Positions 1 to 64,000 of a stretch of DNA of 64,000 bases are shown piece by piece. Numbering within the stretch: position 1 is the first letter of the stretch; each line of letters starts with the position of its first letter. The stretch lies in the sequence record SRR31156797_6344; one strand, given 5' to 3'. The translations under genes and the position numbers were made by a program. The notes under the pieces were generated by a model. It was given only the letters and a program-made list of their open reading frames with translations. It ran no database searches and was not told the origin of the DNA.

Positions 1-735
1 ACCAATCTCATCCAGAAAAAGCGTACCGCCCTCAGCTGTTTCAACTTTGCCTTTTGTCGTCTTTTGTGCGCCAGTAAATGCCCCTTTTTCGTAACCAAAC
101 AACTCACTCTCTAAAAGGGTTTCAGGTATTGACGCACAGTTGATAGCTACGAACGGTTGTTGCTTCCTGCCACTTAGGTTGTGAATAGAGTTGGCGATAA
201 CTTCTTTACCTGTGCCACTTTCTCCAAGAAGTAGGGTACTAATGTCAGTAGGAGCAATACGTTCAACGAGTCTGCATACTTGTTGTATTTTTGGGCTATT
301 GCCTATGAAACCATTTGTGTCGAGTGAAAACCGCTTGAGTTGTTCGTTTTCATGCTCAAGGTTGGCAAGTACGAAGGCTCTATTCACAATCACGGTAAGT
401 ATTTCGTCGTCAATGGGCTTATGATAAAAATCATGTGCACCCATTTCGATTGCCTTCAACGCTATATCTTTGTCATCGTTACCGGTGATAACAATGATTT
501 TAGCTTTGGGCATTAAGCTCAGGATCTCTTTTAATGTAGCGAGTCCTTCACTTGCGTTATCTGGGTCTGGAGGTAAACCCAAATCTAACGTAATCACTTT
601 GGGTTCATGCCGCCTTAATGCGTTAATGGCTGAGTTGCAGTCCTGTGCCTGGATGACGTTATAGTCAGCAAAAGTCCACTTTAGTTGTTTTTGAATGCCA
701 ATATCATCTTCGATGACCAGTAGTGTTTCTTTCAC
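1..735 (-). CDS. prsR: Sigma54-dependent response regulator PrsR (receiver + AAA+), 3' part runs off window
   Basis: Not in the ORF track. Manual translation from GTG at 735 gives [25 protein letters not shown] (receiver domain), later GESGTGKE and [15 protein letters not shown] (bEBP motifs). Directly downstream of prsK. Confidence 0.93.
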
Positions 736-820
736 ACCTTTTGCCTCATTATTAAGTTTTGTCATTACTGCGGTTTGGTTGAAATTTAGCGAAGTTAATC
801 AACAGAATTTTGCAGTTATA

Positions 821-2860
821 TTAATTTTGAATGGGAATATGCATCGTAAAGCAAGAGCCTTTGCCCGGTTCTGATTGAACATCAATATAGCCTTTTAATT
901 GTTCAATCATCTTTTTAGCGTCATACGCACCAATGCCCATGCCTGAATTACCTTTTGTTGTGTCAAAGGGTTTGAATAGTCGTTCCTCTATAAAGTCGGC
1001 ACTCATACCTATCCCGTTATCGGTAATACTAATAGTGTAGTAGAGCTCTTGTTTATCTGACTCGACGACAACGGAACCTTTGTGACCGGTAGCTTCTTGG
1101 GCGTTTTGAATTACGTGGGACAAAACATTGCTAAAACGCTCTTTGTCGGCGGTGATGAACATCGGCTCTTCAAAATGTGCAACATATTCTGGTTTTGGCT
1201 GAGTGACATTTCTACTTTTACAGACAGACTCTATAACCGACTCTAGTGAAAAGGTCTCACTATCGTTGTTGGGCTGATTTTTCTTTCTCAAATGATCGAC
1301 TACTTTGGTTAGACGCAGCACGGCGGAATCAATTGTCTCAAATGCGTCATCGATAAATTCAGGGTTATGGCGGTGTTGCTTTCCGTTTTTAGCGAGTAAT
1401 TGTAGCTGTGCCAGAACATTTTTTAAGTCGTGGGCGAGAAAAGCAGACATCCGGTTAAAGGTATCAAACTGTTGGTTCTCCGAAAGAATTTTGCTGGTTT
1501 GGTGCAAGTTTAAATATACCGCTAACTGAGTGCTAATTGCGGTCATCAAATCTCGGTCTTCCCAGTTTAATGCATGTGTTGAATGAGGATTTGAAATCAA
1601 ACAAGCGCATTTTAAATCGCTGTCATTTGAAATTGGGACAATAAATCGAAAGCTGGTGATTTGTTTCACTTCCTCAGCATTAAAAGTGAATGGCGCTTTA
1701 CTACTGTTGTCTAGTAGTTCTTCAATATCAATGATCCAGTGATTTTCTATTGCTGATTCAACCAGAGCCTGTAGTGTGGACTTTGGATCAGGGTAACTTT
1801 CATCCAGATTAAAATAGGCGTAGTGTTTGAGAGTGCCTGATTGTAACGTTACAAGCGTTCCTCGCTCACTCTCAAAAGGCTCAAGCATCGCCTGTAGCGC
1901 CACGTGATAGGGGGATTCGCTCTTATTTTTAAGTACTGAGGCGAAACGCATCCATTCTTCACGATACTCATATTTGTTGGCGTAAAAGTGTTTAGCAATA
2001 AATACTTTGAGTTGGCGACGAAGTGACTCAGAGATGAAAAGACTGGCAAACAGTAATCCGCTAAGCGCAAAAAAAATGTTTTGTGCCATGCTGCCCCAGC
2101 TACCACCCGCATATCGAATGTAATAGCCTGCGCCAGCCATCAGCAACAAGTAAAGGCCTGCGACCACAAGTAATGTGCTGTGATAAACCACATCGCGCGA
2201 AACATACACACGTGTAGCCCAACTTGTGATTCTACGTGATGACATTAAAATGAGTGGCAAGGTTAATATCATTATCCACCCTCGGCCAAACCAAAACACC
2301 AGGTCAAGATTGGCGGTTAACAAGCCGTTGGCATACAAAGCAAAGTCGTAAGCAAACATCAGCCCTAATCCCAAGCAAAGTGGCTTAATTGTCCAACGAT
2401 CATGTTTTTCGGTACGACGGTATAACTGTTCAACTAGCCATAAACCAATTGCTGTTTGTATTAAATGGAATAGTATGATGGTTTTATTTTCCAACAATGG
2501 CTGAACCAAATTGACCAGTTCAGTTAGTAAAACGAAACAAAATGATATGGCGAGCCAACGAGAGTTAAACTTGTCGTCTTTAATAGTAGTTTTGAAGTTG
2601 TCACTGTTGCTTAAAGTACTAAGCAGCAACAAGAACCAAGAAAAATTTCTTACTGACTCAAGAGTTAAAGTCCATTTTTGAGGTAGGTTTAAAAAGATGA
2701 ACCCAGCAGAACCACTGGCCCACAAACAACTAAAGATGGTTGCAACAATAAGCAAAGTGCGTTGAAAACGGCGAGTACTAGTGGTTAGTAATAATAGGAA
2801 GAGAGAAAAAAAACCGACAGCGGTTAATGTATAACCGCTAAGACCAAACCACATATTCAA
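821..2860 (-). CDS. prsK: PEP-CTERM system histidine kinase PrsK
   Basis: Multi-TM N-terminus, YANKYEYREEW, H-box AFLAHDLKN, N-box IQNAQEA, DNGIG, FKPFDTTK and GMGIG; adjacent to prsR and the PEP-CTERM gene. Confidence 0.93.
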   Translation of the reverse strand: MNMWFGLSGYTLTAVGFFSLFLLLLTTSTRRFQRTLLIVATIFSCLWASGSAGFIFLNLPQKWTLTLESVRNFSWFLLLLSTLSNSDNFKTTIKDDKFNSRWLAISFCFVLLTELVNLVQPLLENKTIILFHLIQTAIGLWLVEQLYRRTEKHDRWTIKPLCLGLGLMFAYDFALYANGLLTANLDLVFWFGRGWIMILTLPLILMSSRRITSWATRVYVSRDVVYHSTLLVVAGLYLLLMAGAGYYIRYAGGSWGSMAQNIFFALSGLLFASLFISESLRRQLKVFIAKHFYANKYEYREEWMRFASVLKNKSESPYHVALQAMLEPFESERGTLVTLQSGTLKHYAYFNLDESYPDPKSTLQALVESAIENHWIIDIEELLDNSSKAPFTFNAEEVKQITSFRFIVPISNDSDLKCACLISNPHSTHALNWEDRDLMTAISTQLAVYLNLHQTSKILSENQQFDTFNRMSAFLAHDLKNVLAQLQLLAKNGKQHRHNPEFIDDAFETIDSAVLRLTKVVDHLRKKNQPNNDSETFSLESVIESVCKSRNVTQPKPEYVAHFEEPMFITADKERFSNVLSHVIQNAQEATGHKGSVVVESDKQELYYTISITDNGIGMSADFIEERLFKPFDTTKGNSGMGIGAYDAKKMIEQLKGYIDVQSEPGKGSCFTMHIPIQN

Positions 2861-2944
2861 TTCTGTTATCCTTAACTTATTGATCTTGTTTACCGTATTA
2901 ACATAGCAGTACCTAAATAATTTTTATATTTCATTTTTGAGACA

Positions 2945-2986
2945 AACAAAAAACACTACTCTTCTGACAACAAAAGAGTAGTGTTT
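2945..2986 (-). terminator. Intrinsic terminator after the PEP-CTERM gene
   Basis: Arms aaacactactctt (2951-2963) and aagagtagtgttt (2974-2986), followed by a T-run on the minus strand, ~27 nt past the stop codon. Confidence 0.7.
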
Positions 2987-3012
2987 AAACTGATGAAATC
3001 TACTTTACATAA

Positions 3013-3960
3013 TTAGCTGTTAAGCTGTCTTTTGCGGCGGGATTGGAAACCAGCAAAGCCCAAAAATGCAAGACCCATTAGACTTAACATACCTGGTTCT
3101 GGAACAACGGCGAGGTCTAATTGTCCCCCGTTTAATGTTACAGTTGCACCTACGTCAGAAATGTTTGCACCTATCAAATCTTCTGAACTACTTATACCTA
3201 AAGCAGCTAATACGTCACTTGCAACAGCATCCAATTCATCAACATATTCGTTGTTGTCACCTATAGATGAAGCTACGCTCGAAGAGGCTACAGTTTCTCC
3301 ATAAATCTTTGAATCGAATCTTTCATAATAATCGCTACTGCTATCATTTAGTATGTCCCAAATATCTACCCATACACCACCGACTTCAACATAAAAATAA
3401 TCTTGGATTATATCAGTAATTAAATATTGGAGATCTAATTGACCTATAAGTTCTAAGTTACCTGAGGAACCGGTTATAACAGTAGACGTCCCGTTAACAA
3501 GAGTTAATTCAAGTAACTCAGTGGGTGACGGAGTACCATTATCTTCATACCAGGTTTGAGTAGAGCCAGCGTCAAATTCGACGTCGAAAAAGGTTCTTCC
3601 ACCGCCAATATCAGCACCAGTCAAAAATGTACCAGTCATGTTGTCTGTTATGGCATAAACATCAGAAAGTGTACCTGTTGTGTCCCCATTGTCTGCTGGA
3701 AATAAATAGCCATAATCGGTAAAGGTATCACCAGTACTCACACCAGTGGGGCCTGTATCACTTGTGATAGCAACTAGCGTGTACCCCGTATAACTAAAAA
3801 TGTCAAAATCAGCTAGTCCTGTGTTTGTATCACCATCTCTGTCGGAATCGATAGCCCAGTCTAAAGACGCTAAGTTCAACGAGCCGGCGTAAACTGAGCT
3901 AGTGGTAAACAACGCAATACCGAGTAGACAGGCTCCTAACCCATTTTTTAATATGTTCAT
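3013..3960 (-). CDS. PEP-CTERM sorting-domain surface protein (acidic, Ser/Thr/Gly/Asp-rich; possibly flocculation PepA-like)
   Basis: N-terminal signal peptide (..SSVYA-G) and C-terminal VPEPGMLSLMGLAFLGFAGFQSRRKR = PEP motif + TM helix + basic tail. Confidence 0.95.
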   Translation of the reverse strand: MNILKNGLGACLLGIALFTTSSVYAGSLNLASLDWAIDSDRDGDTNTGLADFDIFSYTGYTLVAITSDTGPTGVSTGDTFTDYGYLFPADNGDTTGTLSDVYAITDNMTGTFLTGADIGGGRTFFDVEFDAGSTQTWYEDNGTPSPTELLELTLVNGTSTVITGSSGNLELIGQLDLQYLITDIIQDYFYVEVGGVWVDIWDILNDSSSDYYERFDSKIYGETVASSSVASSIGDNNEYVDELDAVASDVLAALGISSSEDLIGANISDVGATVTLNGGQLDLAVVPEPGMLSLMGLAFLGFAGFQSRRKRQLNS

Positions 3961-4006
3961 CCTTTAATCCTCTTGAAGGTAAGATTTCATCGTTCAATGT
4001 CAATAA

Positions 4007-4022
4007 ACAAAGTTCATGCCAA
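4007..4022 (-). promoter_or_regulatory. Sigma54 -24/-12 promoter of the PEP-CTERM gene
   Basis: Minus strand reads TTGGCATGAACTTTGT: GG-N10-GT, a one-base variant of the GG-N10-GC consensus, 46 nt upstream of the ATG. Confidence 0.75.
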
Positions 4023-4028
4023 TAAATT

Positions 4029-4041
4029 TAACGTATTGATT
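4029..4041 (-). promoter_or_regulatory. IHF binding site
   Basis: AATCAATACGTTA matches WATCAANNNNTTR exactly and lies between the sigma54 site and the enhancer. Confidence 0.7.
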
Positions 4042-4095
4042 TTTATAAATATAAATATGGTAAAAATAATAATGGATGATATTTTATTGTAGTAG

Positions 4096-4112
4096 TGTAA
4101 AAAAAACTGACA
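4096..4112. promoter_or_regulatory. Candidate PrsR enhancer site 1 (TGT-N11-ACA)
   Basis: TGTAAAAAAAACTGACA, ~76 nt upstream of the -24 element; a near-identical copy sits at 4248. Confidence 0.65.
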
Positions 4113-4247
4113 TCAATGAGGCGGATATTTATTGCTGTATCTTTCGCGTTTGACTCACTTTCGTATTTTTACCATAAGATTTCATTTAACTAATTGAAAA
4201 TTGACCAGACCAAAGTGTTATCTGATAGTTTTCACTTTTGACTACAG

Positions 4248-4264
4248 TGTAAAAAATAATGACA
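4248..4264. promoter_or_regulatory. Candidate PrsR enhancer site 2 (TGT-N11-ACA)
   Basis: TGTAAAAAATAATGACA; shares GTGTAAAAAA-N3-TGACA with site 1. Confidence 0.55.
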
Positions 4265-4505
4265 GTTGCTCAGTTAGGAATAAATTGTAGACTTACAGTA
4301 TTGTAATTTAATAATTAAGTTACAAAATACTATCTCAATCAATATTTTTACATTATCGACTATATTAGAAATAGAAAATAAACTAACTTACGAAAATTTA
4401 TTTAATCCTTTAAGGTTAGGTAGATATAGTGGGTTAATTTTTTAAGTGATAACTTAGCGTATAGCTTCTTGGTTTAACACGATTTTTCTATTCAGGAGAT
4501 TTCTC

Positions 4506-5414
4506 ATGGAAGATAAGAGCAATCCAAAAAAACTTAACGGAAAAACTGTGCCAGTGGAACGAAGACGGGAAGTGCGTTTATCTAAAGAAGAAAATCAGGG
4601 GAGCCCACACACGTGCGCTGTCACCTATAAGATTGCAGATGAGAAAGAAACGCTTGAAGAAGCGTTTACTTTAGTCTGGAAAAATTATGTCGAAACAGGC
4701 TTACAACGTGACGATCACGAGGGTCTACGTTTTACTAAATATCATTTGCTGCCCGATACAAGAGTATTTGTCGCCAAGTATCACCAAGCGCTCGCCGATC
4801 AAACACCTGAAAAATTCGATGGTTCTGGAGAAATTGTCGGTACCATTACTCTAGTGTTAGATAGTCCTATGGGCTTACCCATGGAGGAGTTTTGTGGGGA
4901 TGAAATTGCTGAACTAAGGGCTCAAGGACGTAAAATGGCTGAGGTCATTGCATTCTCAGTGAACCCTCACTACACCAAGTACAAAGTGTTTCTCCATATG
5001 TTTAAGCTGTTGTTTCAGTTTGCAGCGATGAAGGAAGTGACTGATCTATGTTGTTCGGTAACTGAAAGGCATATTAAGTTCTATCGTAGAGTTTGTTTGT
5101 TTGAACCTATGGGAGAGCTGTTACCCTATTCAGCCGCTTATAAGTTAAAAGTACAAGGCCATCGATTAAATATTGAAGAAGCGAAAAAGAAAGCGGAAGC
5201 CTTTTATTCAGGTAAGGAGTTCGATGCGGACTTACACCGATTCTTTTTTACTGAAAGTTACAATCGCAACAAAGGAGAAGGTAAGCCTCTTTCTGAGGAG
5301 CTACTGCATTACTTTCTCAAAGAGCGTTCACATTTTCTCGATAACGTACTCGAAGATGATCTATGTACACTCAGGGCAGAGTACGACCGAGTAGGGCAGA
5401 GCTTTCCTTTTTAA
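4506..5414 (+). CDS. N-acyl amino acid synthase, FeeM/exosortase-associated acyltransferase family (GNAT fold)
   Basis: Motifs AFTLVWKNY, IVGTITLVLDSPMGLPME, AEVIAFSV, VTERHIKFYRRV..FEP; RBS AGGAG; this family is known to be linked to PEP-CTERM loci. Confidence 0.8.
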   Translation: MEDKSNPKKLNGKTVPVERRREVRLSKEENQGSPHTCAVTYKIADEKETLEEAFTLVWKNYVETGLQRDDHEGLRFTKYHLLPDTRVFVAKYHQALADQTPEKFDGSGEIVGTITLVLDSPMGLPMEEFCGDEIAELRAQGRKMAEVIAFSVNPHYTKYKVFLHMFKLLFQFAAMKEVTDLCCSVTERHIKFYRRVCLFEPMGELLPYSAAYKLKVQGHRLNIEEAKKKAEAFYSGKEFDADLHRFFFTESYNRNKGEGKPLSEELLHYFLKERSHFLDNVLEDDLCTLRAEYDRVGQSFPF

Positions 5415-5474
5415 ATCAGTATTTCTATTAAAAGTAGTCGCCTTTACAGGCACCGATTATAGGGACAAACATAT

Positions 5475-6365
5475 ATGGACCATGACGAATACTATCGATT
5501 AGCGGTAACTCGCAACCTTGGTTTAGTCACTGAGGAAGAGCAAAAGCAACTTCGTAACTCCTGTGTTGCCGTTGCTGGTTGTGGCGGGCTAGGAGGACGG
5601 GAGTTAATCGACTTAGTCCGTATGGGTATTGGTTCGTTCAATGTTGCGGATTTCGATGAGTTTAGTATAAAAAATGTCAACCGGCAGATTGGTGCAACAT
5701 CCTCTACTGAAGATAAACCCAAAGTAGAAGTCATGGCTGAAATGGCAAAAGATATTCATCCTGGTGTGGATATCAAAATGTACACCAATGGTATTCAACC
5801 TGAAAATGTCGATGAATTTGTGAGTCAAGCCGATGTCATTGTTGATGCAATAGACTTTTTCTCAATGCCAGCCCGTTTGCTACTTTATCGTACTGCTCGC
5901 AAGCATGGTAAACCGGTTGTTTTTGCCGCTCCGTTAGGATTTTCGGGTACGCTAAATGTGTTTATGCCTGATGGTATGAGCTTTGAAGAATATTTCGACA
6001 TACATGATGATATGGAACTGTTTGATCAACTGATTGCTTTTACTGTCGGAGTTGCTCCATGGGGGACACATTGGCAATATATGGATACGAACAAGGTCGA
6101 TTCATCTGATCATGCGGGACCATCTCTTGCGTGTGCGTGTAACATTGCAACTGGCATGCTGACATCAGAAGTCTTAGTGATTTTACTTAACCGACGACCA
6201 CCGATGGCCGCACCTTACTATATGCAGTTTGATACTTATCGATGCATCTATAGAAAAGGCAAGTTACGCTGGGGAAACCGAGGTCCATTACAACGGATCA
6301 AGCGCAGCCTAGCAGCAAGAAAGTTCGCAAGTCAAAGGCATTTATTGGACGCCGCACCTTCTTAA
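5475..6365 (+). CDS. ThiF/E1-like adenylyltransferase, stand-alone
   Basis: RNLGLV..EEQKQL, VAGCGGLGG nucleotide loop, DFDEFSIKNVNRQ, PKVEV, DAID; no CxxC zinc pairs or rhodanese domain. Confidence 0.9.
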   Translation: MDHDEYYRLAVTRNLGLVTEEEQKQLRNSCVAVAGCGGLGGRELIDLVRMGIGSFNVADFDEFSIKNVNRQIGATSSTEDKPKVEVMAEMAKDIHPGVDIKMYTNGIQPENVDEFVSQADVIVDAIDFFSMPARLLLYRTARKHGKPVVFAAPLGFSGTLNVFMPDGMSFEEYFDIHDDMELFDQLIAFTVGVAPWGTHWQYMDTNKVDSSDHAGPSLACACNIATGMLTSEVLVILLNRRPPMAAPYYMQFDTYRCIYRKGKLRWGNRGPLQRIKRSLAARKFASQRHLLDAAPS

Positions 6366-6426
6366 GCGGCAACCAAGAGTCGCAATTCGTAAAACAGTCA
6401 GCAAAGTCCTCTGGCTGTTTTGTTGT

Positions 6427-6834
6427 TTATGGGAGAAGCATTGTGGTCAGGTGGCTTTTGGGGCGTTTTGCCAACCAAAACACAAACAGTACGCCTGTCA
6501 TTATCCCAATTACATTGGCGCTAAAATCAGCGAGCGAGGGTTCTCTCGCCGGGATCCAGTTTTGCAATAGTTCAAGGATTAATCCATAGCTAACTAAAGT
6601 CATAACGATGTGTTTAACTTGCCTAGTTCCAAAAACCATGACGGCAAACACGACAAAACAAGCGTAAGCCCCTGCATGAGCGAATTTATCTAAGTTCGGG
6701 ATTTCAAAGCTATTGAGGTCAGGAACCGTAGCGTTAGGAGAAGAGTCGTTGGCCAATGACACATAGGCTATTAGTAAAGTATAGATACCGAGTATAGCGA
6801 GTCGCATTAACCGCATAGTTTTTCTCATAAGCAT
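6427..6834 (-). CDS. VanZ family membrane protein
   Basis: DKFAHAGAY, LELLQNWIPAREPSLADFSANVIG. Confidence 0.88.
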   Translation of the reverse strand: MLMRKTMRLMRLAILGIYTLLIAYVSLANDSSPNATVPDLNSFEIPNLDKFAHAGAYACFVVFAVMVFGTRQVKHIVMTLVSYGLILELLQNWIPAREPSLADFSANVIGIMTGVLFVFWLAKRPKSHLTTMLLP

Positions 6835-6837
6835 GGT

Positions 6838-7590
6838 TTAAGGTAATTCTAACAACATACGCCGTAAGTACTTAATAGGTATGGCATATGTTATTGCGCT
6901 GGGGTCGGTCAACATGGATTCTTTGGTTGATTTGATTAACACCTTATTGATTACAGCGATCACTTCGCCAGTTTCTGGGTCAAAAACAGGACTCCCACTA
7001 TTACCGGGATAAGCAACCGCATCTAATTGGTACACGTAGTATGGGTTTCTTAGCTGTTTAATCCTTTTGGCCGTCAGTTCCGATTCATTTCTGGCAGGTA
7101 TGACTATCGGAGTAATACTTGAAATGATGCCTCTATGGGTGACGGGATATAAACCGAGTAGTGCTCCGAGTGGATAGCCAGTAAACGCATAGAGTTCTCC
7201 CTCTCTGACCGTTTTACTTGATAGAGTAAGTGGTGACAATGTTGGCCCCTGTACTTTTAGAATGGCAATGTCGTAAACATCATCTCGAGTAATGACTTCT
7301 GCATTGTAGGCTTTTGCCTGCTTACCTTTGCCTGCGTAGATAACGACTTTCTCGTTATTTTTTGTATCGATAATACTCGGTATTACATGAGCATTGGTAG
7401 CGATGTAGCGACCATCTTTTATCGCAAAACCAGTACCAAGAATATTAAAGGGTTGCCCAGCTAATCGATTATAGGTGCCAACGCCCACCACTGATGGTTG
7501 CAAGACGGCTAGGGTCTCTGGTAACCCCGCCGTGGAAAATGTTGCTTTCAGCGTTAAGAAAAAGACCAGTAAAAACCTGTATGCAACCAT
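6838..7590 (-). CDS. Secreted trypsin-like serine protease (no PDZ domain)
   Basis: Signal peptide; GTGF, ATNAHV (His), DIAIL (Asp), PGNSGSP (Ser). Confidence 0.9.
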   Translation of the reverse strand: MVAYRFLLVFFLTLKATFSTAGLPETLAVLQPSVVGVGTYNRLAGQPFNILGTGFAIKDGRYIATNAHVIPSIIDTKNNEKVVIYAGKGKQAKAYNAEVITRDDVYDIAILKVQGPTLSPLTLSSKTVREGELYAFTGYPLGALLGLYPVTHRGIISSITPIVIPARNESELTAKRIKQLRNPYYVYQLDAVAYPGNSGSPVFDPETGEVIAVINKVLIKSTKESMLTDPSAITYAIPIKYLRRMLLELP

Positions 7591-7613
7591 TGATTATTGT
7601 TACCTGTGACTGT

Positions 7614-10406
7614 TTATAAGCTACTAATCTTTATTTCTAAAGCTTTCTTCTGATTTAAAAATTTAGCGTCATCAGTAACAATTCTATCCAGGACAATTTT
7701 TGCTTGTTGGATTTGTCCATCAGCAATAAGACTTTCTGCATAATGTAAAGCAATTTCCGGGTAAGTACTGATAGCCTGATATGCCTCTTTTAGAATAGAA
7801 ACAGCTGTTTTAATTTCCCCTTTTTTTAGTAAGCAGTAACCATGAGTATCACTAATTTGCGGATGACCATTTGCGAGTTGATAAGCTTGTTCCGAATATT
7901 GACAAGCTAGAGTGTAGTCTTCTTGGTCCAAATAAAGCCAGGATAAGTTGTTTAGTGCAATTACGTTTTTGGGTTCTCTCGCTATGATTTCTTTGTATTG
8001 TGTAATAGCTGCTTTTTCATCAAATTGTGTTTGGACATCTGCGAGTAAGAGTTGCAGTGCTTTAGCTTTATCTGGGTGGGATTTGATAACACTTGTGAGA
8101 AAATCAGCTGCCAAAGATGGTTGTTTGTTAGCAGTGTAAAGTGTTGAGAGTTCTTTGGCTGTTTCGAGTCCAGGGTTTACCTCATAGCGTTTTTGAAAGA
8201 TAGGTATAGCTTTATCAAATTTATCATGCTTCACATAAAGCATACCTTGGAGCTTCAGCGTGTAATCTAAGTTTCTTACGTTTGGAGCTAACGAATCTAA
8301 AATTGTTTGAGCGTTATCTAACTTACCTGAACTGATTAAAAGATCGGCTTTCATTATAGGAAAGCGGATGTCATTGGGAAACAGGTTAATAGCTTTATCA
8401 GCCATAATGATCCCAGAGCTATGTTTTTTGTTTAAGGCTGATATATGAATAGAACGGATATAAGCATTTACATCAGTCGGAGCCATTTTCAACCATTTTG
8501 AGTATGCACGTTCAGCGTCCACCCACTGTTTTTGAGCAAAGTATATATTTCCGATCATTTTCCAGATATCGGCTGTTTTATCTTGTTCTGGTAGTTGTTC
8601 TAACATTGCTAAAGCTTGGTTTATATTACCACTTAGTGCTAACGCCATAGCCTTCTGAGGGATAAGATCAACGTTATCTGGATCTTCCGATAGCTGCTTA
8701 TTGATGAGTTCAAGTAACTCAGACGTTTTATTTGTTTGTTTACTCGTGATGTACAATAGCCTAGTAGCTGACCTATCATTGGGAGAAAGTTGTTTGGCTT
8801 TGTAGGCGTACTTAAACGCTTCTTCCCATTCTCCGGAGTTTGTAAGAATTTGCGCATAAAGAAAATTTGCGCGCTGATGTTCTGGATTGATACTTAGAGC
8901 TTCAAGGTAAGTTTGCTTAGCTTGATCGATCTCCTGACGTGCTTGGAAAGTGGTCGCTTTCAACGTCAGAGCATCGGCATCTTTGTTATTAGCTTTAAGC
9001 CATTTGTCTGCAATTTCGTCGGCTTCATCGACAGCACTTAGTTGCAAATAATAGTAGCCTATGCCTAACTCTGCTTTTCTTTGGTCTGGTTGTTCTTGGA
9101 CAGCAGATTTTAAATCTTCTATACCGGATGCGTCTTTGCCAGACAGTTTGACCATGCCTAACATCATTTCATTAAACTGACCGTCATCACTTTCATACGC
9201 TTTCTGAGCGAGTTCGAGGGCTTCCTCATTACGTCCCAGTTTTGATAGTTCCATACTGGATTGCGCGAGAAAAGCGCTAGTCTCTTTTGATTCAGAGTTC
9301 AGTGCGGATAACTCTTCCACTGCCTCGTCTATGTAGCCGAGTTTAAACTGCGTCGCAATGTATAGACGTCTCGCGAAATGGTCTTCTGGTAAGCGTGGAG
9401 TAACTTGTCTTAAACGATTATTGGCTTGTTCATACAGTTTTAGTCTATAGGCTGAAACCCCTGAAATTAGCGCGGCAGACAGGCTGTTTGAGCCATTGTT
9501 TAATGCTCGGTCTGCATGCTGCTTAGCGGACTCAAAATCGTTAGTTGAAAAATCGATGGTTGCTTTCAGGTCATTGGCTAGGATCTGGTTGGGGTTTTGT
9601 TTTAAAATACTATCAATATATGGTTTCGCCTTGTTTAGCTGCCCGTCCATGACCAATGCTCTGGATATAAACAGGGTAAAATAAGATGCTTTTGGTGAGA
9701 TTTGATAAGCTCTGCTATAGCTTTCAGCTGCAAGATCATAACTTTTCTGTGCCATTTCTAAATGGCCTTTGAGCAACCAAGCGTCAGTGTTTACATCATT
9801 AATGCTGATCACTTCATCGACAATACTCAGCGCTTGATCGATATTTCTTTGCGCAGCATCCAGCCTTGCCTGACTGAGTTTGACATATTGAGAGTCTAAC
9901 GCTGTATCCCCAGCAAGTTGTAAGCTTTGTTTTGCTGCATCAACTTGGTTTAGATTTAGTTCGGCGATTGCTTTTACGGCTAGAAGCTCGCTGTTTACGT
10001 AAGGGTCACTAAAACGGTTTGCTTCAATATAGTCTATGACCTCTTGGTTTTTGGCCATGTTCAGTTTGACTCTCATTAACAGAGGGACGACATCTTCGGG
10101 TGTTGCCCCCAGTTCAATGGACCTTGCTAACTCTTTCTCCGCATCAAGATAGCTGCCTTGTTGTGCGTATATTTGACCGAGAAGAACACGAGGCAGAGCT
10201 TCATTTGGGGAGTTCTGAATCGAGTTTTTTAATTCGATAACTGCCGCTGGAATATCATTTTTTTCTAGGTGTTTTTGAGCATTATCTAGATATTTGTCAG
10301 CTAAAGAAGAGTAGCTATAAAGCAATGACGTGGTTAAAGTAAAAATAAGCGTGGATTTTCTTATAAATTTCTGACGTAACTTCAGCATATCTTTCCCTGA
10401 TAACAT
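7614..10406 (-). CDS. prsT: PEP-CTERM system TPR-repeat protein PrsT
   Basis: 930 aa of TPR repeats, AVIELKNSIQ, ALNNLSWLY, DTHGY; locus context. Confidence 0.9.
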   Translation of the reverse strand: MLSGKDMLKLRQKFIRKSTLIFTLTTSLLYSYSSLADKYLDNAQKHLEKNDIPAAVIELKNSIQNSPNEALPRVLLGQIYAQQGSYLDAEKELARSIELGATPEDVVPLLMRVKLNMAKNQEVIDYIEANRFSDPYVNSELLAVKAIAELNLNQVDAAKQSLQLAGDTALDSQYVKLSQARLDAAQRNIDQALSIVDEVISINDVNTDAWLLKGHLEMAQKSYDLAAESYSRAYQISPKASYFTLFISRALVMDGQLNKAKPYIDSILKQNPNQILANDLKATIDFSTNDFESAKQHADRALNNGSNSLSAALISGVSAYRLKLYEQANNRLRQVTPRLPEDHFARRLYIATQFKLGYIDEAVEELSALNSESKETSAFLAQSSMELSKLGRNEEALELAQKAYESDDGQFNEMMLGMVKLSGKDASGIEDLKSAVQEQPDQRKAELGIGYYYLQLSAVDEADEIADKWLKANNKDADALTLKATTFQARQEIDQAKQTYLEALSINPEHQRANFLYAQILTNSGEWEEAFKYAYKAKQLSPNDRSATRLLYITSKQTNKTSELLELINKQLSEDPDNVDLIPQKAMALALSGNINQALAMLEQLPEQDKTADIWKMIGNIYFAQKQWVDAERAYSKWLKMAPTDVNAYIRSIHISALNKKHSSGIIMADKAINLFPNDIRFPIMKADLLISSGKLDNAQTILDSLAPNVRNLDYTLKLQGMLYVKHDKFDKAIPIFQKRYEVNPGLETAKELSTLYTANKQPSLAADFLTSVIKSHPDKAKALQLLLADVQTQFDEKAAITQYKEIIAREPKNVIALNNLSWLYLDQEDYTLACQYSEQAYQLANGHPQISDTHGYCLLKKGEIKTAVSILKEAYQAISTYPEIALHYAESLIADGQIQQAKIVLDRIVTDDAKFLNQKKALEIKISSL

Positions 10407-10719
10407 TAAATGATAGGCACGTATCTATGATAGACCATTACTTTTTTAACTGAGCATTAAATTCTTATTTTTGTTACACCTCTAATAGTGGTGAGAGTAA
10501 AGTTAAATCTCAAGTTGTAAATACTGCTTATTTCCCTTTTCTCAATTTTGATAACTTTTTGTTTTATATCTGGTTAGTGAAATAATTTCATAGAAAATAT
10601 CTAAGCGGCATCTATACTCTAAAGATCGTTGTCGCCTATATATAAAATTTACATTAGTTTAGATTGACTGCATGGGTTCAATCATATGGCTGAGATGCGT
10701 TATTAATTAAGGGATTAAA

Positions 10720-11859
10720 GTGGCTGTAAGGGAAACGAATAGCGTTCAGTGTGAATGGTTTAAAAATCCTGACAGGGAATGGTTAAAATCAGTATGGCAA
10801 AGCTTAGAACCTAAAACTGAAGCGAATTTTTTCCTTAGCTGGATGTGGATAGGCACTTGGCTAGATACTTTCGTTAAAGAATTTTATGTAATTGAAGCCC
10901 GTAAGAAAAATGAAACGGTTGGTTTAGGGATCATCGTTACCAAGCCCTGTGGATTCCGGTTTGACCGACTCAGCGCCAAGCATTATTTACATCGCACTGG
11001 GATTCCATCTGAAGATCAAATATGGATAGAATATAACGATTTTCTGATCACCGCCGAAGATACAGATAATATACGTGCCGCTATGTTTTCAAGCGTCGCA
11101 TATCGAATCGGTAAGAAAGAAGCGTTTGTTGTTGGTGCGAGCAAACCAGAGCAGTTTTCTACTGTAAATACGTCTGGCTTGTGTGAACGAAAAATCTGGG
11201 AAACGCACAGTTACTATCTTGAACTCAAAGAATTCTCTCGTGAAACGCCATCTTTGTTGAAGTCTCTCTCCCGCAATGCTCGCTATCAAATCACTCGAAG
11301 TTTACGTAAATATGAGGAAATTGGTCCTGTCACCATAGATACCATGGTCACGGAACAGCAAGCTCTCGATTTGCTTAAATATGCCAGTCCTTATCATTTA
11401 GCGCGTTGGGGCGGGGAGAGTTCAGGAAGTGGCTTAGCGAACAGAAAATTTGTTGCGTTTCATAGGCAACTGATTCGTTCAGGCTTACCTGCTGGAGTTA
11501 TTCAACTTCATCATATTAAAGCAGGTAACGAAACAGTCGGTATCGTCTACAACTTCAATTACAGAAACACGATTTATTTCTATTTTTGTGCAATGAACTA
11601 CAGTCGCGTTGTATCAAGTTCACATTATAAACCCGGACTCGTGTCACACTATTTATTAATAGAAAAAGCCATAAAAGAAGGAGCAGATATCTACGACTTT
11701 ATGGGAGGTAAAGGGAGATACAAGAGTACTTTCGCTAATAAGAGAAGCACTCTATCTGTATATCAGTTTGAGCGAAGTCGTTGGCTTCTCTCTGCCGAAA
11801 ACTGTGCCAGAGATTTAAAGCATAAACTTTGGACCAACAGGAAACCCTATAACGTTTAA
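10720..11859 (+). CDS. GNAT N-acetyltransferase-fold protein, CelD/BcsL-like
   Basis: FFLSWMWIGTW, IWIEYNDFL, LSRNARYQITRS, KPGLVSH, YDFMGG..RYK. Confidence 0.8.
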   Translation: MAVRETNSVQCEWFKNPDREWLKSVWQSLEPKTEANFFLSWMWIGTWLDTFVKEFYVIEARKKNETVGLGIIVTKPCGFRFDRLSAKHYLHRTGIPSEDQIWIEYNDFLITAEDTDNIRAAMFSSVAYRIGKKEAFVVGASKPEQFSTVNTSGLCERKIWETHSYYLELKEFSRETPSLLKSLSRNARYQITRSLRKYEEIGPVTIDTMVTEQQALDLLKYASPYHLARWGGESSGSGLANRKFVAFHRQLIRSGLPAGVIQLHHIKAGNETVGIVYNFNYRNTIYFYFCAMNYSRVVSSSHYKPGLVSHYLLIEKAIKEGADIYDFMGGKGRYKSTFANKRSTLSVYQFERSRWLLSAENCARDLKHKLWTNRKPYNV

Positions 11860-11875
11860 ATGGAACCTGAACTAG

Positions 11876-13375
11876 TTGTTAATTATGGATGATGGCTTAA
11901 ACAAGAAAATGGCAATTGGGTATTTTTGGAGCCTGGTTGCAAAATGGATGAATCGTTTAGTTGGCGTTTTTAGCATGCTTATTCTTGTTCGTCTGTTATC
12001 TCCAGCTGACTTTGGTATTGCAGCGTTGACTAATATCGTTATTGCTTTGTTTATTATGATGTCTGAGGTAGGTACTGAGCAATACGTGATCAAAGCCAAG
12101 CGATGTTCCGATGAATTACTAAACAGCGCCTGGTCTCTCAATCTCACCTTAAAGTGTTTATGCGCCATTTTGATCTGGGCTTTTTCTGGAATGCTAGCGG
12201 GGTGGTTAAATGAACCTAAGCTCGAATCCGTTTTGTTGCTATGCGCCTTGATTCCAATCATTAGCGCACTTAAAAATATTGGATTGGTCCACTACCAACG
12301 AGAGTTAAATTTTTATCCCTTAACCAGACTTGCTATGACGGTGAAGTTACTGGTGTTCCCTGTCACTATTGGTCTGGCAGTTTGGTTGAAAAACTATTGG
12401 GCGTTGGTGGTTGGTGTTATTGCTAATGAAGCGTTTACTTTAGTTGGCTCATATATCGCTCATCCCTATCGCCCTAAGTGGTCAATCAAAGGGTGGAGTA
12501 AGCAGTGGCACTTTTCTAAATGGATGCTTGTGTCAACAATCACTGGTTACATTCGCTCACGTATTGATGTTTTACTGCTTGGTAAGTTTGTTTCTAGCAG
12601 TGACGTAGGGACCTACCGTGTGAGCCAAGAATTTGCCTGGTTACCATTTTCAGAAATAATTTCTCCGGCAACCAGTTCATTTTATTCAGGAATATCCAAG
12701 ATATCTCATAATAGAGACACGTTATACGATAAGATAAATCAGTATTTAGCGGTTGCCTATATTTTGGTTGTGCCATCTGTATTCGGAATATATGCATTAG
12801 CACTCCCTTTTGTTAATGTTTTTATGGGAGATAAATGGGAGGTGGCTGCTCCAGTTCTTGGAATGTTAAGTTTTCTAATGCTTTCTATGCCGCTGAATAT
12901 CGCTCTACAAACAGTTTTGATTAGCTTAGATAAAGTAAAACATTTAGTGCTGATTGATGTTGTTATTGTTGTCTTCATTGTAGTTGGCTTTTACTTGCTA
13001 TATAGCAGGGATATTACGGACTTGCATATTTATACAGAGTATCGGGTTGCTTTGGTTTCGCTGTTTATATTTATGCTGCTACTGGCTTATAAATGGTTAT
13101 TGGGAATGAGCTTAATACGATTGCTATGCGTATTATGTTTTCCGTTTCTACCAGCACTAATTATGTATGAGCTACTGATGATTTTGCAGCCTAAATTGTT
13201 GTTTTCAGAAGCTATAAACTTGTTATTGTCAGTGGGGGTTGGCGTCGCTGTTTTTGCTCCATTGATGCTGGTAATTATCTTTATACTTAAGCGTTTTTCA
13301 CCCGATTATGCGTATCTGGCTGAGTTAGTTTTACGAGTCAAAGGGGCTGTCTTTACCAAGCTGAAATACAAATGA
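11876..13375 (+). CDS. wzx: Oligosaccharide flippase (Wzx, PST family) 1; start may be ATG 11885
   Basis: ILVRLLSPADFGIAA, YWALVVG, multiple TM helices. Confidence 0.88.
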   Translation: MLIMDDGLNKKMAIGYFWSLVAKWMNRLVGVFSMLILVRLLSPADFGIAALTNIVIALFIMMSEVGTEQYVIKAKRCSDELLNSAWSLNLTLKCLCAILIWAFSGMLAGWLNEPKLESVLLLCALIPIISALKNIGLVHYQRELNFYPLTRLAMTVKLLVFPVTIGLAVWLKNYWALVVGVIANEAFTLVGSYIAHPYRPKWSIKGWSKQWHFSKWMLVSTITGYIRSRIDVLLLGKFVSSSDVGTYRVSQEFAWLPFSEIISPATSSFYSGISKISHNRDTLYDKINQYLAVAYILVVPSVFGIYALALPFVNVFMGDKWEVAAPVLGMLSFLMLSMPLNIALQTVLISLDKVKHLVLIDVVIVVFIVVGFYLLYSRDITDLHIYTEYRVALVSLFIFMLLLAYKWLLGMSLIRLLCVLCFPFLPALIMYELLMILQPKLLFSEAINLLLSVGVGVAVFAPLMLVIIFILKRFSPDYAYLAELVLRVKGAVFTKLKYK

Positions 13376-13408
13376 CCCAATTTATTAAACTTATCTTAAG
13401 TTGTACTT

Positions 13409-15190
13409 TTGACTAATGGAATAACGATTTTGAGAAACGGAAAGCAATCGTCAGTACTGGTTCTTGGAGAGGATACTCGGAGTTTCCTTTCGGTTATTCG
13501 TTCATTAGGAGAAGCAGGTTATCGAGTGCATGTTGTCTGCTATGATCGAAAAAGTGCAGCGTTAGAAAGCAAGTACATCGAAGCGCAATATTACTATAAC
13601 TACCAGTCCTGTACTCAGGAAGAGTGGTTGAACAATGTGGTTAAGCTCATTGAGTGGTACCAATATGATTTGATTTTTCCCTGTGATGAAAGAGCTATCT
13701 ACCCTCTGTGGTCAGCGAGACATCGTTTACCTGATCATACTCAACTTGCAATAGCAAATCCTAAAGGTTTGGATGTACTTTTTGATAAATGGAAGACAAA
13801 GCAAGTTGCAACTTCCTGTCAAGTGCCTGTAGCAAAAGGGGAGATTGTTGACCTGCATAAAACATCCTATGCAGACTTGTATCAACAATTCGGTCCTGAG
13901 TTTGTTATTAAGCCATTACAATCATTCGAAGAGACAAACCTGTCCCAAAGGCAAAAGGTGATAATTGTTCACTGTGAACAGGATTATGAACGATATTGCG
14001 AACAAAGTTTAGCTGAACAGCTTTACCTTATTGAAGCCTTCTTTGCTGGTAAAGGTGAAGGTGTATCTGTGTTTTCGGTTGATGGCCAAGTTCATGCTGC
14101 ATTTGCTCATAAGAGAGTGGCAGAGCCCAACAGCGGAGGTGGGAGCTCATACAGAATTAGTATTAAGCTGGATGAAGCACTGCTAAAAGCGACTCAAGAC
14201 ATTTGCCACGCAACTAACTACACCGGCGTGGCTATGTTTGAGTTTAGGCGTAATCAGGATGATGGTAGCTGGATACTGGTTGAAGTGAATGCTCGGTTTT
14301 GGGGTTCACTTCCGTTAGCCGTTTTTGCTGGAGTCAATTTTCCTGCACTGTATGCTGATTACTTAGCTACAGGTGCTTTGCCTAAAGAACCTATTCTTGA
14401 CTATCGGCAACGTGTCACCGCTCGAGCTCTGATTGCCGATCTTTATGAAATAAAACGGGAACTTGAAACCGCTCAAGAGGGAAACAGTCAGTTTAAAGGT
14501 AGAGCTACTGGTATGTTGCGATTACTTGCGATAACTAAGTTAGTTACTCCTTTTGAAACAGTAGACAGCTTCAGTTGTAAAGATTTGGGGCCATTTTTTG
14601 GGGAAGTCAAAATACTAGCGAGTGCATTTACTGGTGCAATGTTTAAGAAAAATCGGTTGCGACTGCTTATTCGTCGAATTAAAACCCGAAATAAAATACG
14701 TAAGTTGCTCAAGATTAATAATAATCGGCGAATTATTTTTATTTGCTACGGAAACATTATGCGTAGTCCGTTTGCCGAAGTTTGTTTGAAAAGCCAGTTT
14801 TCTGAAGAGAGTGGTAAACGATGCGATTCATATGGATTTCATCTACACGAACAGCGACAAAGCCCAGACAACGCGATGAAAGCAGCAACTGCACTTAACT
14901 ATGATTTGTCTAACCATAAATCCAAATGGTTGACACAAAATGATATGACTGAGTCCGATATTGTTATTTATTTTGATGAACGCAACCAGGAAAAGCTGCA
15001 ATCTTACTATTATCTAAATCATATGTTTTGTGCTGCGGATTTGTTAGGGCAGTCTTTTCCACTGACGCATGAAATCAGCGACCCATATGGTCAAAGTGTT
15101 GCTGATGTTGAGGCGTGTTATAAGCAGATAAGTAATGCTGTGCAAGGGTTGTTTGATATCGTCAAGGAGGTAGAACTGTGTCAGGGGTAA
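13409..15190 (+). CDS. ATP-grasp ligase fused to a C-terminal low-molecular-weight phosphotyrosine-phosphatase-like domain
   Basis: VIRSLGEAG, DKWKTK, VIKP, GVAMFEF, LVEVNARFWGS (ATP-grasp), then FICYGNIMRSPFAE and ISDPYG (LMW-PTP). Confidence 0.85.
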   Translation: MTNGITILRNGKQSSVLVLGEDTRSFLSVIRSLGEAGYRVHVVCYDRKSAALESKYIEAQYYYNYQSCTQEEWLNNVVKLIEWYQYDLIFPCDERAIYPLWSARHRLPDHTQLAIANPKGLDVLFDKWKTKQVATSCQVPVAKGEIVDLHKTSYADLYQQFGPEFVIKPLQSFEETNLSQRQKVIIVHCEQDYERYCEQSLAEQLYLIEAFFAGKGEGVSVFSVDGQVHAAFAHKRVAEPNSGGGSSYRISIKLDEALLKATQDICHATNYTGVAMFEFRRNQDDGSWILVEVNARFWGSLPLAVFAGVNFPALYADYLATGALPKEPILDYRQRVTARALIADLYEIKRELETAQEGNSQFKGRATGMLRLLAITKLVTPFETVDSFSCKDLGPFFGEVKILASAFTGAMFKKNRLRLLIRRIKTRNKIRKLLKINNNRRIIFICYGNIMRSPFAEVCLKSQFSEESGKRCDSYGFHLHEQRQSPDNAMKAATALNYDLSNHKSKWLTQNDMTESDIVIYFDERNQEKLQSYYYLNHMFCAADLLGQSFPLTHEISDPYGQSVADVEACYKQISNAVQGLFDIVKEVELCQG

Positions 15191-16152
15191 AATTGGCGGT
15201 TGTGATTCATGCAGAAGAAGAGTTTGATTGGGACGCTGGTTTTTATCGTTCTAATACTCAAGTGACACATGCAGACGCTCTTATTGCACTCGTTGATGAA
15301 GTTCTACATCTCGATGGTAAAGTAACCTTAGCGATGGATTATCCTTTTGTGACCAGTGAGGGTGGCAGAAAGGTTGTAGATTATTACAAATCTGATTCTG
15401 GATCGCGAGTTGAGTTTGCTACACACCTACACCCGTGGGTCAGCCCTCCTTTTGATAACAATCTTGATAAAGTGTCTGATGACACTTCTTACCCTGGAAA
15501 CTTGCCAAGAGATTTAGAGTTTGAAAAATTAAAAGTGTTAACTGACACGATTGAAACAATAACGGGTACGCGCCCAAAAACGTATCTTGCTGGACGCTAT
15601 GGTATTGGTAAACATACTCAACAGATATTAGCCGAACTGGGCTATAACTTAGATCTAAGTATCAGCGCATACTGCGATTTTACTCATCAGCAAGGGCCTG
15701 ACTTTAGTCACTATACGAACAAACGTTTTAGCGACAACCAAGTTACCTATTTACCACATACCAGTTCTATACTTTCGACGTTTTCTTGGTTAGATCGATA
15801 TCTAAACACTAAGCCTAAGCTGTTTACTCAAATACAGTCCAATATCTTGACTCGCCAGTTAAGTAAAGTTCTACGTATCAGACGTTATCGTCTATCACCG
15901 GAAGGTTTCACATTTGAACAGATGAAAAAGCTCACTGAAACACAGTTAGAAGTTGGCCAACGAGAGTTTGTAATGTCATTTCATTCACCTAGTGTTAAAC
16001 CCTGTTTGACGCCTTATACAACTTCGCTTCAAGAGGTTGAATCTCTGGGGAATGAGTTAAAAAAGTACATTGAGTGGATTAAACAAAATCACAGTGCGAA
16101 CCTGATTCTTCCGCAAAGTCTTTTAGTTACTGATCGAGATATTGAGTTATGA
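15178..16152 (+). CDS. Polysaccharide deacetylase, WalW-like
   Basis: HAEEEFDW, HLHPWVSPP, YLAGRYG, LSPEG, SFHSPS. Confidence 0.82.
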   Translation: MSGVKLAVVIHAEEEFDWDAGFYRSNTQVTHADALIALVDEVLHLDGKVTLAMDYPFVTSEGGRKVVDYYKSDSGSRVEFATHLHPWVSPPFDNNLDKVSDDTSYPGNLPRDLEFEKLKVLTDTIETITGTRPKTYLAGRYGIGKHTQQILAELGYNLDLSISAYCDFTHQQGPDFSHYTNKRFSDNQVTYLPHTSSILSTFSWLDRYLNTKPKLFTQIQSNILTRQLSKVLRIRRYRLSPEGFTFEQMKKLTETQLEVGQREFVMSFHSPSVKPCLTPYTTSLQEVESLGNELKKYIEWIKQNHSANLILPQSLLVTDRDIEL

Positions 16153-17000
16153 AAATCCACGTCCATCCTTGTCAAAGAAAGAATATTGGTGATGAGTTCA
16201 ACTTGTGGTTTTGGGAAGAAGTCTTTGGCAACGATCTCATTACATTAATGCCTGATGATCAGCTTTTAGTTGGTATTGGAACCGTTTTGAACAACAAGTT
16301 ACCTGCAGCATCAATGCTACATATATTAGGAAGTGGTGTGGGCTATGGGCAAAACAATAATTTAAAGATGAAAAACTGGAACATTCATTTTGTTCGAGGT
16401 TGTTTGAGTGCACAGGCTTTAGGTATCGATAAACAATACGCAATTTCGGATCCGGGAATACTGATTAGCCAATTAAGGCCTCAAGCGGTGAATAAAACGA
16501 TTCCCATTTCTTTTATGCCACATATAGGTATTGATTCGGAAAGGTATCAGTTATTGATAGAAGGTATGGGGTGGAACTATATATCTCCTTCAGATGAGGA
16601 ACATATTATCCTACAACAGATAGCGGCGAGTGAAAAACTGATTACATCAGCGATGCATGGTGCGATTATCGCTGATTCATATCGAACACCCTGGCTGCCC
16701 ATTATCACCTCAAATGAGATTCTACCGTTTAAATGGTATGATTGGTTTAGCTCACTAAATATTGATACGCAACTCACAAAAGTCCCCGCTTATTGGGGAA
16801 CGATTGACTCGAGTTTAAAATTTAAAATAGCAGATAAAATTAAAACGCAATCTTTAAAAAGTAAGCTTGCTAAGCTAAGTAAAACAAATCCATTTTATCT
16901 CAGTGGCGATAAGATTTTGGCGAGCAAACAGGAACAATTGTTCACTAAACTGGATCAAATTAAAGATAGTTGGCAAAAGGAATGTAGACAATGCAGTTAA
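16149..17000 (+). CDS. Polysaccharide pyruvyltransferase, ExoV-like
   Basis: NIGDEFN, VGIGTVL, GSGVGYG, VRG, DPG, FMPH, AMHGAIIADSYRTPW. Confidence 0.85.
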   Translation: MKIHVHPCQRKNIGDEFNLWFWEEVFGNDLITLMPDDQLLVGIGTVLNNKLPAASMLHILGSGVGYGQNNNLKMKNWNIHFVRGCLSAQALGIDKQYAISDPGILISQLRPQAVNKTIPISFMPHIGIDSERYQLLIEGMGWNYISPSDEEHIILQQIAASEKLITSAMHGAIIADSYRTPWLPIITSNEILPFKWYDWFSSLNIDTQLTKVPAYWGTIDSSLKFKIADKIKTQSLKSKLAKLSKTNPFYLSGDKILASKQEQLFTKLDQIKDSWQKECRQCS

Positions 17001-17752
17001 AGAACTACGTAGGACAGTTTAGGAGTAGAAAAGCGCATATCTATTGTATAGGCGCAGCTAAGACTGGAACGACTTCGATAGCACAAATGTATAACGGGTG
17101 TTTGCGTACTGCTCATGAGCCTGATGTGTATGAAACGACAGATTTGGTAATGCGCTATCTTAAGGGGGATATATCTCCGAACACTTTAGCCACTGAATGC
17201 AAGAGTAGAGATAAACGTCTTAATTTGGAGTTAGAATCTTCGCATCCATTAGGGTATTTATCATCTACACTTGTCGATATGTTCCCAAACTCCAAATATA
17301 TCGTAACCGTTAGAGGGGCTCACTCTTGGTTGAGGTCTCGACTGAATTTTCACCAGCATCGTAGCCCTCAAGAATGGCAAAAATATCGAGACTTTATTTG
17401 GTCGAAGCACCATCAAGGTTATGCTCCAGAAGAAAAAGTGTTGGAGAACAATGGTCTTTATTCCATCGATGCATATTTAAAGCAGTATTCTGAGCAGTAC
17501 AAAATTATTTTTGACGCAATACCAGAATCAAAAATGCTAGTGGTTAAGACAAGGGACATTTCTAACAAAGTCCACGAAATGAACAGTTTTATAGGGTTAG
17601 AAGCCGTAGACATTAAAGCAGTACATACTAATAAAATGAATGTCAGAGAGAGTTTGTTTGATGCGATTCCGCATGAATTTGTTTCAAGCCGAATTGAGCA
17701 GCATTGTGGATGGTTACAGCAAAGGTTCTTTTCAGATAAAGAGTCAGAGTAG
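16991..17752 (+). CDS. PAPS-dependent sulfotransferase
   Basis: 5'-PSB loop IGAAKTGTTS and 3'-PB motif IVTVR...SWLRS. Confidence 0.82.
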   Translation: MQLKNYVGQFRSRKAHIYCIGAAKTGTTSIAQMYNGCLRTAHEPDVYETTDLVMRYLKGDISPNTLATECKSRDKRLNLELESSHPLGYLSSTLVDMFPNSKYIVTVRGAHSWLRSRLNFHQHRSPQEWQKYRDFIWSKHHQGYAPEEKVLENNGLYSIDAYLKQYSEQYKIIFDAIPESKMLVVKTRDISNKVHEMNSFIGLEAVDIKAVHTNKMNVRESLFDAIPHEFVSSRIEQHCGWLQQRFFSDKESE

Positions 17753-17763
17753 TAGGTAGAGCT

Positions 17764-18750
17764 ATGCGAAGAGTTGGCTTTTCAGTTGTCATTCCTACTT
17801 GTAACAGACCTCAGTTGGCCTTACGAGCGGTAAAAAGTGTACTGAATCAATCTTATGATGCCATTGAAATAATCGTTGTTAATAATGGTTCATCGTGCGC
17901 AGCTAAGGTTGAGTACGACGCGCTGTTTAATGATTTGAAAGACAAAATTACTTACATAGATTTAAATAATGATTACGAAATTGGCTTTGGACCTTCTGTC
18001 GCGAGAAACATTGCGGTAAGAATAGCCACAAATGAGTATATCGCGTTTTGCGATGACGACGACGAATGGATTAATGTTGACTACCTACAAACTGTATCAG
18101 AGTTTTTAGCCGTTTATCCTCAGGAAATTATATTTTCTGATCAACAAGCGGTTTCGTTTGATGGGACTCTCGTTAAAAAAAGTTGGTTTAATAGAGATAA
18201 GTTAACCCACTCGCCCCAAGTAGATGACTTCGATGGCTTTTTCAATGTTCCTATCAGCTACTTTTACCGAAATGGCGGTTTCCCTCACTTAAACTCAACG
18301 ATTTATAGTAGAGCGTTGTTTCTAGAAAATAATGGCTTTTGTAAGTTTATCGATTATGAAGAAGATTTTGAATTGTTCCATAGGTTGGGCGCTAAAGTTG
18401 ATTCGTTAGTTTATTGGGACGCAGTAGTAAGCCGTCATTTTATACCTGAGCAACGTTTAAATTCTAATTTAACAACAAAAATGAGCTGGCTACATAAACT
18501 AAAAAATAGATTGTATATATGTAATCTATTGATATTCAATAGTGATGGAAACAAGGAGCTAGTGAGTTTTTCCATTGAACATGGAAACTACACTATTAAA
18601 ACGATTATAGAAAATTCGCTTAGTGATGGTGAACAGCTATTAGCCTTATCTATGGCAAAGCAGTTATTAGGATGGCAAGGTTTTTCGTGTAAAAATATCA
18701 TCTATTATCTTAATGTTAAGTTAAGAGTATTTAAGAAGAGGGTTGGATGA
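17764..18750 (+). CDS. Glycosyltransferase family 2
   Basis: FSVVIPTCNR, SVLNQ, GPSVARN, AFCDDDD, EED. Confidence 0.9.
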   Translation: MRRVGFSVVIPTCNRPQLALRAVKSVLNQSYDAIEIIVVNNGSSCAAKVEYDALFNDLKDKITYIDLNNDYEIGFGPSVARNIAVRIATNEYIAFCDDDDEWINVDYLQTVSEFLAVYPQEIIFSDQQAVSFDGTLVKKSWFNRDKLTHSPQVDDFDGFFNVPISYFYRNGGFPHLNSTIYSRALFLENNGFCKFIDYEEDFELFHRLGAKVDSLVYWDAVVSRHFIPEQRLNSNLTTKMSWLHKLKNRLYICNLLIFNSDGNKELVSFSIEHGNYTIKTIIENSLSDGEQLLALSMAKQLLGWQGFSCKNIIYYLNVKLRVFKKRVG

Positions 18751-18795
18751 TTAATTTTTCATTAACAAGGTATTTGACGAAACTTTGGTGCGACA

Positions 18796-20280
18796 ATGAC
18801 TAGTAAAATGAATGTTGTTCTAAAAGCCTCTTTTTGGGTGATAATATTTTCATGGTACTCGAGAATATTATCTTTGCTTACTGTCGTTGTGTTAGCGAGG
18901 AGTTTGTCAAAAGAAGATTTTGGTATTCTAGCCGGGTGTTTTGTGATTAAAAATTTTTTTAATGCAATTTCTAGCACGGGTGTTAGTGAGTATGTCATTA
19001 GAAAAAACAAAATAACGTCAGATGATATTAATACAGCATGGACAATTCACTTTTTCTCAAGAAATGCGATGGCGTTATTAATATTTTCTACATCTGAATA
19101 TGCGGCCACATTTATGGGGATACCTGAGTTAGGTTTAATTCTTAAAGTTGTATCTCTGTCAGCAGTTTTCCAAAGTGTTTACAATTTGGGTGAGTTGGTT
19201 GAGTCCAAGCGCTTAAATTATAGTAAAATATCTAGTTTACAAGCGATTGCTAGAACCATTTCCAGTACAGTGTCTATTTGTCTTGCTATCTATTATGAAA
19301 GTTATTGGGCCGTTGTAATTGCTGAAGTGTTGTTTTATTTCATTCACACTTTGCTTACCCATATTGCCTATGACCACAAATTACGCTTTGTTACGAATAA
19401 TATTGGTCTGCAGTGGGGGTTCTCAAAATGGGTGATATTAAAGGGTATAGTTGGCTATATTAAAACAGCATTTGATAAAATTGTCGTAAGTAAAAATAAT
19501 TCTGTCGCAGATTTAGGTGTTTACAACTTTTCGATGGAAATTGCATCAACAGTGTCTAACTTATTAATAACACCGGTTAGTAAATTGATTTATCCTAGCT
19601 TGTCTAGCTATGTAGATGATAAGGCAATGTTAGTTGACAAAGTATACAAGTCACTATTAATTCTCTCTACGTTATATTTGCCAGTCGTCTTTGGTGGAGT
19701 CTTTTTGTCAGATGTTATTGTGCCGACAGTTTTTGGTGCTAAGTGGGAAGATGCTGTTCCTCTTTTTAACTTATTCTTACCAATGACATTTGCAGGAATG
19801 TTTATTCGAGTGTTAACAAGTGTGTTTACATTAACGGGTAAAGTCAAACGTCAGTTTGTTTATGAGTTGATAACATCACTATGTTTTCTACTGGTCATAG
19901 TTAACTTGTCAAAAATGTCTCTCTTAGATTTTGCATTTTACCGACATCTGATACCTTTTGTTATGTTAACTGCTCTTATCTTTGTGTTGCAACGTATCAT
20001 CCCGATTCGTCTGACTAAGCTCATCGCTATTTTATCGTTACCACTAATTTCTTCGGTAACTATGTTACTATCCTTGAGCTGCCTAAATATATTTGTGGAA
20101 AAAAACAAACCTATTAGTTATTTAATTTTAAATATTTCAGAAGGTGCTGTTGTGTATCTGATTTGTACAATAATTTTACTGAATGTTACCAAGAAGTTCG
20201 TGCCTGAGTACGATTTCTTATATAAAAGTTTTATTAGTCCAATTTCCAACTATATTAAAAGTAAAAGGTCACTAATTTAA
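18796..20280 (+). CDS. wzx: Oligosaccharide flippase (Wzx, PST family) 2
   Basis: VLARSLSKEDFG, SYWAVV, FGAKW; paralogous to 11876-13375. Confidence 0.88.
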   Translation: MTSKMNVVLKASFWVIIFSWYSRILSLLTVVVLARSLSKEDFGILAGCFVIKNFFNAISSTGVSEYVIRKNKITSDDINTAWTIHFFSRNAMALLIFSTSEYAATFMGIPELGLILKVVSLSAVFQSVYNLGELVESKRLNYSKISSLQAIARTISSTVSICLAIYYESYWAVVIAEVLFYFIHTLLTHIAYDHKLRFVTNNIGLQWGFSKWVILKGIVGYIKTAFDKIVVSKNNSVADLGVYNFSMEIASTVSNLLITPVSKLIYPSLSSYVDDKAMLVDKVYKSLLILSTLYLPVVFGGVFLSDVIVPTVFGAKWEDAVPLFNLFLPMTFAGMFIRVLTSVFTLTGKVKRQFVYELITSLCFLLVIVNLSKMSLLDFAFYRHLIPFVMLTALIFVLQRIIPIRLTKLIAILSLPLISSVTMLLSLSCLNIFVEKNKPISYLILNISEGAVVYLICTIILLNVTKKFVPEYDFLYKSFISPISNYIKSKRSLI

Positions 20281-20324
20281 TAGGATTTTGACTATGTTGA
20301 TGTTTGATCAGTTAAGGGATTGCT

Positions 20325-21191
20325 ATGTACGATAATGCTTACTTGATTTTGTTATATAATAAAGAGGTTTTTCAAAGTAAGACATTTGTGTCTCTAATTT
20401 CAGCTGATTACTTCAATGAGCGTTCAATTGTTATCATTTGGAACAATGGACCAAATAATATTGATGTTGATATTTGTAAAGAAAAATTGGTTAAACACTA
20501 CTCTGTAGAAGTTATTGAAACGATAGATAACATAGGACTAGCTGAAATTTATAATACATTTATTTCAAGAGTTGAAGCTAAGCGATATGTGATATTTGAT
20601 GATGATACTGTTTTAAATGGCGAGTATTTAAAATCGATTGATAATGTCGAAATTGATGAGTCTGCAACGCCAATTATATGCCATGGAGATTCTAGAGTAG
20701 AGCCAGTTATTAACGGAAAAATATACAAAGGACCACCGACGCGTTTAAGTGAGGATACTAAAAAAATAACTTCGATTGCCAGCGGCCTAGTTATTGGTTC
20801 TCGATTTGCGAAGCGAGTACAAAGACAGTTTGGAAAGGTTTTTGATGAAAGGTTTATTCTGTATGGAGTCGATGCGAGCTTTTTTTATCGAATTAACCAT
20901 ATGAAGTTGGCCTATAAATTTTTAGTATTGCCTCAATTAACACATTCACTTTCTAGACTTGAGAAAGAATCTGAACAAATGACAAAGTTTCGAGTTATTG
21001 AGAGAGCAAACGCCCATGCACTATTGACTCGATATTATCGACCATTTTTATTTGCATGGCGATCAGTTATTGTTTCTATTTTTAAATATTCTGTTAAGAG
21101 AATATTTAATATTGAAGACGATCTTCATTTGAAGTGCTATATCGTCGCATTTCTAAGAGGAAAGCATTATAGAAGCAAAAGCTTTAAATAG
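20325..21191 (+). CDS. Divergent GT-A (GT2-like) glycosyltransferase
   Basis: LILLYN, IWNNGP, NIGLAEIYN, IFDDDT, FDERFILYGVD. Confidence 0.72.
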   Translation: MYDNAYLILLYNKEVFQSKTFVSLISADYFNERSIVIIWNNGPNNIDVDICKEKLVKHYSVEVIETIDNIGLAEIYNTFISRVEAKRYVIFDDDTVLNGEYLKSIDNVEIDESATPIICHGDSRVEPVINGKIYKGPPTRLSEDTKKITSIASGLVIGSRFAKRVQRQFGKVFDERFILYGVDASFFYRINHMKLAYKFLVLPQLTHSLSRLEKESEQMTKFRVIERANAHALLTRYYRPFLFAWRSVIVSIFKYSVKRIFNIEDDLHLKCYIVAFLRGKHYRSKSFK

Positions 21192-21287
21192 TTCAGTACA
21201 TAGCATGCTGGGTATTATACTATTAGGAAATATTTGAAATATTAGGTAAGAAATTAGTCCTAACAGCTTAAAGAAACCATTCAAGGA

Positions 21288-22193
21288 GTGAAGATGATTA
21301 AGGGAGTTAAAGACGATATTGAAATGTCAGATGAGCGTGCTCAGTTTCTTTTCGGCCGAGGGGGCTGGCCTGCCTTTCATCGTATTGATTACGATATTGA
21401 AAACCTTTTTAATGCTGCAGAGCAATGGAAAAAAGATTTAGAAGGCTTGGATAAAGCATGGCTAGTTTGGAACGCGCATGACGATTGGTGTATTGTGCAG
21501 CAAAAAATGATAGAACGTGCTGGTTGGACGCCATTAGTGGGTTGTGACCCACGTGTAGGAAAGCCGAGCAGTTTATCGAAAAATGCTATTTTCTATGATT
21601 TCAATAAATCTCTTCAGCTTCCATTTTTGCACCCCGTATTCGTGTTGGAGTTTGTGTTTTTATTTATCGATAAGTTAGCATTTTGGCATTCTGACCTACT
21701 TCTACCAGACGAAAAGATGCTTAAGTTAGCTCAAACCTTTGAACAGTTACAGGATGGACAGACGTGTGCGGTGAAGCACTGGCATAGAAAACGTTTTTGG
21801 CGAAAACCTCAAAGGGCATGGGAGTTGGTTGGCTGTACAACAAGGTCTGCTTCAAAGCATCAATTCGAGGTAGGCGCTGGTTGGTGGAGTAATATACATG
21901 CGCATATTAATTGCCAATCTGAAGCAGAAGCGATGTTCAGAAAGGAGAAAGTCAACTGGGATCACGGTGCCGGAATAAAGTATTGGAAGGATAAGTACAA
22001 AGGTGATCTTAAATATATTCCTTTAGAGTACGTTGAGAAAGGACATTTCTCACCAACTTCACACCCTAATTTATTTGTACGTAAAAAGCATGATATTGGT
22101 AGGAACCTTCAAGAACAGTTAGATTCACAATCTGGTGTTGAGTTAGCTTGTGAAAAAGTAGGAATTGATTTTAAAGAGTTGATGTCAAGCTAA
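21288..22193 (+). CDS. Hypothetical Trp/His-rich soluble protein in the glycan cassette
   Basis: 301-aa ORF with RBS AAGGAG, co-oriented with neighbours; no family recognised. Confidence 0.75.
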   Translation: MKMIKGVKDDIEMSDERAQFLFGRGGWPAFHRIDYDIENLFNAAEQWKKDLEGLDKAWLVWNAHDDWCIVQQKMIERAGWTPLVGCDPRVGKPSSLSKNAIFYDFNKSLQLPFLHPVFVLEFVFLFIDKLAFWHSDLLLPDEKMLKLAQTFEQLQDGQTCAVKHWHRKRFWRKPQRAWELVGCTTRSASKHQFEVGAGWWSNIHAHINCQSEAEAMFRKEKVNWDHGAGIKYWKDKYKGDLKYIPLEYVEKGHFSPTSHPNLFVRKKHDIGRNLQEQLDSQSGVELACEKVGIDFKELMSS

Positions 22194-22288
22194 TATCAGT
22201 CCTAAGGCGTCAACGGGAAATGGTAGAAAATAACTCTGTCATATTAAAAATCTATTGTTCGCATAGTTATAAAGGAAAATATAAATAG

Positions 22289-23476
22289 ATGAAAGATTTA
22301 GTGTTATATGGGGCATTTGACCGCTATAACTATGGTGATAATTTAATGCCAATTGTCATGGAGATGTTTTTTGAAAAATACTATCAAGAAAGTTTATCGA
22401 ATTGGCGAGTTCGATATGCATCAATAAGTAAATCAGATTTGTCTCAATATAAATGCCGAGAAACAGAATCGATTGAATCTATGTTAGATGATTTGTCTCC
22501 TGACTCTGTAGTGATAGTAGTGGGTGGAGAAGTGTTATGTGCTAGAAATTCTGGGTTATATATGCATATGCATGAGTATGGTTTTAAGTTTCGTATGCTG
22601 CGACTTCTGAGTAAGCGGGTGAGCTCGGTTTTTGAACATATATCGAATAAATATTATGGGACACCATGGGAGTTCCCTTATATACCTTGTCAGTCAGAGT
22701 TTAAGAATGATGTTAGCATTTATTACAATACGGTTGGTGGAGGGATAAGACACCTTGATGATAAAGACAAGATAACTGTCAGTCGTCGCTTGAAAGGCGC
22801 TAAGTATGTTTCTGTAAGGGATTATCGTACTGAAGATAGTTTGTCCCAACATGTAAAACCGACTGTAAGCCCGGACTCTGTCTTAATGTTACCGGATCTC
22901 GTTAATGATTACTTCCTTGAGCAACATGTTAGCGAAACAGTTAAAGCTAGTTGTAATGATGAGTTTTTAGTCTTCCAGGTGTCACCAAATAAGATTCGAG
23001 AATCAGTTGATGATATTTGTCGATATCTAGAGGCCATTGCAACTCACTCAAATTTAAAAATCATACTATTGCCGATAGGTTATGCTTCAGGACACGATGA
23101 TTATCAACTGCTAAAAAGTATCAACAAAAGATTAAAAGTCGAGCATGAGATACTGTATGAGCTAAGTGTTTGGGAGATATTATATGTAATTAAGTCTTCT
23201 GGACTGTTTGTTGGTACCAGCTTGCATGGCGTAATAACCGCCATGGCGTATGGTATCCCACATTATGGTCTGAATAAAAAACTAACTAAACTCGATAATT
23301 TTCTTAAAACATGGTCAATATATCCCTTCAATCAGTGTTATTCACTTCCTGATATTGTCGAACTCAATACTAATAAAAAGGTCGAACTTGATTTACTAAG
23401 AAAAAATGCAGATATACTTATTGATAAAGTTAGAAGCAACAACAAGAAGATATCAGACCTGATTTTTAACTCTTAA
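22289..23476 (+). CDS. Polysaccharide pyruvyltransferase family protein
   Basis: GAFDRYNYGD, VGGE, VSVRD, PDS, GTSLHGVITAMAYGIP. Confidence 0.85.
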   Translation: MKDLVLYGAFDRYNYGDNLMPIVMEMFFEKYYQESLSNWRVRYASISKSDLSQYKCRETESIESMLDDLSPDSVVIVVGGEVLCARNSGLYMHMHEYGFKFRMLRLLSKRVSSVFEHISNKYYGTPWEFPYIPCQSEFKNDVSIYYNTVGGGIRHLDDKDKITVSRRLKGAKYVSVRDYRTEDSLSQHVKPTVSPDSVLMLPDLVNDYFLEQHVSETVKASCNDEFLVFQVSPNKIRESVDDICRYLEAIATHSNLKIILLPIGYASGHDDYQLLKSINKRLKVEHEILYELSVWEILYVIKSSGLFVGTSLHGVITAMAYGIPHYGLNKKLTKLDNFLKTWSIYPFNQCYSLPDIVELNTNKKVELDLLRKNADILIDKVRSNNKKISDLIFNS

Positions 23477-23610
23477 CGATAGAGAAATTTTCTCTATAGA
23501 GTGGTACCCGAACTGTCAGTTCTCTACTAGTAGTATAATAGGAAACTTACATTGGAAGTTAAAAATTGTAAAAAATTACAGAGTATTTCTTAGGTGGATG
23601 TTTCTCAGTA

Positions 23611-23636
23611 TCCCCATACTGTTTAAGCTATGGGGA
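23611..23636. terminator. Hairpin between convergent operons
   Basis: tccccata-N10-tatgggga; no clear U-tract. Confidence 0.35.
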
Positions 23637-23649
23637 GTAATGGTTAAAG

Positions 23650-24381
23650 TTAAACAATATTTTCGGCTATCTTAAAGTAATTGTTAGCCTTGTGGTAATC
23701 CTCGGGGACACCTATATCAATAAAATAGCCATCTACTAGATTTGAATATAAATTTATATCCTTAGTGTTTTTCTCTAGAAAATCTTGTTCAAACGAAAAT
23801 TTTTTGCTTTTAGGAAATTTTGATAACAGTTTCTTTGAAGTGATATAAACACCTACGTTTATGTTTCCTGATGTGGCGTTTTTTTTCTCTTCAAAATTTG
23901 TTATTTTACCATTGCTATCAACCATTACTCTTCCATAACGATCTGTATTCTCTAAGGGTTTTAGTCCCATCACTAGAGTACTCTGATTTTCTAAATAAGT
24001 ATCAATCATACTTGTGACATCATACTCTGAAAAAGTATCCCCATTCAGTAAAAGCACTAAATCAGAGTCGTCTTTCATGTTCTGTAAAGTTAATTTGATA
24101 GCCCCTCCAGTCCCTAGAGGTTCATTTTCAATAGAATATCCGAGTGTTAACTGCTTATACTTTTCTCCAAAGTGTTCTATGATCATATCACTTTGATGTG
24201 ATACCGCCAAAATAGCTTTTGTAACACCTTGAACTAAAATGTAATCAAGTAAATATTCTAAAAACGGTCTACCAGCGACACTTACCATTGGTTTTGGTAT
24301 TTTATCATTTGTGACAGAATGCAAGCGTGTACCTAATCCACCACATAATACTATTGCTGTGACGTTTTCGGGCTTAACCAC
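23650..24381 (-). CDS. hddC: D-glycero-alpha-D-manno-heptose 1-phosphate guanylyltransferase
   Basis: LCGGLGTRL, PKPM, EPLGTGGA, NGDT, FIDIGVPEDY; in an operon with gmhA and hddA. Confidence 0.85.
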   Translation of the reverse strand: MVKPENVTAIVLCGGLGTRLHSVTNDKIPKPMVSVAGRPFLEYLLDYILVQGVTKAILAVSHQSDMIIEHFGEKYKQLTLGYSIENEPLGTGGAIKLTLQNMKDDSDLVLLLNGDTFSEYDVTSMIDTYLENQSTLVMGLKPLENTDRYGRVMVDSNGKITNFEEKKNATSGNINVGVYITSKKLLSKFPKSKKFSFEQDFLEKNTKDINLYSNLVDGYFIDIGVPEDYHKANNYFKIAENIV

Positions 24382-24955
24382 TAAAGTATTCCTTCTCTAC
24401 GTATGAACAAATCATATGACCAATCAAAATGTGTGACTCTTGTATTCTTGCAGTGTGTGTGGATGGAACTTGAATACAAATATCACAGTAATTGGGTATA
24501 TCGCCTCCATAACCGGCTAAGCCTATCGTTGTTAAACCTTTCTGTTTAGCTTCCGTCATGGCTAGTAAGATATTAGCGGAATTACCCGAGGTGCTAATAC
24601 CAATAAAAACGTCACCGGGTTGGCCATTAGCTTGAACTTGTCGAGCAAAAAGCTTTTCAAATCCGTAATCATTTCCTATGGCAGTCAGGATTGAAGTATC
24701 TGTTGTTAATGCTAGAGCGGGTAATCCAGGACGATCGAACTCGAATCGGCTGACAAATTCTGCTGCAATATGTTGTGAATCTGCTGCACTGCCTCCATTT
24801 CCTGCAAGTATAATTTTGTTACCGCGCTTGTAGGCTTCTAAGCATCTTTCGCTAGCTTCAATCAGCTTAGACATGGCTAAAACGTCATTGAGAAGTGCTT
24901 GTTTTACAGCTATAGAGCTCTCAATATGTTTTTGAAAGAAATCTAAACTCGCCAT
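24374..24955 (-). CDS. gmhA: Phosphoheptose (sedoheptulose-7-phosphate) isomerase
   Basis: GNGGSAADSQHIAAE, TAIGNDYGF, ISTSGNS, RIQESH. Confidence 0.95.
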   Translation of the reverse strand: MASLDFFQKHIESSIAVKQALLNDVLAMSKLIEASERCLEAYKRGNKIILAGNGGSAADSQHIAAEFVSRFEFDRPGLPALALTTDTSILTAIGNDYGFEKLFARQVQANGQPGDVFIGISTSGNSANILLAMTEAKQKGLTTIGLAGYGGDIPNYCDICIQVPSTHTARIQESHILIGHMICSYVEKEYFSG

Positions 24956-25971
24956 GATTCAGTTCCTTGTTGAGTGAAACGAAAAGGTTGTACTTTGCCA
25001 TCTAACTCGTTAAGAAGGCGTTCAACTTGAACACGATGTATTGGGTCCACAAATAGCATCATGAAACCGCCGCCACCAGCACCACTAATCTTTAGAGACT
25101 TAGCGCCTGCACTGATCACTTTATCGGCAATGGTCTCGATGTGCTTGGTAGATATTGAGTTAGATGTCGATTTTTTCGCTACCCATGCTTCTTTAAACAG
25201 TTCAGACATGCCGTCAATGTTTGATCGTAACAAACACTCTTTCATATCATAGGAAAGTTTTTTGACTTCATGCATCGCTTCGAGCGCTTTACTATCATCA
25301 GAGGATGTGCTTTTAACTTGGTCATCAATAATTTTTGCCGAAGATCGTGATACCCCAGTAAAAAATAGCACGAGCTGACTTTCTAACTCATTAATAATAT
25401 TTTGCTTTATTCTTAGTGGGTTAACTATCACTCTTCCTTGCTCGTAGAACTCCATAAAGTTAAAACCGCCAAAAGTAGTGGCATATTGATCTTGTTTACC
25501 ACCAGCTAGGTTGCAGTCCAATCGTTCAATTTCATAAGCCATCCGCGCAATATCGTATTCACTTAAAGGTAGCTGAAGTAACTCCTGATATGCGCTTATG
25601 ATCGTTACCACCATTGTTGATGAAGAACCTAAACCACTACCAGGAGGCGCATCGGAAAAGGTATAAACTTTAACAGGTAGGGGTTGACCGTTGTTATAGT
25701 CTCGAACGATGCGGTTATAGACGGCTTTATGAAGAGTTAAATCGCCACATGCGTCCAGTTCCGCTACTAGAGGAGAGTGGAACTCCTTATCAATGTCTTG
25801 AGCAATAAAAGTGATGCCATCATGGGTATCAAGCAGTTCAATCGTACAGTATGCATACATGTTAATGGTTGCGTTTAACACACAACCACCAAATGTATCG
25901 CAATAAGGAGATAAGTCGGTACCTCCGCCAGCCAGTCCTAGTCGAAGCGGGGAGCGAGAACGAACGATCAT
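24943..25971 (-). CDS. hddA: D-glycero-alpha-D-manno-heptose 7-phosphate kinase (GHMP family)
   Basis: PLRLGLAGGGTD, PPGSGLGSSS, GGKQDQY, KISGAGGGGF. Confidence 0.92.
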   Translation of the reverse strand: MIVRSRSPLRLGLAGGGTDLSPYCDTFGGCVLNATINMYAYCTIELLDTHDGITFIAQDIDKEFHSPLVAELDACGDLTLHKAVYNRIVRDYNNGQPLPVKVYTFSDAPPGSGLGSSSTMVVTIISAYQELLQLPLSEYDIARMAYEIERLDCNLAGGKQDQYATTFGGFNFMEFYEQGRVIVNPLRIKQNIINELESQLVLFFTGVSRSSAKIIDDQVKSTSSDDSKALEAMHEVKKLSYDMKECLLRSNIDGMSELFKEAWVAKKSTSNSISTKHIETIADKVISAGAKSLKISGAGGGGFMMLFVDPIHRVQVERLLNELDGKVQPFRFTQQGTESWRV

Positions 25972-26157
25972 GTTATAAAGCCTTCCTTATGCTCTGGTTA
26001 TTCAGTGACTTAGTTTTGTTTTGGATGTATTAATAAACTTGATCAAGTAGTGATTGTTTATTTTGTTAATTTAGAGATATTCATTAATTTAAAGTAGAAA
26101 CAAAAGATAAAAAACGCTACTGTATTTTTAAGTTTTTATTTAGGTTAACGGGATGAT

Positions 26158-27279
26158 ATGCAAACAAAAAAAATACACATTTGTCATCTAGTTTATAGCT
26201 TTGATGTCGGTGGATTGGAACGAATTATCGTTAATTGCATTAATCATCTCAATAGTGAGATTTTTCATCACACGATAATATCATTAACGGACACGGGTCA
26301 GTTTATTAACGAGTTGAATTCTCCTATCGATCATTATTCTCTAAATAAGAAATCTGGTAATGACTTTTCTATTTATAAAAAACTCTATTCACTACTTAAA
26401 GATTTACAGCCCGATGTATTACATAGTTATAATTTGGGAACGATTGAATATCAATGGGTAGGGCTGTTGGCAAAAGTTCCTAGGCGGATACACGCAGAAC
26501 ATGGACGTGACAGTTATGACCCCAAAGGGGTGGTAAAAAAATATCAATATCTAAGGAGATTATGCAGTTTTGCTATTCATAAAGTTGTCACTGTATCTGA
26601 GGATCTTGAGCAATGGTTAGCGCATGATGTTTTAATCCCCGAGAAAAAGTTGGAGCTTGTTGTAAATGGTGTTGATACAGAGTACTTCAACGCTGAATCT
26701 GATGGGCACCTTCAGCCTAAACCGCACTCAGATAAGTTCGTTTTTGGTCATGTTGCAAGACTGCATGCAATAAAAAATCAAAGATTTTTCCTTCAGGCCT
26801 TCTCAATCGCTTGCCAGAGTTCAGAAGACTTTTCGAGAAACTGTATGTTAGTTGTTGTTGGCGACGGTCCGGATAGGGAGCAGTTAAATCAATATGTTAT
26901 GGAAAATCCAGCGTTGGTTTCTAGGGTTGTTTTTGTCGGTTCTCAATCAAACGTTAAAGAATATTATCACCAGTTTGATGTTTTTCTTATGTCCTCTATC
27001 GCTGAAGGCATTCCGATGACGCTATTGGAGTCAATGTCGATGGAAATCCCTCATCTAGTGACTCGGGTTGGTGGAATTAATGAAGTGATTTGTGAAGGGG
27101 AAACGGGTTTATCTGTCGTTGCTGATGATTTGGACGGGTATGTTCATTCGATGCTGGCTCTGTATGAGAGTCCTGACTATAAAGTAACGTTAGGTCGACA
27201 AGCTCGAGAGCGAGTCGTGGAAAAGTTTAGCCAAAAGCAGATGATTGCTTCCTATAATAAGCTTTACATTAAGGATTAG
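26158..27279 (+). CDS. GT4 glycosyltransferase, XrtA/PEP-CTERM-associated type
   Basis: GGLERII, HAEHGRD, NGVD, EGIPMTLLE. Confidence 0.9.
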   Translation: MQTKKIHICHLVYSFDVGGLERIIVNCINHLNSEIFHHTIISLTDTGQFINELNSPIDHYSLNKKSGNDFSIYKKLYSLLKDLQPDVLHSYNLGTIEYQWVGLLAKVPRRIHAEHGRDSYDPKGVVKKYQYLRRLCSFAIHKVVTVSEDLEQWLAHDVLIPEKKLELVVNGVDTEYFNAESDGHLQPKPHSDKFVFGHVARLHAIKNQRFFLQAFSIACQSSEDFSRNCMLVVVGDGPDREQLNQYVMENPALVSRVVFVGSQSNVKEYYHQFDVFLMSSIAEGIPMTLLESMSMEIPHLVTRVGGINEVICEGETGLSVVADDLDGYVHSMLALYESPDYKVTLGRQARERVVEKFSQKQMIASYNKLYIKD

Positions 27280-27282
27280 TAT

Positions 27283-27375
27283 ATGTTCGAGGGAATATTA
27301 TTTCTTGGTTGTTTAATTCTATTTATTTACCTGTCAAATCAAGCACTCCACAACGATTTAGAAAAGGATGAGTAA
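27283..27375 (+). CDS. Putative 30-aa single-pass membrane microprotein
   Basis: MFEGILFLGCLILFIYLSNQALHNDLEKDE; AAGGA RBS upstream; starts 3 nt after the previous stop and its TAA abuts the next ATG. Confidence 0.6.
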   Translation: MFEGILFLGCLILFIYLSNQALHNDLEKDE

Positions 27376-28668
27376 ATGCGTGATTTAGTATTCGTTGTCT
27401 GTGCATTAATTCTGTTTTATTTTGCCGCTAAACGCCCATTTATTGGTGTTTCTATTTGGTTGTGGAGTGGGCTGTTTGTGCCCGTCCATTGGCTATATGG
27501 TTTTGCTAGTTCAATCAGTTACAACAGTATTTTTGCCGTAATGACGATTCTAGGGTTCATTATTAGCCGGAACAAAGCCAAGTTTCATTTAGACGCTCTA
27601 TTTGTGTTAGTTATTCTTTTCTTTCTTCATACAACGCTTACCAGTGCGACCACGGTAGCTATTCCGGCTTTGGTTTGGAGGGACTGGGAGAACTTTTTTA
27701 AAGTTATAATATTACTAATTTTTTCATGTTTGATTATACGAAAACAACATCACTTTAATTTGTATGTATGGGCAATAGTGCTCTCTATCGGCTTTATGGG
27801 CTTTGTCGAAGGACTTAAATTTATTGCTTCGGCTGGGGGACATAAAATTAAAGGACCTTCTGGTCATATATTGTCAGACAATAATCACATGGCTTTAGCT
27901 TTGTGTATGGTTTTACCTATGATTATTTACTTAGTCCACGTAACTAAAGAGAAAGTTCTTGTTTATGGTTTGAAAGTGATGTTGGTTGTCTGTGTCATAG
28001 CAATTTTGGGGACTTACTCTCGCGGCGGGATGATTGGCTTAGTATTCGTAGGAGGGTATTTTTTGCTAAAGAGTAAGCATAAAGCTCAAGTAGCAATGGT
28101 GTTGATGTTAGTCAGTTTGATAGGGGTTCAGTATCTGCCAGAGCACTGGTTCAACCGAATGGACTCTATAGAAACGGCATCTTCAGATGGATCGTTTATG
28201 AATAGAGTGAATTCGTGGAAGATACATACACTAATGGCAATTGAAAGGCCTATGGTTGGTGGTGGATTTAAATCGTCCCAATATGGGTACATATGGCGCA
28301 GTCTTGCAGTTGATATTGATAAGTTAAACTTTGTTAGTACTCCCCCTCCAGGCAATAAAGGTTGGGCTGCACACAGTATCTATTTTCAGGTTCTTGGCGA
28401 TCATGGGTTCGTTGGGCTAATACTTTTCTTGTTTTTAATTTTTTTGAGTTTTGTTAGGTTGAGTTCTATAGAGAAGTATTATAGGAAGGCCATTGGTGAG
28501 GAAGATTGGAGGTGTAAATTAAGTAAAATGGTTAAGATTTCGTTGCTAGCTTATTGTGTTTCAGGTGCTGCGCTTTCTCTAGCATATCTGGAGTTGTATT
28601 ACGCTATATTGGCTATAGTTGTTTGTTTAACCATCGTAAATAGAGTCGATCAAGCCAAAAGACGGTAG
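27376..28668 (+). CDS. O-antigen ligase/polymerase-like protein (putative exosortase A-associated O-glycosylation ligase)
   Basis: MRDL start, DNNHMA, GTYSRGG, AAHSIYFQVLGDHGFVGL, many TM helices. Confidence 0.88.
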   Translation: MRDLVFVVCALILFYFAAKRPFIGVSIWLWSGLFVPVHWLYGFASSISYNSIFAVMTILGFIISRNKAKFHLDALFVLVILFFLHTTLTSATTVAIPALVWRDWENFFKVIILLIFSCLIIRKQHHFNLYVWAIVLSIGFMGFVEGLKFIASAGGHKIKGPSGHILSDNNHMALALCMVLPMIIYLVHVTKEKVLVYGLKVMLVVCVIAILGTYSRGGMIGLVFVGGYFLLKSKHKAQVAMVLMLVSLIGVQYLPEHWFNRMDSIETASSDGSFMNRVNSWKIHTLMAIERPMVGGGFKSSQYGYIWRSLAVDIDKLNFVSTPPPGNKGWAAHSIYFQVLGDHGFVGLILFLFLIFLSFVRLSSIEKYYRKAIGEEDWRCKLSKMVKISLLAYCVSGAALSLAYLELYYAILAIVVCLTIVNRVDQAKRR

Positions 28669-28729
28669 TAGGGCTACAGCATCGCATAGAGGTAGGTTAG
28701 TAAGTTACAGAAAAAAAGCAACAATGAAA

Positions 28730-29626
28730 CTATATGTTTTGAGCTTTCTTAGATGGTGTATTATATAAGTAATTAATCACATCAAAAAAAACGTATATAT
28801 TAGTCAGCCTGATGTGTTTTAGCTTTTTTTCGTGATACGTCTGATTAATATTTTTTGGCAACACGCCAAAATTATCAACTTTATTTAAATATTCCCGAAT
28901 ACAGCTTTGCTGAAGGTGACGCAGACTGTATCTATGGATTCGTCTAATGTAAAGTCTAATGTTGTGAAAAGAATTTGGTGTTAGGCGGTGGTAGAAAAAA
29001 TATGCATCGCGACTGCCAACTAAGTAGCCATTGACGACCCCATTGCTTAGTTTAAAATCATGACTAGACACCCAAGCCAACAGGCTATCGTCACCAATGA
29101 GGCCGATAGGCAGCAGAAACTGTTCATTTGCGACTTTGTTTAAAAATCTTGGTGTAAGCGCGTAAAAATTTCCACTGAGAGCACTACCCTCGAGTGTTCG
29201 CTTAATGGTTGTCTCGGTGGTATTACCTCTTGTGCCTGGTACACCTGCAACGATATAAGCATTTGGTGAGCTAGCATAGGTATCGAGTAAGGCTCTTATT
29301 GACTGATGCGCAATTGTGCAATCTCCATCCACGAACACCGTAAATGACTTATCGCTTGCATCATCGAGAGTGATAGCGTAATTCCATGCATTGGATTTGT
29401 CACCAAGCTTTAACTCATAAACTGCCCAGTTCTCAAGATTTTCACAGTATTTTTTGGCAATTCCATATGTATTGTCAGTACAACCATTAGCGATGACACT
29501 GACGATAGCATCAGAATGAGAAGCGAGATCCAATGCGAGCTTAATTGAATTAAGACACTCCTCGATAAATTGAGCTTCATTATAGGCCACAATGTTAACT
29601 CTAACTTGTTGCTTACTACCTAGCAT
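28730..29626 (-). CDS. Glycosyltransferase family 2
   Basis: AYNEA, NGCTDNT, GDKSNAWN, FVDGD, GDD. Confidence 0.85.
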   Translation of the reverse strand: MLGSKQQVRVNIVAYNEAQFIEECLNSIKLALDLASHSDAIVSVIANGCTDNTYGIAKKYCENLENWAVYELKLGDKSNAWNYAITLDDASDKSFTVFVDGDCTIAHQSIRALLDTYASSPNAYIVAGVPGTRGNTTETTIKRTLEGSALSGNFYALTPRFLNKVANEQFLLPIGLIGDDSLLAWVSSHDFKLSNGVVNGYLVGSRDAYFFYHRLTPNSFHNIRLYIRRIHRYSLRHLQQSCIREYLNKVDNFGVLPKNINQTYHEKKLKHIRLTNIYVFFDVINYLYNTPSKKAQNI

Positions 29627-29635
29627 ATTATGTCC

Positions 29636-30739
29636 TCAGTATTGTTGTATGACTTTTACCCATTGTCGAATAATGGCATCAGGTGAATAAATCGCTGAAC
29701 GTTGGTGAGCAAGCTCACTGAATTTATTACGTAATTGGCTATCTGTGATAAATTCTTCAATTGAGTTTGCCAAACTTGTTATATCTCCGGATTGAAGAAG
29801 TTGTCCGTAATCTTTAGAAATAATTTCCGAAGGCCCCATAGGGCAATCGTATGCTATAACAGGTAATCCTTGTCCCATGGCTTCTATCAGAGTTAGTCCA
29901 AAACCTTCATATCGTGAACTTAATACGTAGACAGAAGCTTGCTGATATTCTTTCTCTACGTCTTTGCTTTCGGGCATGAGCTGGACGCAATTTGCTAGGC
30001 TATGCTTATTTATTATTTCTTCTAACTTGGGCCTTGCACTTCCATTTGGGCCGACAATTCTCAGTATCCAGTTATTTCTTTTAATTTCAGAAATTTGGCT
30101 CCAAGCTTCAATCAGCAGATCGAAGCCTTTTTGCTCCGTCATCCTGCCCATAGCGAGGACTATGTTCTGGCGGTTGGTGTTATCTACGATGGCCGTTCTA
30201 GGGACTGGTAATGGATTGGGAATCACCACAAGTTTTGCCTTATTTGTATTGAGTTGGTCTATCCAATTCTTTTTATCAGATTCTGTCAGTACAATAATTT
30301 TGCTGCAGAGTAATGATGCTAGCCGTCTTCCAAACCACCGGCTGCCGAAAGTAGTAACAATTTTTGAGTTGAAGTGTTCCCAGCCTATATGTTTTTTGCA
30401 CAGTAGAGGGAGAGTGGAAAACAGGCACATTTGAGTATCACAACTGACATAAAGGTCAGCTTTGATATGCTTTATCTTTTTGGCAATAATGACAGGTAGA
30501 GAAAGTTTATTAAATTTGGATATAGACGTTTTTCTTTCGAATAACACCATTCTATCTACTTGATTATCTAGTAAAAAAAAAGGCTCGTCGTTTGCTTCAG
30601 TTTGGCTTATGACTGTTATTTTGTAATTAAGACGATTTAGTTCATTGCAGATGAGAACGCACATCCTTTCTGTACCGCCGAGTTGAGTAATATCATTAAT
30701 CAGAAAAACGATGTGCTTAGTTGCCGTTTGCTTATTCAT
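29636..30739 (-). CDS. Glycosyltransferase family 4
   Basis: GGTER, GRMTEQKGFDLL, SRYEGFGLTLIEAM. Confidence 0.92.
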   Translation of the reverse strand: MNKQTATKHIVFLINDITQLGGTERMCVLICNELNRLNYKITVISQTEANDEPFFLLDNQVDRMVLFERKTSISKFNKLSLPVIIAKKIKHIKADLYVSCDTQMCLFSTLPLLCKKHIGWEHFNSKIVTTFGSRWFGRRLASLLCSKIIVLTESDKKNWIDQLNTNKAKLVVIPNPLPVPRTAIVDNTNRQNIVLAMGRMTEQKGFDLLIEAWSQISEIKRNNWILRIVGPNGSARPKLEEIINKHSLANCVQLMPESKDVEKEYQQASVYVLSSRYEGFGLTLIEAMGQGLPVIAYDCPMGPSEIISKDYGQLLQSGDITSLANSIEEFITDSQLRNKFSELAHQRSAIYSPDAIIRQWVKVIQQY

Positions 30740-30763
30740 AATAATTCGCTTAAGTAGATTGAG

Positions 30764-31921
30764 TTACACTTGAACCTTTGGTGTTTTCTGCTCGCAGCTA
30801 AATAAGTGAGTAATACATTTAGCATTGTTTTGCCAGGTTAATCCACGTTCTGTTATAGTTTTTTGTGCACCTTTCTGAAGCTGTTGTCTAAAGTTGTCGT
30901 CATCGATAATTTTTTTTATTCCACTAATCATGTTCTGGGGTTCGCTGTGATCAAACAAAACAGCATTAACATTATTGACCAGAAGTTCTTTGATATTAGG
31001 CGTATCGGGAGCAACGATGGCTTTACCTTTAGCTAGATACTCTATTAGTTTAAGTGGGGAAGCCCATGGTGTTACTGCTGGTTGAATAGCGATGTCGATT
31101 TGGTCAAGCCAAAAAGGCATATCTGAACGTTCTACTAATCCCGTGATCTGAAAGTTCTTTTCAATATTCAAGTTTTTTGCTTGATGTTTTAGCTGTTCGG
31201 CAACAGGGCCATCACCAACAATCAGAAAAACTAAATTCGGATTTTGTTCTTTTGCAATTAAGGTCATTACTTCATCAAGTCTGTGCCATTCACGGCAAAA
31301 TCCTACAAATCCAATAACAAGTTTGTTCTGGTATCTTTCATTTCTATTATTCTTAACGGAAGGATAAAAATACTCAGGGTCGATACCATTAGGTATGACA
31401 GTAATGTTTTCTTCGGGTATTCCCGCCTCAATAATATAGCTCGCCAAAACTTTTGTGACAGGTAGAACTTGCTCTGCATTCTTCCAAGTATAGTGCTCTG
31501 TCCATTTGGCTAGGCGCTCTAAACTCAGCCCACCGTATTTCTGACGTTCATTAAACAGGGGGGAGTTTACTTCTAACAATAGCTTAAGTTTGAACAGTTT
31601 CTTCGCCCAGACACCTGCGGGTAAAAACAAGTTGTAGCGTTCATAGATAGCGTCTGGCTTATGTATAACTATGGCTCTACACAATTTGTAAAATGCGATA
31701 AAGCTATAAGCGAACTCTAGCAGTTCAGATATGGGTTTAGGCAGAGTTGCGCGTATCTTGGAAACTAATCCTCCGTCACTACCAAATTTTGCTTGTTGTG
31801 TTTGTTCAGGAGCAACAACTATCACTTCATGTCCTAACGCATTCAATGCTTTTAGGATCTCTTCGATATGAACATATTGGCCATCTTTTGAAGCAATTCG
31901 ATGATGATAAAGTATTTTCAT
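30764..31921 (-). CDS. Glycosyltransferase family 4
   Basis: HHRIASKDGQYVHI, IYERY, PNGID, SPLKLIEYLA. Confidence 0.92.
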   Translation of the reverse strand: MKILYHHRIASKDGQYVHIEEILKALNALGHEVIVVAPEQTQQAKFGSDGGLVSKIRATLPKPISELLEFAYSFIAFYKLCRAIVIHKPDAIYERYNLFLPAGVWAKKLFKLKLLLEVNSPLFNERQKYGGLSLERLAKWTEHYTWKNAEQVLPVTKVLASYIIEAGIPEENITVIPNGIDPEYFYPSVKNNRNERYQNKLVIGFVGFCREWHRLDEVMTLIAKEQNPNLVFLIVGDGPVAEQLKHQAKNLNIEKNFQITGLVERSDMPFWLDQIDIAIQPAVTPWASPLKLIEYLAKGKAIVAPDTPNIKELLVNNVNAVLFDHSEPQNMISGIKKIIDDDNFRQQLQKGAQKTITERGLTWQNNAKCITHLFSCEQKTPKVQV

Positions 31922-31989
31922 TTTTGTGTGTTCTTACTTATGTATTGAAATCGAAACTGATACTTGTAGGTAAATGGGGTGATCGACAT

Positions 31990-33213
31990 CTAAGTTAAAC
32001 TATCGATTTGATTCACCACTGTGCATCCCTCAGTGCTAAGTATCAGGTTAAAAATTTTATACTGCGCCTCAGAAGTCGCGTCCCATTTGAAGTTTTCTGC
32101 GTAGGAACGAGTCTCTTCCCGATGAGCATGCTTTTCTAGCAATTGGAGAATACCTTGACGAATGGATTCTGCCGTCCGTTGCACCAGGCAGCCAATATCG
32201 CTATTTTGAACAACTTCTGGCGTTCCCCAGATATCAGTTGCGACCACTGGTGTGCCACATGCCATAGATTCAAGCAACACATTTGCCCATCCTTCTCTAC
32301 TAGAGGCGAGCACTAGCAAATCGCTTGCCCCGTAGTACATAGCTAGGTCAGATTGGCTCACGCTGCCGATAAAATGTACATTATTAGTGACATTGAGCTC
32401 AGAGGATAAACTTTCCAGAGACGTTCTTTCAGGTCCATCACCCACAATAATCAAAGTGGTGTTGGGAAGCTCTGATACGGCTTCAATGACGAGGTGATGT
32501 CCTTTACGCTCAATTAAATGACCTACTGAAATCACCAATGTTTGATCAAGTGGCAAGCCAAGTTGCTTCCTAAGTTCGGTTTGTCTGTTGGTATCAGAAA
32601 ATGGAAAAAGTTCTAGGTCAACTCCGTTTCGTAAAGTACTTACCTGACTTGGCGATGCGCCCATCGCGATCATCTCTTGCCTCAATGCTTCACAAACGGC
32701 CATGTTGTGGTTGCTTGTTTGCAAAACGTGTTGGATTTGCTTTTTAGGCTTGTTGAACTGAGGGATCAAGTTAATGTCGGTTCCTCGTGCGGTAACCGTA
32801 AATGGTTTGCCTAATTTCTTTGCCACCATTTCAATAGCCACGCCATCTGGATAGAAATAGTGTCCATCAATCAAATCAAAATCATACCCGCTGGCGATGA
32901 GTTTTTTCGCTTGTTTATAGATGGCTTTAGCAAGTGTTATTGGCGCTAGCGTCATCCCTACCTTTGGAACAACAAGATATTGAGGGTGATAAACTTCAAT
33001 ACCATGACGAACCTCAAACGATGGAGCTTTAGCGTATTCACTATAACTTCCAAACATTTTATGAGTGAACGGAAAGTAGGGAATTGGAGCGATAACTTTA
33101 GCTTCTACATTTGGGTAATGTCGCATTAAATGGCGCAGGCGTGTTTCAATAAAAATTCCGTGTTTAGGATTATTGGCGTAAGGAAACAAGGTAGACACAG
33201 TCAAAATTTTCAT
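31990..33213 (-). CDS. Glycosyltransferase family 4 (TuaC-like)
   Basis: HYFYPDG, TARGTD, GHLIERKG, EGWANVLLESMACG. Confidence 0.92.
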   Translation of the reverse strand: MKILTVSTLFPYANNPKHGIFIETRLRHLMRHYPNVEAKVIAPIPYFPFTHKMFGSYSEYAKAPSFEVRHGIEVYHPQYLVVPKVGMTLAPITLAKAIYKQAKKLIASGYDFDLIDGHYFYPDGVAIEMVAKKLGKPFTVTARGTDINLIPQFNKPKKQIQHVLQTSNHNMAVCEALRQEMIAMGASPSQVSTLRNGVDLELFPFSDTNRQTELRKQLGLPLDQTLVISVGHLIERKGHHLVIEAVSELPNTTLIIVGDGPERTSLESLSSELNVTNNVHFIGSVSQSDLAMYYGASDLLVLASSREGWANVLLESMACGTPVVATDIWGTPEVVQNSDIGCLVQRTAESIRQGILQLLEKHAHREETRSYAENFKWDATSEAQYKIFNLILSTEGCTVVNQIDSLT

Positions 33214-33224
33214 AACGTTACTAC

Positions 33225-35105
33225 CTATTGTCTATTGAGAAACTGAGAAAGCATGAGCAGACTCCAAAGTGAATCACCATGGTCGCTTTTACCACTGGTG
33301 TGTGCATTAACTAAGGTTGTTAAGCTCTTCGTGTCAAAATAACCACTATCAAACATTGCCTGAGAAAGCACGTTTTCCTCTAGTTTTTGCTTAAGAGGCC
33401 CTCTAAACCATTGAGCAATGGGTATACTAAACCCCATTTTAGGTCGATAAAGAATGTCTTTATCAACAAAAGGTTCTAACGCTTTTTTGAAAGCGAACTT
33501 GCCTTGATTGTTTTGTATATTATCTGCACTTTTTATCGCAAATGCCCATTCGATGAGTTTGTGGTCGAGCAGTGGTGCTCGTACTTCTAATGAGTTAGCC
33601 ATACTGGCACGATCCATTTTGGTTAAAATTCCTCCGGGTAACCATGTTTTAAAATCCAAATATTGAATGAACTTAAGTGGGTCGTCAGTTGGGGCATTCG
33701 AAGCATGTTGTTTGATGATGTCTAGCCCTGAGTAGCCATTCAATGAAGTTAAATAACGCGAGTCGAAGAGCTTGTGTCGTTGTTCTGATCTTAAGCGAGA
33801 CATTGTGTTGCCATAGGCATCAACCGCGTTCATCGCGAGTGACTGAAAAGTGGTTTTGGCTCTAAAGCGTTGAGGTGCCCAGTCGGCTTTAGGATAGAGC
33901 TTACCTAAAGTACCAAACACTGGTTTACGAAAGGCGTAGGGGAGTTTGTTACGTAAGTTAGATTCCGCTAACTGCAATCGATGGCGTCTGTAACCGGCAA
34001 AAATTTCATCGCCGCCATCTCCAGACAGCGCAACTTTGACTGACCCTCGTGCTAGTTGACAAACCCGGTAAGTGGGCAGAGCAGAGCTGTCGGCAAAGGG
34101 CTCATCGTATATATCTGTAAGCTTATCAATCAGGCCATATTCTTGCGAGGAGACGATTTTTGATGAGTGATTGGTATGATAGCGTTCGGCAATACGAGTG
34201 GCGTACTCACTCTCATCGTAGGCTTGTTCGTTGAATCCTATCGAACAGGTATTGACGGATTGATCTTGTAGCCCTGCCATCAAAGCGACTATTGCACTTG
34301 AATCAACACCACCAGATAAAAACGCACCGAGTGGCACATCCGCCAACATTCTTATTTGAACGGCTTCTTGAATGCGCGTGATCAAATCATGTTGTACCTC
34401 TTCCCATGACAAATATTGCGAAGGAGAAGGTAAGTCCCAGTATTTTATTTGTTGAACCTGACTATCCGGTGCGAGCAGTAAATAGTGTCCGGCATTGAGC
34501 TTATGGATATTTTTATAAGCAGTATAGGGATCTGGGACATAGCCAAACATAAGAAATTCTTCGGCCATCTCATTACGAAGTGTTCTATCAACGTCAGGAT
34601 GAGCAAGCAGTACCTTTAGTTCGGAAGCGAAGATCAACTGACCTTTATTCGTCACAGTATAGTGAAGAGGCTTTTTACCTAAACGATCTCGCGCAATAAA
34701 CAACTGCTTTGTATTTAGATCCCATACAGCAAAGGTGTACATACCTTGAAATCGATCTAAACAGCGAGTTCCCCACTGTTCCCAAGCATGTACGATTACT
34801 TCCGTATCAGAATGCGTGGAGAACTCATGTCCTAACTGAGTAAGCTCATCCACTAAAGATTTGAAGTTATATATTTCGCCATTAAATACGACACAAACGG
34901 AGTCATTTTCATTGAAGACAGGTTGGTGTCCACCTGACAAATCGATGATAGATAACCGGCGATGAGCAAGGCCAACGAACTCGTCTATGTAATAGCCTTC
35001 GTCATCCGGACCGCGATGGCTTTGAACGTTGTTAATCGCTTTTAGTAAACCCTGTTCGATAGAGTTTTTAGGCGTTATATTGAAAATACCTGAGATTCCA
35101 CACAT
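33225..35105 (-). CDS. asnB: Asparagine synthase-like glutamine amidotransferase (XrtA/PEP-CTERM system type)
   Basis: MCGI Ntn start, HRGPD, RLSIID, FNGEIYN, LSGGVDSS, SGDGGDEIFAGY. Confidence 0.92.
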   Translation of the reverse strand: MCGISGIFNITPKNSIEQGLLKAINNVQSHRGPDDEGYYIDEFVGLAHRRLSIIDLSGGHQPVFNENDSVCVVFNGEIYNFKSLVDELTQLGHEFSTHSDTEVIVHAWEQWGTRCLDRFQGMYTFAVWDLNTKQLFIARDRLGKKPLHYTVTNKGQLIFASELKVLLAHPDVDRTLRNEMAEEFLMFGYVPDPYTAYKNIHKLNAGHYLLLAPDSQVQQIKYWDLPSPSQYLSWEEVQHDLITRIQEAVQIRMLADVPLGAFLSGGVDSSAIVALMAGLQDQSVNTCSIGFNEQAYDESEYATRIAERYHTNHSSKIVSSQEYGLIDKLTDIYDEPFADSSALPTYRVCQLARGSVKVALSGDGGDEIFAGYRRHRLQLAESNLRNKLPYAFRKPVFGTLGKLYPKADWAPQRFRAKTTFQSLAMNAVDAYGNTMSRLRSEQRHKLFDSRYLTSLNGYSGLDIIKQHASNAPTDDPLKFIQYLDFKTWLPGGILTKMDRASMANSLEVRAPLLDHKLIEWAFAIKSADNIQNNQGKFAFKKALEPFVDKDILYRPKMGFSIPIAQWFRGPLKQKLEENVLSQAMFDSGYFDTKSLTTLVNAHTSGKSDHGDSLWSLLMLSQFLNRQ

Positions 35106-35109
35106 ACAA

Positions 35110-35304
35110 TTAGCACTCCGCTTTAATCGGTTTAGTCATCCCTTTTCTAGCAAATGAGAGTGGTTTTTCTACAGTGACAAACAATAGTGTAGATGCAATG
35201 AATGTGAGTATGAAAACCGGCCCCATAAGACCATAGAACCACAAATCCCATTGATGATTGGCTGGGATGAGATAACCCACGCGAAAATAATAACTATCTA
35301 TCAT
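35110..35304 (-). pseudogene. 64-aa ORF resembling the C-terminal end of an acyltransferase-3 (OafA-like) protein; probable deletion remnant
   Basis: Hydrophobic helix ending ASTLLFVTVEKPLS resembles the family's terminal vE.P motif; the ORF exactly fills the xrtA-asnB gap. Confidence 0.5.
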
Positions 35305-36730
35305 TAGCTAATATCCTCCTATCCTTCAATATAGAATTTGAAAAATTTCTTTGTAGCTCTACAAAGTTCATCGTACTGCTGTAAATGGCAGAAATACTTA
35401 AGGATATTTTTTGGTTTGTAATGATGTAGTAAGATTTTAGTAGTTTTATTTTTAACTTGTTATTGGAACAATAATTATTGATACAGTACCAATAAATGAT
35501 TCTTTTTGAGTTACCATCTTTATTTACAAGTGATACTCCTGCTGCTTGGCTTTTATTAACATCGAGCGTGAGTAGTTTGTCTATTGTCCAGGTTTCTTTG
35601 TCATAAAGAGAGTTCTGGCTGGTTATTAAGTCTGACCGATTCTTTTCAGTGTAATAAGCAATATGGAAAAAATTAAACGAGCTGTCTGGTGAAGACTCGA
35701 TAACAACTTGATCGGCGGGTGGTAACTTAATGTTCCAGTTAGATAGCTGAGCTGTTGGGTTAACAGTGTTGTTGTCGATGGTTGTGTTGCTATAGATGGA
35801 ATTTAGCCAAAGAGTCGTACTGACTAATAGAAAAATGATTGCAGACAGTGACAGCGGAAGATGATTATCTTTAGTTTCTAAAGGGGATTTCTGAGCAGTG
35901 CTTAAGGCTTCTGTTTCAATAACGTTATCTTGAAAATACCAAGCAACATAGAACATCATGATAGTCACCATGGCAAAAAATACCCATCCGTAAATGAGAT
36001 GGTCAGCGCCTGTCGCATACTTCATATCACTCAGGTAACCGATCATAATGATTCCATAGGCTCGTATCCCATTTGCGAGGATCGGGAATAGACATGCAAA
36101 TATTACGAAAAGACCAAACTTCCACTTCTTGACGAAAAAGAAGTTTGCAAACAGGGTTCCTAATGCAATGCTTGATATTAGGAAACGGATTCCAGAACAT
36201 GCTTCTGCTACTTCAAACTTACCGTTGGGGATTGTTAGATATAAACCCTCTCTAAAGACCGGCACGCCAGATAGCCTAACCATCATGACAGAGAAGTACG
36301 CAGTGACTTTTTGAAGATAAGGAATTAATTCTTCTCCAAAAGGAATGCAGAACACAAGATAAAATAAGGGGAACTGCAGTAGTTTGGCGAGTTGGTTACC
36401 GATTAAAGCCCAAATGATTAACTGTAAGCTCGTCACCGCTGCGATGTGTTCAAAGAAGGCGATGCCAGCTACTCTTCCCACCAGCCAAAGTAAACAAGGC
36501 AAGACAAGTAGTATAATTGGTAAAAAGGCTGTGTCGAGCGGGCAGTCTTTTATCTGATCTTTCTTTTGCCATATTAACCACAGGCTAATAGGTAAAATTA
36601 AATATGAGTGTTCATAAGTTTTTGAGTTAGACCAAACTCCGACCATATCCTGAAGAGATGACCAGTAAACAAACAGCCAAACTAAAAGGGGGAGACCAAA
36701 GCGAGCAACTAGACGAACGTTAAGACTCAT
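35294..36730 (-). CDS. xrtA: Exosortase A with C-terminal EpsI-like domain
   Basis: Catalytic triad motifs VAEACSGIRFL (Cys), ANGIR (Arg), ADHLIYGWVFF (His); TYEH, IPFGE; multi-TM. Confidence 0.95.
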   Translation of the reverse strand: MSLNVRLVARFGLPLLVWLFVYWSSLQDMVGVWSNSKTYEHSYLILPISLWLIWQKKDQIKDCPLDTAFLPIILLVLPCLLWLVGRVAGIAFFEHIAAVTSLQLIIWALIGNQLAKLLQFPLFYLVFCIPFGEELIPYLQKVTAYFSVMMVRLSGVPVFREGLYLTIPNGKFEVAEACSGIRFLISSIALGTLFANFFFVKKWKFGLFVIFACLFPILANGIRAYGIIMIGYLSDMKYATGADHLIYGWVFFAMVTIMMFYVAWYFQDNVIETEALSTAQKSPLETKDNHLPLSLSAIIFLLVSTTLWLNSIYSNTTIDNNTVNPTAQLSNWNIKLPPADQVVIESSPDSSFNFFHIAYYTEKNRSDLITSQNSLYDKETWTIDKLLTLDVNKSQAAGVSLVNKDGNSKRIIYWYCINNYCSNNKLKIKLLKSYYIITNQKISLSISAIYSSTMNFVELQRNFSNSILKDRRILANDR

Positions 36731-37940
36731 GAGAATACTCTAAGTAATTGATCAGCGGTCTAAGTTTCGCTTCCCAACTGTAGTGGTTTTCCAACCAAGA
36801 ACGGGATAATGAAGCTTTAACAGGTGCCTTCGTAAGCAAATCGCTTGCCCATTTCACATGCATCTCCGGTGAGTTCGAAACAAATACGCCTTCAGTTGGG
36901 TAATCGTCAATTCCTTCTATGCCGAGCTGTGTGGTTATGACCGGGAGCTCCATTGCCATCGCTTCGAGGATCTTGTTTTGAATACCACGAGCGATTTGCA
37001 TAGGCGCTACGGAGGCTTTGGCATAGTACATGTAAGGTCTCACATCCTCTACACGTCCGGTTACGATAACGCCTGGGATTTTTTGGAGCTCAATGACGTC
37101 TTTAGTTGGTGACGACCCTACGATGTAAAATAGACTATCAGGTTGCGCGCGTTTAACTTCTTGCCACACATTGTCAACGAACCAAGTAACTGCATCAGCG
37201 TTTGCCCAATAATCCATAGCGCCAGTAAAAACAAGATAGTTTTGCTCGCTCAAAGGGTAACCTTCAGCCAGTTTGTGTTGTGCTAACGGAGAAAAGAACT
37301 CACTATCAAGTCCATTTCCCAGAGTCTGGATTTTGCTTTTTTCATCTGGAGATACCAGTGAACGAAACAGCTCTGTTTCGGTATCTGAGATGAAACAACT
37401 AATGTCACATGACTGAGCAACATGCTTTTCGTACTCTTCGAGAGTTTTGTGTTCTCGATTGTAAATCCAGCGCATAATTCCCTCGGTTTTACCTGCATAT
37501 TGTTTCCATTTATCGGAATCAATATCTGCAAAATGCATTACTTTGTGCATTTCTGGCACACTTGGATTTAATACATATTGAGCCATACAACCAGAATAGA
37601 TCAGTGCCTTGGGTATTTTATTATCAGATACCGTCTTGCTAACCCAACGTTGCATAGATGTACTGAAGTAATGGGGCAGAGTAATAGGATCGCCAGAAAT
37701 AAAGGCTTGTAACCCTTTTAACTTCGCTAATTTAGGGTTTAAATCGACGAAAAATGCTTCTTTACATAAAGCTTGAACATCTTTTTTGTATTGATGATCG
37801 TAAGGGTCGTCAATAAAGCATCCAAGGTAAACATCGTAATGCTGATTAAGGAACTTTAGGATGTTGCATGTCGTTATTTTATCGCCTTTATTCGCCGGAA
37901 ATGGAATTCGGTGGCAAAGGTACAGTAGTTTTTCTTTCAT
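36720..37940 (-). CDS. GT4 glycosyltransferase, XrtA/PEP-CTERM-associated (start taken at ATG 37940)
   Basis: HRIPFPANKGDKI, DIDSDKW, FTGAMDYWANADA, ARGIQNKILEAMAM. Confidence 0.9.
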   Translation of the reverse strand: MKEKLLYLCHRIPFPANKGDKITTCNILKFLNQHYDVYLGCFIDDPYDHQYKKDVQALCKEAFFVDLNPKLAKLKGLQAFISGDPITLPHYFSTSMQRWVSKTVSDNKIPKALIYSGCMAQYVLNPSVPEMHKVMHFADIDSDKWKQYAGKTEGIMRWIYNREHKTLEEYEKHVAQSCDISCFISDTETELFRSLVSPDEKSKIQTLGNGLDSEFFSPLAQHKLAEGYPLSEQNYLVFTGAMDYWANADAVTWFVDNVWQEVKRAQPDSLFYIVGSSPTKDVIELQKIPGVIVTGRVEDVRPYMYYAKASVAPMQIARGIQNKILEAMAMELPVITTQLGIEGIDDYPTEGVFVSNSPEMHVKWASDLLTKAPVKASLSRSWLENHYSWEAKLRPLINYLEYSHES

Positions 37941-37944
37941 CACG

Positions 37945-39000
37945 TTATCCCAAATATTTAGATAAATAAGGCCCAATCAATCGGCTTACCTTGATTGGTA
38001 ACTTTTGCCACAGCGCAATGAAGTATTGATATTTGGGATTATTGGGCGATAGGTTTGGCATCTCTGTACTCTTGACCAAAGCAATTCGGTAATGAAGTTG
38101 CTCTTCCTCCATTCCCCAATTTTTCTTGTAGTTGTAAGCGCCAGAGTTGCGTTTGCTGCGTCCAAAATCAAATTTTGTAACCCCTTTCTCTCTGGCTAGG
38201 CACATTAGCTGATAATACATGTAGTCATTACTTTTTAGAGAACGTGCTGTAAAGGTTCCGCCCCCGTAATAGGGAAGGACTTCATTTTTGTAATAGAAAC
38301 TTAAGACACTTGAAATAGGGGTGTTATCACTGTCTCGAATGATGAGTGTTTCACACTGGTCGCCAAAAACTTCCGCTAAAAGAACAAACAGCTTCTGACT
38401 AAAAACAGGCGTTCCTAAATTACGAACGCTTTCCGCATAGATATCATAGCAAAGCTGCGGGTTGGAACTGTTGTCCCACTGCAGATCATTTTTCAATGAG
38501 TGGCGTATAACAGCTCTCTGCTTTCTTTTCACCGAAGTTAGTATCGCCTCGGGGTCTTCTTCAATATCGCAAAAGAAAGTAGAGTGATGACAATGTTCAA
38601 TCCATGGTCCCTCACTTTCTTTATATTCTCTATCTCTTAATTGAACAAAATCGACATTTAACTGACAACCCAGTTGGTAGGCTGAGTCTTCGAGTTTTTT
38701 CTCGATGTACTCGCTGTCTGCAATTGCGCCACCGTAAACACAAAATGGAGTGGAGATGAGGGCATGTCCGAACAACCGACTTTTTTGCTCCACTAATGGT
38801 AATAAGCCAACGACTTTTTCATTCTGAGTAGCAATCAGATAATGATGTTTGTGATGAAACACTTTATCAATGACTTTTACCCAGCCTGAAAGATGGAAAA
38901 AACTGCCTTTAGGGTGCTGATGAACATATTCATCCCATTGTGGGAAGTCACTATAGGCTGCTTTTTTAATTTCTAGCTCTACTGCAATATTATTGTTCAT
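37945..39000 (-). CDS. FemAB-like XrtA/PEP-CTERM system protein
   Basis: ISTPFCVYGG, ESVRNLGTPVF, LPYYGGG, FDFGRSK, KKNWG. Confidence 0.9.
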   Translation of the reverse strand: MNNNIAVELEIKKAAYSDFPQWDEYVHQHPKGSFFHLSGWVKVIDKVFHHKHHYLIATQNEKVVGLLPLVEQKSRLFGHALISTPFCVYGGAIADSEYIEKKLEDSAYQLGCQLNVDFVQLRDREYKESEGPWIEHCHHSTFFCDIEEDPEAILTSVKRKQRAVIRHSLKNDLQWDNSSNPQLCYDIYAESVRNLGTPVFSQKLFVLLAEVFGDQCETLIIRDSDNTPISSVLSFYYKNEVLPYYGGGTFTARSLKSNDYMYYQLMCLAREKGVTKFDFGRSKRNSGAYNYKKNWGMEEEQLHYRIALVKSTEMPNLSPNNPKYQYFIALWQKLPIKVSRLIGPYLSKYLG

Positions 39001-39838
39001 TAAGATTATAAACCTTACTTATTGTGTCCCATTTAAAGTCGTTTAATAGTCGTTCTAGTCTGTTCTCCATACGGTGAAGATTCAGATAGTGGCGGAATTT
39101 CGATTTGAAAGGTACATCGACCAGCCTTGGTTGAGCATGGTCTATTTCCCAAGGGTGGAAGTAAAAACAATAGGGTTGTTTTGTTTGCTTTAAAAAGTTA
39201 TTTATCAGCATCTTACTAATTTGGTAAGGGTATAGCCTAAAGAAACCGCCTCCACCTATAGGAAGGTTCATCCCAATCGTTTTATTAGTAGGGATGGGGA
39301 TTTCAATAATGCCTTCAGGACGTTCATATTTATATCTGGGCCAATCTGGCGCACCATATAAATCGTGCTTAACAGGATAGGTGCTACTGCTATAAATAAA
39401 ACCAAGTTCAGCAAGTACTTTAAACGCCCACTCATTGCTTGGATCAATGGAGAAACTAGGTGCTCTATAACCTTTTACTGGTTTACCGCTGATATCTTCT
39501 AAAAATGCTTTGCTACGAAAAACATCTTCTCGGAAAACTTTAGGTGTCTGTGTATTTGCTCTTTGATGAGCGTATCCATGGCTCGCTAATTCGTGCCCCT
39601 GTTCAACGATTTTTTTTACTATTTGTGGACGAGCTTCTGCAACCCAACCTAAAACAAAAAAAGTTGCTTTAGTATTGTAGTTTGAGAATAGTTCAAGCAA
39701 ACGATCTGTATTATTCTCTACTCGGATTGGATATTTTGATTGGCCCCAGTCTGAAAATTTCACTTTATTAGCGAACGCTGATACTTGAAAGTAGTCTTCT
39801 ACATCTACCGTCATCGCGTTAAGACTTACCTTCTCCAT
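38990..39838 (-). CDS. XrtA-system polysaccharide deacetylase
   Basis: TVDVEDYFQVSAF, GHELASHG, GYRAPSFSI, YFHPWEID. Confidence 0.92.
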   Translation of the reverse strand: MEKVSLNAMTVDVEDYFQVSAFANKVKFSDWGQSKYPIRVENNTDRLLELFSNYNTKATFFVLGWVAEARPQIVKKIVEQGHELASHGYAHQRANTQTPKVFREDVFRSKAFLEDISGKPVKGYRAPSFSIDPSNEWAFKVLAELGFIYSSSTYPVKHDLYGAPDWPRYKYERPEGIIEIPIPTNKTIGMNLPIGGGGFFRLYPYQISKMLINNFLKQTKQPYCFYFHPWEIDHAQPRLVDVPFKSKFRHYLNLHRMENRLERLLNDFKWDTISKVYNLNEQ

Positions 39839-39879
39839 GGCCTACTTATCACCTTCACCTTAATTAGAACTAACTTAAA

Positions 39880-41289
39880 TTAACGACCTTTGCCGAACAA
39901 TATGATTTCTGCTGTTCTTAGCAAAATCAAAATATCAAACAGGAAGCCTCGATTTTTAATGTAATACAAGTCGTACTTTAATTTTTCAACGGCGTCTTTT
40001 TCATTACTACCGTATGGATACTTAAGTTGCGCCCAACCCGTTAGCCCTGGTTTAACGTTAAAACGATGGTTGTAATAAGGAATGTCGTTCTCAAAAACTT
40101 CTGTAAACTCTGGTCGCTCTGGTCGTGGCCCAACAAACTCCATGTCCCCTTTCACTACGTTAAACAGTTGGGGAAGCTCATCAATTCGGTATTTTCGAAT
40201 GAATGCGCCAACACGAGTCACTCTAGGATCTTTTTGCTGAGCCCACTTAGCACCATCTTTCTCGGCATCTATTCGCATACTTCTAAATTTATAGATACTA
40301 AAGATTTTTCCATCTAACCCTGTTCTTCGTTGTGAATACAAAACAGGGGCTTTGACACCTTCTTCAAGTTTAATAGCAACAACAGTCATTAACATGAAGG
40401 GCCAAGTGACGCTAAATATGCAAAGCGCAACGAACGCATTAAACATCCAATACAAAGTGTTGTAAAAAGAGTTCGAATATATGTTGTTAGCGCCGTATAT
40501 TATCCATGAAGGATATACATGGTTGACTGCAACTTGTCCGGTTTCTCTTTCAAAAAAATCAATAATATCAATGATTTTTACGCCACTTCTTCGGCACTTA
40601 AAGAGAGTTTCATTTGGTAAGACGTTTCTTCTTTCATCGCAAGCAATAACGACTTCATGGATATTGTTCGCAACAACAAAGGACTCTAATCCTTGTTCTA
40701 AAACGACTTTCTTATCGTCATCAATTGAACCATTAGCGTCACCTTTCATTTCAACGAAGCCGACAATATCTATACCAATTTTGTCTGTTTTTCGTCGCAT
40801 ATTTTGTTCTATTAAACTGGCTCTTCGTCCGGTTCCTAGAATTAAAATCCGCTTTAATCCAATATTTTGATATGGGGTTTTGCTTATGATAAATCTGACG
40901 CTCATTAAAACAACAAGTAATGATATCGCGTAATATTCTGGGAAGTGGTGGGGTAATTCGCTCACTAAAGCAACTTGGTACATTGATTTAACAAGTATGT
41001 ATGCCAAAGAAATAGCAACCAGAATTCGTATGTTAATGCCTGAAAAAGTAACGCGTAGTCTTCCGTTATACAGTCCTACAGACAAAAGAGTGAGCAAAGT
41101 TAAGAATAAGGTAATAAACAGGTGAACGTAAGAATAGTGCCAACTATCAGTAACTAGATTAGTGGAGTTAACATTGTTTATTAAAATCTCACAAATAAGA
41201 AATGTAGAGCAAATTGCAATAATATCAGCAATAACAATCACGCTGCTGCTGGGTTTGAATTCGCTATAATGTGATCCCTTCATATACAT
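39880..41289 (-). CDS. Initiating polyprenyl-phosphate sugar-1-phosphate transferase (start ATG 41289 or 41283 rather than 41406)
   Basis: KFRSM, DPRVTRVG, RIDELPQ, VGPRPERP, VKPGLTGWAQ, KLKYDLYY. Confidence 0.93.
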   Translation of the reverse strand: MYMKGSHYSEFKPSSSVIVIADIIAICSTFLICEILINNVNSTNLVTDSWHYSYVHLFITLFLTLLTLLSVGLYNGRLRVTFSGINIRILVAISLAYILVKSMYQVALVSELPHHFPEYYAISLLVVLMSVRFIISKTPYQNIGLKRILILGTGRRASLIEQNMRRKTDKIGIDIVGFVEMKGDANGSIDDDKKVVLEQGLESFVVANNIHEVVIACDERRNVLPNETLFKCRRSGVKIIDIIDFFERETGQVAVNHVYPSWIIYGANNIYSNSFYNTLYWMFNAFVALCIFSVTWPFMLMTVVAIKLEEGVKAPVLYSQRRTGLDGKIFSIYKFRSMRIDAEKDGAKWAQQKDPRVTRVGAFIRKYRIDELPQLFNVVKGDMEFVGPRPERPEFTEVFENDIPYYNHRFNVKPGLTGWAQLKYPYGSNEKDAVEKLKYDLYYIKNRGFLFDILILLRTAEIILFGKGR

Positions 41290-41967
41290 TATTCTCTTGT
41301 TAAATCCTAGACATGTCCAATATGTCACTATGCCGTGATTTAAAATATTCGTTATTTTTAAGATAGTTAAGAGATTGGTGTGCTCACTATAGGAACAAGA
41401 AAACACTGACTCAATGACTTAATCTACAACAATTATGTCCATCTTAAGTAAGTTTTTAAGATAATAACGACATAGTTTCAAAAATAAGAAAATTACAAAA
41501 TCATTCCTAAGATTAGCTATCTATTTTCTACGTATTAGAACAAAAGTCTTAAATAATGATTTATTCTAACTGAAAACATGACAACTAAATGAAATTTAAA
41601 TAAATTTCCTTTTATCGACATTTGATAGGCGGTTTATATCGCCTATCAGCATAACAGCGTAGCACTATAGTAAATTTGAACCAAGATCTCTTTTCACATT
41701 TTGTTATGATGTAAACAACTATCCTTTATGCGTTGTCCGGTAGGCAACCTTTGTTAATTTAAAATTAATTTTTATTAGAGTTGGTCGAATATTTGCATTT
41801 ACTGAAAAAGATTGTGCAGGTATTTTAATAACCATATAGAATATAAACACATAACTCATTTTTAGAGTGTGTCTTATACTAATTTAAATCTTATTTCTAA
41901 GAAAACTGAAAAGAATCTAGATAAAGTTAACACACGGAAGAACATTCCAATAACGGTGGATATTACC

Positions 41968-42615
41968 ATGAATAAAATTAGCGAGTTATTATGTTGGTTT
42001 TCACGGGGTGCGACTGTGAGCGTGCTAGCTCTAGTAACAGCATGTTCGAGCTCTCTGTCGGAGTTACCAACAGCCACTATTCATCCATCCCTCACTAAAG
42101 ATATCGATAATTACAGCTATCTCATTGGTTCTGGTGATTCTCTTAACGTTTTTGTTTGGGGTAACCCAGAAGTTTCAGGTAGTTATGTTGTAAGACCAGA
42201 CGGGAAAATCACAACATCATTGGTAGAGGATATACCTGCATCGGGAAGAACGCCTACTCAATTGGCTAGAGATATAGAAGAGAAGTTAGCGGTGTATTTA
42301 AAAGAACCGATTGTTTCTGTCATGGTGAACAACTTTAGTGGCCCATTTAGCGAACAAGTGCGTGTGTTGGGTGAAGCTTTGGATCCTAAAGCAATCAGTT
42401 ATGCTGAAAATATGACACTTCTTGATGTGATGATTCAAGTGGGAGGCTTAACTGAGTATGCTGATGGTAACAGTGCTAGTTTGGTCCGCATCGTTGATGG
42501 AAAGCAGCAACAGTATCGTTTAAAAATGGGAGATTTACTTACAGAAGGAGATATTAAGGCCAATGTGGACATTTTGCCTGGAGATATAATCATTATTCCT
42601 GAAGCATGGTATTAA
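41968..42615 (+). CDS. wza: Polysaccharide export lipoprotein (short Wza-like); start taken at ATG 41968
   Basis: GGTGGA RBS, lipobox LVTAC, YLIGSGD, VRPDGKIT, MTLLDVMIQVGGLT, PGDIIIIPE. Confidence 0.9.
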   Translation: MNKISELLCWFSRGATVSVLALVTACSSSLSELPTATIHPSLTKDIDNYSYLIGSGDSLNVFVWGNPEVSGSYVVRPDGKITTSLVEDIPASGRTPTQLARDIEEKLAVYLKEPIVSVMVNNFSGPFSEQVRVLGEALDPKAISYAENMTLLDVMIQVGGLTEYADGNSASLVRIVDGKQQQYRLKMGDLLTEGDIKANVDILPGDIIIIPEAWY

Positions 42616-42640
42616 CGTTTAACTAAGGATAGAAAGGTAT

Positions 42641-44209
42641 ATGCAGGAAATTTTTGAGCAGGTTATTGGCTATCTTCGTGGCGTTTGGTTAAAGCGACGT
42701 TATATCCTAATCGCAGTATGGATTCTTTGTCCGATTGGTTGGGTGATGGTTACTATGCTCCCAAGCCAATTCACATCTGAAGCACGAATTCACGCTGATA
42801 CTCGTTCGATTTTACAACCACTTTTACGAGGTTTAGCGATACAGACCGATCCAACGAGGGAGTTGGAATTGATGGTTAAAACATTACTTAGTCGAGGTAA
42901 TTTAGAAACGATCGCTAGAAACGTTGACGCAGATGTTAGAGCGAAAAATAGTCGTCAATATGAGCAAATCATAAATGACCTAGAATCCAATATTAAGATT
43001 CATTCTGCGGGACGGGAGAACTTGTATAGTATTAGTTACAGCGGCTCGGATCCCCTTTATGTAAAGAACGTAGTCCAAGCAGCTCTAAATGTTTTTGTAG
43101 AAAATGCTCTATCGGAACAGCGACTTGATACTGATAACGCCAGCAAAATCATCACCACGCAGATTGAAGATTATGAATCGAGACTTTTAGATGCGGAACA
43201 AAAGTTAGCGCAGTTTAAAAGAGAGTATTTTAACTTTATGCCTGGCTCTGGCAGTGGCTATCGTGGCCAACTGGAACAGAACAAAGGAGCATTGGAAACG
43301 GCTGAGTTTCAACTTAATGAAACAAGAACACGTTTAGACTCAGTTCGAAGCCAGATGCGCAAGGAAGAGCTGCAAGCGAAGAGTGATGTTTCTCGAATTC
43401 GAACCGAATATGACGATCGCATTGAAACATTGCAGCAGCGCTTGGATGACTTATTATTTCGTTATACGGAAAAGCACCCTGATGTAAAAGAAACTCGCCG
43501 TCAGTTAGAAGAGTTACAAGACTTGAAAGATGTCAAGTTAGCGGGCTTTACTTCCGAACAAACGCTTAAGAACAACCTTGTGTATCAGGACCTCAAACTC
43601 AATTACGGTCAGCTAGAGAATGAAGTGGCCTCGTTAAGTACTCGAGTAGAGCAGTTCAAAACCAGAATCGCTGAGTTGCAGGATAGTTTAGATAAAGTGC
43701 CTGATGTAGAAGCAAAGTTGACGGCGTTAACACGAAACTACAACATTACCAAAGAGAAATATGAGCAGTTGTTATCCCGAAAGGAAAGTGCTCTCATTTC
43801 AAAAAGTGTTGATAACTCTTCTGATGATATTAAGTTCCGTATTATCGATCCTCCAAGAGTTCCCGACAAACCGTCAGGCCCACCACGTGCGTTTTTGCTC
43901 GTTGCAGTACTAATTTTCTCGATGGGTGCTGGAGTGGGTGCTTCATTCTTATTTAGTCAGATATCACCAGTCATTTCTTCTAGCCGCGATTTGGTCCAAG
44001 CTTTAGAACTTCCCGTTTTAGGCGTGGTATCTGCTACAGAAGTATCTAGATTGATCCAATGGGAAAGAAGAAAAATGCGGATATTCATTTTTTCAAACGT
44101 TGTTTTGCTAGGTTTGTTTATTGCATTTTTAGCAATGAACATGATGCCACCAGTCCGTGAAGAGCTGGTTCAAAGTGTCAATATGATTTTACGCGACAGA
44201 TTTATTTAA
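42641..44209 (+). CDS. Polysaccharide chain-length determinant (co-polymerase, Wzc membrane module)
   Basis: Two TM helices flanking a coiled coil, YTEKHPDV, IIDPP..P.KPSGP. Confidence 0.9.
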   Translation: MQEIFEQVIGYLRGVWLKRRYILIAVWILCPIGWVMVTMLPSQFTSEARIHADTRSILQPLLRGLAIQTDPTRELELMVKTLLSRGNLETIARNVDADVRAKNSRQYEQIINDLESNIKIHSAGRENLYSISYSGSDPLYVKNVVQAALNVFVENALSEQRLDTDNASKIITTQIEDYESRLLDAEQKLAQFKREYFNFMPGSGSGYRGQLEQNKGALETAEFQLNETRTRLDSVRSQMRKEELQAKSDVSRIRTEYDDRIETLQQRLDDLLFRYTEKHPDVKETRRQLEELQDLKDVKLAGFTSEQTLKNNLVYQDLKLNYGQLENEVASLSTRVEQFKTRIAELQDSLDKVPDVEAKLTALTRNYNITKEKYEQLLSRKESALISKSVDNSSDDIKFRIIDPPRVPDKPSGPPRAFLLVAVLIFSMGAGVGASFLFSQISPVISSSRDLVQALELPVLGVVSATEVSRLIQWERRKMRIFIFSNVVLLGLFIAFLAMNMMPPVREELVQSVNMILRDRFI

Positions 44210-44222
44210 GGGTAACTTTATT

Positions 44223-45164
44223 GTGAGTACGATTGAAAAAGCAATGGAGAAACTGGGGCGGTCTACTGACACTTCTACTCCTAACAAAAAGGTTGAGCCC
44301 TTTGTAAAACCGGTTCAACAGGGCAAACAGCAGCAAACATTTGTCGCGGAAGATCGAAATGAAGATATAGCCGGTACAGAGCAAGTTCCTGACAAAAAGA
44401 ACAAAGTGCTTTCAATTGATGACACCCGACTTAGATCCTTAGGTATGATCAGTTCAAATGCAAGTATGCAAGAGCGTCTGATGAGGGATGAGTTTCGAGT
44501 TATTAAGCAGAAATTGTTGAAAAACGTGTTTGGTGCAAATCAGCGTTCAACTTCTGGATTAAACAATCTAGTGATGGTTTCCAGTGCAAATTCGAACGAA
44601 GGTAAAACATTTATTTCAATCAACTTGGCGTTAAGTATTGCGTCTGAGCAAGATAAAACCGTGTTGTTAATTGATGCGGATGTTTTAGATCCGAGTGTCG
44701 ATGAAGTTCTTGAATTAGGTGAGCAGTCAGGATTGATTGATTATTTGACAGGAGAAATAACTGACGTCAGTGAGATTATTTACCCAACGACAGTTCCTGA
44801 TCTGCGTATCATGCCTGCGGGGCAAGCGCACCATATGAGCTATGAGTTGCTGTCTAGTGATCGAATGCTGTCGTTAATGCAAGAGTTAGCAAGTCGATAT
44901 CCAGATCGGATAGTCGTGCTAGATTGTCCACCTTTGTTGGGAGTCGTTGAGACAGTCACACTTTCGAACCTAATTGGCCAAGCTGTTGTTGTGGTCGAAC
45001 AGAACAGAACAAAAATTTCGGATTTGAAACAGGCAGTTTCCTTATTAAACAGTGATATGAATATTGGATTTATAATCAATAAGTCTGTAAATAAAAACAG
45101 CTATGGTTACGGCTACGGCTACGGCTACGGATATGGCAATGATTCTAAGGACAAAAAGAAATAG
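44223..45164 (+). CDS. Bacterial tyrosine autokinase (BY-kinase)
   Basis: EGKT Walker A, LLIDAD, VLDCPP, C-terminal YGYGYGYGYGY tyrosine cluster. Confidence 0.92.
   Translation: MSTIEKAMEKLGRSTDTSTPNKKVEPFVKPVQQGKQQQTFVAEDRNEDIAGTEQVPDKKNKVLSIDDTRLRSLGMISSNASMQERLMRDEFRVIKQKLLKNVFGANQRSTSGLNNLVMVSSANSNEGKTFISINLALSIASEQDKTVLLIDADVLDPSVDEVLELGEQSGLIDYLTGEITDVSEIIYPTTVPDLRIMPAGQAHHMSYELLSSDRMLSLMQELASRYPDRIVVLDCPPLLGVVETVTLSNLIGQAVVVVEQNRTKISDLKQAVSLLNSDMNIGFIINKSVNKNSYGYGYGYGYGYGNDSKDKKK
45102..45137 (+). repeat. Imperfect hexamer repeat (TAY GGN)6 encoding the tyrosine cluster
   Basis: TATGGT TACGGC TACGGC TACGGC TACGGA TATGGC. Confidence 0.9.
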
Positions 45165-46593
45165 AAATTATCTACTAGGATGTCTGCTGTGGTGTAATTT
45201 TGGGTTTGCTGCTGACATAACGGTTACTCCTAGTGTTGAGGGTGGCATTACCTACACTGATAATATGGATCTTTCAGCTTCCGATGAACAAAGCTCGGAG
45301 ATTACTTCGTTAATCGCTGGGGTAAAGCTGGAATCTAAAGGAAATGATGGTAATACCTCGTTAGATTATTCTATTGAACAACTTTATTACTCAAGAGACT
45401 CGTCTAAGAACGAGTTGTTTCAAGAGCTGAGTTTAGATGCGGATAAAGGCTTATTGTTTCAAAATCGTTTTCGTGGAGACGTATCTGCATCGATCACTAA
45501 TATCGCATCAGATATCACCAACAATGCCAGTAATGACGTGAGCCGTGGTGGCACGATAGAAAATAAGAACGCAAGTGTTGGTTTTTCCTATCAAACCAAT
45601 CCCGATGGTATGGTTGATTTAGATGCGAGGGTTCAAGGTTCGGTAGATGATTATGAAGACAGTGTTGGTAACAACAGCAGTTACAGCAGTCAACTTTATT
45701 TTACTCAGGGGCGGGCGGTTAAGCGCTATTTCTGGACAACCAACTACACCTATGAGAAAACCTTAGGCCGAGAGAGTGCTGGCGATACCTCTTCTCTCAC
45801 TTTGGATCAAGAACTTGGTATACAGTCAGTTCATAATTTAAGTCCATATGTACACCTTTATTACGAAGATTATTCAGGGCAGTCTAGCGATGATAGTGCA
45901 GACTCTTCTAGCTGGGGACCTGGTGTAAAATATTATTTAGATAGAAACTCTTACATCAGCCTTGGATATGATTTTGCACTCGACGATGAAAGCTCTGATC
46001 ATTGGCGAGGTTCCGTCGTATTGATACCTACAGACAGAACACGCTTGCAGTTTGACTACACGCAACGTTTCTTTGGTGATGCGTATGAGTTCTCATTGTC
46101 CCACCGTAATCGTCGCTGGAACAACGAGATTAGCTATACCGAAGAAGTGACAAACTATGAGAGAGATCTGTTTGTTGCGGGTAATCGAATTGAAGACTTA
46201 AGTCTTTCCAAGCAGTTAACTTGGAATTCGAGCTTAGAACTACGCCGGACAACGTTTAGTTTGGATATTAGCGCTGACAACCAGCAAGCTCTTCGTACTT
46301 TGTCCTCTGATACAGAGACAGACATATACAGTATCGAGATATCAGTAAGCCACAATCTTTCGCGAAAAACGACCGTCACGCCAAGTTTTATGTTTGAGAA
46401 CTACGATTTTCAGCGTGCGGGGACCACATACCAAAAAGATTACTATCGCGACCTTGCTTTTGAACTTGAACACGATTTTACCGATCAGTTTTCCGCTAGT
46501 ATGGAGTTGTCCTATAGAGAAAGGTCATCGACAAATTTCGCCAGTGAGTATCAAGAAAATAGAATTTACGTGAACGTAAGGAAAGAGTTTTAA
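45133..46593 (+). CDS. PEP-CTERM system outer-membrane beta-barrel protein (start probably ATG 45133)
   Basis: Signal peptide, TYTDN, alternating beta-strand pattern, QRFFG, YQENR and C-terminal Phe. Confidence 0.85.
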   Translation: MAMILRTKRNRNYLLGCLLWCNFGFAADITVTPSVEGGITYTDNMDLSASDEQSSEITSLIAGVKLESKGNDGNTSLDYSIEQLYYSRDSSKNELFQELSLDADKGLLFQNRFRGDVSASITNIASDITNNASNDVSRGGTIENKNASVGFSYQTNPDGMVDLDARVQGSVDDYEDSVGNNSSYSSQLYFTQGRAVKRYFWTTNYTYEKTLGRESAGDTSSLTLDQELGIQSVHNLSPYVHLYYEDYSGQSSDDSADSSSWGPGVKYYLDRNSYISLGYDFALDDESSDHWRGSVVLIPTDRTRLQFDYTQRFFGDAYEFSLSHRNRRWNNEISYTEEVTNYERDLFVAGNRIEDLSLSKQLTWNSSLELRRTTFSLDISADNQQALRTLSSDTETDIYSIEISVSHNLSRKTTVTPSFMFENYDFQRAGTTYQKDYYRDLAFELEHDFTDQFSASMELSYRERSSTNFASEYQENRIYVNVRKEF

Positions 46594-46595
46594 GT

Positions 46596-47675
46596 ATGTA
46601 TGAATCTTATTTTGGACTGTCAGACAAACCGTTTAAGTTAAGCCCTGATCCTCAGTTCTTTTTTGAAAGTGCTCATCATTCAAAAGCTATTTCATACTTG
46701 CGTTATGGATTAGAGTTGGGAGAGGGCTTTATTGTCGTTACAGGTCCTATTGGAACGGGAAAAACCACAATAGCACGTAGTCTAATTGTCTCGTTGGATG
46801 AGTCAATTGCCGCTGCTCAAATCGCGACGACTCGGCTTAATCCGGAGCAGCTAGTGACGATGGTCGCGGCCAATTTTGGCCTTCAGGTTGAAGGGTTAAA
46901 TAAGGCTGACATACTTCGGAGATTAGAGACATTTTTCTTCACACTGTACCAACAAGGGAAACGTGCTCTGCTGATCATTGATGAGGCACAGAACTTGTCG
47001 GCTGAAACCATCGAAGAACTCAGAATGTTATCGAATTTTCAGGCGGATGGCAGGCCGTTGATTCAGAGTTTCTTGCTAGGACAGGAAGAACTTAAACCGA
47101 TCATTGAGCTTCCTGAAATGGAGCAGTTCAGACAAAGAATTATAGCGTCGTGTCACCTGAAACCGTTCACCGTAGAAGAGACGAAAAATTATATTCTCCA
47201 TCGACTTCACAAGGTGGGATGGAATGACAACCCAGGAATCAGTTCGGATATTTTTGAGTTGGTAACGACGTATACTGGCGGCATTCCTAGGAAAATAAAT
47301 ATATTTATGGATCGTCTGTTTCTTTATGTGTTTATGGAAGGGATCAGTACGATTACCCTTGAGCAGATAAAAAGCATTATTGAAGAGTTGGGTGAAGAGC
47401 TATCGGGCGGGTTAAAAGCCAGACGAGTGGAGCCTACGGCATTTTCGCCACTAGGGATCAAAGCTCAGGAAAATGAAGTGCTGGTCGAGGAATCGCTTGT
47501 TGACCCTGATAAAACTCATCGTACTTTAATGGACGTAATGAAAATTTTAGATGATGAGATTTATCGTAAAACAATGACGCTTAAGAACTTAGACAAAATG
47601 ATTGTTAAAAAGAGAAAAGAACTTTCTCGTTCATCAGAGTCGTCTTTTTCAGACAGTCTTTATCACAAAAAGTGA
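46596..47675 (+). CDS. ExeA-like AAA ATPase, XrtA/PEP-CTERM-associated
   Basis: MYESYFGL..KPF.LSPDP, GPIGTGKT, IIDEAQNL, EELRMLSN, LGQEEL, GIPRKIN. Confidence 0.92.
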   Translation: MYESYFGLSDKPFKLSPDPQFFFESAHHSKAISYLRYGLELGEGFIVVTGPIGTGKTTIARSLIVSLDESIAAAQIATTRLNPEQLVTMVAANFGLQVEGLNKADILRRLETFFFTLYQQGKRALLIIDEAQNLSAETIEELRMLSNFQADGRPLIQSFLLGQEELKPIIELPEMEQFRQRIIASCHLKPFTVEETKNYILHRLHKVGWNDNPGISSDIFELVTTYTGGIPRKINIFMDRLFLYVFMEGISTITLEQIKSIIEELGEELSGGLKARRVEPTAFSPLGIKAQENEVLVEESLVDPDKTHRTLMDVMKILDDEIYRKTMTLKNLDKMIVKKRKELSRSSESSFSDSLYHKK

Positions 47676-47758
47676 TGATATAAAGCCATTAGCTTCAGGA
47701 TTAAGCCTAAGTGGTATTAGCGAAAAGAAGTGTTAAAGCGCTAATGGAGAGGTAGTTA

Positions 47759-48196
47759 GTGAGAGTGTTAGTCGTTTGTACAGCCAACATATGTCGTTCG
47801 CCATATGGGGAGTTTAAGCTAAGGCAGTTACTTCCAGATTTTACAATCAGCTCTGCGGGTTTAGATACGGATAGAAATCGTCTGGTTGGTAAGGCCGCTG
47901 ATTCAGTCGCGGTAAGGGTTGCCGCTGAATCTCTAGTTGACCTAAAAAGTCACCGGGCTAGGCAGTTAACTGACGATATGGTTGATCAAAATGATGTTAT
48001 TTTGGTCATGGAAAAGAAGCATATGGATACAATATGCGATTATTTTCCGGCATTACGTCATAAAGTTTTCCTATTTTCTTTCCCTATTGATAACTCAGAC
48101 ATAGAAGATCCCTATAAAAAAGGAGAGCTATCATTTCGTTTGGCTTTTAATTTTATAGATGATGCCGCTGAAGGCTGGATGATGAAGTTGCGATAG
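47759..48196 (+). CDS. wzb: Low-molecular-weight protein-tyrosine phosphatase
   Basis: VCTANICRSP, SSAG, VME, DIEDPY. Confidence 0.9.
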   Translation: MRVLVVCTANICRSPYGEFKLRQLLPDFTISSAGLDTDRNRLVGKAADSVAVRVAAESLVDLKSHRARQLTDDMVDQNDVILVMEKKHMDTICDYFPALRHKVFLFSFPIDNSDIEDPYKKGELSFRLAFNFIDDAAEGWMMKLR

Positions 48197-48222
48197 GTGA
48201 ACTGACTCGTTATCGACAGATC

Positions 48223-48264
48223 ATTTATTGATATAACGCTTAACATAGCGTTATATCAATAAAT
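48223..48264. repeat. Perfect 18-bp inverted repeat with 6-nt loop
   Basis: atttattgatataacgct-taacat-agcgttatatcaataaat. Confidence 0.95.
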
Positions 48265-48297
48265 CTCCTACCACTTTAGAGTAGTTTAAAGTCTGAA

Positions 48298-48311
48298 TTG
48301 ACCTACATCAT
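48298..48311 (+). promoter_or_regulatory. FNR-like box upstream of nirB
   Basis: TTGACCTACATCAT versus TTGAT-N4-ATCAA (2 mismatches), at the expected distance from nirB. Confidence 0.6.
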
Positions 48312-48374
48312 GTAATATTTCACGCAGAAAAATAAAACTTCGCTCAGTTAAGAACCTAACCCTTAGGAATTACA

Positions 48375-50939
48375 ATGAGCAAGTTGAAGCTAGTCGTCAT
48401 CGGTAACGGAATGGTAGGCCACCGTTACATAGAAGATTTAGTCGAGAAAGCCGACATCTCTCAAATGGAGATTACGGTCTTTTGCGAAGAACCTCGTGTA
48501 GCATACGATCGTGTGCACCTTTCCTCTTACTTTTCACATCATACTGCTGATGAACTTTCATTAGTCAAAGAAGGTTTTTACCAAAAACACGGTATCAACA
48601 TTCTTCTTGGTGAGCGTGCTATTAACGTTAACCGTGAAAACCGCGTTGTGTATTCTAGCACTGGTCGTGAAATTCAATACGATAAGCTGATCCTAGCGAC
48701 TGGTTCATTCCCATTTGTTCCTCCTATTAAAGGCCATGAAAGCAAAGACTGTTTTGTTTACCGTACAATTGAAGATCTTAAAGCGATTGAAACTTGTGCC
48801 AAGAACAGCAAATCTGGTGTGGTTATTGGTGGCGGTCTGTTAGGTCTTGAAGCGGCTGGTGCTTTGAAAGCTCTAGGTGTACAAACTCACGTTGTGGAAT
48901 TTGCTCCTAAATTGATGGCTGAGCAATTGGATTTGGCTGGTGGTAATCAGTTGCGTCAGAAAATCGAACGCATGGGCGTGAATGTTCATACCAGCAAAAA
49001 TACGCTTGAGATTGCGCCAGAAGGTATAACTGCTCGTAACGTAATGCGTTTCGCTGATGGCTCCGAGTTAGAAACCGACTTTGTGGTATTTTCTGCCGGT
49101 ATTCGTCCGCAAGATAAACTTGCTCGCCAAATGACTCTGGATATCGCGCCTCGAGGCGGTGTGGCGATTAATGATCATTGCCAAACGTCAGATGAAAATA
49201 TCTACGCCATCGGTGAATGTGCATCTTGGAATGAAATGTTCTTCGGTTTGGTTGCGCCCGGTTATAAAATGGCGACTGTTGCGGTTGATCATCTTTTGGG
49301 TAATACAGAAAGTAAATTTGAAGGTGCAGACATGTCTGCAAAACTCAAGTTACTTGGTGTGAAAGTAGGTTCAATTGGTGATGCGAATGGCCGCACAGAA
49401 GGTTGTAAGAGCTACGTTTACCAAAACGAAGAGCAAGAAGTTTACAAACGCCTGATTGTGTCGAATGACAACAAGAAGCTGCTTGGAGCCGTGATGGTTG
49501 GCGATACGTCTGATTACGGCGATCTCCTTCAGTTAATGCTCAATGAAATTGACCTGCCTGAGTATCCAGATGCGCTAATTTTGCCAGCTCATGCCGGTGC
49601 AGAAAAGCCAACTCTGGGGGCGGACGCTCTGCCAGAAAGCGCTGTTATCTGTTCGTGTTTTGATGTTACCAAAGGCAAGATTGCACAAGCTGTCACTGAT
49701 GGTCATCATACACTGGCGGATATCAAAGCTGTCACTGGCGCGGGTACTGGCTGTGGTGGTTGTATCCCTCTGGTGACTTCAGTTCTGAATGCCGAGCTTG
49801 CGAAATCGGGTATCGAAGTGAAAAGCGACGTGTGTGAACACTTTGCCTATTCACGTCAGGAGTTATTCCACCTGATCCGTATTGAAGAGATCAAAACCTT
49901 TGATGAATTGCTAGAAAAATACGGTAAAGGCTATGGTTGCGAAGTGTGTAAACCACTAGCAGGTTCTATATTAGCATCATGTTGGGGTGAACACATTCTG
50001 AAACCTCAGTTAGTAAAACTGCATGACACTAATGACAACTTCCTGGGTAACATTCAGAAAGATGGTACTTACTCCGTTATTCCGCGTATGGCGGGTGGTG
50101 AAGTAACACCGCAGGCGTTAGGCGCTCTTGCGGCGGTAGCGGAAGAATATAAGCTATACACCAAAGTGACCGGTGCGCAACGTATTGGTCTGTTTGGTGC
50201 GCAAAAAGATGACCTACCTGAAATCTGGCGCAAGCTGATTGATGCTGGTTTTGAAACAGGTCAAGCGTACGCCAAAGCACTTCGCATGGCGAAGACTTGT
50301 GTGGGTTCTACTTGGTGTCGCTACGGTGTTCAAGACTCAGTCGGTTTAGGTTCAATGATCGAAAACCGCTACAAAGGCATTCGTACTCCTCACAAGATGA
50401 AGTTTGGTGTATCTGGCTGTACCCGTGAATGTGCAGAAGCTCAGGGTAAAGACTTAGGCATCATCGCAACAGATGCTGGCTGGAACATGTACGTGTGTGG
50501 TAATGGTGGTATGAAACCTCGCCATGCTGACCTGTTGGCAAGCGACCTTGATAAACAAACCCTCACCAAATACATCGACCGTTTCATGATGTTCTACATC
50601 CGTACGGCTGCGCCACTCCAACGCACTTCAGTATGGTTAGAAAACATGGAAGGTGGCGTTGATTATCTGCGCCAGGTGATTGTTGATGACAAGCTCGGTA
50701 TTAACGCTCAACTAGAAGCTGACGCCGCGAAGTTAGTGGATGAGTATGAGTGTGAATGGACAGCGACTATCAACGATGAATCACAGCTGACTCGTTTTGC
50801 TCACTTCATCAACTCAGACAAACGTGATGAAAACGTCGTGTTTGTGCCTGAGCGAGCGCAACACCGCCCAGCAACCTTCACGGAAAAACATCCAGAAGTG
50901 AAAGGCGACATCTTACATGTAGCGGCAACTGAAGCATAA
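48375..50939 (+). CDS. nirB: Nitrite reductase (NADH) large subunit
   Basis: GNGMVG, GGGLLGLEAA, ICSC, GTGCGGC, TCVGSTWC, SGCTRECAE. Confidence 0.98.
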   Translation: MSKLKLVVIGNGMVGHRYIEDLVEKADISQMEITVFCEEPRVAYDRVHLSSYFSHHTADELSLVKEGFYQKHGINILLGERAINVNRENRVVYSSTGREIQYDKLILATGSFPFVPPIKGHESKDCFVYRTIEDLKAIETCAKNSKSGVVIGGGLLGLEAAGALKALGVQTHVVEFAPKLMAEQLDLAGGNQLRQKIERMGVNVHTSKNTLEIAPEGITARNVMRFADGSELETDFVVFSAGIRPQDKLARQMTLDIAPRGGVAINDHCQTSDENIYAIGECASWNEMFFGLVAPGYKMATVAVDHLLGNTESKFEGADMSAKLKLLGVKVGSIGDANGRTEGCKSYVYQNEEQEVYKRLIVSNDNKKLLGAVMVGDTSDYGDLLQLMLNEIDLPEYPDALILPAHAGAEKPTLGADALPESAVICSCFDVTKGKIAQAVTDGHHTLADIKAVTGAGTGCGGCIPLVTSVLNAELAKSGIEVKSDVCEHFAYSRQELFHLIRIEEIKTFDELLEKYGKGYGCEVCKPLAGSILASCWGEHILKPQLVKLHDTNDNFLGNIQKDGTYSVIPRMAGGEVTPQALGALAAVAEEYKLYTKVTGAQRIGLFGAQKDDLPEIWRKLIDAGFETGQAYAKALRMAKTCVGSTWCRYGVQDSVGLGSMIENRYKGIRTPHKMKFGVSGCTRECAEAQGKDLGIIATDAGWNMYVCGNGGMKPRHADLLASDLDKQTLTKYIDRFMMFYIRTAAPLQRTSVWLENMEGGVDYLRQVIVDDKLGINAQLEADAAKLVDEYECEWTATINDESQLTRFAHFINSDKRDENVVFVPERAQHRPATFTEKHPEVKGDILHVAATEA

Positions 50940-50952
50940 GGGAAGATTGGAT

Positions 50953-51276
50953 ATGTCATTTGAAAAAATTTGCCAAATCAGCGACATCATTCCGGGTACA
51001 GGCGTTTGTGCGCTGGTGAACGGTGAGCAAGTTGCGGTGTTTCGCCCTACTGATGCTGAAGAAGTGTTTGCTATCAGTAATACCGACCCGTTTTACCAAT
51101 CGAACGTGTTGTCTCGCGGTTTGATTTGTCAGCACAAAGGTGAACTTTGGGTTGCAAGCCCACTGAAGAAACAGCGCTTCAACTTGGCGACGGGGATGTG
51201 CATGGAAGACGAAAAGTTTAGCGTGAAGTCTTACCAAGCACGAGTCACCAAGGGCGAAGTTGAAATCGCAGTTTAA
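50953..51276 (+). CDS. nirD: Nitrite reductase small subunit
   Basis: PGTGVCAL, NVLSRGL, VASPLKKQRF; follows nirB. Confidence 0.96.
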   Translation: MSFEKICQISDIIPGTGVCALVNGEQVAVFRPTDAEEVFAISNTDPFYQSNVLSRGLICQHKGELWVASPLKKQRFNLATGMCMEDEKFSVKSYQARVTKGEVEIAV

Positions 51277-51410
51277 CTGATTGATGCCCCTCTCTATGGG
51301 AGGGGCAGATTCAATAGGCAAAGGCTTTATTCGAGAACCCGTTTGAAAGCCTTTCTCTATTTAATCTTCCGTTTTACACATTTTTTATTTTTACATTTTA
51401 GGAGATCCCC

Positions 51411-52256
51411 ATGTCTGCATTAAAACCTGTAGAGTTTGTCCAAACCATGATCGACATTGGTGAGGCAAAAGTAAAAACCAGCACTCGTGACCTTATTTTA
51501 CGTGGCATGATGGCAGGTGTGATTTTGTCACTAGCGGTTGTTGTCGCAATTACTACAATTGTACAAACAGGTATTGGTATTGTCGGCGCGCTTGTGTTCC
51601 CTGTTGGCTTTTGTATTCTAAGCTTGATGGGTTATGACTTGGTTACTGGTGTATTTGGTATTGCGCCACTCGCTAAATTTGAAAAGCGCGTGGGGATAAC
51701 CTGGGGACGTGTCCTTCGTTGTTGGGGACTTGTTGGTTTCGGTAACCTTGTTGGTTCACTCATTGTCGCTGGTTTGATCGCACTCTCTTTAACTATGAAC
51801 TTTAGCGTAGAGCCAAATGCCGTTGGTCAAAAATTCATTGCTGTTGCAACAGCGCGTACAGTGGGTTTTGAAAACTTAGGTGCTGACGGTTGGATCACCT
51901 GTTTTGTACGCGGCATCCTATGTAACCTAATGGTGTGTCTAGGTGTCATCGGTAATATGACTGCTCGTTCTGTGGCTGGCAAAATTGCAGCAATGTGGCT
52001 TCCAATCTTCATCTTCTTCGCATTGGTATTTGAACACGCAGTCGTAAACATGTTCTTGTTCCCACTAGGCATGATGCTGGGTGCTGATTTCGGTGTTTCA
52101 ACATGGCTAAGCTTCAACTTAATTCCAACCATTCTTGGTAACATCGTAGGCGGCTTAGTGTTTACTTGTATCCCTCTATACTTAACGCACGCTAAAACAG
52201 CGCCATCATTAGGTAATGAGACTGAATTAAACACCGAAGTAGCATTAAGCAAATAA
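51411..52256 (+). CDS. nirC: Formate/nitrite transporter family channel (NirC-like)
   Basis: LVFPVG, DLVTG, GILCNLMVC, FEHAVVNM, GNIVGG. Confidence 0.88.
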   Translation: MSALKPVEFVQTMIDIGEAKVKTSTRDLILRGMMAGVILSLAVVVAITTIVQTGIGIVGALVFPVGFCILSLMGYDLVTGVFGIAPLAKFEKRVGITWGRVLRCWGLVGFGNLVGSLIVAGLIALSLTMNFSVEPNAVGQKFIAVATARTVGFENLGADGWITCFVRGILCNLMVCLGVIGNMTARSVAGKIAAMWLPIFIFFALVFEHAVVNMFLFPLGMMLGADFGVSTWLSFNLIPTILGNIVGGLVFTCIPLYLTHAKTAPSLGNETELNTEVALSK

Positions 52257-52263
52257 TCTATTC

Positions 52264-52291
52264 AGGCTCCATCATGCAAGTGATGGAGCCT
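52264..52291 (+). terminator. Hairpin after nirC
   Basis: aggctccatca-N6-tgatggagcct; weak U-tract. Confidence 0.5.
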
Positions 52292-52387
52292 TCTGATAGC
52301 AGGTTAATTTTGGCTATTAAAAGCAGTTACTTGAATAACTAACGAGTACTGCTCTTTATATCCAAGTTTAAATTGACGGGCGTTAAT

Positions 52388-53152
52388 ATGAATACTGACT
52401 CTGCTCCAAAAACTGCCGGCTTTGTCTCTCTTGTTGGGGCGGGGCCGGGTGATCCAGACTTGCTGACTGTAAAAGGATATCGTGTTATTGAGCAGGCAGA
52501 AGTCGTGGTTTATGACCGTTTAGTATCAGAGCAAATCCTAGCTTTAGCGAATGCCAATGCAGAGCGGATTTACGTTGGGAAAAAACTCGACTTCCACTGT
52601 GTTCCTCAAGATCAAATTAACCAAATTTTGGTGCAGAAAGCGCATGAAGGTAAGCGTGTTGTGCGTCTAAAAGGCGGTGACTCCTTTATCTTTGGCCGTG
52701 GTGGTGAAGAGTTAGAAGAGTTGGCCGAATATGGTATTGCTTATGAGGTTGTTCCGGGCATTACTGCTGCGGCTGGCGCAACGGCGTATGCAGGCATTCC
52801 GCTCACTCACAGAGACCATGCGCAAAGTGTGCAGTTTATTACGGGGCATGTGCAAAAAGATGGCCGTGAAATTGAATGGCAATCTCTGGCGCAATCAAAT
52901 AACACACTCGTGTTCTACATGGGCTTAAAACAAAGCGGTCACATCATGGACAACCTGATTGCTCACGGTTTAGATCCCCAGATCTCGTGTGCAATTATTG
53001 AAAATGGCACGCGACCGGAGCAGCGTGTATTTCAAGGTCAGTTAAATGAACTCTCTAGATTGGCCGAGTTGGCTCAAAGTCCGGCATTAATTATTGTCGG
53101 TAGTGTTACTGAGCTACACAGTAAACTTAAATGGTTTGGTGTGGACAGTTGA
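52388..53152 (+). CDS. cobA: Uroporphyrinogen-III C-methyltransferase (CysG methyltransferase module)
   Basis: [37 protein letters not shown]. Confidence 0.95.
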
Positions 53153-53376
53153 TAGTTTCATTAGTGAGACTCCAGTTTCAACGCGGAGCTAATCCTGGAT
53201 AAAACGTTAAGTTACTTACCACACCGCTAAGAAAAATGTCGGCGGCTCAAAAGAGAGACGGTTGCCACAAATTTACACATAATAAATGTGAACACGGTTC
53301 CATTTAGGTGTGGGTCAATTATTATTTATATTGATATGGAGCGTCGTACTTTTTTCTAAAACAATATGGTCATAAG

Positions 53377-53799
53377 ATGAACAGATGGATAGGTTCTTCG
53401 ATAGTCTCGTTATTGACTGTCTTAATTATTGGTTGTGGTGAAAAAGAGAAATATATAGATGTGGCTGAAACACTTCGGCCTCAAAATATAAACTCATTCA
53501 CTAAAGATAATCCTCCTAGTGGTGGAATTATCAATGAACTGACACTCACTAAGTTAAAAATGGCTCAAATGCGATCCGTAGATGAAACTACGGACAAATC
53601 CATCGCCAAAATTAAACAAACTTTTGTAGATTTTAACTATGTTGTTCTGGAGTTCGAGAGACGCAAAAAATCAGAAGGCGGCTCGCTGGATGCGAACGAC
53701 GCTTTGCTCGATCAAATCACATATGATCGGTGCGGTATGTCGCACCATGAACTTACCGCCGCCGTAAATAAAGCAGTTCAAAAGTTAGATAATATATAG
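53377..53799 (+). CDS. Hypothetical lipoprotein
   Basis: Signal peptide ending in lipobox LIIGC; followed by a hairpin at about 53820-53851. Confidence 0.7.
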   Translation: MNRWIGSSIVSLLTVLIIGCGEKEKYIDVAETLRPQNINSFTKDNPPSGGIINELTLTKLKMAQMRSVDETTDKSIAKIKQTFVDFNYVVLEFERRKKSEGGSLDANDALLDQITYDRCGMSHHELTAAVNKAVQKLDNI

Positions 53800-54013
53800 C
53801 TTATTACGGGGTGGATCCTCCGGTTATTGTTCTCTCACTAACAATAGCCGGCGTTATAGCCGTATTTGTTGTTTTAAGCTTCCGATTCTCTGTTCAGCAC
53901 CCCTTCTTTACCTCTCTTTCGAGCTTCTCATCTTGCCAATGGTGAAGAGTACTCAGTTTCCTTGCTATTTATAGGTGACATTTTCAGGCATATGTATAAT
54001 TCTCACTAAGTTT

Positions 54014-54030
54014 AACTTGTATTACAAGTT
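54014..54030. promoter_or_regulatory. FadR/GntR-type operator palindrome
   Basis: AACTTGTA-T-TACAAGTT perfect dyad; related copies at 54190, 56361 and 56532. Confidence 0.75.
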
Positions 54031-54064
54031 GTGTTTTAAGGGTTGTGAGTGAGTGGTTTAAGAT

Positions 54065-54080
54065 TGTGATACAGCTCATG
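54065..54080. promoter_or_regulatory. CRP-like site
   Basis: TGTGA-N6-TCATG; positional equivalent at 56410-56425. Confidence 0.55.
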
Positions 54081-54189
54081 TGTAACAGGTTAATACTTTT
54101 ATATGCTTTAATATCTATCTAAATTGGGATTTAGTCGTCATTTATAGTACTTTTTATCTGTTAAATTTAATTTGATTTAAAGATATAAG

Positions 54190-54203
54190 ATGTATGACAA
54201 GTT
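54190..54203. promoter_or_regulatory. Second FadR/GntR-type operator upstream of the enolase-family gene
   Basis: ATGTATGACAAGTT. Confidence 0.6.
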
Positions 54204-54390
54204 GTAGCTCTCCGGGTTTTTTGCTTGGTTTGATGACTTTCATCATTTTAGTCATCGGGAAGTGTTCAAATGAGAATGTATATGCGTCCGAGGCAGAGCG
54301 AACTCATCAGTGATGATGGAACCAAAACGCAGTAACGCATACGACCAACGAAGAACAATAAATTAATATCGATAACTGATGAGGTAGTTC

Positions 54391-55527
54391 ATGTTTCGCT
54401 ACGATTTCAACGAAAAATTATCCTTTAGCAAAGCCATCTATTACGAGTTTGATCCGATAGCCTTACCTCGTGTTTTTCAAGATGGGACGGGTGGCCTTGG
54501 TCAGTTCGCTCCGGAAAGAGGGTGTATAGAACTTTACGATAACGAAGGTTTCGTAGCGCATTACTTAGCAATTGATAAGACTTTTGTGAATACCATCCTT
54601 CCCCTCATTCTGACTGGTGAGACTCGCTCGTTTAACGAATGGCGCGAGTTTTTGTATTGGAAAGTCAGAAACAATGGTAGTCAAAGTGAGAAAGCGGTTT
54701 GCTTAGGAAAAATGGATACATTAATGTTGGATCTGTTATCTCAGCGTAAGAACATGCCACTGCATCGCTTTTTGGGAGCAACCAAAGACTGGGCTAAAGC
54801 TTATAAAGGCGGCGGTTCAATACTGTTGGAAGATTCTGAGCTAGTTGATGACATGCAGCGTTATGTCGACGAAGGTTATACAACAGTTAAATTTAAAGTG
54901 GGTAGCGCTGAAATGGAGCGTGACTTACGCCGTATCGATAAAGTGCGTACTGCACTTGGTCCTGATATTGAAATCGCTGTTGATGCCAATCAAAAGTGGG
55001 ATGTGGCAACGGCGGCTAAATTTGCTGAACTTACGGAATCATTTAACCTAGCGTGGTTTGAAGAACCGATACACGCCAATGACATGAATGGCATCCGTGA
55101 ACTGAAAGAGAAGGGCTTCAAGGTTCCAATCGCTTTTGGTGAATCAATGCGTATTAGCTATGAGTTTGAAATTTATGCTGAAAAAGGTGTGGATGTACTC
55201 CAGCCTTCCGTGGGTCGCATGACTCGAATTGACGATCTCATTGCTATCCGCGATCTTGCCCGTAAAAAAGGAATACGTTTCATGTCTGGTGGTCGCGTCT
55301 ACCTATGCGCGCTGTTCGGCACCTTGTTCAATGAGGATGAGTTAGTTGAATTCCACGAACCTATCAGCGGACCTGTGAGCGAATATGCTCTTAACATTCC
55401 GGAAGAGCGTAACGGACGGTTCTATTTGCCTGCGGATATGCCCGGAAATCCGCAACGATTGAACCTGGAAAAACTCGAAAGGGACGGGTTGCTGAAATCT
55501 AAAAACTATTTTTATACCAAGAAATAG
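54391..55527 (+). CDS. Mandelate racemase/muconate lactonizing (enolase superfamily) enzyme
   Basis: PLHRFLG, KFKVG, VDANQ, WFEEP, FGES metal-ligand motifs; RBS GAGG. Confidence 0.9.
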   Translation: MFRYDFNEKLSFSKAIYYEFDPIALPRVFQDGTGGLGQFAPERGCIELYDNEGFVAHYLAIDKTFVNTILPLILTGETRSFNEWREFLYWKVRNNGSQSEKAVCLGKMDTLMLDLLSQRKNMPLHRFLGATKDWAKAYKGGGSILLEDSELVDDMQRYVDEGYTTVKFKVGSAEMERDLRRIDKVRTALGPDIEIAVDANQKWDVATAAKFAELTESFNLAWFEEPIHANDMNGIRELKEKGFKVPIAFGESMRISYEFEIYAEKGVDVLQPSVGRMTRIDDLIAIRDLARKKGIRFMSGGRVYLCALFGTLFNEDELVEFHEPISGPVSEYALNIPEERNGRFYLPADMPGNPQRLNLEKLERDGLLKSKNYFYTKK

Positions 55528-55548
55528 AATGAGTTTAAGTTGATTGAT

Positions 55549-55584
55549 AAAGAAAACGGTCGGGGAGCCCGACCGTTTTCTTTT
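55549..55584. terminator. Bidirectional intrinsic terminator
   Basis: aaagaaaacggtcggg-gag-cccgaccgttttcttt between convergent genes. Confidence 0.85.
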
Positions 55585-55642
55585 ATTACACCGTTTGATA
55601 AGTATGCTTACTGCTTAACTTAGTGTTAAAAGCTAAATTGAG

Positions 55643-56335
55643 TTAGTGTTTAATTCGTGCAGTCATACGTTCACGTGTATCTGATAAGTGTAACCGCATC
55701 GCCGCGCGCGCAGCATCTGGGTCTCCTTTCTCTATTGCATGACAAATTTGCTCGTGCTCTTTTAAAGCTTGAATTTTGCGAGTAATTGGCGCTATAGCTG
55801 TACTTTGTTTATGGCTAGCTAAGCTATTGTCGATATATTTAAGCAGCCCTAAATAGTGCGGGTTACCTGATGCAATCGCAATGGCGTAGTGAAAATCATG
55901 GTCAGCTTGTTGTGAGATTTTGCCTTCATTCATTAGGCTTTCCATTTCATTAATGGCTGTCTTAATGCGTTCCAGATCTTTTTCTGTCCGGTTCTTCGCA
56001 GCCATTAATGCCGTTTCTGCTTCTATAGCAATACGTAAATCCAAAATATAGCCAAGTTCGTCAGCGGCAGAAGCGCCGGAATGTTTTAGTTGAAAAACAT
56101 CTTGCGAAGGTTTACCCAGAACGAATGCGCCTTTACCTTGCCTTGTTTCAATTAAGTTGCTGGCTCGTAAGTTAGCAATAGCTTCACGAATAACGGTTCG
56201 GCTTACACCAAACTGCTCAATAAGTTCGTGCTCTGTCGGAAGCTTGTCTCCAGCTTGGTACTTTCCTTTATCAATATCGTTGATTATTTCCTGAACAACC
56301 TGAGTTGATAATCGTCCGCTGCGTTTCACTGTCAT
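55643..56335 (-). CDS. FadR/GntR family transcriptional regulator
   Basis: GDKLPTEHEL..FGVSRTVIREA wHTH; DHDFH, SGNP, EHEQI, MRLHL (FCD domain). Confidence 0.95.
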   Translation of the reverse strand: MTVKRSGRLSTQVVQEIINDIDKGKYQAGDKLPTEHELIEQFGVSRTVIREAIANLRASNLIETRQGKGAFVLGKPSQDVFQLKHSGASAADELGYILDLRIAIEAETALMAAKNRTEKDLERIKTAINEMESLMNEGKISQQADHDFHYAIAIASGNPHYLGLLKYIDNSLASHKQSTAIAPITRKIQALKEHEQICHAIEKGDPDAARAAMRLHLSDTRERMTARIKH

Positions 56336-56360
56336 TTTGATATCTCCGTTGTTCTATTAT

Positions 56361-56372
56361 TTGTATTACAAG
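56361..56372. promoter_or_regulatory. FadR/GntR-type operator (autoregulatory position)
   Basis: TTGTATTACAAG, 25 nt upstream of the regulator start. Confidence 0.7.
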
Positions 56373-56409
56373 TCGGTGTTTTATGTCAACTTATGAGTTG
56401 TATAAAAAT

Positions 56410-56425
56410 TGTGATACACATCAAG
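56410..56425. promoter_or_regulatory. CRP-like site
   Basis: TGTGA-N6-TCAAG. Confidence 0.55.
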
Positions 56426-56531
56426 AGTATTTATTTTACTAATCAAATAAATGCCAAGCCTTGCTGTTTTTAGATTTGGTCGTCATTTATTGAGGATTTT
56501 ATCTGCTAAATTTATCTCATGATTTAGGGGT

Positions 56532-56548
56532 AACATGTATTACAAGTT
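56532..56548. promoter_or_regulatory. FadR/GntR-type operator upstream of the ABC operon
   Basis: AACATGTATTACAAGTT. Confidence 0.7.
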
Positions 56549-56925
56549 GTGAATGTATGAATATTACAAAGGTTAAAAGTAACGTTTTTCACTACTTAGT
56601 AGAGCTCTCAGGTATATGTCGTGAGCTCTCGCATCGTAAACCTATTGGCGGTATAGCAAATCTAAAAGTTTGCGCTGCTATTGATAACAGTCAGTGCTGT
56701 AAGCGTGGGCGCCTACACCCACGCTTTAGTTACGACCAGGTTCCAGCTTATTTAAACAGTCAAACTTATCTGATGGGTGAGGGTGGTTTTGTTCAATAGT
56801 CCCAAGAACACGGTTTAGGTGGGGTGAATAACTCTACTTATACGGAAGAAAACATAACGGACGAATTCTAATAATAAACAACAAGTTAAATATAAAAAAT
56901 TAATCCATAAAATGGAGTAACATGA

Positions 56926-58539
56926 ATGCGAAACAAAAAAACGCTTGCCGTACTAATAGCTAGTACCCTACTTGCAGCATCGCCAATCATGAGCACTGCT
57001 GAAGCAGCTACGCCGAAAGATCAGCTTATCATCGGTATGAGTATGAACAATATGCTGACGTTTGACCCTGCGGCACTAACAGGCAATGACGCGATGGATG
57101 TTGTATCAAATACTTATGAAGCCTTGATTGAGCTTGATGCAAAAGACAAATCAAAAATCCTGCCTGCACTGGCTGAAAGCTGGACCTACAGTGATGACGG
57201 TAAAAAGATCACTTTCAAACTACGTAAAGGCGTGAAGTTCCAGTCTGGTAATCCGTTCACTGCGAAAGACGTGGCTTGGTCGTGGGTTCGTACTGTCAAA
57301 TTAAACATGTCTCAGGCATCTTACTGGAAGACTTACGGTTTCAATAAAGACAACATTGATTCTCTGGTTAAAGTGATTGATGACTACACCATTGAATTGA
57401 ACACGCCTGACCGTCTTGATCCTAAGTTGGTGATGTATTCATTGGCAAGTTCTGCTGGTGCCCTGATTATCGATAGCGAACTGGCGAAAGAACATATCGT
57501 GAATGATGACTATGCGCGTGACTGGTTAAATGCTCACAGTGCCGGTTCAGGTCCATACACGATTAAACAGTGGCGTATTAATGATGTGATTATCATGAAT
57601 CGAAACGAGGATTACTGGCGCGGTGAACCTAAGATGCGTCGTGTGATGATTCGTCACATGACAGAATCGCAAAGCTTACGTTTGATGGTTAAGCAGGGCG
57701 ACATCGATATTGCGAAAGGTCTTTCAGTTGCAGACGTTAATGCACTTAAAGGTGATGAAGATGTAAAAGTGGAAGAAGTGCAAAAAGGTAACGTTTATTA
57801 CCTCGCAATGAGCATGAAAGACCCACACTTTCAGGATAAAAATGTTCGTAGTGCAGTTCGTCACCTGATTGATTATAAAGGTATCAACGATACCATCATG
57901 CCGAGCTACGGCATTTACCACCAAAGACCAATTCAGTTGAGCTTACCTGCAACGTTACCCGAGCCAGGTTACAAACTGGACGTAGATATGGCAAAAGCAA
58001 TGTTAAGTGAAGCGGGTTACAAAGATGGTTTCAAAACAACCATTCGAGTACTAGCTGAGCCTCCATTCCTTCAAATCGCAACTGCGGTACAGGCCACATT
58101 GGCAGAAGCGGGCATCGAAGCTGAGTTGTTAACGGGTACGGGTAACCAGGTTTACGGCGCAATGCGTGAACGTAAATTTGAAATGATCGTTGGCCGTGGG
58201 GGCGGTGGCGCGGAGCCTCACCCACATGCGAACCTTCGTTCATTAGCGTACAACCCAGACAACCGTGATGAAGCGAGACTAACGAACTTCCAAGGTTGGA
58301 GAACATCATTCCAAAGCGACGAAATGAACAACATTATCGTTGAAGCCGCGGGTGAAATGGATGAACAAAAGCAAATCAAACTCTATCAACAAGCTCAAGA
58401 GCTATACGATGATCTGGTTGCTCCAATTCAGCCAATTTCACAAGTAGTTGAGTCAGTGGTGGTTCGTTCTGATCTTCGTGATTACGTCCCACATCCGTCT
58501 TATACGACTCACTTCCGTGATGTTTATAAAGCTCGTTAA
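56926..58539 (+). CDS. ABC transporter substrate-binding protein, family 5 (Dpp/Opp-like)
   Basis: Signal peptide, TFDPA, PALAESW, FKLRKGVKFQSGNPFTAKDV, GSGPY. Confidence 0.93.
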   Translation: MRNKKTLAVLIASTLLAASPIMSTAEAATPKDQLIIGMSMNNMLTFDPAALTGNDAMDVVSNTYEALIELDAKDKSKILPALAESWTYSDDGKKITFKLRKGVKFQSGNPFTAKDVAWSWVRTVKLNMSQASYWKTYGFNKDNIDSLVKVIDDYTIELNTPDRLDPKLVMYSLASSAGALIIDSELAKEHIVNDDYARDWLNAHSAGSGPYTIKQWRINDVIIMNRNEDYWRGEPKMRRVMIRHMTESQSLRLMVKQGDIDIAKGLSVADVNALKGDEDVKVEEVQKGNVYYLAMSMKDPHFQDKNVRSAVRHLIDYKGINDTIMPSYGIYHQRPIQLSLPATLPEPGYKLDVDMAKAMLSEAGYKDGFKTTIRVLAEPPFLQIATAVQATLAEAGIEAELLTGTGNQVYGAMRERKFEMIVGRGGGGAEPHPHANLRSLAYNPDNRDEARLTNFQGWRTSFQSDEMNNIIVEAAGEMDEQKQIKLYQQAQELYDDLVAPIQPISQVVESVVVRSDLRDYVPHPSYTTHFRDVYKAR

Positions 58540-58596
58540 TAACGATGAAACACTGGCTGTTTTATGCAGCCAGTGTGAAGCGTAAAGGATTTAATT

Positions 58597-59631
58597 ATGG
58601 TGAATGCAATACCCTTGCGGATGGATAATCTCGCAGCAGTTGGTAGAAAGTTGGTAACAATTGCTATTACATTGCTGGGATTACTCACACTGACCTTCTT
58701 AATTGGTCGTGTAATGCCTGTCGACCCTGTGTTGTCAATTGTTGGCCCTGATGCAGACCATGAAACGTATATGCAGGTGTACAAGCAACTTGGTTTGGAC
58801 CTGCCTATCTGGAAACAGTACATCATATATGTAAACGACCTACTGCATTTGGATCTTGGTCGTGCAGCAATGACAGGTCAGCCTGTGGCTGAAGAAATTG
58901 CGCGTGTATTACCTGCAACGGTAGAACTAGGTACGTTCGCTATTATCATTGGTACAGGCTGTGGTATTCCGCTAGGTGTTTACGCTGCGTCACAACGTGG
59001 TCGTATGGGTGACTACATCGTACGTGTGATGAGTTTGACTGGTTATTCTGTGCCTATCTTCTGGTTCGGTATGATGGGTTTACTTATCTTCTACGCATGG
59101 CTTGGCTGGGTAGGCGGTGCAGGTCGTGTGGATCTTTATTTTGATGGATTGGTAGAGCCGAAAACAGGTCTGCTATTGCTTGACTCAGCAATGGCTGGTG
59201 AGTGGGAAGTATTTCGCAGTGCACTTTCGCACCTAGTACTACCTGCATGTATTCTGGGCATGCACTCTATGGCTTATATCAGCCGTATGACGCGTAGCTT
59301 TATGTTGGCTCAGCTTTCTCAGGAATACATCATCACTGCTCGTGTTAAAGGCTTGTCTGCTCGCGCTGTTCTTTGGGGGCATGCATTCATGAACATACGT
59401 GTTCAGCTATTAACTATCGTCGCACTGGCGTACGGCACCATGCTTGAAGGTGCGGTTTTGATTGAAACTGTGTTCGCATGGCCCGGTTTCGGTCAATACC
59501 TCACTCACAGTTTGTTACGTGGTGACATGAACGCTGTCATGGGGTGTGTGTTAATCGTCGGTATGATATTTATCACGCTGAACCTAATCGCAGATGCTCT
59601 GTACAAAGTATTTGACCCGAGGACACGATAA
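58597..59631 (+). CDS. ABC permease (DppB-like)
   Basis: PATVEL, EYIITARVKGL, IETVFAWPGFG. Confidence 0.93.
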   Translation: MVNAIPLRMDNLAAVGRKLVTIAITLLGLLTLTFLIGRVMPVDPVLSIVGPDADHETYMQVYKQLGLDLPIWKQYIIYVNDLLHLDLGRAAMTGQPVAEEIARVLPATVELGTFAIIIGTGCGIPLGVYAASQRGRMGDYIVRVMSLTGYSVPIFWFGMMGLLIFYAWLGWVGGAGRVDLYFDGLVEPKTGLLLLDSAMAGEWEVFRSALSHLVLPACILGMHSMAYISRMTRSFMLAQLSQEYIITARVKGLSARAVLWGHAFMNIRVQLLTIVALAYGTMLEGAVLIETVFAWPGFGQYLTHSLLRGDMNAVMGCVLIVGMIFITLNLIADALYKVFDPRTR

Positions 59632-60536
59632 TGAGTGATACAACAATGGCTTCTACTCCAAAAACAGCAGCGGCTCCAAACTCTCGTTATCATGCGACAA
59701 TGGAGAATGCTAAGAGAACGGCGAGAAGAATACTCGCTAACCCTCTCACCATGGGCGGTATCATCGTTGTTTGCTGCCTGATTTTAATCGCGATTTTCGC
59801 ACCCTGGTTAAGCCACTACGAACCAACCGTTCAGGACTTAACCAACGCTATGAAAGCACCAAGTGGCGACCACTGGTTCGGTACGGATGAATATGGTCGT
59901 GATATCTACAGCCGTATTATCTGGGGTTCACGTGTCACTTTATACGTCGTATTTCTGGTAACGGTAATCATTGGTCCTGTGGGGCTGGCTGTAGGGGTAA
60001 TCTCTGGTTATTTTGGTGGCATCGTAGATACCATCTTCATGCGTATCACAGATATCTTCATCTCATTCCCTAGTTTGGTATTGGCGCTAGCGTTCGTGGC
60101 GGCTTTAGGTCCTGGCTTGGACCATGCCATTATCGCCATCGCGTTAACGGCGTGGCCACCGATTGCACGTCTTGCTCGTGCAGAAACCATGACGTTACGT
60201 AACGCAGACTACATCACAGCCGTTAAACTAACGGGTGCGTCTACCCCACGCATTATTATTCGTCACATCGTGCCTATGTGTTTGTCTTCGGTCATTATCC
60301 GTCTGACATTCAACATGGCGGGCATCATTTTGACCGCGGCAGGTCTGGGCTTCTTAGGCTTAGGTGCACAGCCACCAATTCCAGAGTGGGGCGCAATGAT
60401 CTCATCAGGTCGCCGCTACATGCTTGAATGCTGGTGGATGGTAGCCTTCCCTGGTATGGCAATCATGATGGTATCGCTGGCGTTTAATTTACTCGGTGAC
60501 GGTCTTCGCGACGCACTGGATCCACGAGGTGAATAA
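59631..60536 (+). CDS. ABC permease (DppC-like)
   Basis: HWFGTDEYGRDIYSR, LGFLGLGAQPPIPEWG, FNLLGDGLRD. Confidence 0.93.
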   Translation: MSDTTMASTPKTAAAPNSRYHATMENAKRTARRILANPLTMGGIIVVCCLILIAIFAPWLSHYEPTVQDLTNAMKAPSGDHWFGTDEYGRDIYSRIIWGSRVTLYVVFLVTVIIGPVGLAVGVISGYFGGIVDTIFMRITDIFISFPSLVLALAFVAALGPGLDHAIIAIALTAWPPIARLARAETMTLRNADYITAVKLTGASTPRIIIRHIVPMCLSSVIIRLTFNMAGIILTAAGLGFLGLGAQPPIPEWGAMISSGRRYMLECWWMVAFPGMAIMMVSLAFNLLGDGLRDALDPRGE

Positions 60537-61375
60537 TGAATAATCCATTAATTGAAGTAGAAAACTTGCGTATCCAGTTTAAAAATGACGGCAAAATTAC
60601 TGATGCAGTAAGAAACGTAAGCTTCTCATTAGGTAAAGAAAAGCTGGGTATTGTAGGTGAATCGGGTTCCGGTAAATCAACAGTAGGTCGCTCTTTATTG
60701 AAACTACACCCACGTAGTGCGAACGTCATGGCCGATACCATGCGTTTTAAAGAGCTGGACTTACAGCATGCGACAGAAGCACAAATGCAAAAGGTGCGTG
60801 GGAATCGTATCTCGATGATTCTGCAAGACCCTAAATACTCGTTAAACCCAGTAGTGACAGTAGGTAAGCAAATCACAGAAGCGTTTTTGGTGCACACCAA
60901 GGTATCTAAAACCGAAGCAAAAGAACGTACTCTGGCAATGCTGGATGCAGTAAAGATTCGCGATCCAAAACGTGTTTACGACTTATACCCGCATGAAATC
61001 TCAGGCGGTATGGGCCAGCGTATTATGATTGCGATGATGATGATTCCAGAACCGGAAATCATCATTGCCGATGAGCCAACTTCTGCACTGGACGTGTCAG
61101 TCCGTTTGCAAGTTTTAGCGGTACTGGATGATTTAGTACAGCAGCGTGGTTTGGGGCTTATCTTTATCAGCCACGACTTGAACCTTGTACGTAGTTTCTG
61201 TGACCGCGTATTGGTGATGTATGCAGGTCGAGTGGTAGAGAGTATTGCAGCGAAAGATCTCGATAAAGCACAACATCCATACACGCAAGGCTTGTTATCA
61301 TCATTGCCAAGTTTAGAAAACCGTCGTGACGAGTTGCCTGTACTTCAGCGCTCGCCAGCATGGCTAGAAGCATAA
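60536..61375 (+). CDS. ABC ATP-binding protein (DppD-like)
   Basis: GESGSGKS, YPHEISGGMGQR, ADEPTSALD. Confidence 0.93.
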   Translation: MNNPLIEVENLRIQFKNDGKITDAVRNVSFSLGKEKLGIVGESGSGKSTVGRSLLKLHPRSANVMADTMRFKELDLQHATEAQMQKVRGNRISMILQDPKYSLNPVVTVGKQITEAFLVHTKVSKTEAKERTLAMLDAVKIRDPKRVYDLYPHEISGGMGQRIMIAMMMIPEPEIIIADEPTSALDVSVRLQVLAVLDDLVQQRGLGLIFISHDLNLVRSFCDRVLVMYAGRVVESIAAKDLDKAQHPYTQGLLSSLPSLENRRDELPVLQRSPAWLEA

Positions 61376-61386
61376 GGAGCAAAGTT

Positions 61387-62172
61387 ATGTCGATGATAGA
61401 AATACATGATTTGAACCTGAGCTTTGGTGAACGCGAAGCTGAGACTCAGGTACTTAAGAATATTAATCTTGCGGTTGAAGAAAACGAATCGTTTGGTTTG
61501 GTTGGAGAATCTGGCTCAGGCAAAACTACCATTCTGAAGTGTCTGGCGGGTATCTTTAACCACTGGACCGGTCATTTGGAAATTGATGGCTTTACTCTGG
61601 AGAAGAAACTGCAGAAAGCACGTTGCCGTAACATCCAGATGGTGTTTCAGGATCCGTATGGTTCTTTGCATCCGCTGCACACGGTTGAATCAACGCTTAA
61701 AGAGCCGTTAACCATTCATGGCTTGGATCGAAAAGATGAGCGTATTGATGAAATCCTGGTGAAAGTTGGACTGGGCCCAGATTTCCGTTACCGTTATCCT
61801 CACCAGCTTTCTGGTGGTCAGCGTCAGCGCGTTGCGATTGCGCGAGCGTTGATTCTGGAGCCGAAAATTCTGCTGCTTGATGAGCCAACTTCAGCTCTAG
61901 ATGTTTCAGTACAGGCCGAAATACTCAATCTGTTAGCAAAATTGCGTGTCTCCGAGAACCTGACCTATTTATTGGTGAGTCACGATTTAGCGGTGGTTGC
62001 TCACCTATGTAGCAAAATTGCGGTGATGCAGCATGGTGAAATACTAGAAACGCTTGAAAGTGGTGATTTGGTGATGACACCAGAAAATCATCCATACACG
62101 CGAATGCTGGTCGATGCGAGCCATCAATATTCAAGAGATATGGCTAGCGCAGCTGCCATGGTGATTGATTAA
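61387..62172 (+). CDS. ABC ATP-binding protein (DppF-like); start ATG 61387 after AAGGAG
   Basis: GESGSGKT, YPHQLSGGQRQR, LDEPTSALD. Confidence 0.93.
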   Translation: MSMIEIHDLNLSFGEREAETQVLKNINLAVEENESFGLVGESGSGKTTILKCLAGIFNHWTGHLEIDGFTLEKKLQKARCRNIQMVFQDPYGSLHPLHTVESTLKEPLTIHGLDRKDERIDEILVKVGLGPDFRYRYPHQLSGGQRQRVAIARALILEPKILLLDEPTSALDVSVQAEILNLLAKLRVSENLTYLLVSHDLAVVAHLCSKIAVMQHGEILETLESGDLVMTPENHPYTRMLVDASHQYSRDMASAAAMVID

Positions 62173-62218
62173 CGAGTGATTAATTCAAAATTATAAAAGT
62201 GAAGGTGTACTTGCCGTT

Positions 62219-62246
62219 GCCCACAGTTGCCGCTGTGGGCTTTTTT
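62219..62246 (+). terminator. Intrinsic terminator of the ABC operon
   Basis: gcccacag-N6-ctgtgggc-tttttt. Confidence 0.85.
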
Positions 62247-62571
62247 CGTAAATAAGAACGATGACCTGAATTGTTAATGGAAGCGGCAACCTGGTGGATC
62301 CAAAAAACTCCAGTTAAACCATTTTGAAAAAGCCCACAAAATTATTTCTATGATTGAGTCTGGTAAGTGATTCTTACTATCAGACCTTCCAGCCCTAAAT
62401 AAAACACTTTACTATTAAATGTGTTGCTCATAACAAACAGGCTCAGTGAAACTATCATTGTCCGCTCAGTCTAGTATAAAGAGTATCCGTGACTGAGGTT
62501 GAGTTGGGTGCTTATCTTGACAGGTAACTCTTGGCGGTTTTGTTTTCCAATATCCTTCGACAGAGGTAGTT

Positions 62572-63081
62572 ATGACGTCAGTTCCTCAAAACAAGCAGCA
62601 ACTTGAATCAGCTATCACATCGACATTTTCTAAGTTGATGCAAGATTATCGTTCATTTCCAAACCATCTCGCTCGAGAAAAAGGTGTGGAAGGTAACGTA
62701 AAAGGAACGATCATCAGTGTTGCGGATACGGTGAGCTATCTGATTGGCTGGGGAAAGTTGGTGCTGAAATGGCACACTCTTAAATCGCAACAGCTCCCTG
62801 TCGATATTCCAGAGACGGGCTATAAGTGGAATCAACTTGGTGCACTGGCTGAGCATTTTCATCGAGAGTATCGAGACTGGACTTACCCAGATTTACTCAA
62901 TGAACTTGAACTCACTATCAACAAAGTACTCTCGTTGGTCGCAAGCTTAAGCAACCATGAGTTGTATGAAGTCGACTGGTATGAAAAGTGGACGTTGGGA
63001 CGTATGATCCAGTTTAATACTTCCTCTCCGATGAAGAATATCCGAACAAAAGTTAGACGTTTTAATAAGCTACTTACATAA
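62572..63081 (+). CDS. ClbS/DfsB family (DUF1706) protein
   Basis: KGTIISVAD.VSYLIGWGKLVL.W, PETGYKWNQLG.LA and WY.KWTLGRMIQFNTSSP match recalled ClbS motifs. Confidence 0.88.
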   Translation: MTSVPQNKQQLESAITSTFSKLMQDYRSFPNHLAREKGVEGNVKGTIISVADTVSYLIGWGKLVLKWHTLKSQQLPVDIPETGYKWNQLGALAEHFHREYRDWTYPDLLNELELTINKVLSLVASLSNHELYEVDWYEKWTLGRMIQFNTSSPMKNIRTKVRRFNKLLT

Positions 63082-63211
63082 TCGGATGTTAGACTTGTGT
63101 GACATTGTCACTTATTTGTTTGTGTTAAATAGGTGTGGTCACCACGATCGTTGGTCTGATAATTTTAATGGTAAGTTAATATCAAACGTTTACGCAAACG
63201 AGGTTGCAAAC

Positions 63212-63457
63212 ATGATGAGCTGCAGTAATTATGACTATATCGAGATAGTCTGCTTATTTAAGTATCCTGTTAAAATAGAATTAAAAACAGGTGAAATCGT
63301 GACAGGGCAGGCGGTCGATACGGTTAGAAATGACCAACGTGAAGAATGTATTAAGTTGAAACTGGAAATAGATGAGTTGTTAGTCATTTTAGACTCAATC
63401 GCGAGATTAACAGTGTTGGTAGAAAATCGCCATTTTCAAGAGGTTGTATTCGACTAA
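63212..63457 (+). CDS. rof: Rho-binding antiterminator Rof/YaeO family (start ATG 63212 after GAGG)
   Basis: SCSNYDYIEIVC, L.LKTGE.V.GQA.DT, EECI, LDSI. Confidence 0.82.
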   Translation: MMSCSNYDYIEIVCLFKYPVKIELKTGEIVTGQAVDTVRNDQREECIKLKLEIDELLVILDSIARLTVLVENRHFQEVVFD

Positions 63458-63553
63458 CTCGTCCAGACGTTTCTAACACCTTTTAGATTAATTGGTGATT
63501 TGTAAAAATGGTAACAGGATGATCGAAAGGAAGAGTGGGATTCTTAAATCACC

Positions 63554-63721
63554 AGTGCTCCAGTGGTTATTGCTGATATAGCTGATAAAACTAAGATGGA
63601 TAGAATATGGTGCGAATGGAAGGGAGATAACCCTGACCACAGGCCGTAATGGGGATGTCTAGGGGGAGCGTTAGAAGGTGACGCTCTTATTGAATTAACG
63701 GTGACGGCAATACGAGGCTAG
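63554..63721 (+). pseudogene. RidA/YjgF (YoaB-like) pseudogene fragment
   Basis: Manual translation SAPVVIADIADKTKMDRIWCEWKGDNPDHRP*WGCLGGALEGDALIELTVTAIRG* with in-frame TAA at 63647-63649 and no intact 5' half. Confidence 0.65.
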
Positions 63722-63724
63722 AAG

Positions 63725-64000
63725 ATGATTCCAGTAGATACCTCCTATGTTTCAGGCATCGCCCTGTCTGAAATTGATGGTGAAATGAAAATGCTATTAA
63801 TGAAGCGGGTTAAAGGTGAATACTGGTGCCATGTGGCGGGCTCGATAGAAGCGGGTGAAACGGGTTGGCAGGCCATCGTTCGAGAATTCAAGGAAGAGAC
63901 TCAGATTGATGTCCCGAACCTCTATAACACGCAAATTATCGACCAGTTTTTTGAAGCAAGCGTGAATGTGATTGAACTCATCCCGGTGTTTGTTGTGTTG
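63725..64000 (+). CDS. NUDIX hydrolase, runs off window
   Basis: MIPVDTSYVSGIAL..LLMKRVKGEYWCHVAGSIEAGETGWQAIVREFKEET contains the Nudix box; open to the window end. Confidence 0.88.
   Translation, partial: MIPVDTSYVSGIALSEIDGEMKMLLMKRVKGEYWCHVAGSIEAGETGWQAIVREFKEETQIDVPNLYNTQIIDQFFEASVNVIELIPVFVVL

Follow-up and report, generated by a model that had tools for sequence, protein, structure and literature searches.

N-acyl amino acid synthases (NAS) are combined with a ThiF-type protein and a flavin oxidase in the characterised OxzAB, TyzABC and TrzAS pathways and in the NasY clusters, as described in PMC10404671, PMC12856293 and bioRxiv 10.1101/2020.06.11.147165. Split forms consisting of three genes are published in PMC12479983, and a link between NAS and exosortases has been in print since 2011 (Craig 2011, cited in PMC7293339). 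The oxazolone lipids and N-acyl dehydro-amino acids are recent discoveries, and the role of the ThiF enzyme is termed 'enigmatic' in the account given by the latest paper on these lipids (PMC12479983).

The DNA analysed here (the window) is a stretch of 64,000 nucleotides, in which a gene for a predicted FeeM-type NAS is followed by one for a ThiF-family protein. The separate N-acyltransferase and stand-alone ThiF are shared with TyzA/TyzB/TyzC, the N-acyl tyrazolone pathway of Mycobacterium tuberculosis, in which TyzB, a protein of 318 aa likened by description to the window ThiF of 296 aa, cyclises N-acyl amino acids with ATP. The flavin oxidase TyzC, however, is encoded beside TyzB, while no oxidase was detected in the window, its locus or 8 related genomes, and both the host and the gene context of TyzABC, as described in PMC10404671, differ from those of the window. 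For OxzA/OxzB of Pseudoalteromonas rubra and other proteobacteria, the N-acyltransferase gene likewise adjoins a ThiF that falls in the NCBIfam family of the window protein, but OxzB, according to bioRxiv 10.1101/2020.06.11.147165, joins ThiF and nitroreductase in one protein of about 640-690 aa, whereas the window ThiF stops where the linker would start. A mechanistic precedent, ThiF-first cyclisation to a saturated ring without oxidase activity, is provided by TrzA/TrzS of mycobacteria and Rhodococcus: by the account in PMC12856293, cyclisation by the ThiF part of TrzS comes first, and the cyclised, saturated intermediate accumulates when the oxidase is dead (R540A) or O2 is low. TrzS is, in contrast to the window ThiF, a fusion of another subcluster (PMC12856293), and on the Rv1355c-family model, with its cut-off of 476 bits, the window ThiF reached only 65. 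The clusters for N-acyl dehydrotyrosines (stieleriacines, thalassotalic acids and kyonggic acids) carry NasY, ThiF and nitroreductase as three separate genes, and the cluster of Stieleria maiorica includes a PEP-CTERM gene, with exopolysaccharide genes upstream; in the NasY clusters covered by these accounts (PMC12479983, PMC7293339), ThiF and nitroreductase are both present or both absent, whereas the window carries ThiF alone. Since ThiF and oxidase are usually both present or both absent among the characterised and candidate clusters of PMC12479983, a ThiF alone is without precedent in print as far as that account extends.

The FeeM-ThiF pair within an XrtA/PEP-CTERM locus

The pair sits within a Vibrio XrtA/PEP-CTERM locus, which is complete and composed as follows (strand in brackets).

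1..765 (-): PrsR, sigma-54-dependent response regulator, cut at the window edge (TIGR02915, E 5.6e-116, 255 residues present)
821..2860 (-): PrsK, XrtA/PEP-CTERM system histidine kinase (TIGR02916, 654 bits against a cut-off of 300)
3013..3960 (-): PEP-CTERM protein, PepA-like, 315 aa (PF07589, 24.2 bits against a cut-off of 20.7)
3961..4505 (no strand): divergent spacer between the PEP-CTERM gene and the FeeM-type gene, 545 bases, AT-rich
4006..4021 (-): sigma-54-like site TGGCATGAACTTTGTT, 45 bases upstream of the PEP-CTERM gene and outside the FeeM-ThiF pair
4506..5414 (+): gene for a predicted FeeM-type N-acyl amino acid synthase, 302 aa (PF21926 match)
5475..6365 (+): gene for a predicted stand-alone OxzB/TyzB-type ThiF-like adenylating cyclase without an oxidase domain, 296 aa (NF006077)
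6427..6834 (-): VanZ-family membrane protein gene, convergent with the ThiF gene (PF04892)
6838..7590 (-): trypsin-like serine protease gene (PF13365, E 1.8e-24)
7614..10406 (-): PrsT, XrtA/PEP-CTERM system TPR protein (TIGR02917, 591 bits against a cut-off of 312)
35294-36730: XrtA (score above cut-off)

The two open reading frames of the pair were found as the earlier note had described them, both on the + strand, divergent from the PEP-CTERM gene across the 545-base spacer, with 60 bases between them. PrsK and PrsR flank the pair on one side, and the VanZ, trypsin-like protease and PrsT genes on the other; the protease gene is kept in all Vibrio loci examined. The floc_PepA match of the PEP-CTERM protein was weak. 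No small ORF ending in Gly-Gly was found near the pair, in agreement with the same note, in which no carrier or precursor partner was visible. No Rfam family matched the window between 1 and 12000.

The FeeM-ThiF module is an accessory part of the XrtA/PEP-CTERM exopolysaccharide and protein-sorting locus. ThiF-family matches were detected in 399 of 401 Vibrionaceae genomes, but only 13 exceeded the NF006077 cut-off, and in all 13 carriers this ThiF gene is located 0.4-3.3 kb from PrsT. Within a class-wide sample, an exosortase was present in 34 of the 36 ThiF carriers, so that the co-occurrence with XrtA loci raised earlier is borne out. This fixed position by the PEP-CTERM gene, PrsK/PrsR and PrsT gives a concrete place for testing the functional link between N-acyl amino acids and exosortase sorting proposed in 2011.

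Based on family score and fold, the product of 4506..5414 is a FeeM-type N-acyl amino acid synthase, with the activity predicted. It matched PF21926 of Pfam over residues 52-215 (E 8.7e-38, 130 bits against a cut-off of 27), aligned with positions 30-278 of NF011425, the model of fused FeeM-ThiF-oxidase proteins, and matched the sequence of FeeM in PDB 2G0B (E 4e-8). The predicted structure (pLDDT 80.6) gave chains of 2G0B FeeM only as the top six Foldseek matches, with TM of 0.79-0.84 normalised to the target. A GNAT/AHL-synthase-like core at about 39-234 is followed by C-terminal helices (243-295), and the disordered N-terminus carries a conserved motif, E-R-R-[RK]-E-[VI]-R. AGGAG is located 8 bases 5' of the ATG. 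Like the exosortase-associated acyltransferases of TIGR03694, the window has a NAS gene inside an exosortase locus, but a search with TIGR03694 gave nothing at E 0.01 or better for this protein (curated cut-off 111.95 bits); by sequence, it belongs to a FeeM subfamily other than TIGR03694.

By score, motifs and modelled fold, the window ThiF belongs to the OxzB/TyzB-type ThiF cyclase family, for which ATP-dependent cyclisation is predicted. On NCBIfam NF006077 (PRK08223), it scored 356.4 bits against the curated cut-off of 266, and the ThiF half of a Pseudoalteromonas ThiF-nitroreductase scored 412.6 bits; the model also covers the ThiF half of OxzB-type fusions. The window ThiF is not a housekeeping protein. 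PF00899, the Pfam ThiF domain, extends over residues 13-259 (E 2.8e-49). No second Pfam domain was detected, neither nitroreductase (PF00881) nor rhodanese, and a CxxC pair is absent from the sequence, all as the earlier note had it. The protein is 43% identical over 277 aa to the 640-aa ThiF-nitroreductase P0216 of Pseudoalteromonas sp., which may not be OxzB itself. The 103 best-matching of its longer relatives reached E 8e-52 or better, with identities of 38-48% across about 94% of the query; all of them carry the ThiF part at the N-terminus, and 92 contain PF00881. The motifs GxGGxGG, DxD, NxNRQ, K and DxxD show no variation across 30 homologues, at G35, G37, G38, G40, G41, D59, D61, N67, N69, R70, Q71, K83, D124 and D127, which we take, from ThiF/MoeB structures, to be ATP/Mg-binding residues.

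The model of the window ThiF (pLDDT 93) shows an E1-like fold, with TM of 0.86 to E. coli ThiF 1ZUD normalised to the target, and MoeB also matched. In a tree with MoeB outgroups, the protein was placed within the small-molecule cyclase clade with 100% support; together with the family scores, this groups it with the OxzB-type cyclases, and the TcdA/MoeB/ThiF housekeeping grouping that the earlier note had allowed for was not observed. The best PDB sequence match was TcdA, the tRNA ct6A synthase (E 1.2e-24, residues 24-154), which is also of the ThiF family and produces an oxazolone ring in an adenylation and cyclisation reaction. TcdA, however, works on tRNA, and the C-terminal half of the window ThiF is unrelated to it by sequence. 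A complex prediction for ThiF and FeeM, run without controls, returned a score of 0.00, which speaks neither for nor against association.

Presence and absence of the oxidase gene

The module lacks a flavin-dependent oxidase of the nitroreductase superfamily, either fused or adjacent, and with its adjacent N-acyltransferase present is thus incomplete compared with OxzAB, TyzABC and TrzAS. Oxazolone-synthase homology with the oxidase missing had been noted earlier, and it held at full scale: a six-frame scan of the 64-kb window with a custom oxidase HMM, filters off, revealed no oxidase-like frame (best E 0.16). Only 61 bases separate the stop of ThiF from that of VanZ. Sister loci L002-L006 show the gene order of the window plus an oxidase ORF of 354-376 aa, which starts 13-93 bases after ThiF and is located between the ThiF and VanZ genes, while L001, 97% identical to the window, and L007 are without it. 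As the sister Vibrio loci carry a separate oxidase at the same spot, the FeeM-ThiF pair represents a reduced variant and not a different design. The earlier proposal of an undescribed system therefore has to be withdrawn: pathways of NAS, ThiF and flavin oxidase, their split forms and the NAS-exosortase link are already published, and the sister loci carry the oxidase. What is new here is the missing oxidase.

Among the 13 Vibrionaceae genomes with an NF006077 ThiF, 5 carry the oxidase in the locus and 8 do not. For these 8, namely the 97%-identical relative of the window (a MAG) and 7 other Vibrionaceae genomes, a genome-wide search with a profile of 13 oxidase sequences (positive control, 3.5e-149), covering homologues of the known flavin oxidase only, gave no copy elsewhere at E 0.01 or better. 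Distant oxidase homologues were found elsewhere in the genome for the non-Vibrio oxidase-less genomes of Lamprobacter and Neptunomonas qingdaonensis. The FeeM HMM matched in at least 37 of 80 loci; this count is a floor, because the HMM, built from close homologues, misses other synthase families such as that of L086, where two true TIGR03694 members (249.8 and 232.8 bits) are located beside another oxidase-less ThiF.

The five Vibrio oxidases form one clade, and their sister relationships follow the order found for the ThiFs. On the ThiF tree, the presence and absence of the oxidase require at least 6 changes, 5 of which are forced by well-supported branches, and these at least 5-6 changes are best read as repeated losses. 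Between oxidase-less pairs, dN/dS was 0.030-0.039 for ThiF and 0.017-0.035 for FeeM, indicating strong purifying selection on both, where only pairs with finite dS were used and most Vibrio pairs were dropped on account of saturated synonymous sites. The window and each of the 8 Vibrionaceae genomes without the oxidase carry a full-length ThiF. The close conservation of the two remaining genes hints at a use for the un-oxidised product, and the oxidase-less pairs would then say that the cyclase does something useful by itself. Natural two-gene versions, with the oxidase lost in several lineages and the cyclase strongly selected, are ready-made experiments, and in oxidase-less strains the saturated ring or its reaction partners can be sought without interference.

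Predicted product and alternative readings

From these comparisons we consider it fairly probable that the pair represents the N-acyl amino acid oxazolone module, known to combine three activities (an N-acyltransferase, a ThiF-like ATP-dependent cyclase and a flavin oxidase), in a form that lacks the oxidase. By family membership, the FeeM-type enzyme would acylate an amino acid with a fatty acyl chain taken from acyl-CoA or acyl-ACP. By homology and the published work on TrzS, ThiF would then adenylate this N-acyl amino acid at its free carboxylate, and the amide oxygen would close the ring to give a saturated 2-alkyl-oxazol-5(4H)-one (azlactone). Without the oxidase, the ring should stay saturated, and the end product would be this labile, electrophilic oxazolone or something formed from it: hydrolysis could regain the N-acyl amino acid, perhaps in racemised form, or a nucleophile could form an adduct. 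The most likely product is thus predicted to be a saturated, reactive oxazol-5(4H)-one, formed from an N-acyl amino acid cyclised with ATP. One point counts against an oxidase-less cyclase: a saturated azlactone hydrolyses easily, and ATP is then spent for no net change unless the ring is used. Candidate uses put forward earlier for the product are a signal sensed by PrsK, acyl donation and a new metabolite.

Such a use might be acyl transfer, with the adenylate or azlactone made by ThiF serving as an activated N-acyl-aminoacyl donor to an amine or hydroxyl group on the exopolysaccharide, a second amino acid or an XrtA-processed protein. Azlactones are acylating agents, the XrtA loci in which the module has its fixed place contain genes for a polysaccharide deacetylase and FemAB-like transferases as well, and ThiF is kept under purifying selection without the oxidase. 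We nevertheless hold this to be unlikely, as no dedicated transferase gene is specific to the oxidase-less loci, the gene orders are otherwise the same as in oxidase-bearing loci, no residue column separates the ThiFs with an oxidase neighbour from those without one (21 sequences), and such a conjugate is without known example. A related proposal, to which we likewise give a small chance, is that the saturated azlactone is the intended product and the pair an ATP-driven generator of this electrophilic lipid, which would acylate an amine of the exopolysaccharide or exosortase-sorted protein, or give N-acyl-D-amino acids through racemisation of the ring. If so, the oxidase of other lineages would only turn this shared intermediate into a conjugated, stable oxazolone, and the role of ThiF, long a puzzle in these clusters, and the unexplained NAS-exosortase link would share one explanation. 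Replacement of the flavin oxidase by an unrelated desaturase encoded elsewhere, so that production of unsaturated oxazolones or N-acyl dehydro-amino acids would go on as before, appears improbable. The restriction of our searches to homologues of the known oxidase leaves room for it, and a free-standing oxidase could act, since the order of cyclisation and desaturation in TyzABC is not obligate according to PMC12856293; but the locus contains no replacement gene, and each of the separate changes in presence and absence would need its own stand-in.

It is very doubtful that only the FeeM enzyme matters after the oxidase loss, its N-acyl amino acids being a surfactant or signal and ThiF a dispensable leftover: lone NAS genes adjoin exosortase genes (Craig 2011, as summarised in PMC7293339), and decay does happen, as in L006 with a split FeeM and L089 with split PrsT and PrsR, but ThiF dN/dS stays at 0.03-0.04 between oxidase-less species and the full-length proteins retain intact catalytic motifs. 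Nor do we see much prospect for a protein-directed E1, in which ThiF would adenylate the C-terminus of a protein or peptide such as the cleaved PEP-CTERM protein or a ThiS-like carrier. Polypeptide C-termini are the substrates of most ThiF-family enzymes (PMC12596934), and a sorted protein is encoded next door; against this stand the position inside the small-molecule cyclase clade, the lack of any invariant Cys across the 30 ThiF homologues and the absence of a Gly-Gly-ended ORF nearby. Exosortase cleavage happens at the membrane, while ThiF, with no signal or membrane domain in Pfam, is predicted to be cytoplasmic. A housekeeping ThiF, MoeB or TcdA identity, suggested by the closest solved structures by sequence (TcdA, ThiF and MoeB), was rejected with near certainty: the scores were 111.9 bits against a cut-off of 275 for ThiF, 89.1 against 449 for MoeB and 63.3 against 304 for TcdA, and the restriction of NF006077 matches to the 13 genomes with a neighbouring PrsT, together with the cyclase-clade placement, led to the same result.

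Promoter-like sites and RNA-library contigs

The pair had earlier been described as wired into the protein-sorting locus, which is right for its position only; the sigma-54-like site precedes the PEP-CTERM gene, while none precedes FeeM. The pattern TGGCAY-N5-..TGC. was found in 9 of 12 Vibrio spacers, 29-53 bases before the PEP-CTERM gene. The copy in the window has GT at -12 where GC is expected from the consensus that we assume for sigma-54. No conserved sigma-54-like site pointing towards FeeM was detected in the 12 spacers. Between 3900 and 6900, 10 sigma-70-like sites were counted against 8.1 expected from shuffles, so that they are no commoner than chance. A seawater RNA library contained 7 short contigs, of 90-99% likeness, covering parts of FeeM and ThiF, although presence in such a library does not equal transcription. 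In one of these contigs, the end of ThiF is joined to the end of VanZ by 70 different letters, compared with 62 in the window.

Organization of the FeeM-ThiF locus

A predicted N-acyl amino acid synthase (FeeM) and a predicted stand-alone adenylating cyclase (ThiF) make up the two-gene unit proposed in the earlier note at 4506..6365; both open reading frames (ORFs) were confirmed by Pfam, and ThiF is, as described there, devoid of a nitroreductase or rhodanese module. The features concerned are:

4506-5414, + strand, FeeM-type ORF, 302 aa (Pfam FeeM, E 8.7e-38)
5475-6365, + strand, ThiF ORF, 296 aa (Pfam ThiF, E 2.8e-49; no further Pfam match)
4006-4021, - strand, window copy of a sigma-54-like site, deviating at the -12 GC

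The two genes are separated by 60 bases, each being preceded by a plausible ribosome-binding site, and a 545-base AT-rich spacer lies between the pair and the divergent PEP-CTERM protein gene. The left 48 kb of the window represents one XrtA/PEP-CTERM exopolysaccharide locus, most genes of which exceed the NCBIfam curated cut-offs, including the marker genes PrsR (response regulator), PrsK (histidine kinase), PrsT (TPR protein) and XrtA (exosortase), together with an XrtA-system deacetylase, a FemAB-like protein, an amidotransferase and polysaccharide genes (chain-length determinant, tyrosine kinase, exporter and glycosyltransferases). Judged from the nearest protein relatives, the host organism is a Vibrio.

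Several other genes of the locus were noted. A second FemAB-like gene (10720-11859; Pfam Acetyltransf_6, no NCBIfam match), divergent from PrsT, keeps its position across all Vibrio loci examined, the canonical XrtA-associated FemAB protein being encoded separately at 37945-39000. The 593-aa ORF at 13409-15190 joins two domains, one of the ATP-grasp type (ATPgrasp_Ter, about residues 184-324) and, at the C-terminus, a low-molecular-weight phosphotyrosine phosphatase (442-582), and a Wzb-like phosphatase is encoded separately at 47759-48196. ThiF and VanZ converge on a gap (6366-6426) that contains, as read by eye, an imperfect inverted repeat and, after it, a run rich in T, which were not among the calls of a terminator scan; in an RNA-library contig of a relative, 70 different letters occupy this gap.

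Family and probable reaction of the ThiF protein

ThiF scored 356 bits on the NCBIfam ThiF family NF006077 (curated cut-off, 266). As a member of the ThiF, MoeB, MoeZ, TcdA or Rv1355c families it was rejected, with scores far under each cut-off. A search against longer proteins gave 130 matches. The top 103 (E at most 8e-52; 573-1062 aa) showed 38-48% identity to the query across about 94% of its length; each of them has its ThiF part at the N-terminus, aligning near end-to-end to our custom ThiF profile, and 92 carry the nitroreductase domain PF00881. One 640-aa protein of Pseudoalteromonas sp. (43% identity to the window ThiF over 277 residues) scored 412.6 bits on NF006077, and therefore this family includes the ThiF half of OxzB-type enzymes. 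On the 989-position triple-fusion model NF011425 (NCBIfam), the window FeeM aligns at 30-278 and ThiF at 307-589. A phylogeny of 113 rows placed ThiF and its relatives, including the fused enzymes, in one clade apart from MoeB-type outgroups (SH-aLRT 100%). The AlphaFold model of ThiF (pLDDT 93) adopts the E1-like fold known from E. coli ThiF and MoeB; among 30 homologues the nucleotide-binding motifs are invariant, and no invariant cysteine was found.

According to PMC10404671, PMC12596934 and bioRxiv 10.1101/2020.06.11.147165, OxzA and TyzA use acyl-CoA to acylate Tyr or Phe; the acylated amino acid is cyclised by the ThiF part in an ATP-dependent reaction and desaturated by a flavin oxidase with O2. 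For TrzS, cyclisation is the first step, and the saturated ring intermediate is what forms when the oxidase has been inactivated or O2 is low (PMC12856293). By analogy the window pair would end at this saturated oxazol-5(4H)-one, which by homology should be its product, and which might then be hydrolysed, racemise or be passed to a nucleophile.

The model of FeeM (pLDDT 80.6) has FeeM 2G0B as its nearest solved structure. In this FeeM subfamily the N-terminus is disordered and contains a strongly conserved E-R-R-[RK]-E-[VI]-R motif (4557-4580, residues 18-25). R-x-x-x-R is the spacing of the c-di-GMP-binding motif of PilZ domains; R20 and R24 of FeeM, invariant in 28 sequences, resemble it in spacing, and Pfam gave no PilZ domain in the window FeeM.

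Retention of FeeM and ThiF without the oxidase

The oxidase, the third activity of the oxazolone pathways, is missing as the earlier note had observed: no oxidase-like frame was found across the full 64-kb window, and only 61 bases separate the stop codons of ThiF and VanZ. For comparison, related loci (L001, L002 and so on) were collected (547 pattern matches, 238 confirmed), and the best 80 of the 238 were scanned with the window proteins and custom HMMs for ThiF, FeeM and the oxidase, the FeeM HMM being insensitive to distant synthase families.

Oxidase status in the best 80 loci
Fused to ThiF: 4
Encoded by its own gene in the locus: 37
Absent, flank of at least 3 kb on each side: 26
Unjudgeable, contig end too near: 13

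All seven Vibrio loci follow the window order (PrsR, PrsK, PEP-CTERM gene, divergent FeeM-ThiF, (VanZ), protease, PrsT, FemAB-like). Five of them, L002-L006, have an additional oxidase ORF of 354-376 aa starting 13-93 bases past ThiF, and L001 (ThiF 97% identical) and L007 lack it as does the window. A sister clade of stand-alone ThiFs from Lysobacteraceae (L010, L012, L014, L016, L019, L020, L035, L043, L049 and L050), and also L017 and L033, had neither a FeeM match nor an oxidase within 10 kb; an AMP-binding (acyl-adenylate-forming) enzyme lies downstream of ThiF in L012 and L016, and MacB/HlyD/AcrB-type efflux genes adjoin it in L017 and L033. The substrate of this clade may differ.

Among 401 sampled Vibrionaceae genomes, 13 had a match above the NF006077 cut-off: five with the oxidase, seven with FeeM and ThiF only, and G013, in which a 284-aa ThiF (locus L086, 9568-13533) is nested in the fused-enzyme clade with the oxidase half missing. 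Its neighbours are PrsT, a PEP-CTERM gene and a tandem pair of TIGR03694 exosortase-associated acyltransferases. L086 is an independent case of oxidase absence, combined with another family of synthases. A 13-oxidase profile (positive control, 3.5e-149 in an oxidase-bearing genome) gave no hit with an E of 0.01 or below in the eight oxidase-less Vibrionaceae genomes, which are related, the closest to the window being a MAG. Outside Vibrio, nothing significant was detected in Hydrogenophilus or Neptunomonas japonica, and distant homologues away from the locus were found in Lamprobacter (two, 1.7e-40) and N. qingdaonensis (one, 9.7e-29). More distant Vibrionaceae ThiFs, under the cut-off with about 253 bits on NF006077, adjoin a GNAT acetyltransferase, a 2OG-Fe dioxygenase and a fatty-acid desaturase outside any exosortase locus (L092, 7303-13149, and L093; genomes G064 and G146).

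The oxidases of the five Vibrio loci form a monophyletic group (100%) with the same sister-group order as the ThiFs, and therefore the oxidase was part of the ancestral module. On a 26-row ThiF tree (20 rows counted, omitting four outgroup and two contig-edge rows), its presence or absence requires at least six changes, five of them forced by well-supported branches. Because the oxidase tree is congruent, we read these as repeated losses, although a gene tree alone cannot strictly separate loss from gain. The low dN/dS in oxidase-less pairs argues that FeeM and ThiF are both maintained as functional genes without the oxidase.

dN/dS (Nei-Gojobori; only pairs with unsaturated synonymous sites)
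ThiF, window and L001, oxidase-less: 0.034 (dS 0.50)
ThiF, L087 and L094, oxidase-less: 0.039
ThiF, L001 and L088, oxidase-less: 0.030
FeeM, oxidase-less pairs: 0.017 and 0.035
Both genes, oxidase-bearing pairs: 0.008-0.11

Signs of decay were seen elsewhere. In L006 (Vibrio hannami, 8969-9951) FeeM is split (135 + 189 aa) despite the oxidase being present, and in L089 (3463-4814 and 10725-13507) both PrsT (638 + 255 aa) and PrsR (379 + 67 aa) are in two pieces, and faster evolution is seen in FeeM (dN/dS 0.21 against L002).

The suggestion of an undescribed system has to be withdrawn, since the pathway with its three activities has been published, as have versions split over three genes (PMC12479983), and N-acyl amino acid synthases have already been linked to PEP-CTERM/exosortase genes (Craig 2011, cited through the summary in PMC7293339). 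In the papers examined on FeeM/ThiF, oxazolones and PEP-CTERM N-acyl amino acids, PMC12856293 among them, we found no description of ThiF retained without the oxidase, and nothing relevant joining oxazolone to exosortase; a network figure in PMC12856293 marks nodes adjoining 'an FDO, an acyltransferase, or both'.

Association with the sorting system

The predicted co-occurrence of ThiF with XrtA-type loci was borne out. PrsT was above cut-off in 47 of the 401 Vibrionaceae genomes, including all 13 ThiF carriers, where it lies 0.4-3.3 kb from ThiF. In a class-wide sample, ThiF was present in 36 of 400 scored genomes and an exosortase (E 1e-25 or better) in 104 of 401, a tally that takes in one genome flagged unpublished; the exosortase was found in 34 of the 36 carriers versus 70 of 364 non-carriers. 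At least 17 of these carriers have both genes on the same contig, 50 kb or less apart. Among 73 non-Vibrio loci, 19 had PrsT, PrsK or exosortase above the curated cut-off within 10 kb, and two more had truncated fragments of these. The counts in this section come from interrelated genomes and do not stand for independent events.

The proposed wiring of the pair into the locus stands in part: the spacer is common to the pair and the PEP-CTERM gene, but nothing points to joint control by PrsR, and no conserved sigma-54-like site is directed at FeeM in 12 Vibrio spacers. In nine of these 12, such a site lies 29-53 bases upstream of the PEP-CTERM gene, which would be consistent with control of that gene by PrsK/PrsR.
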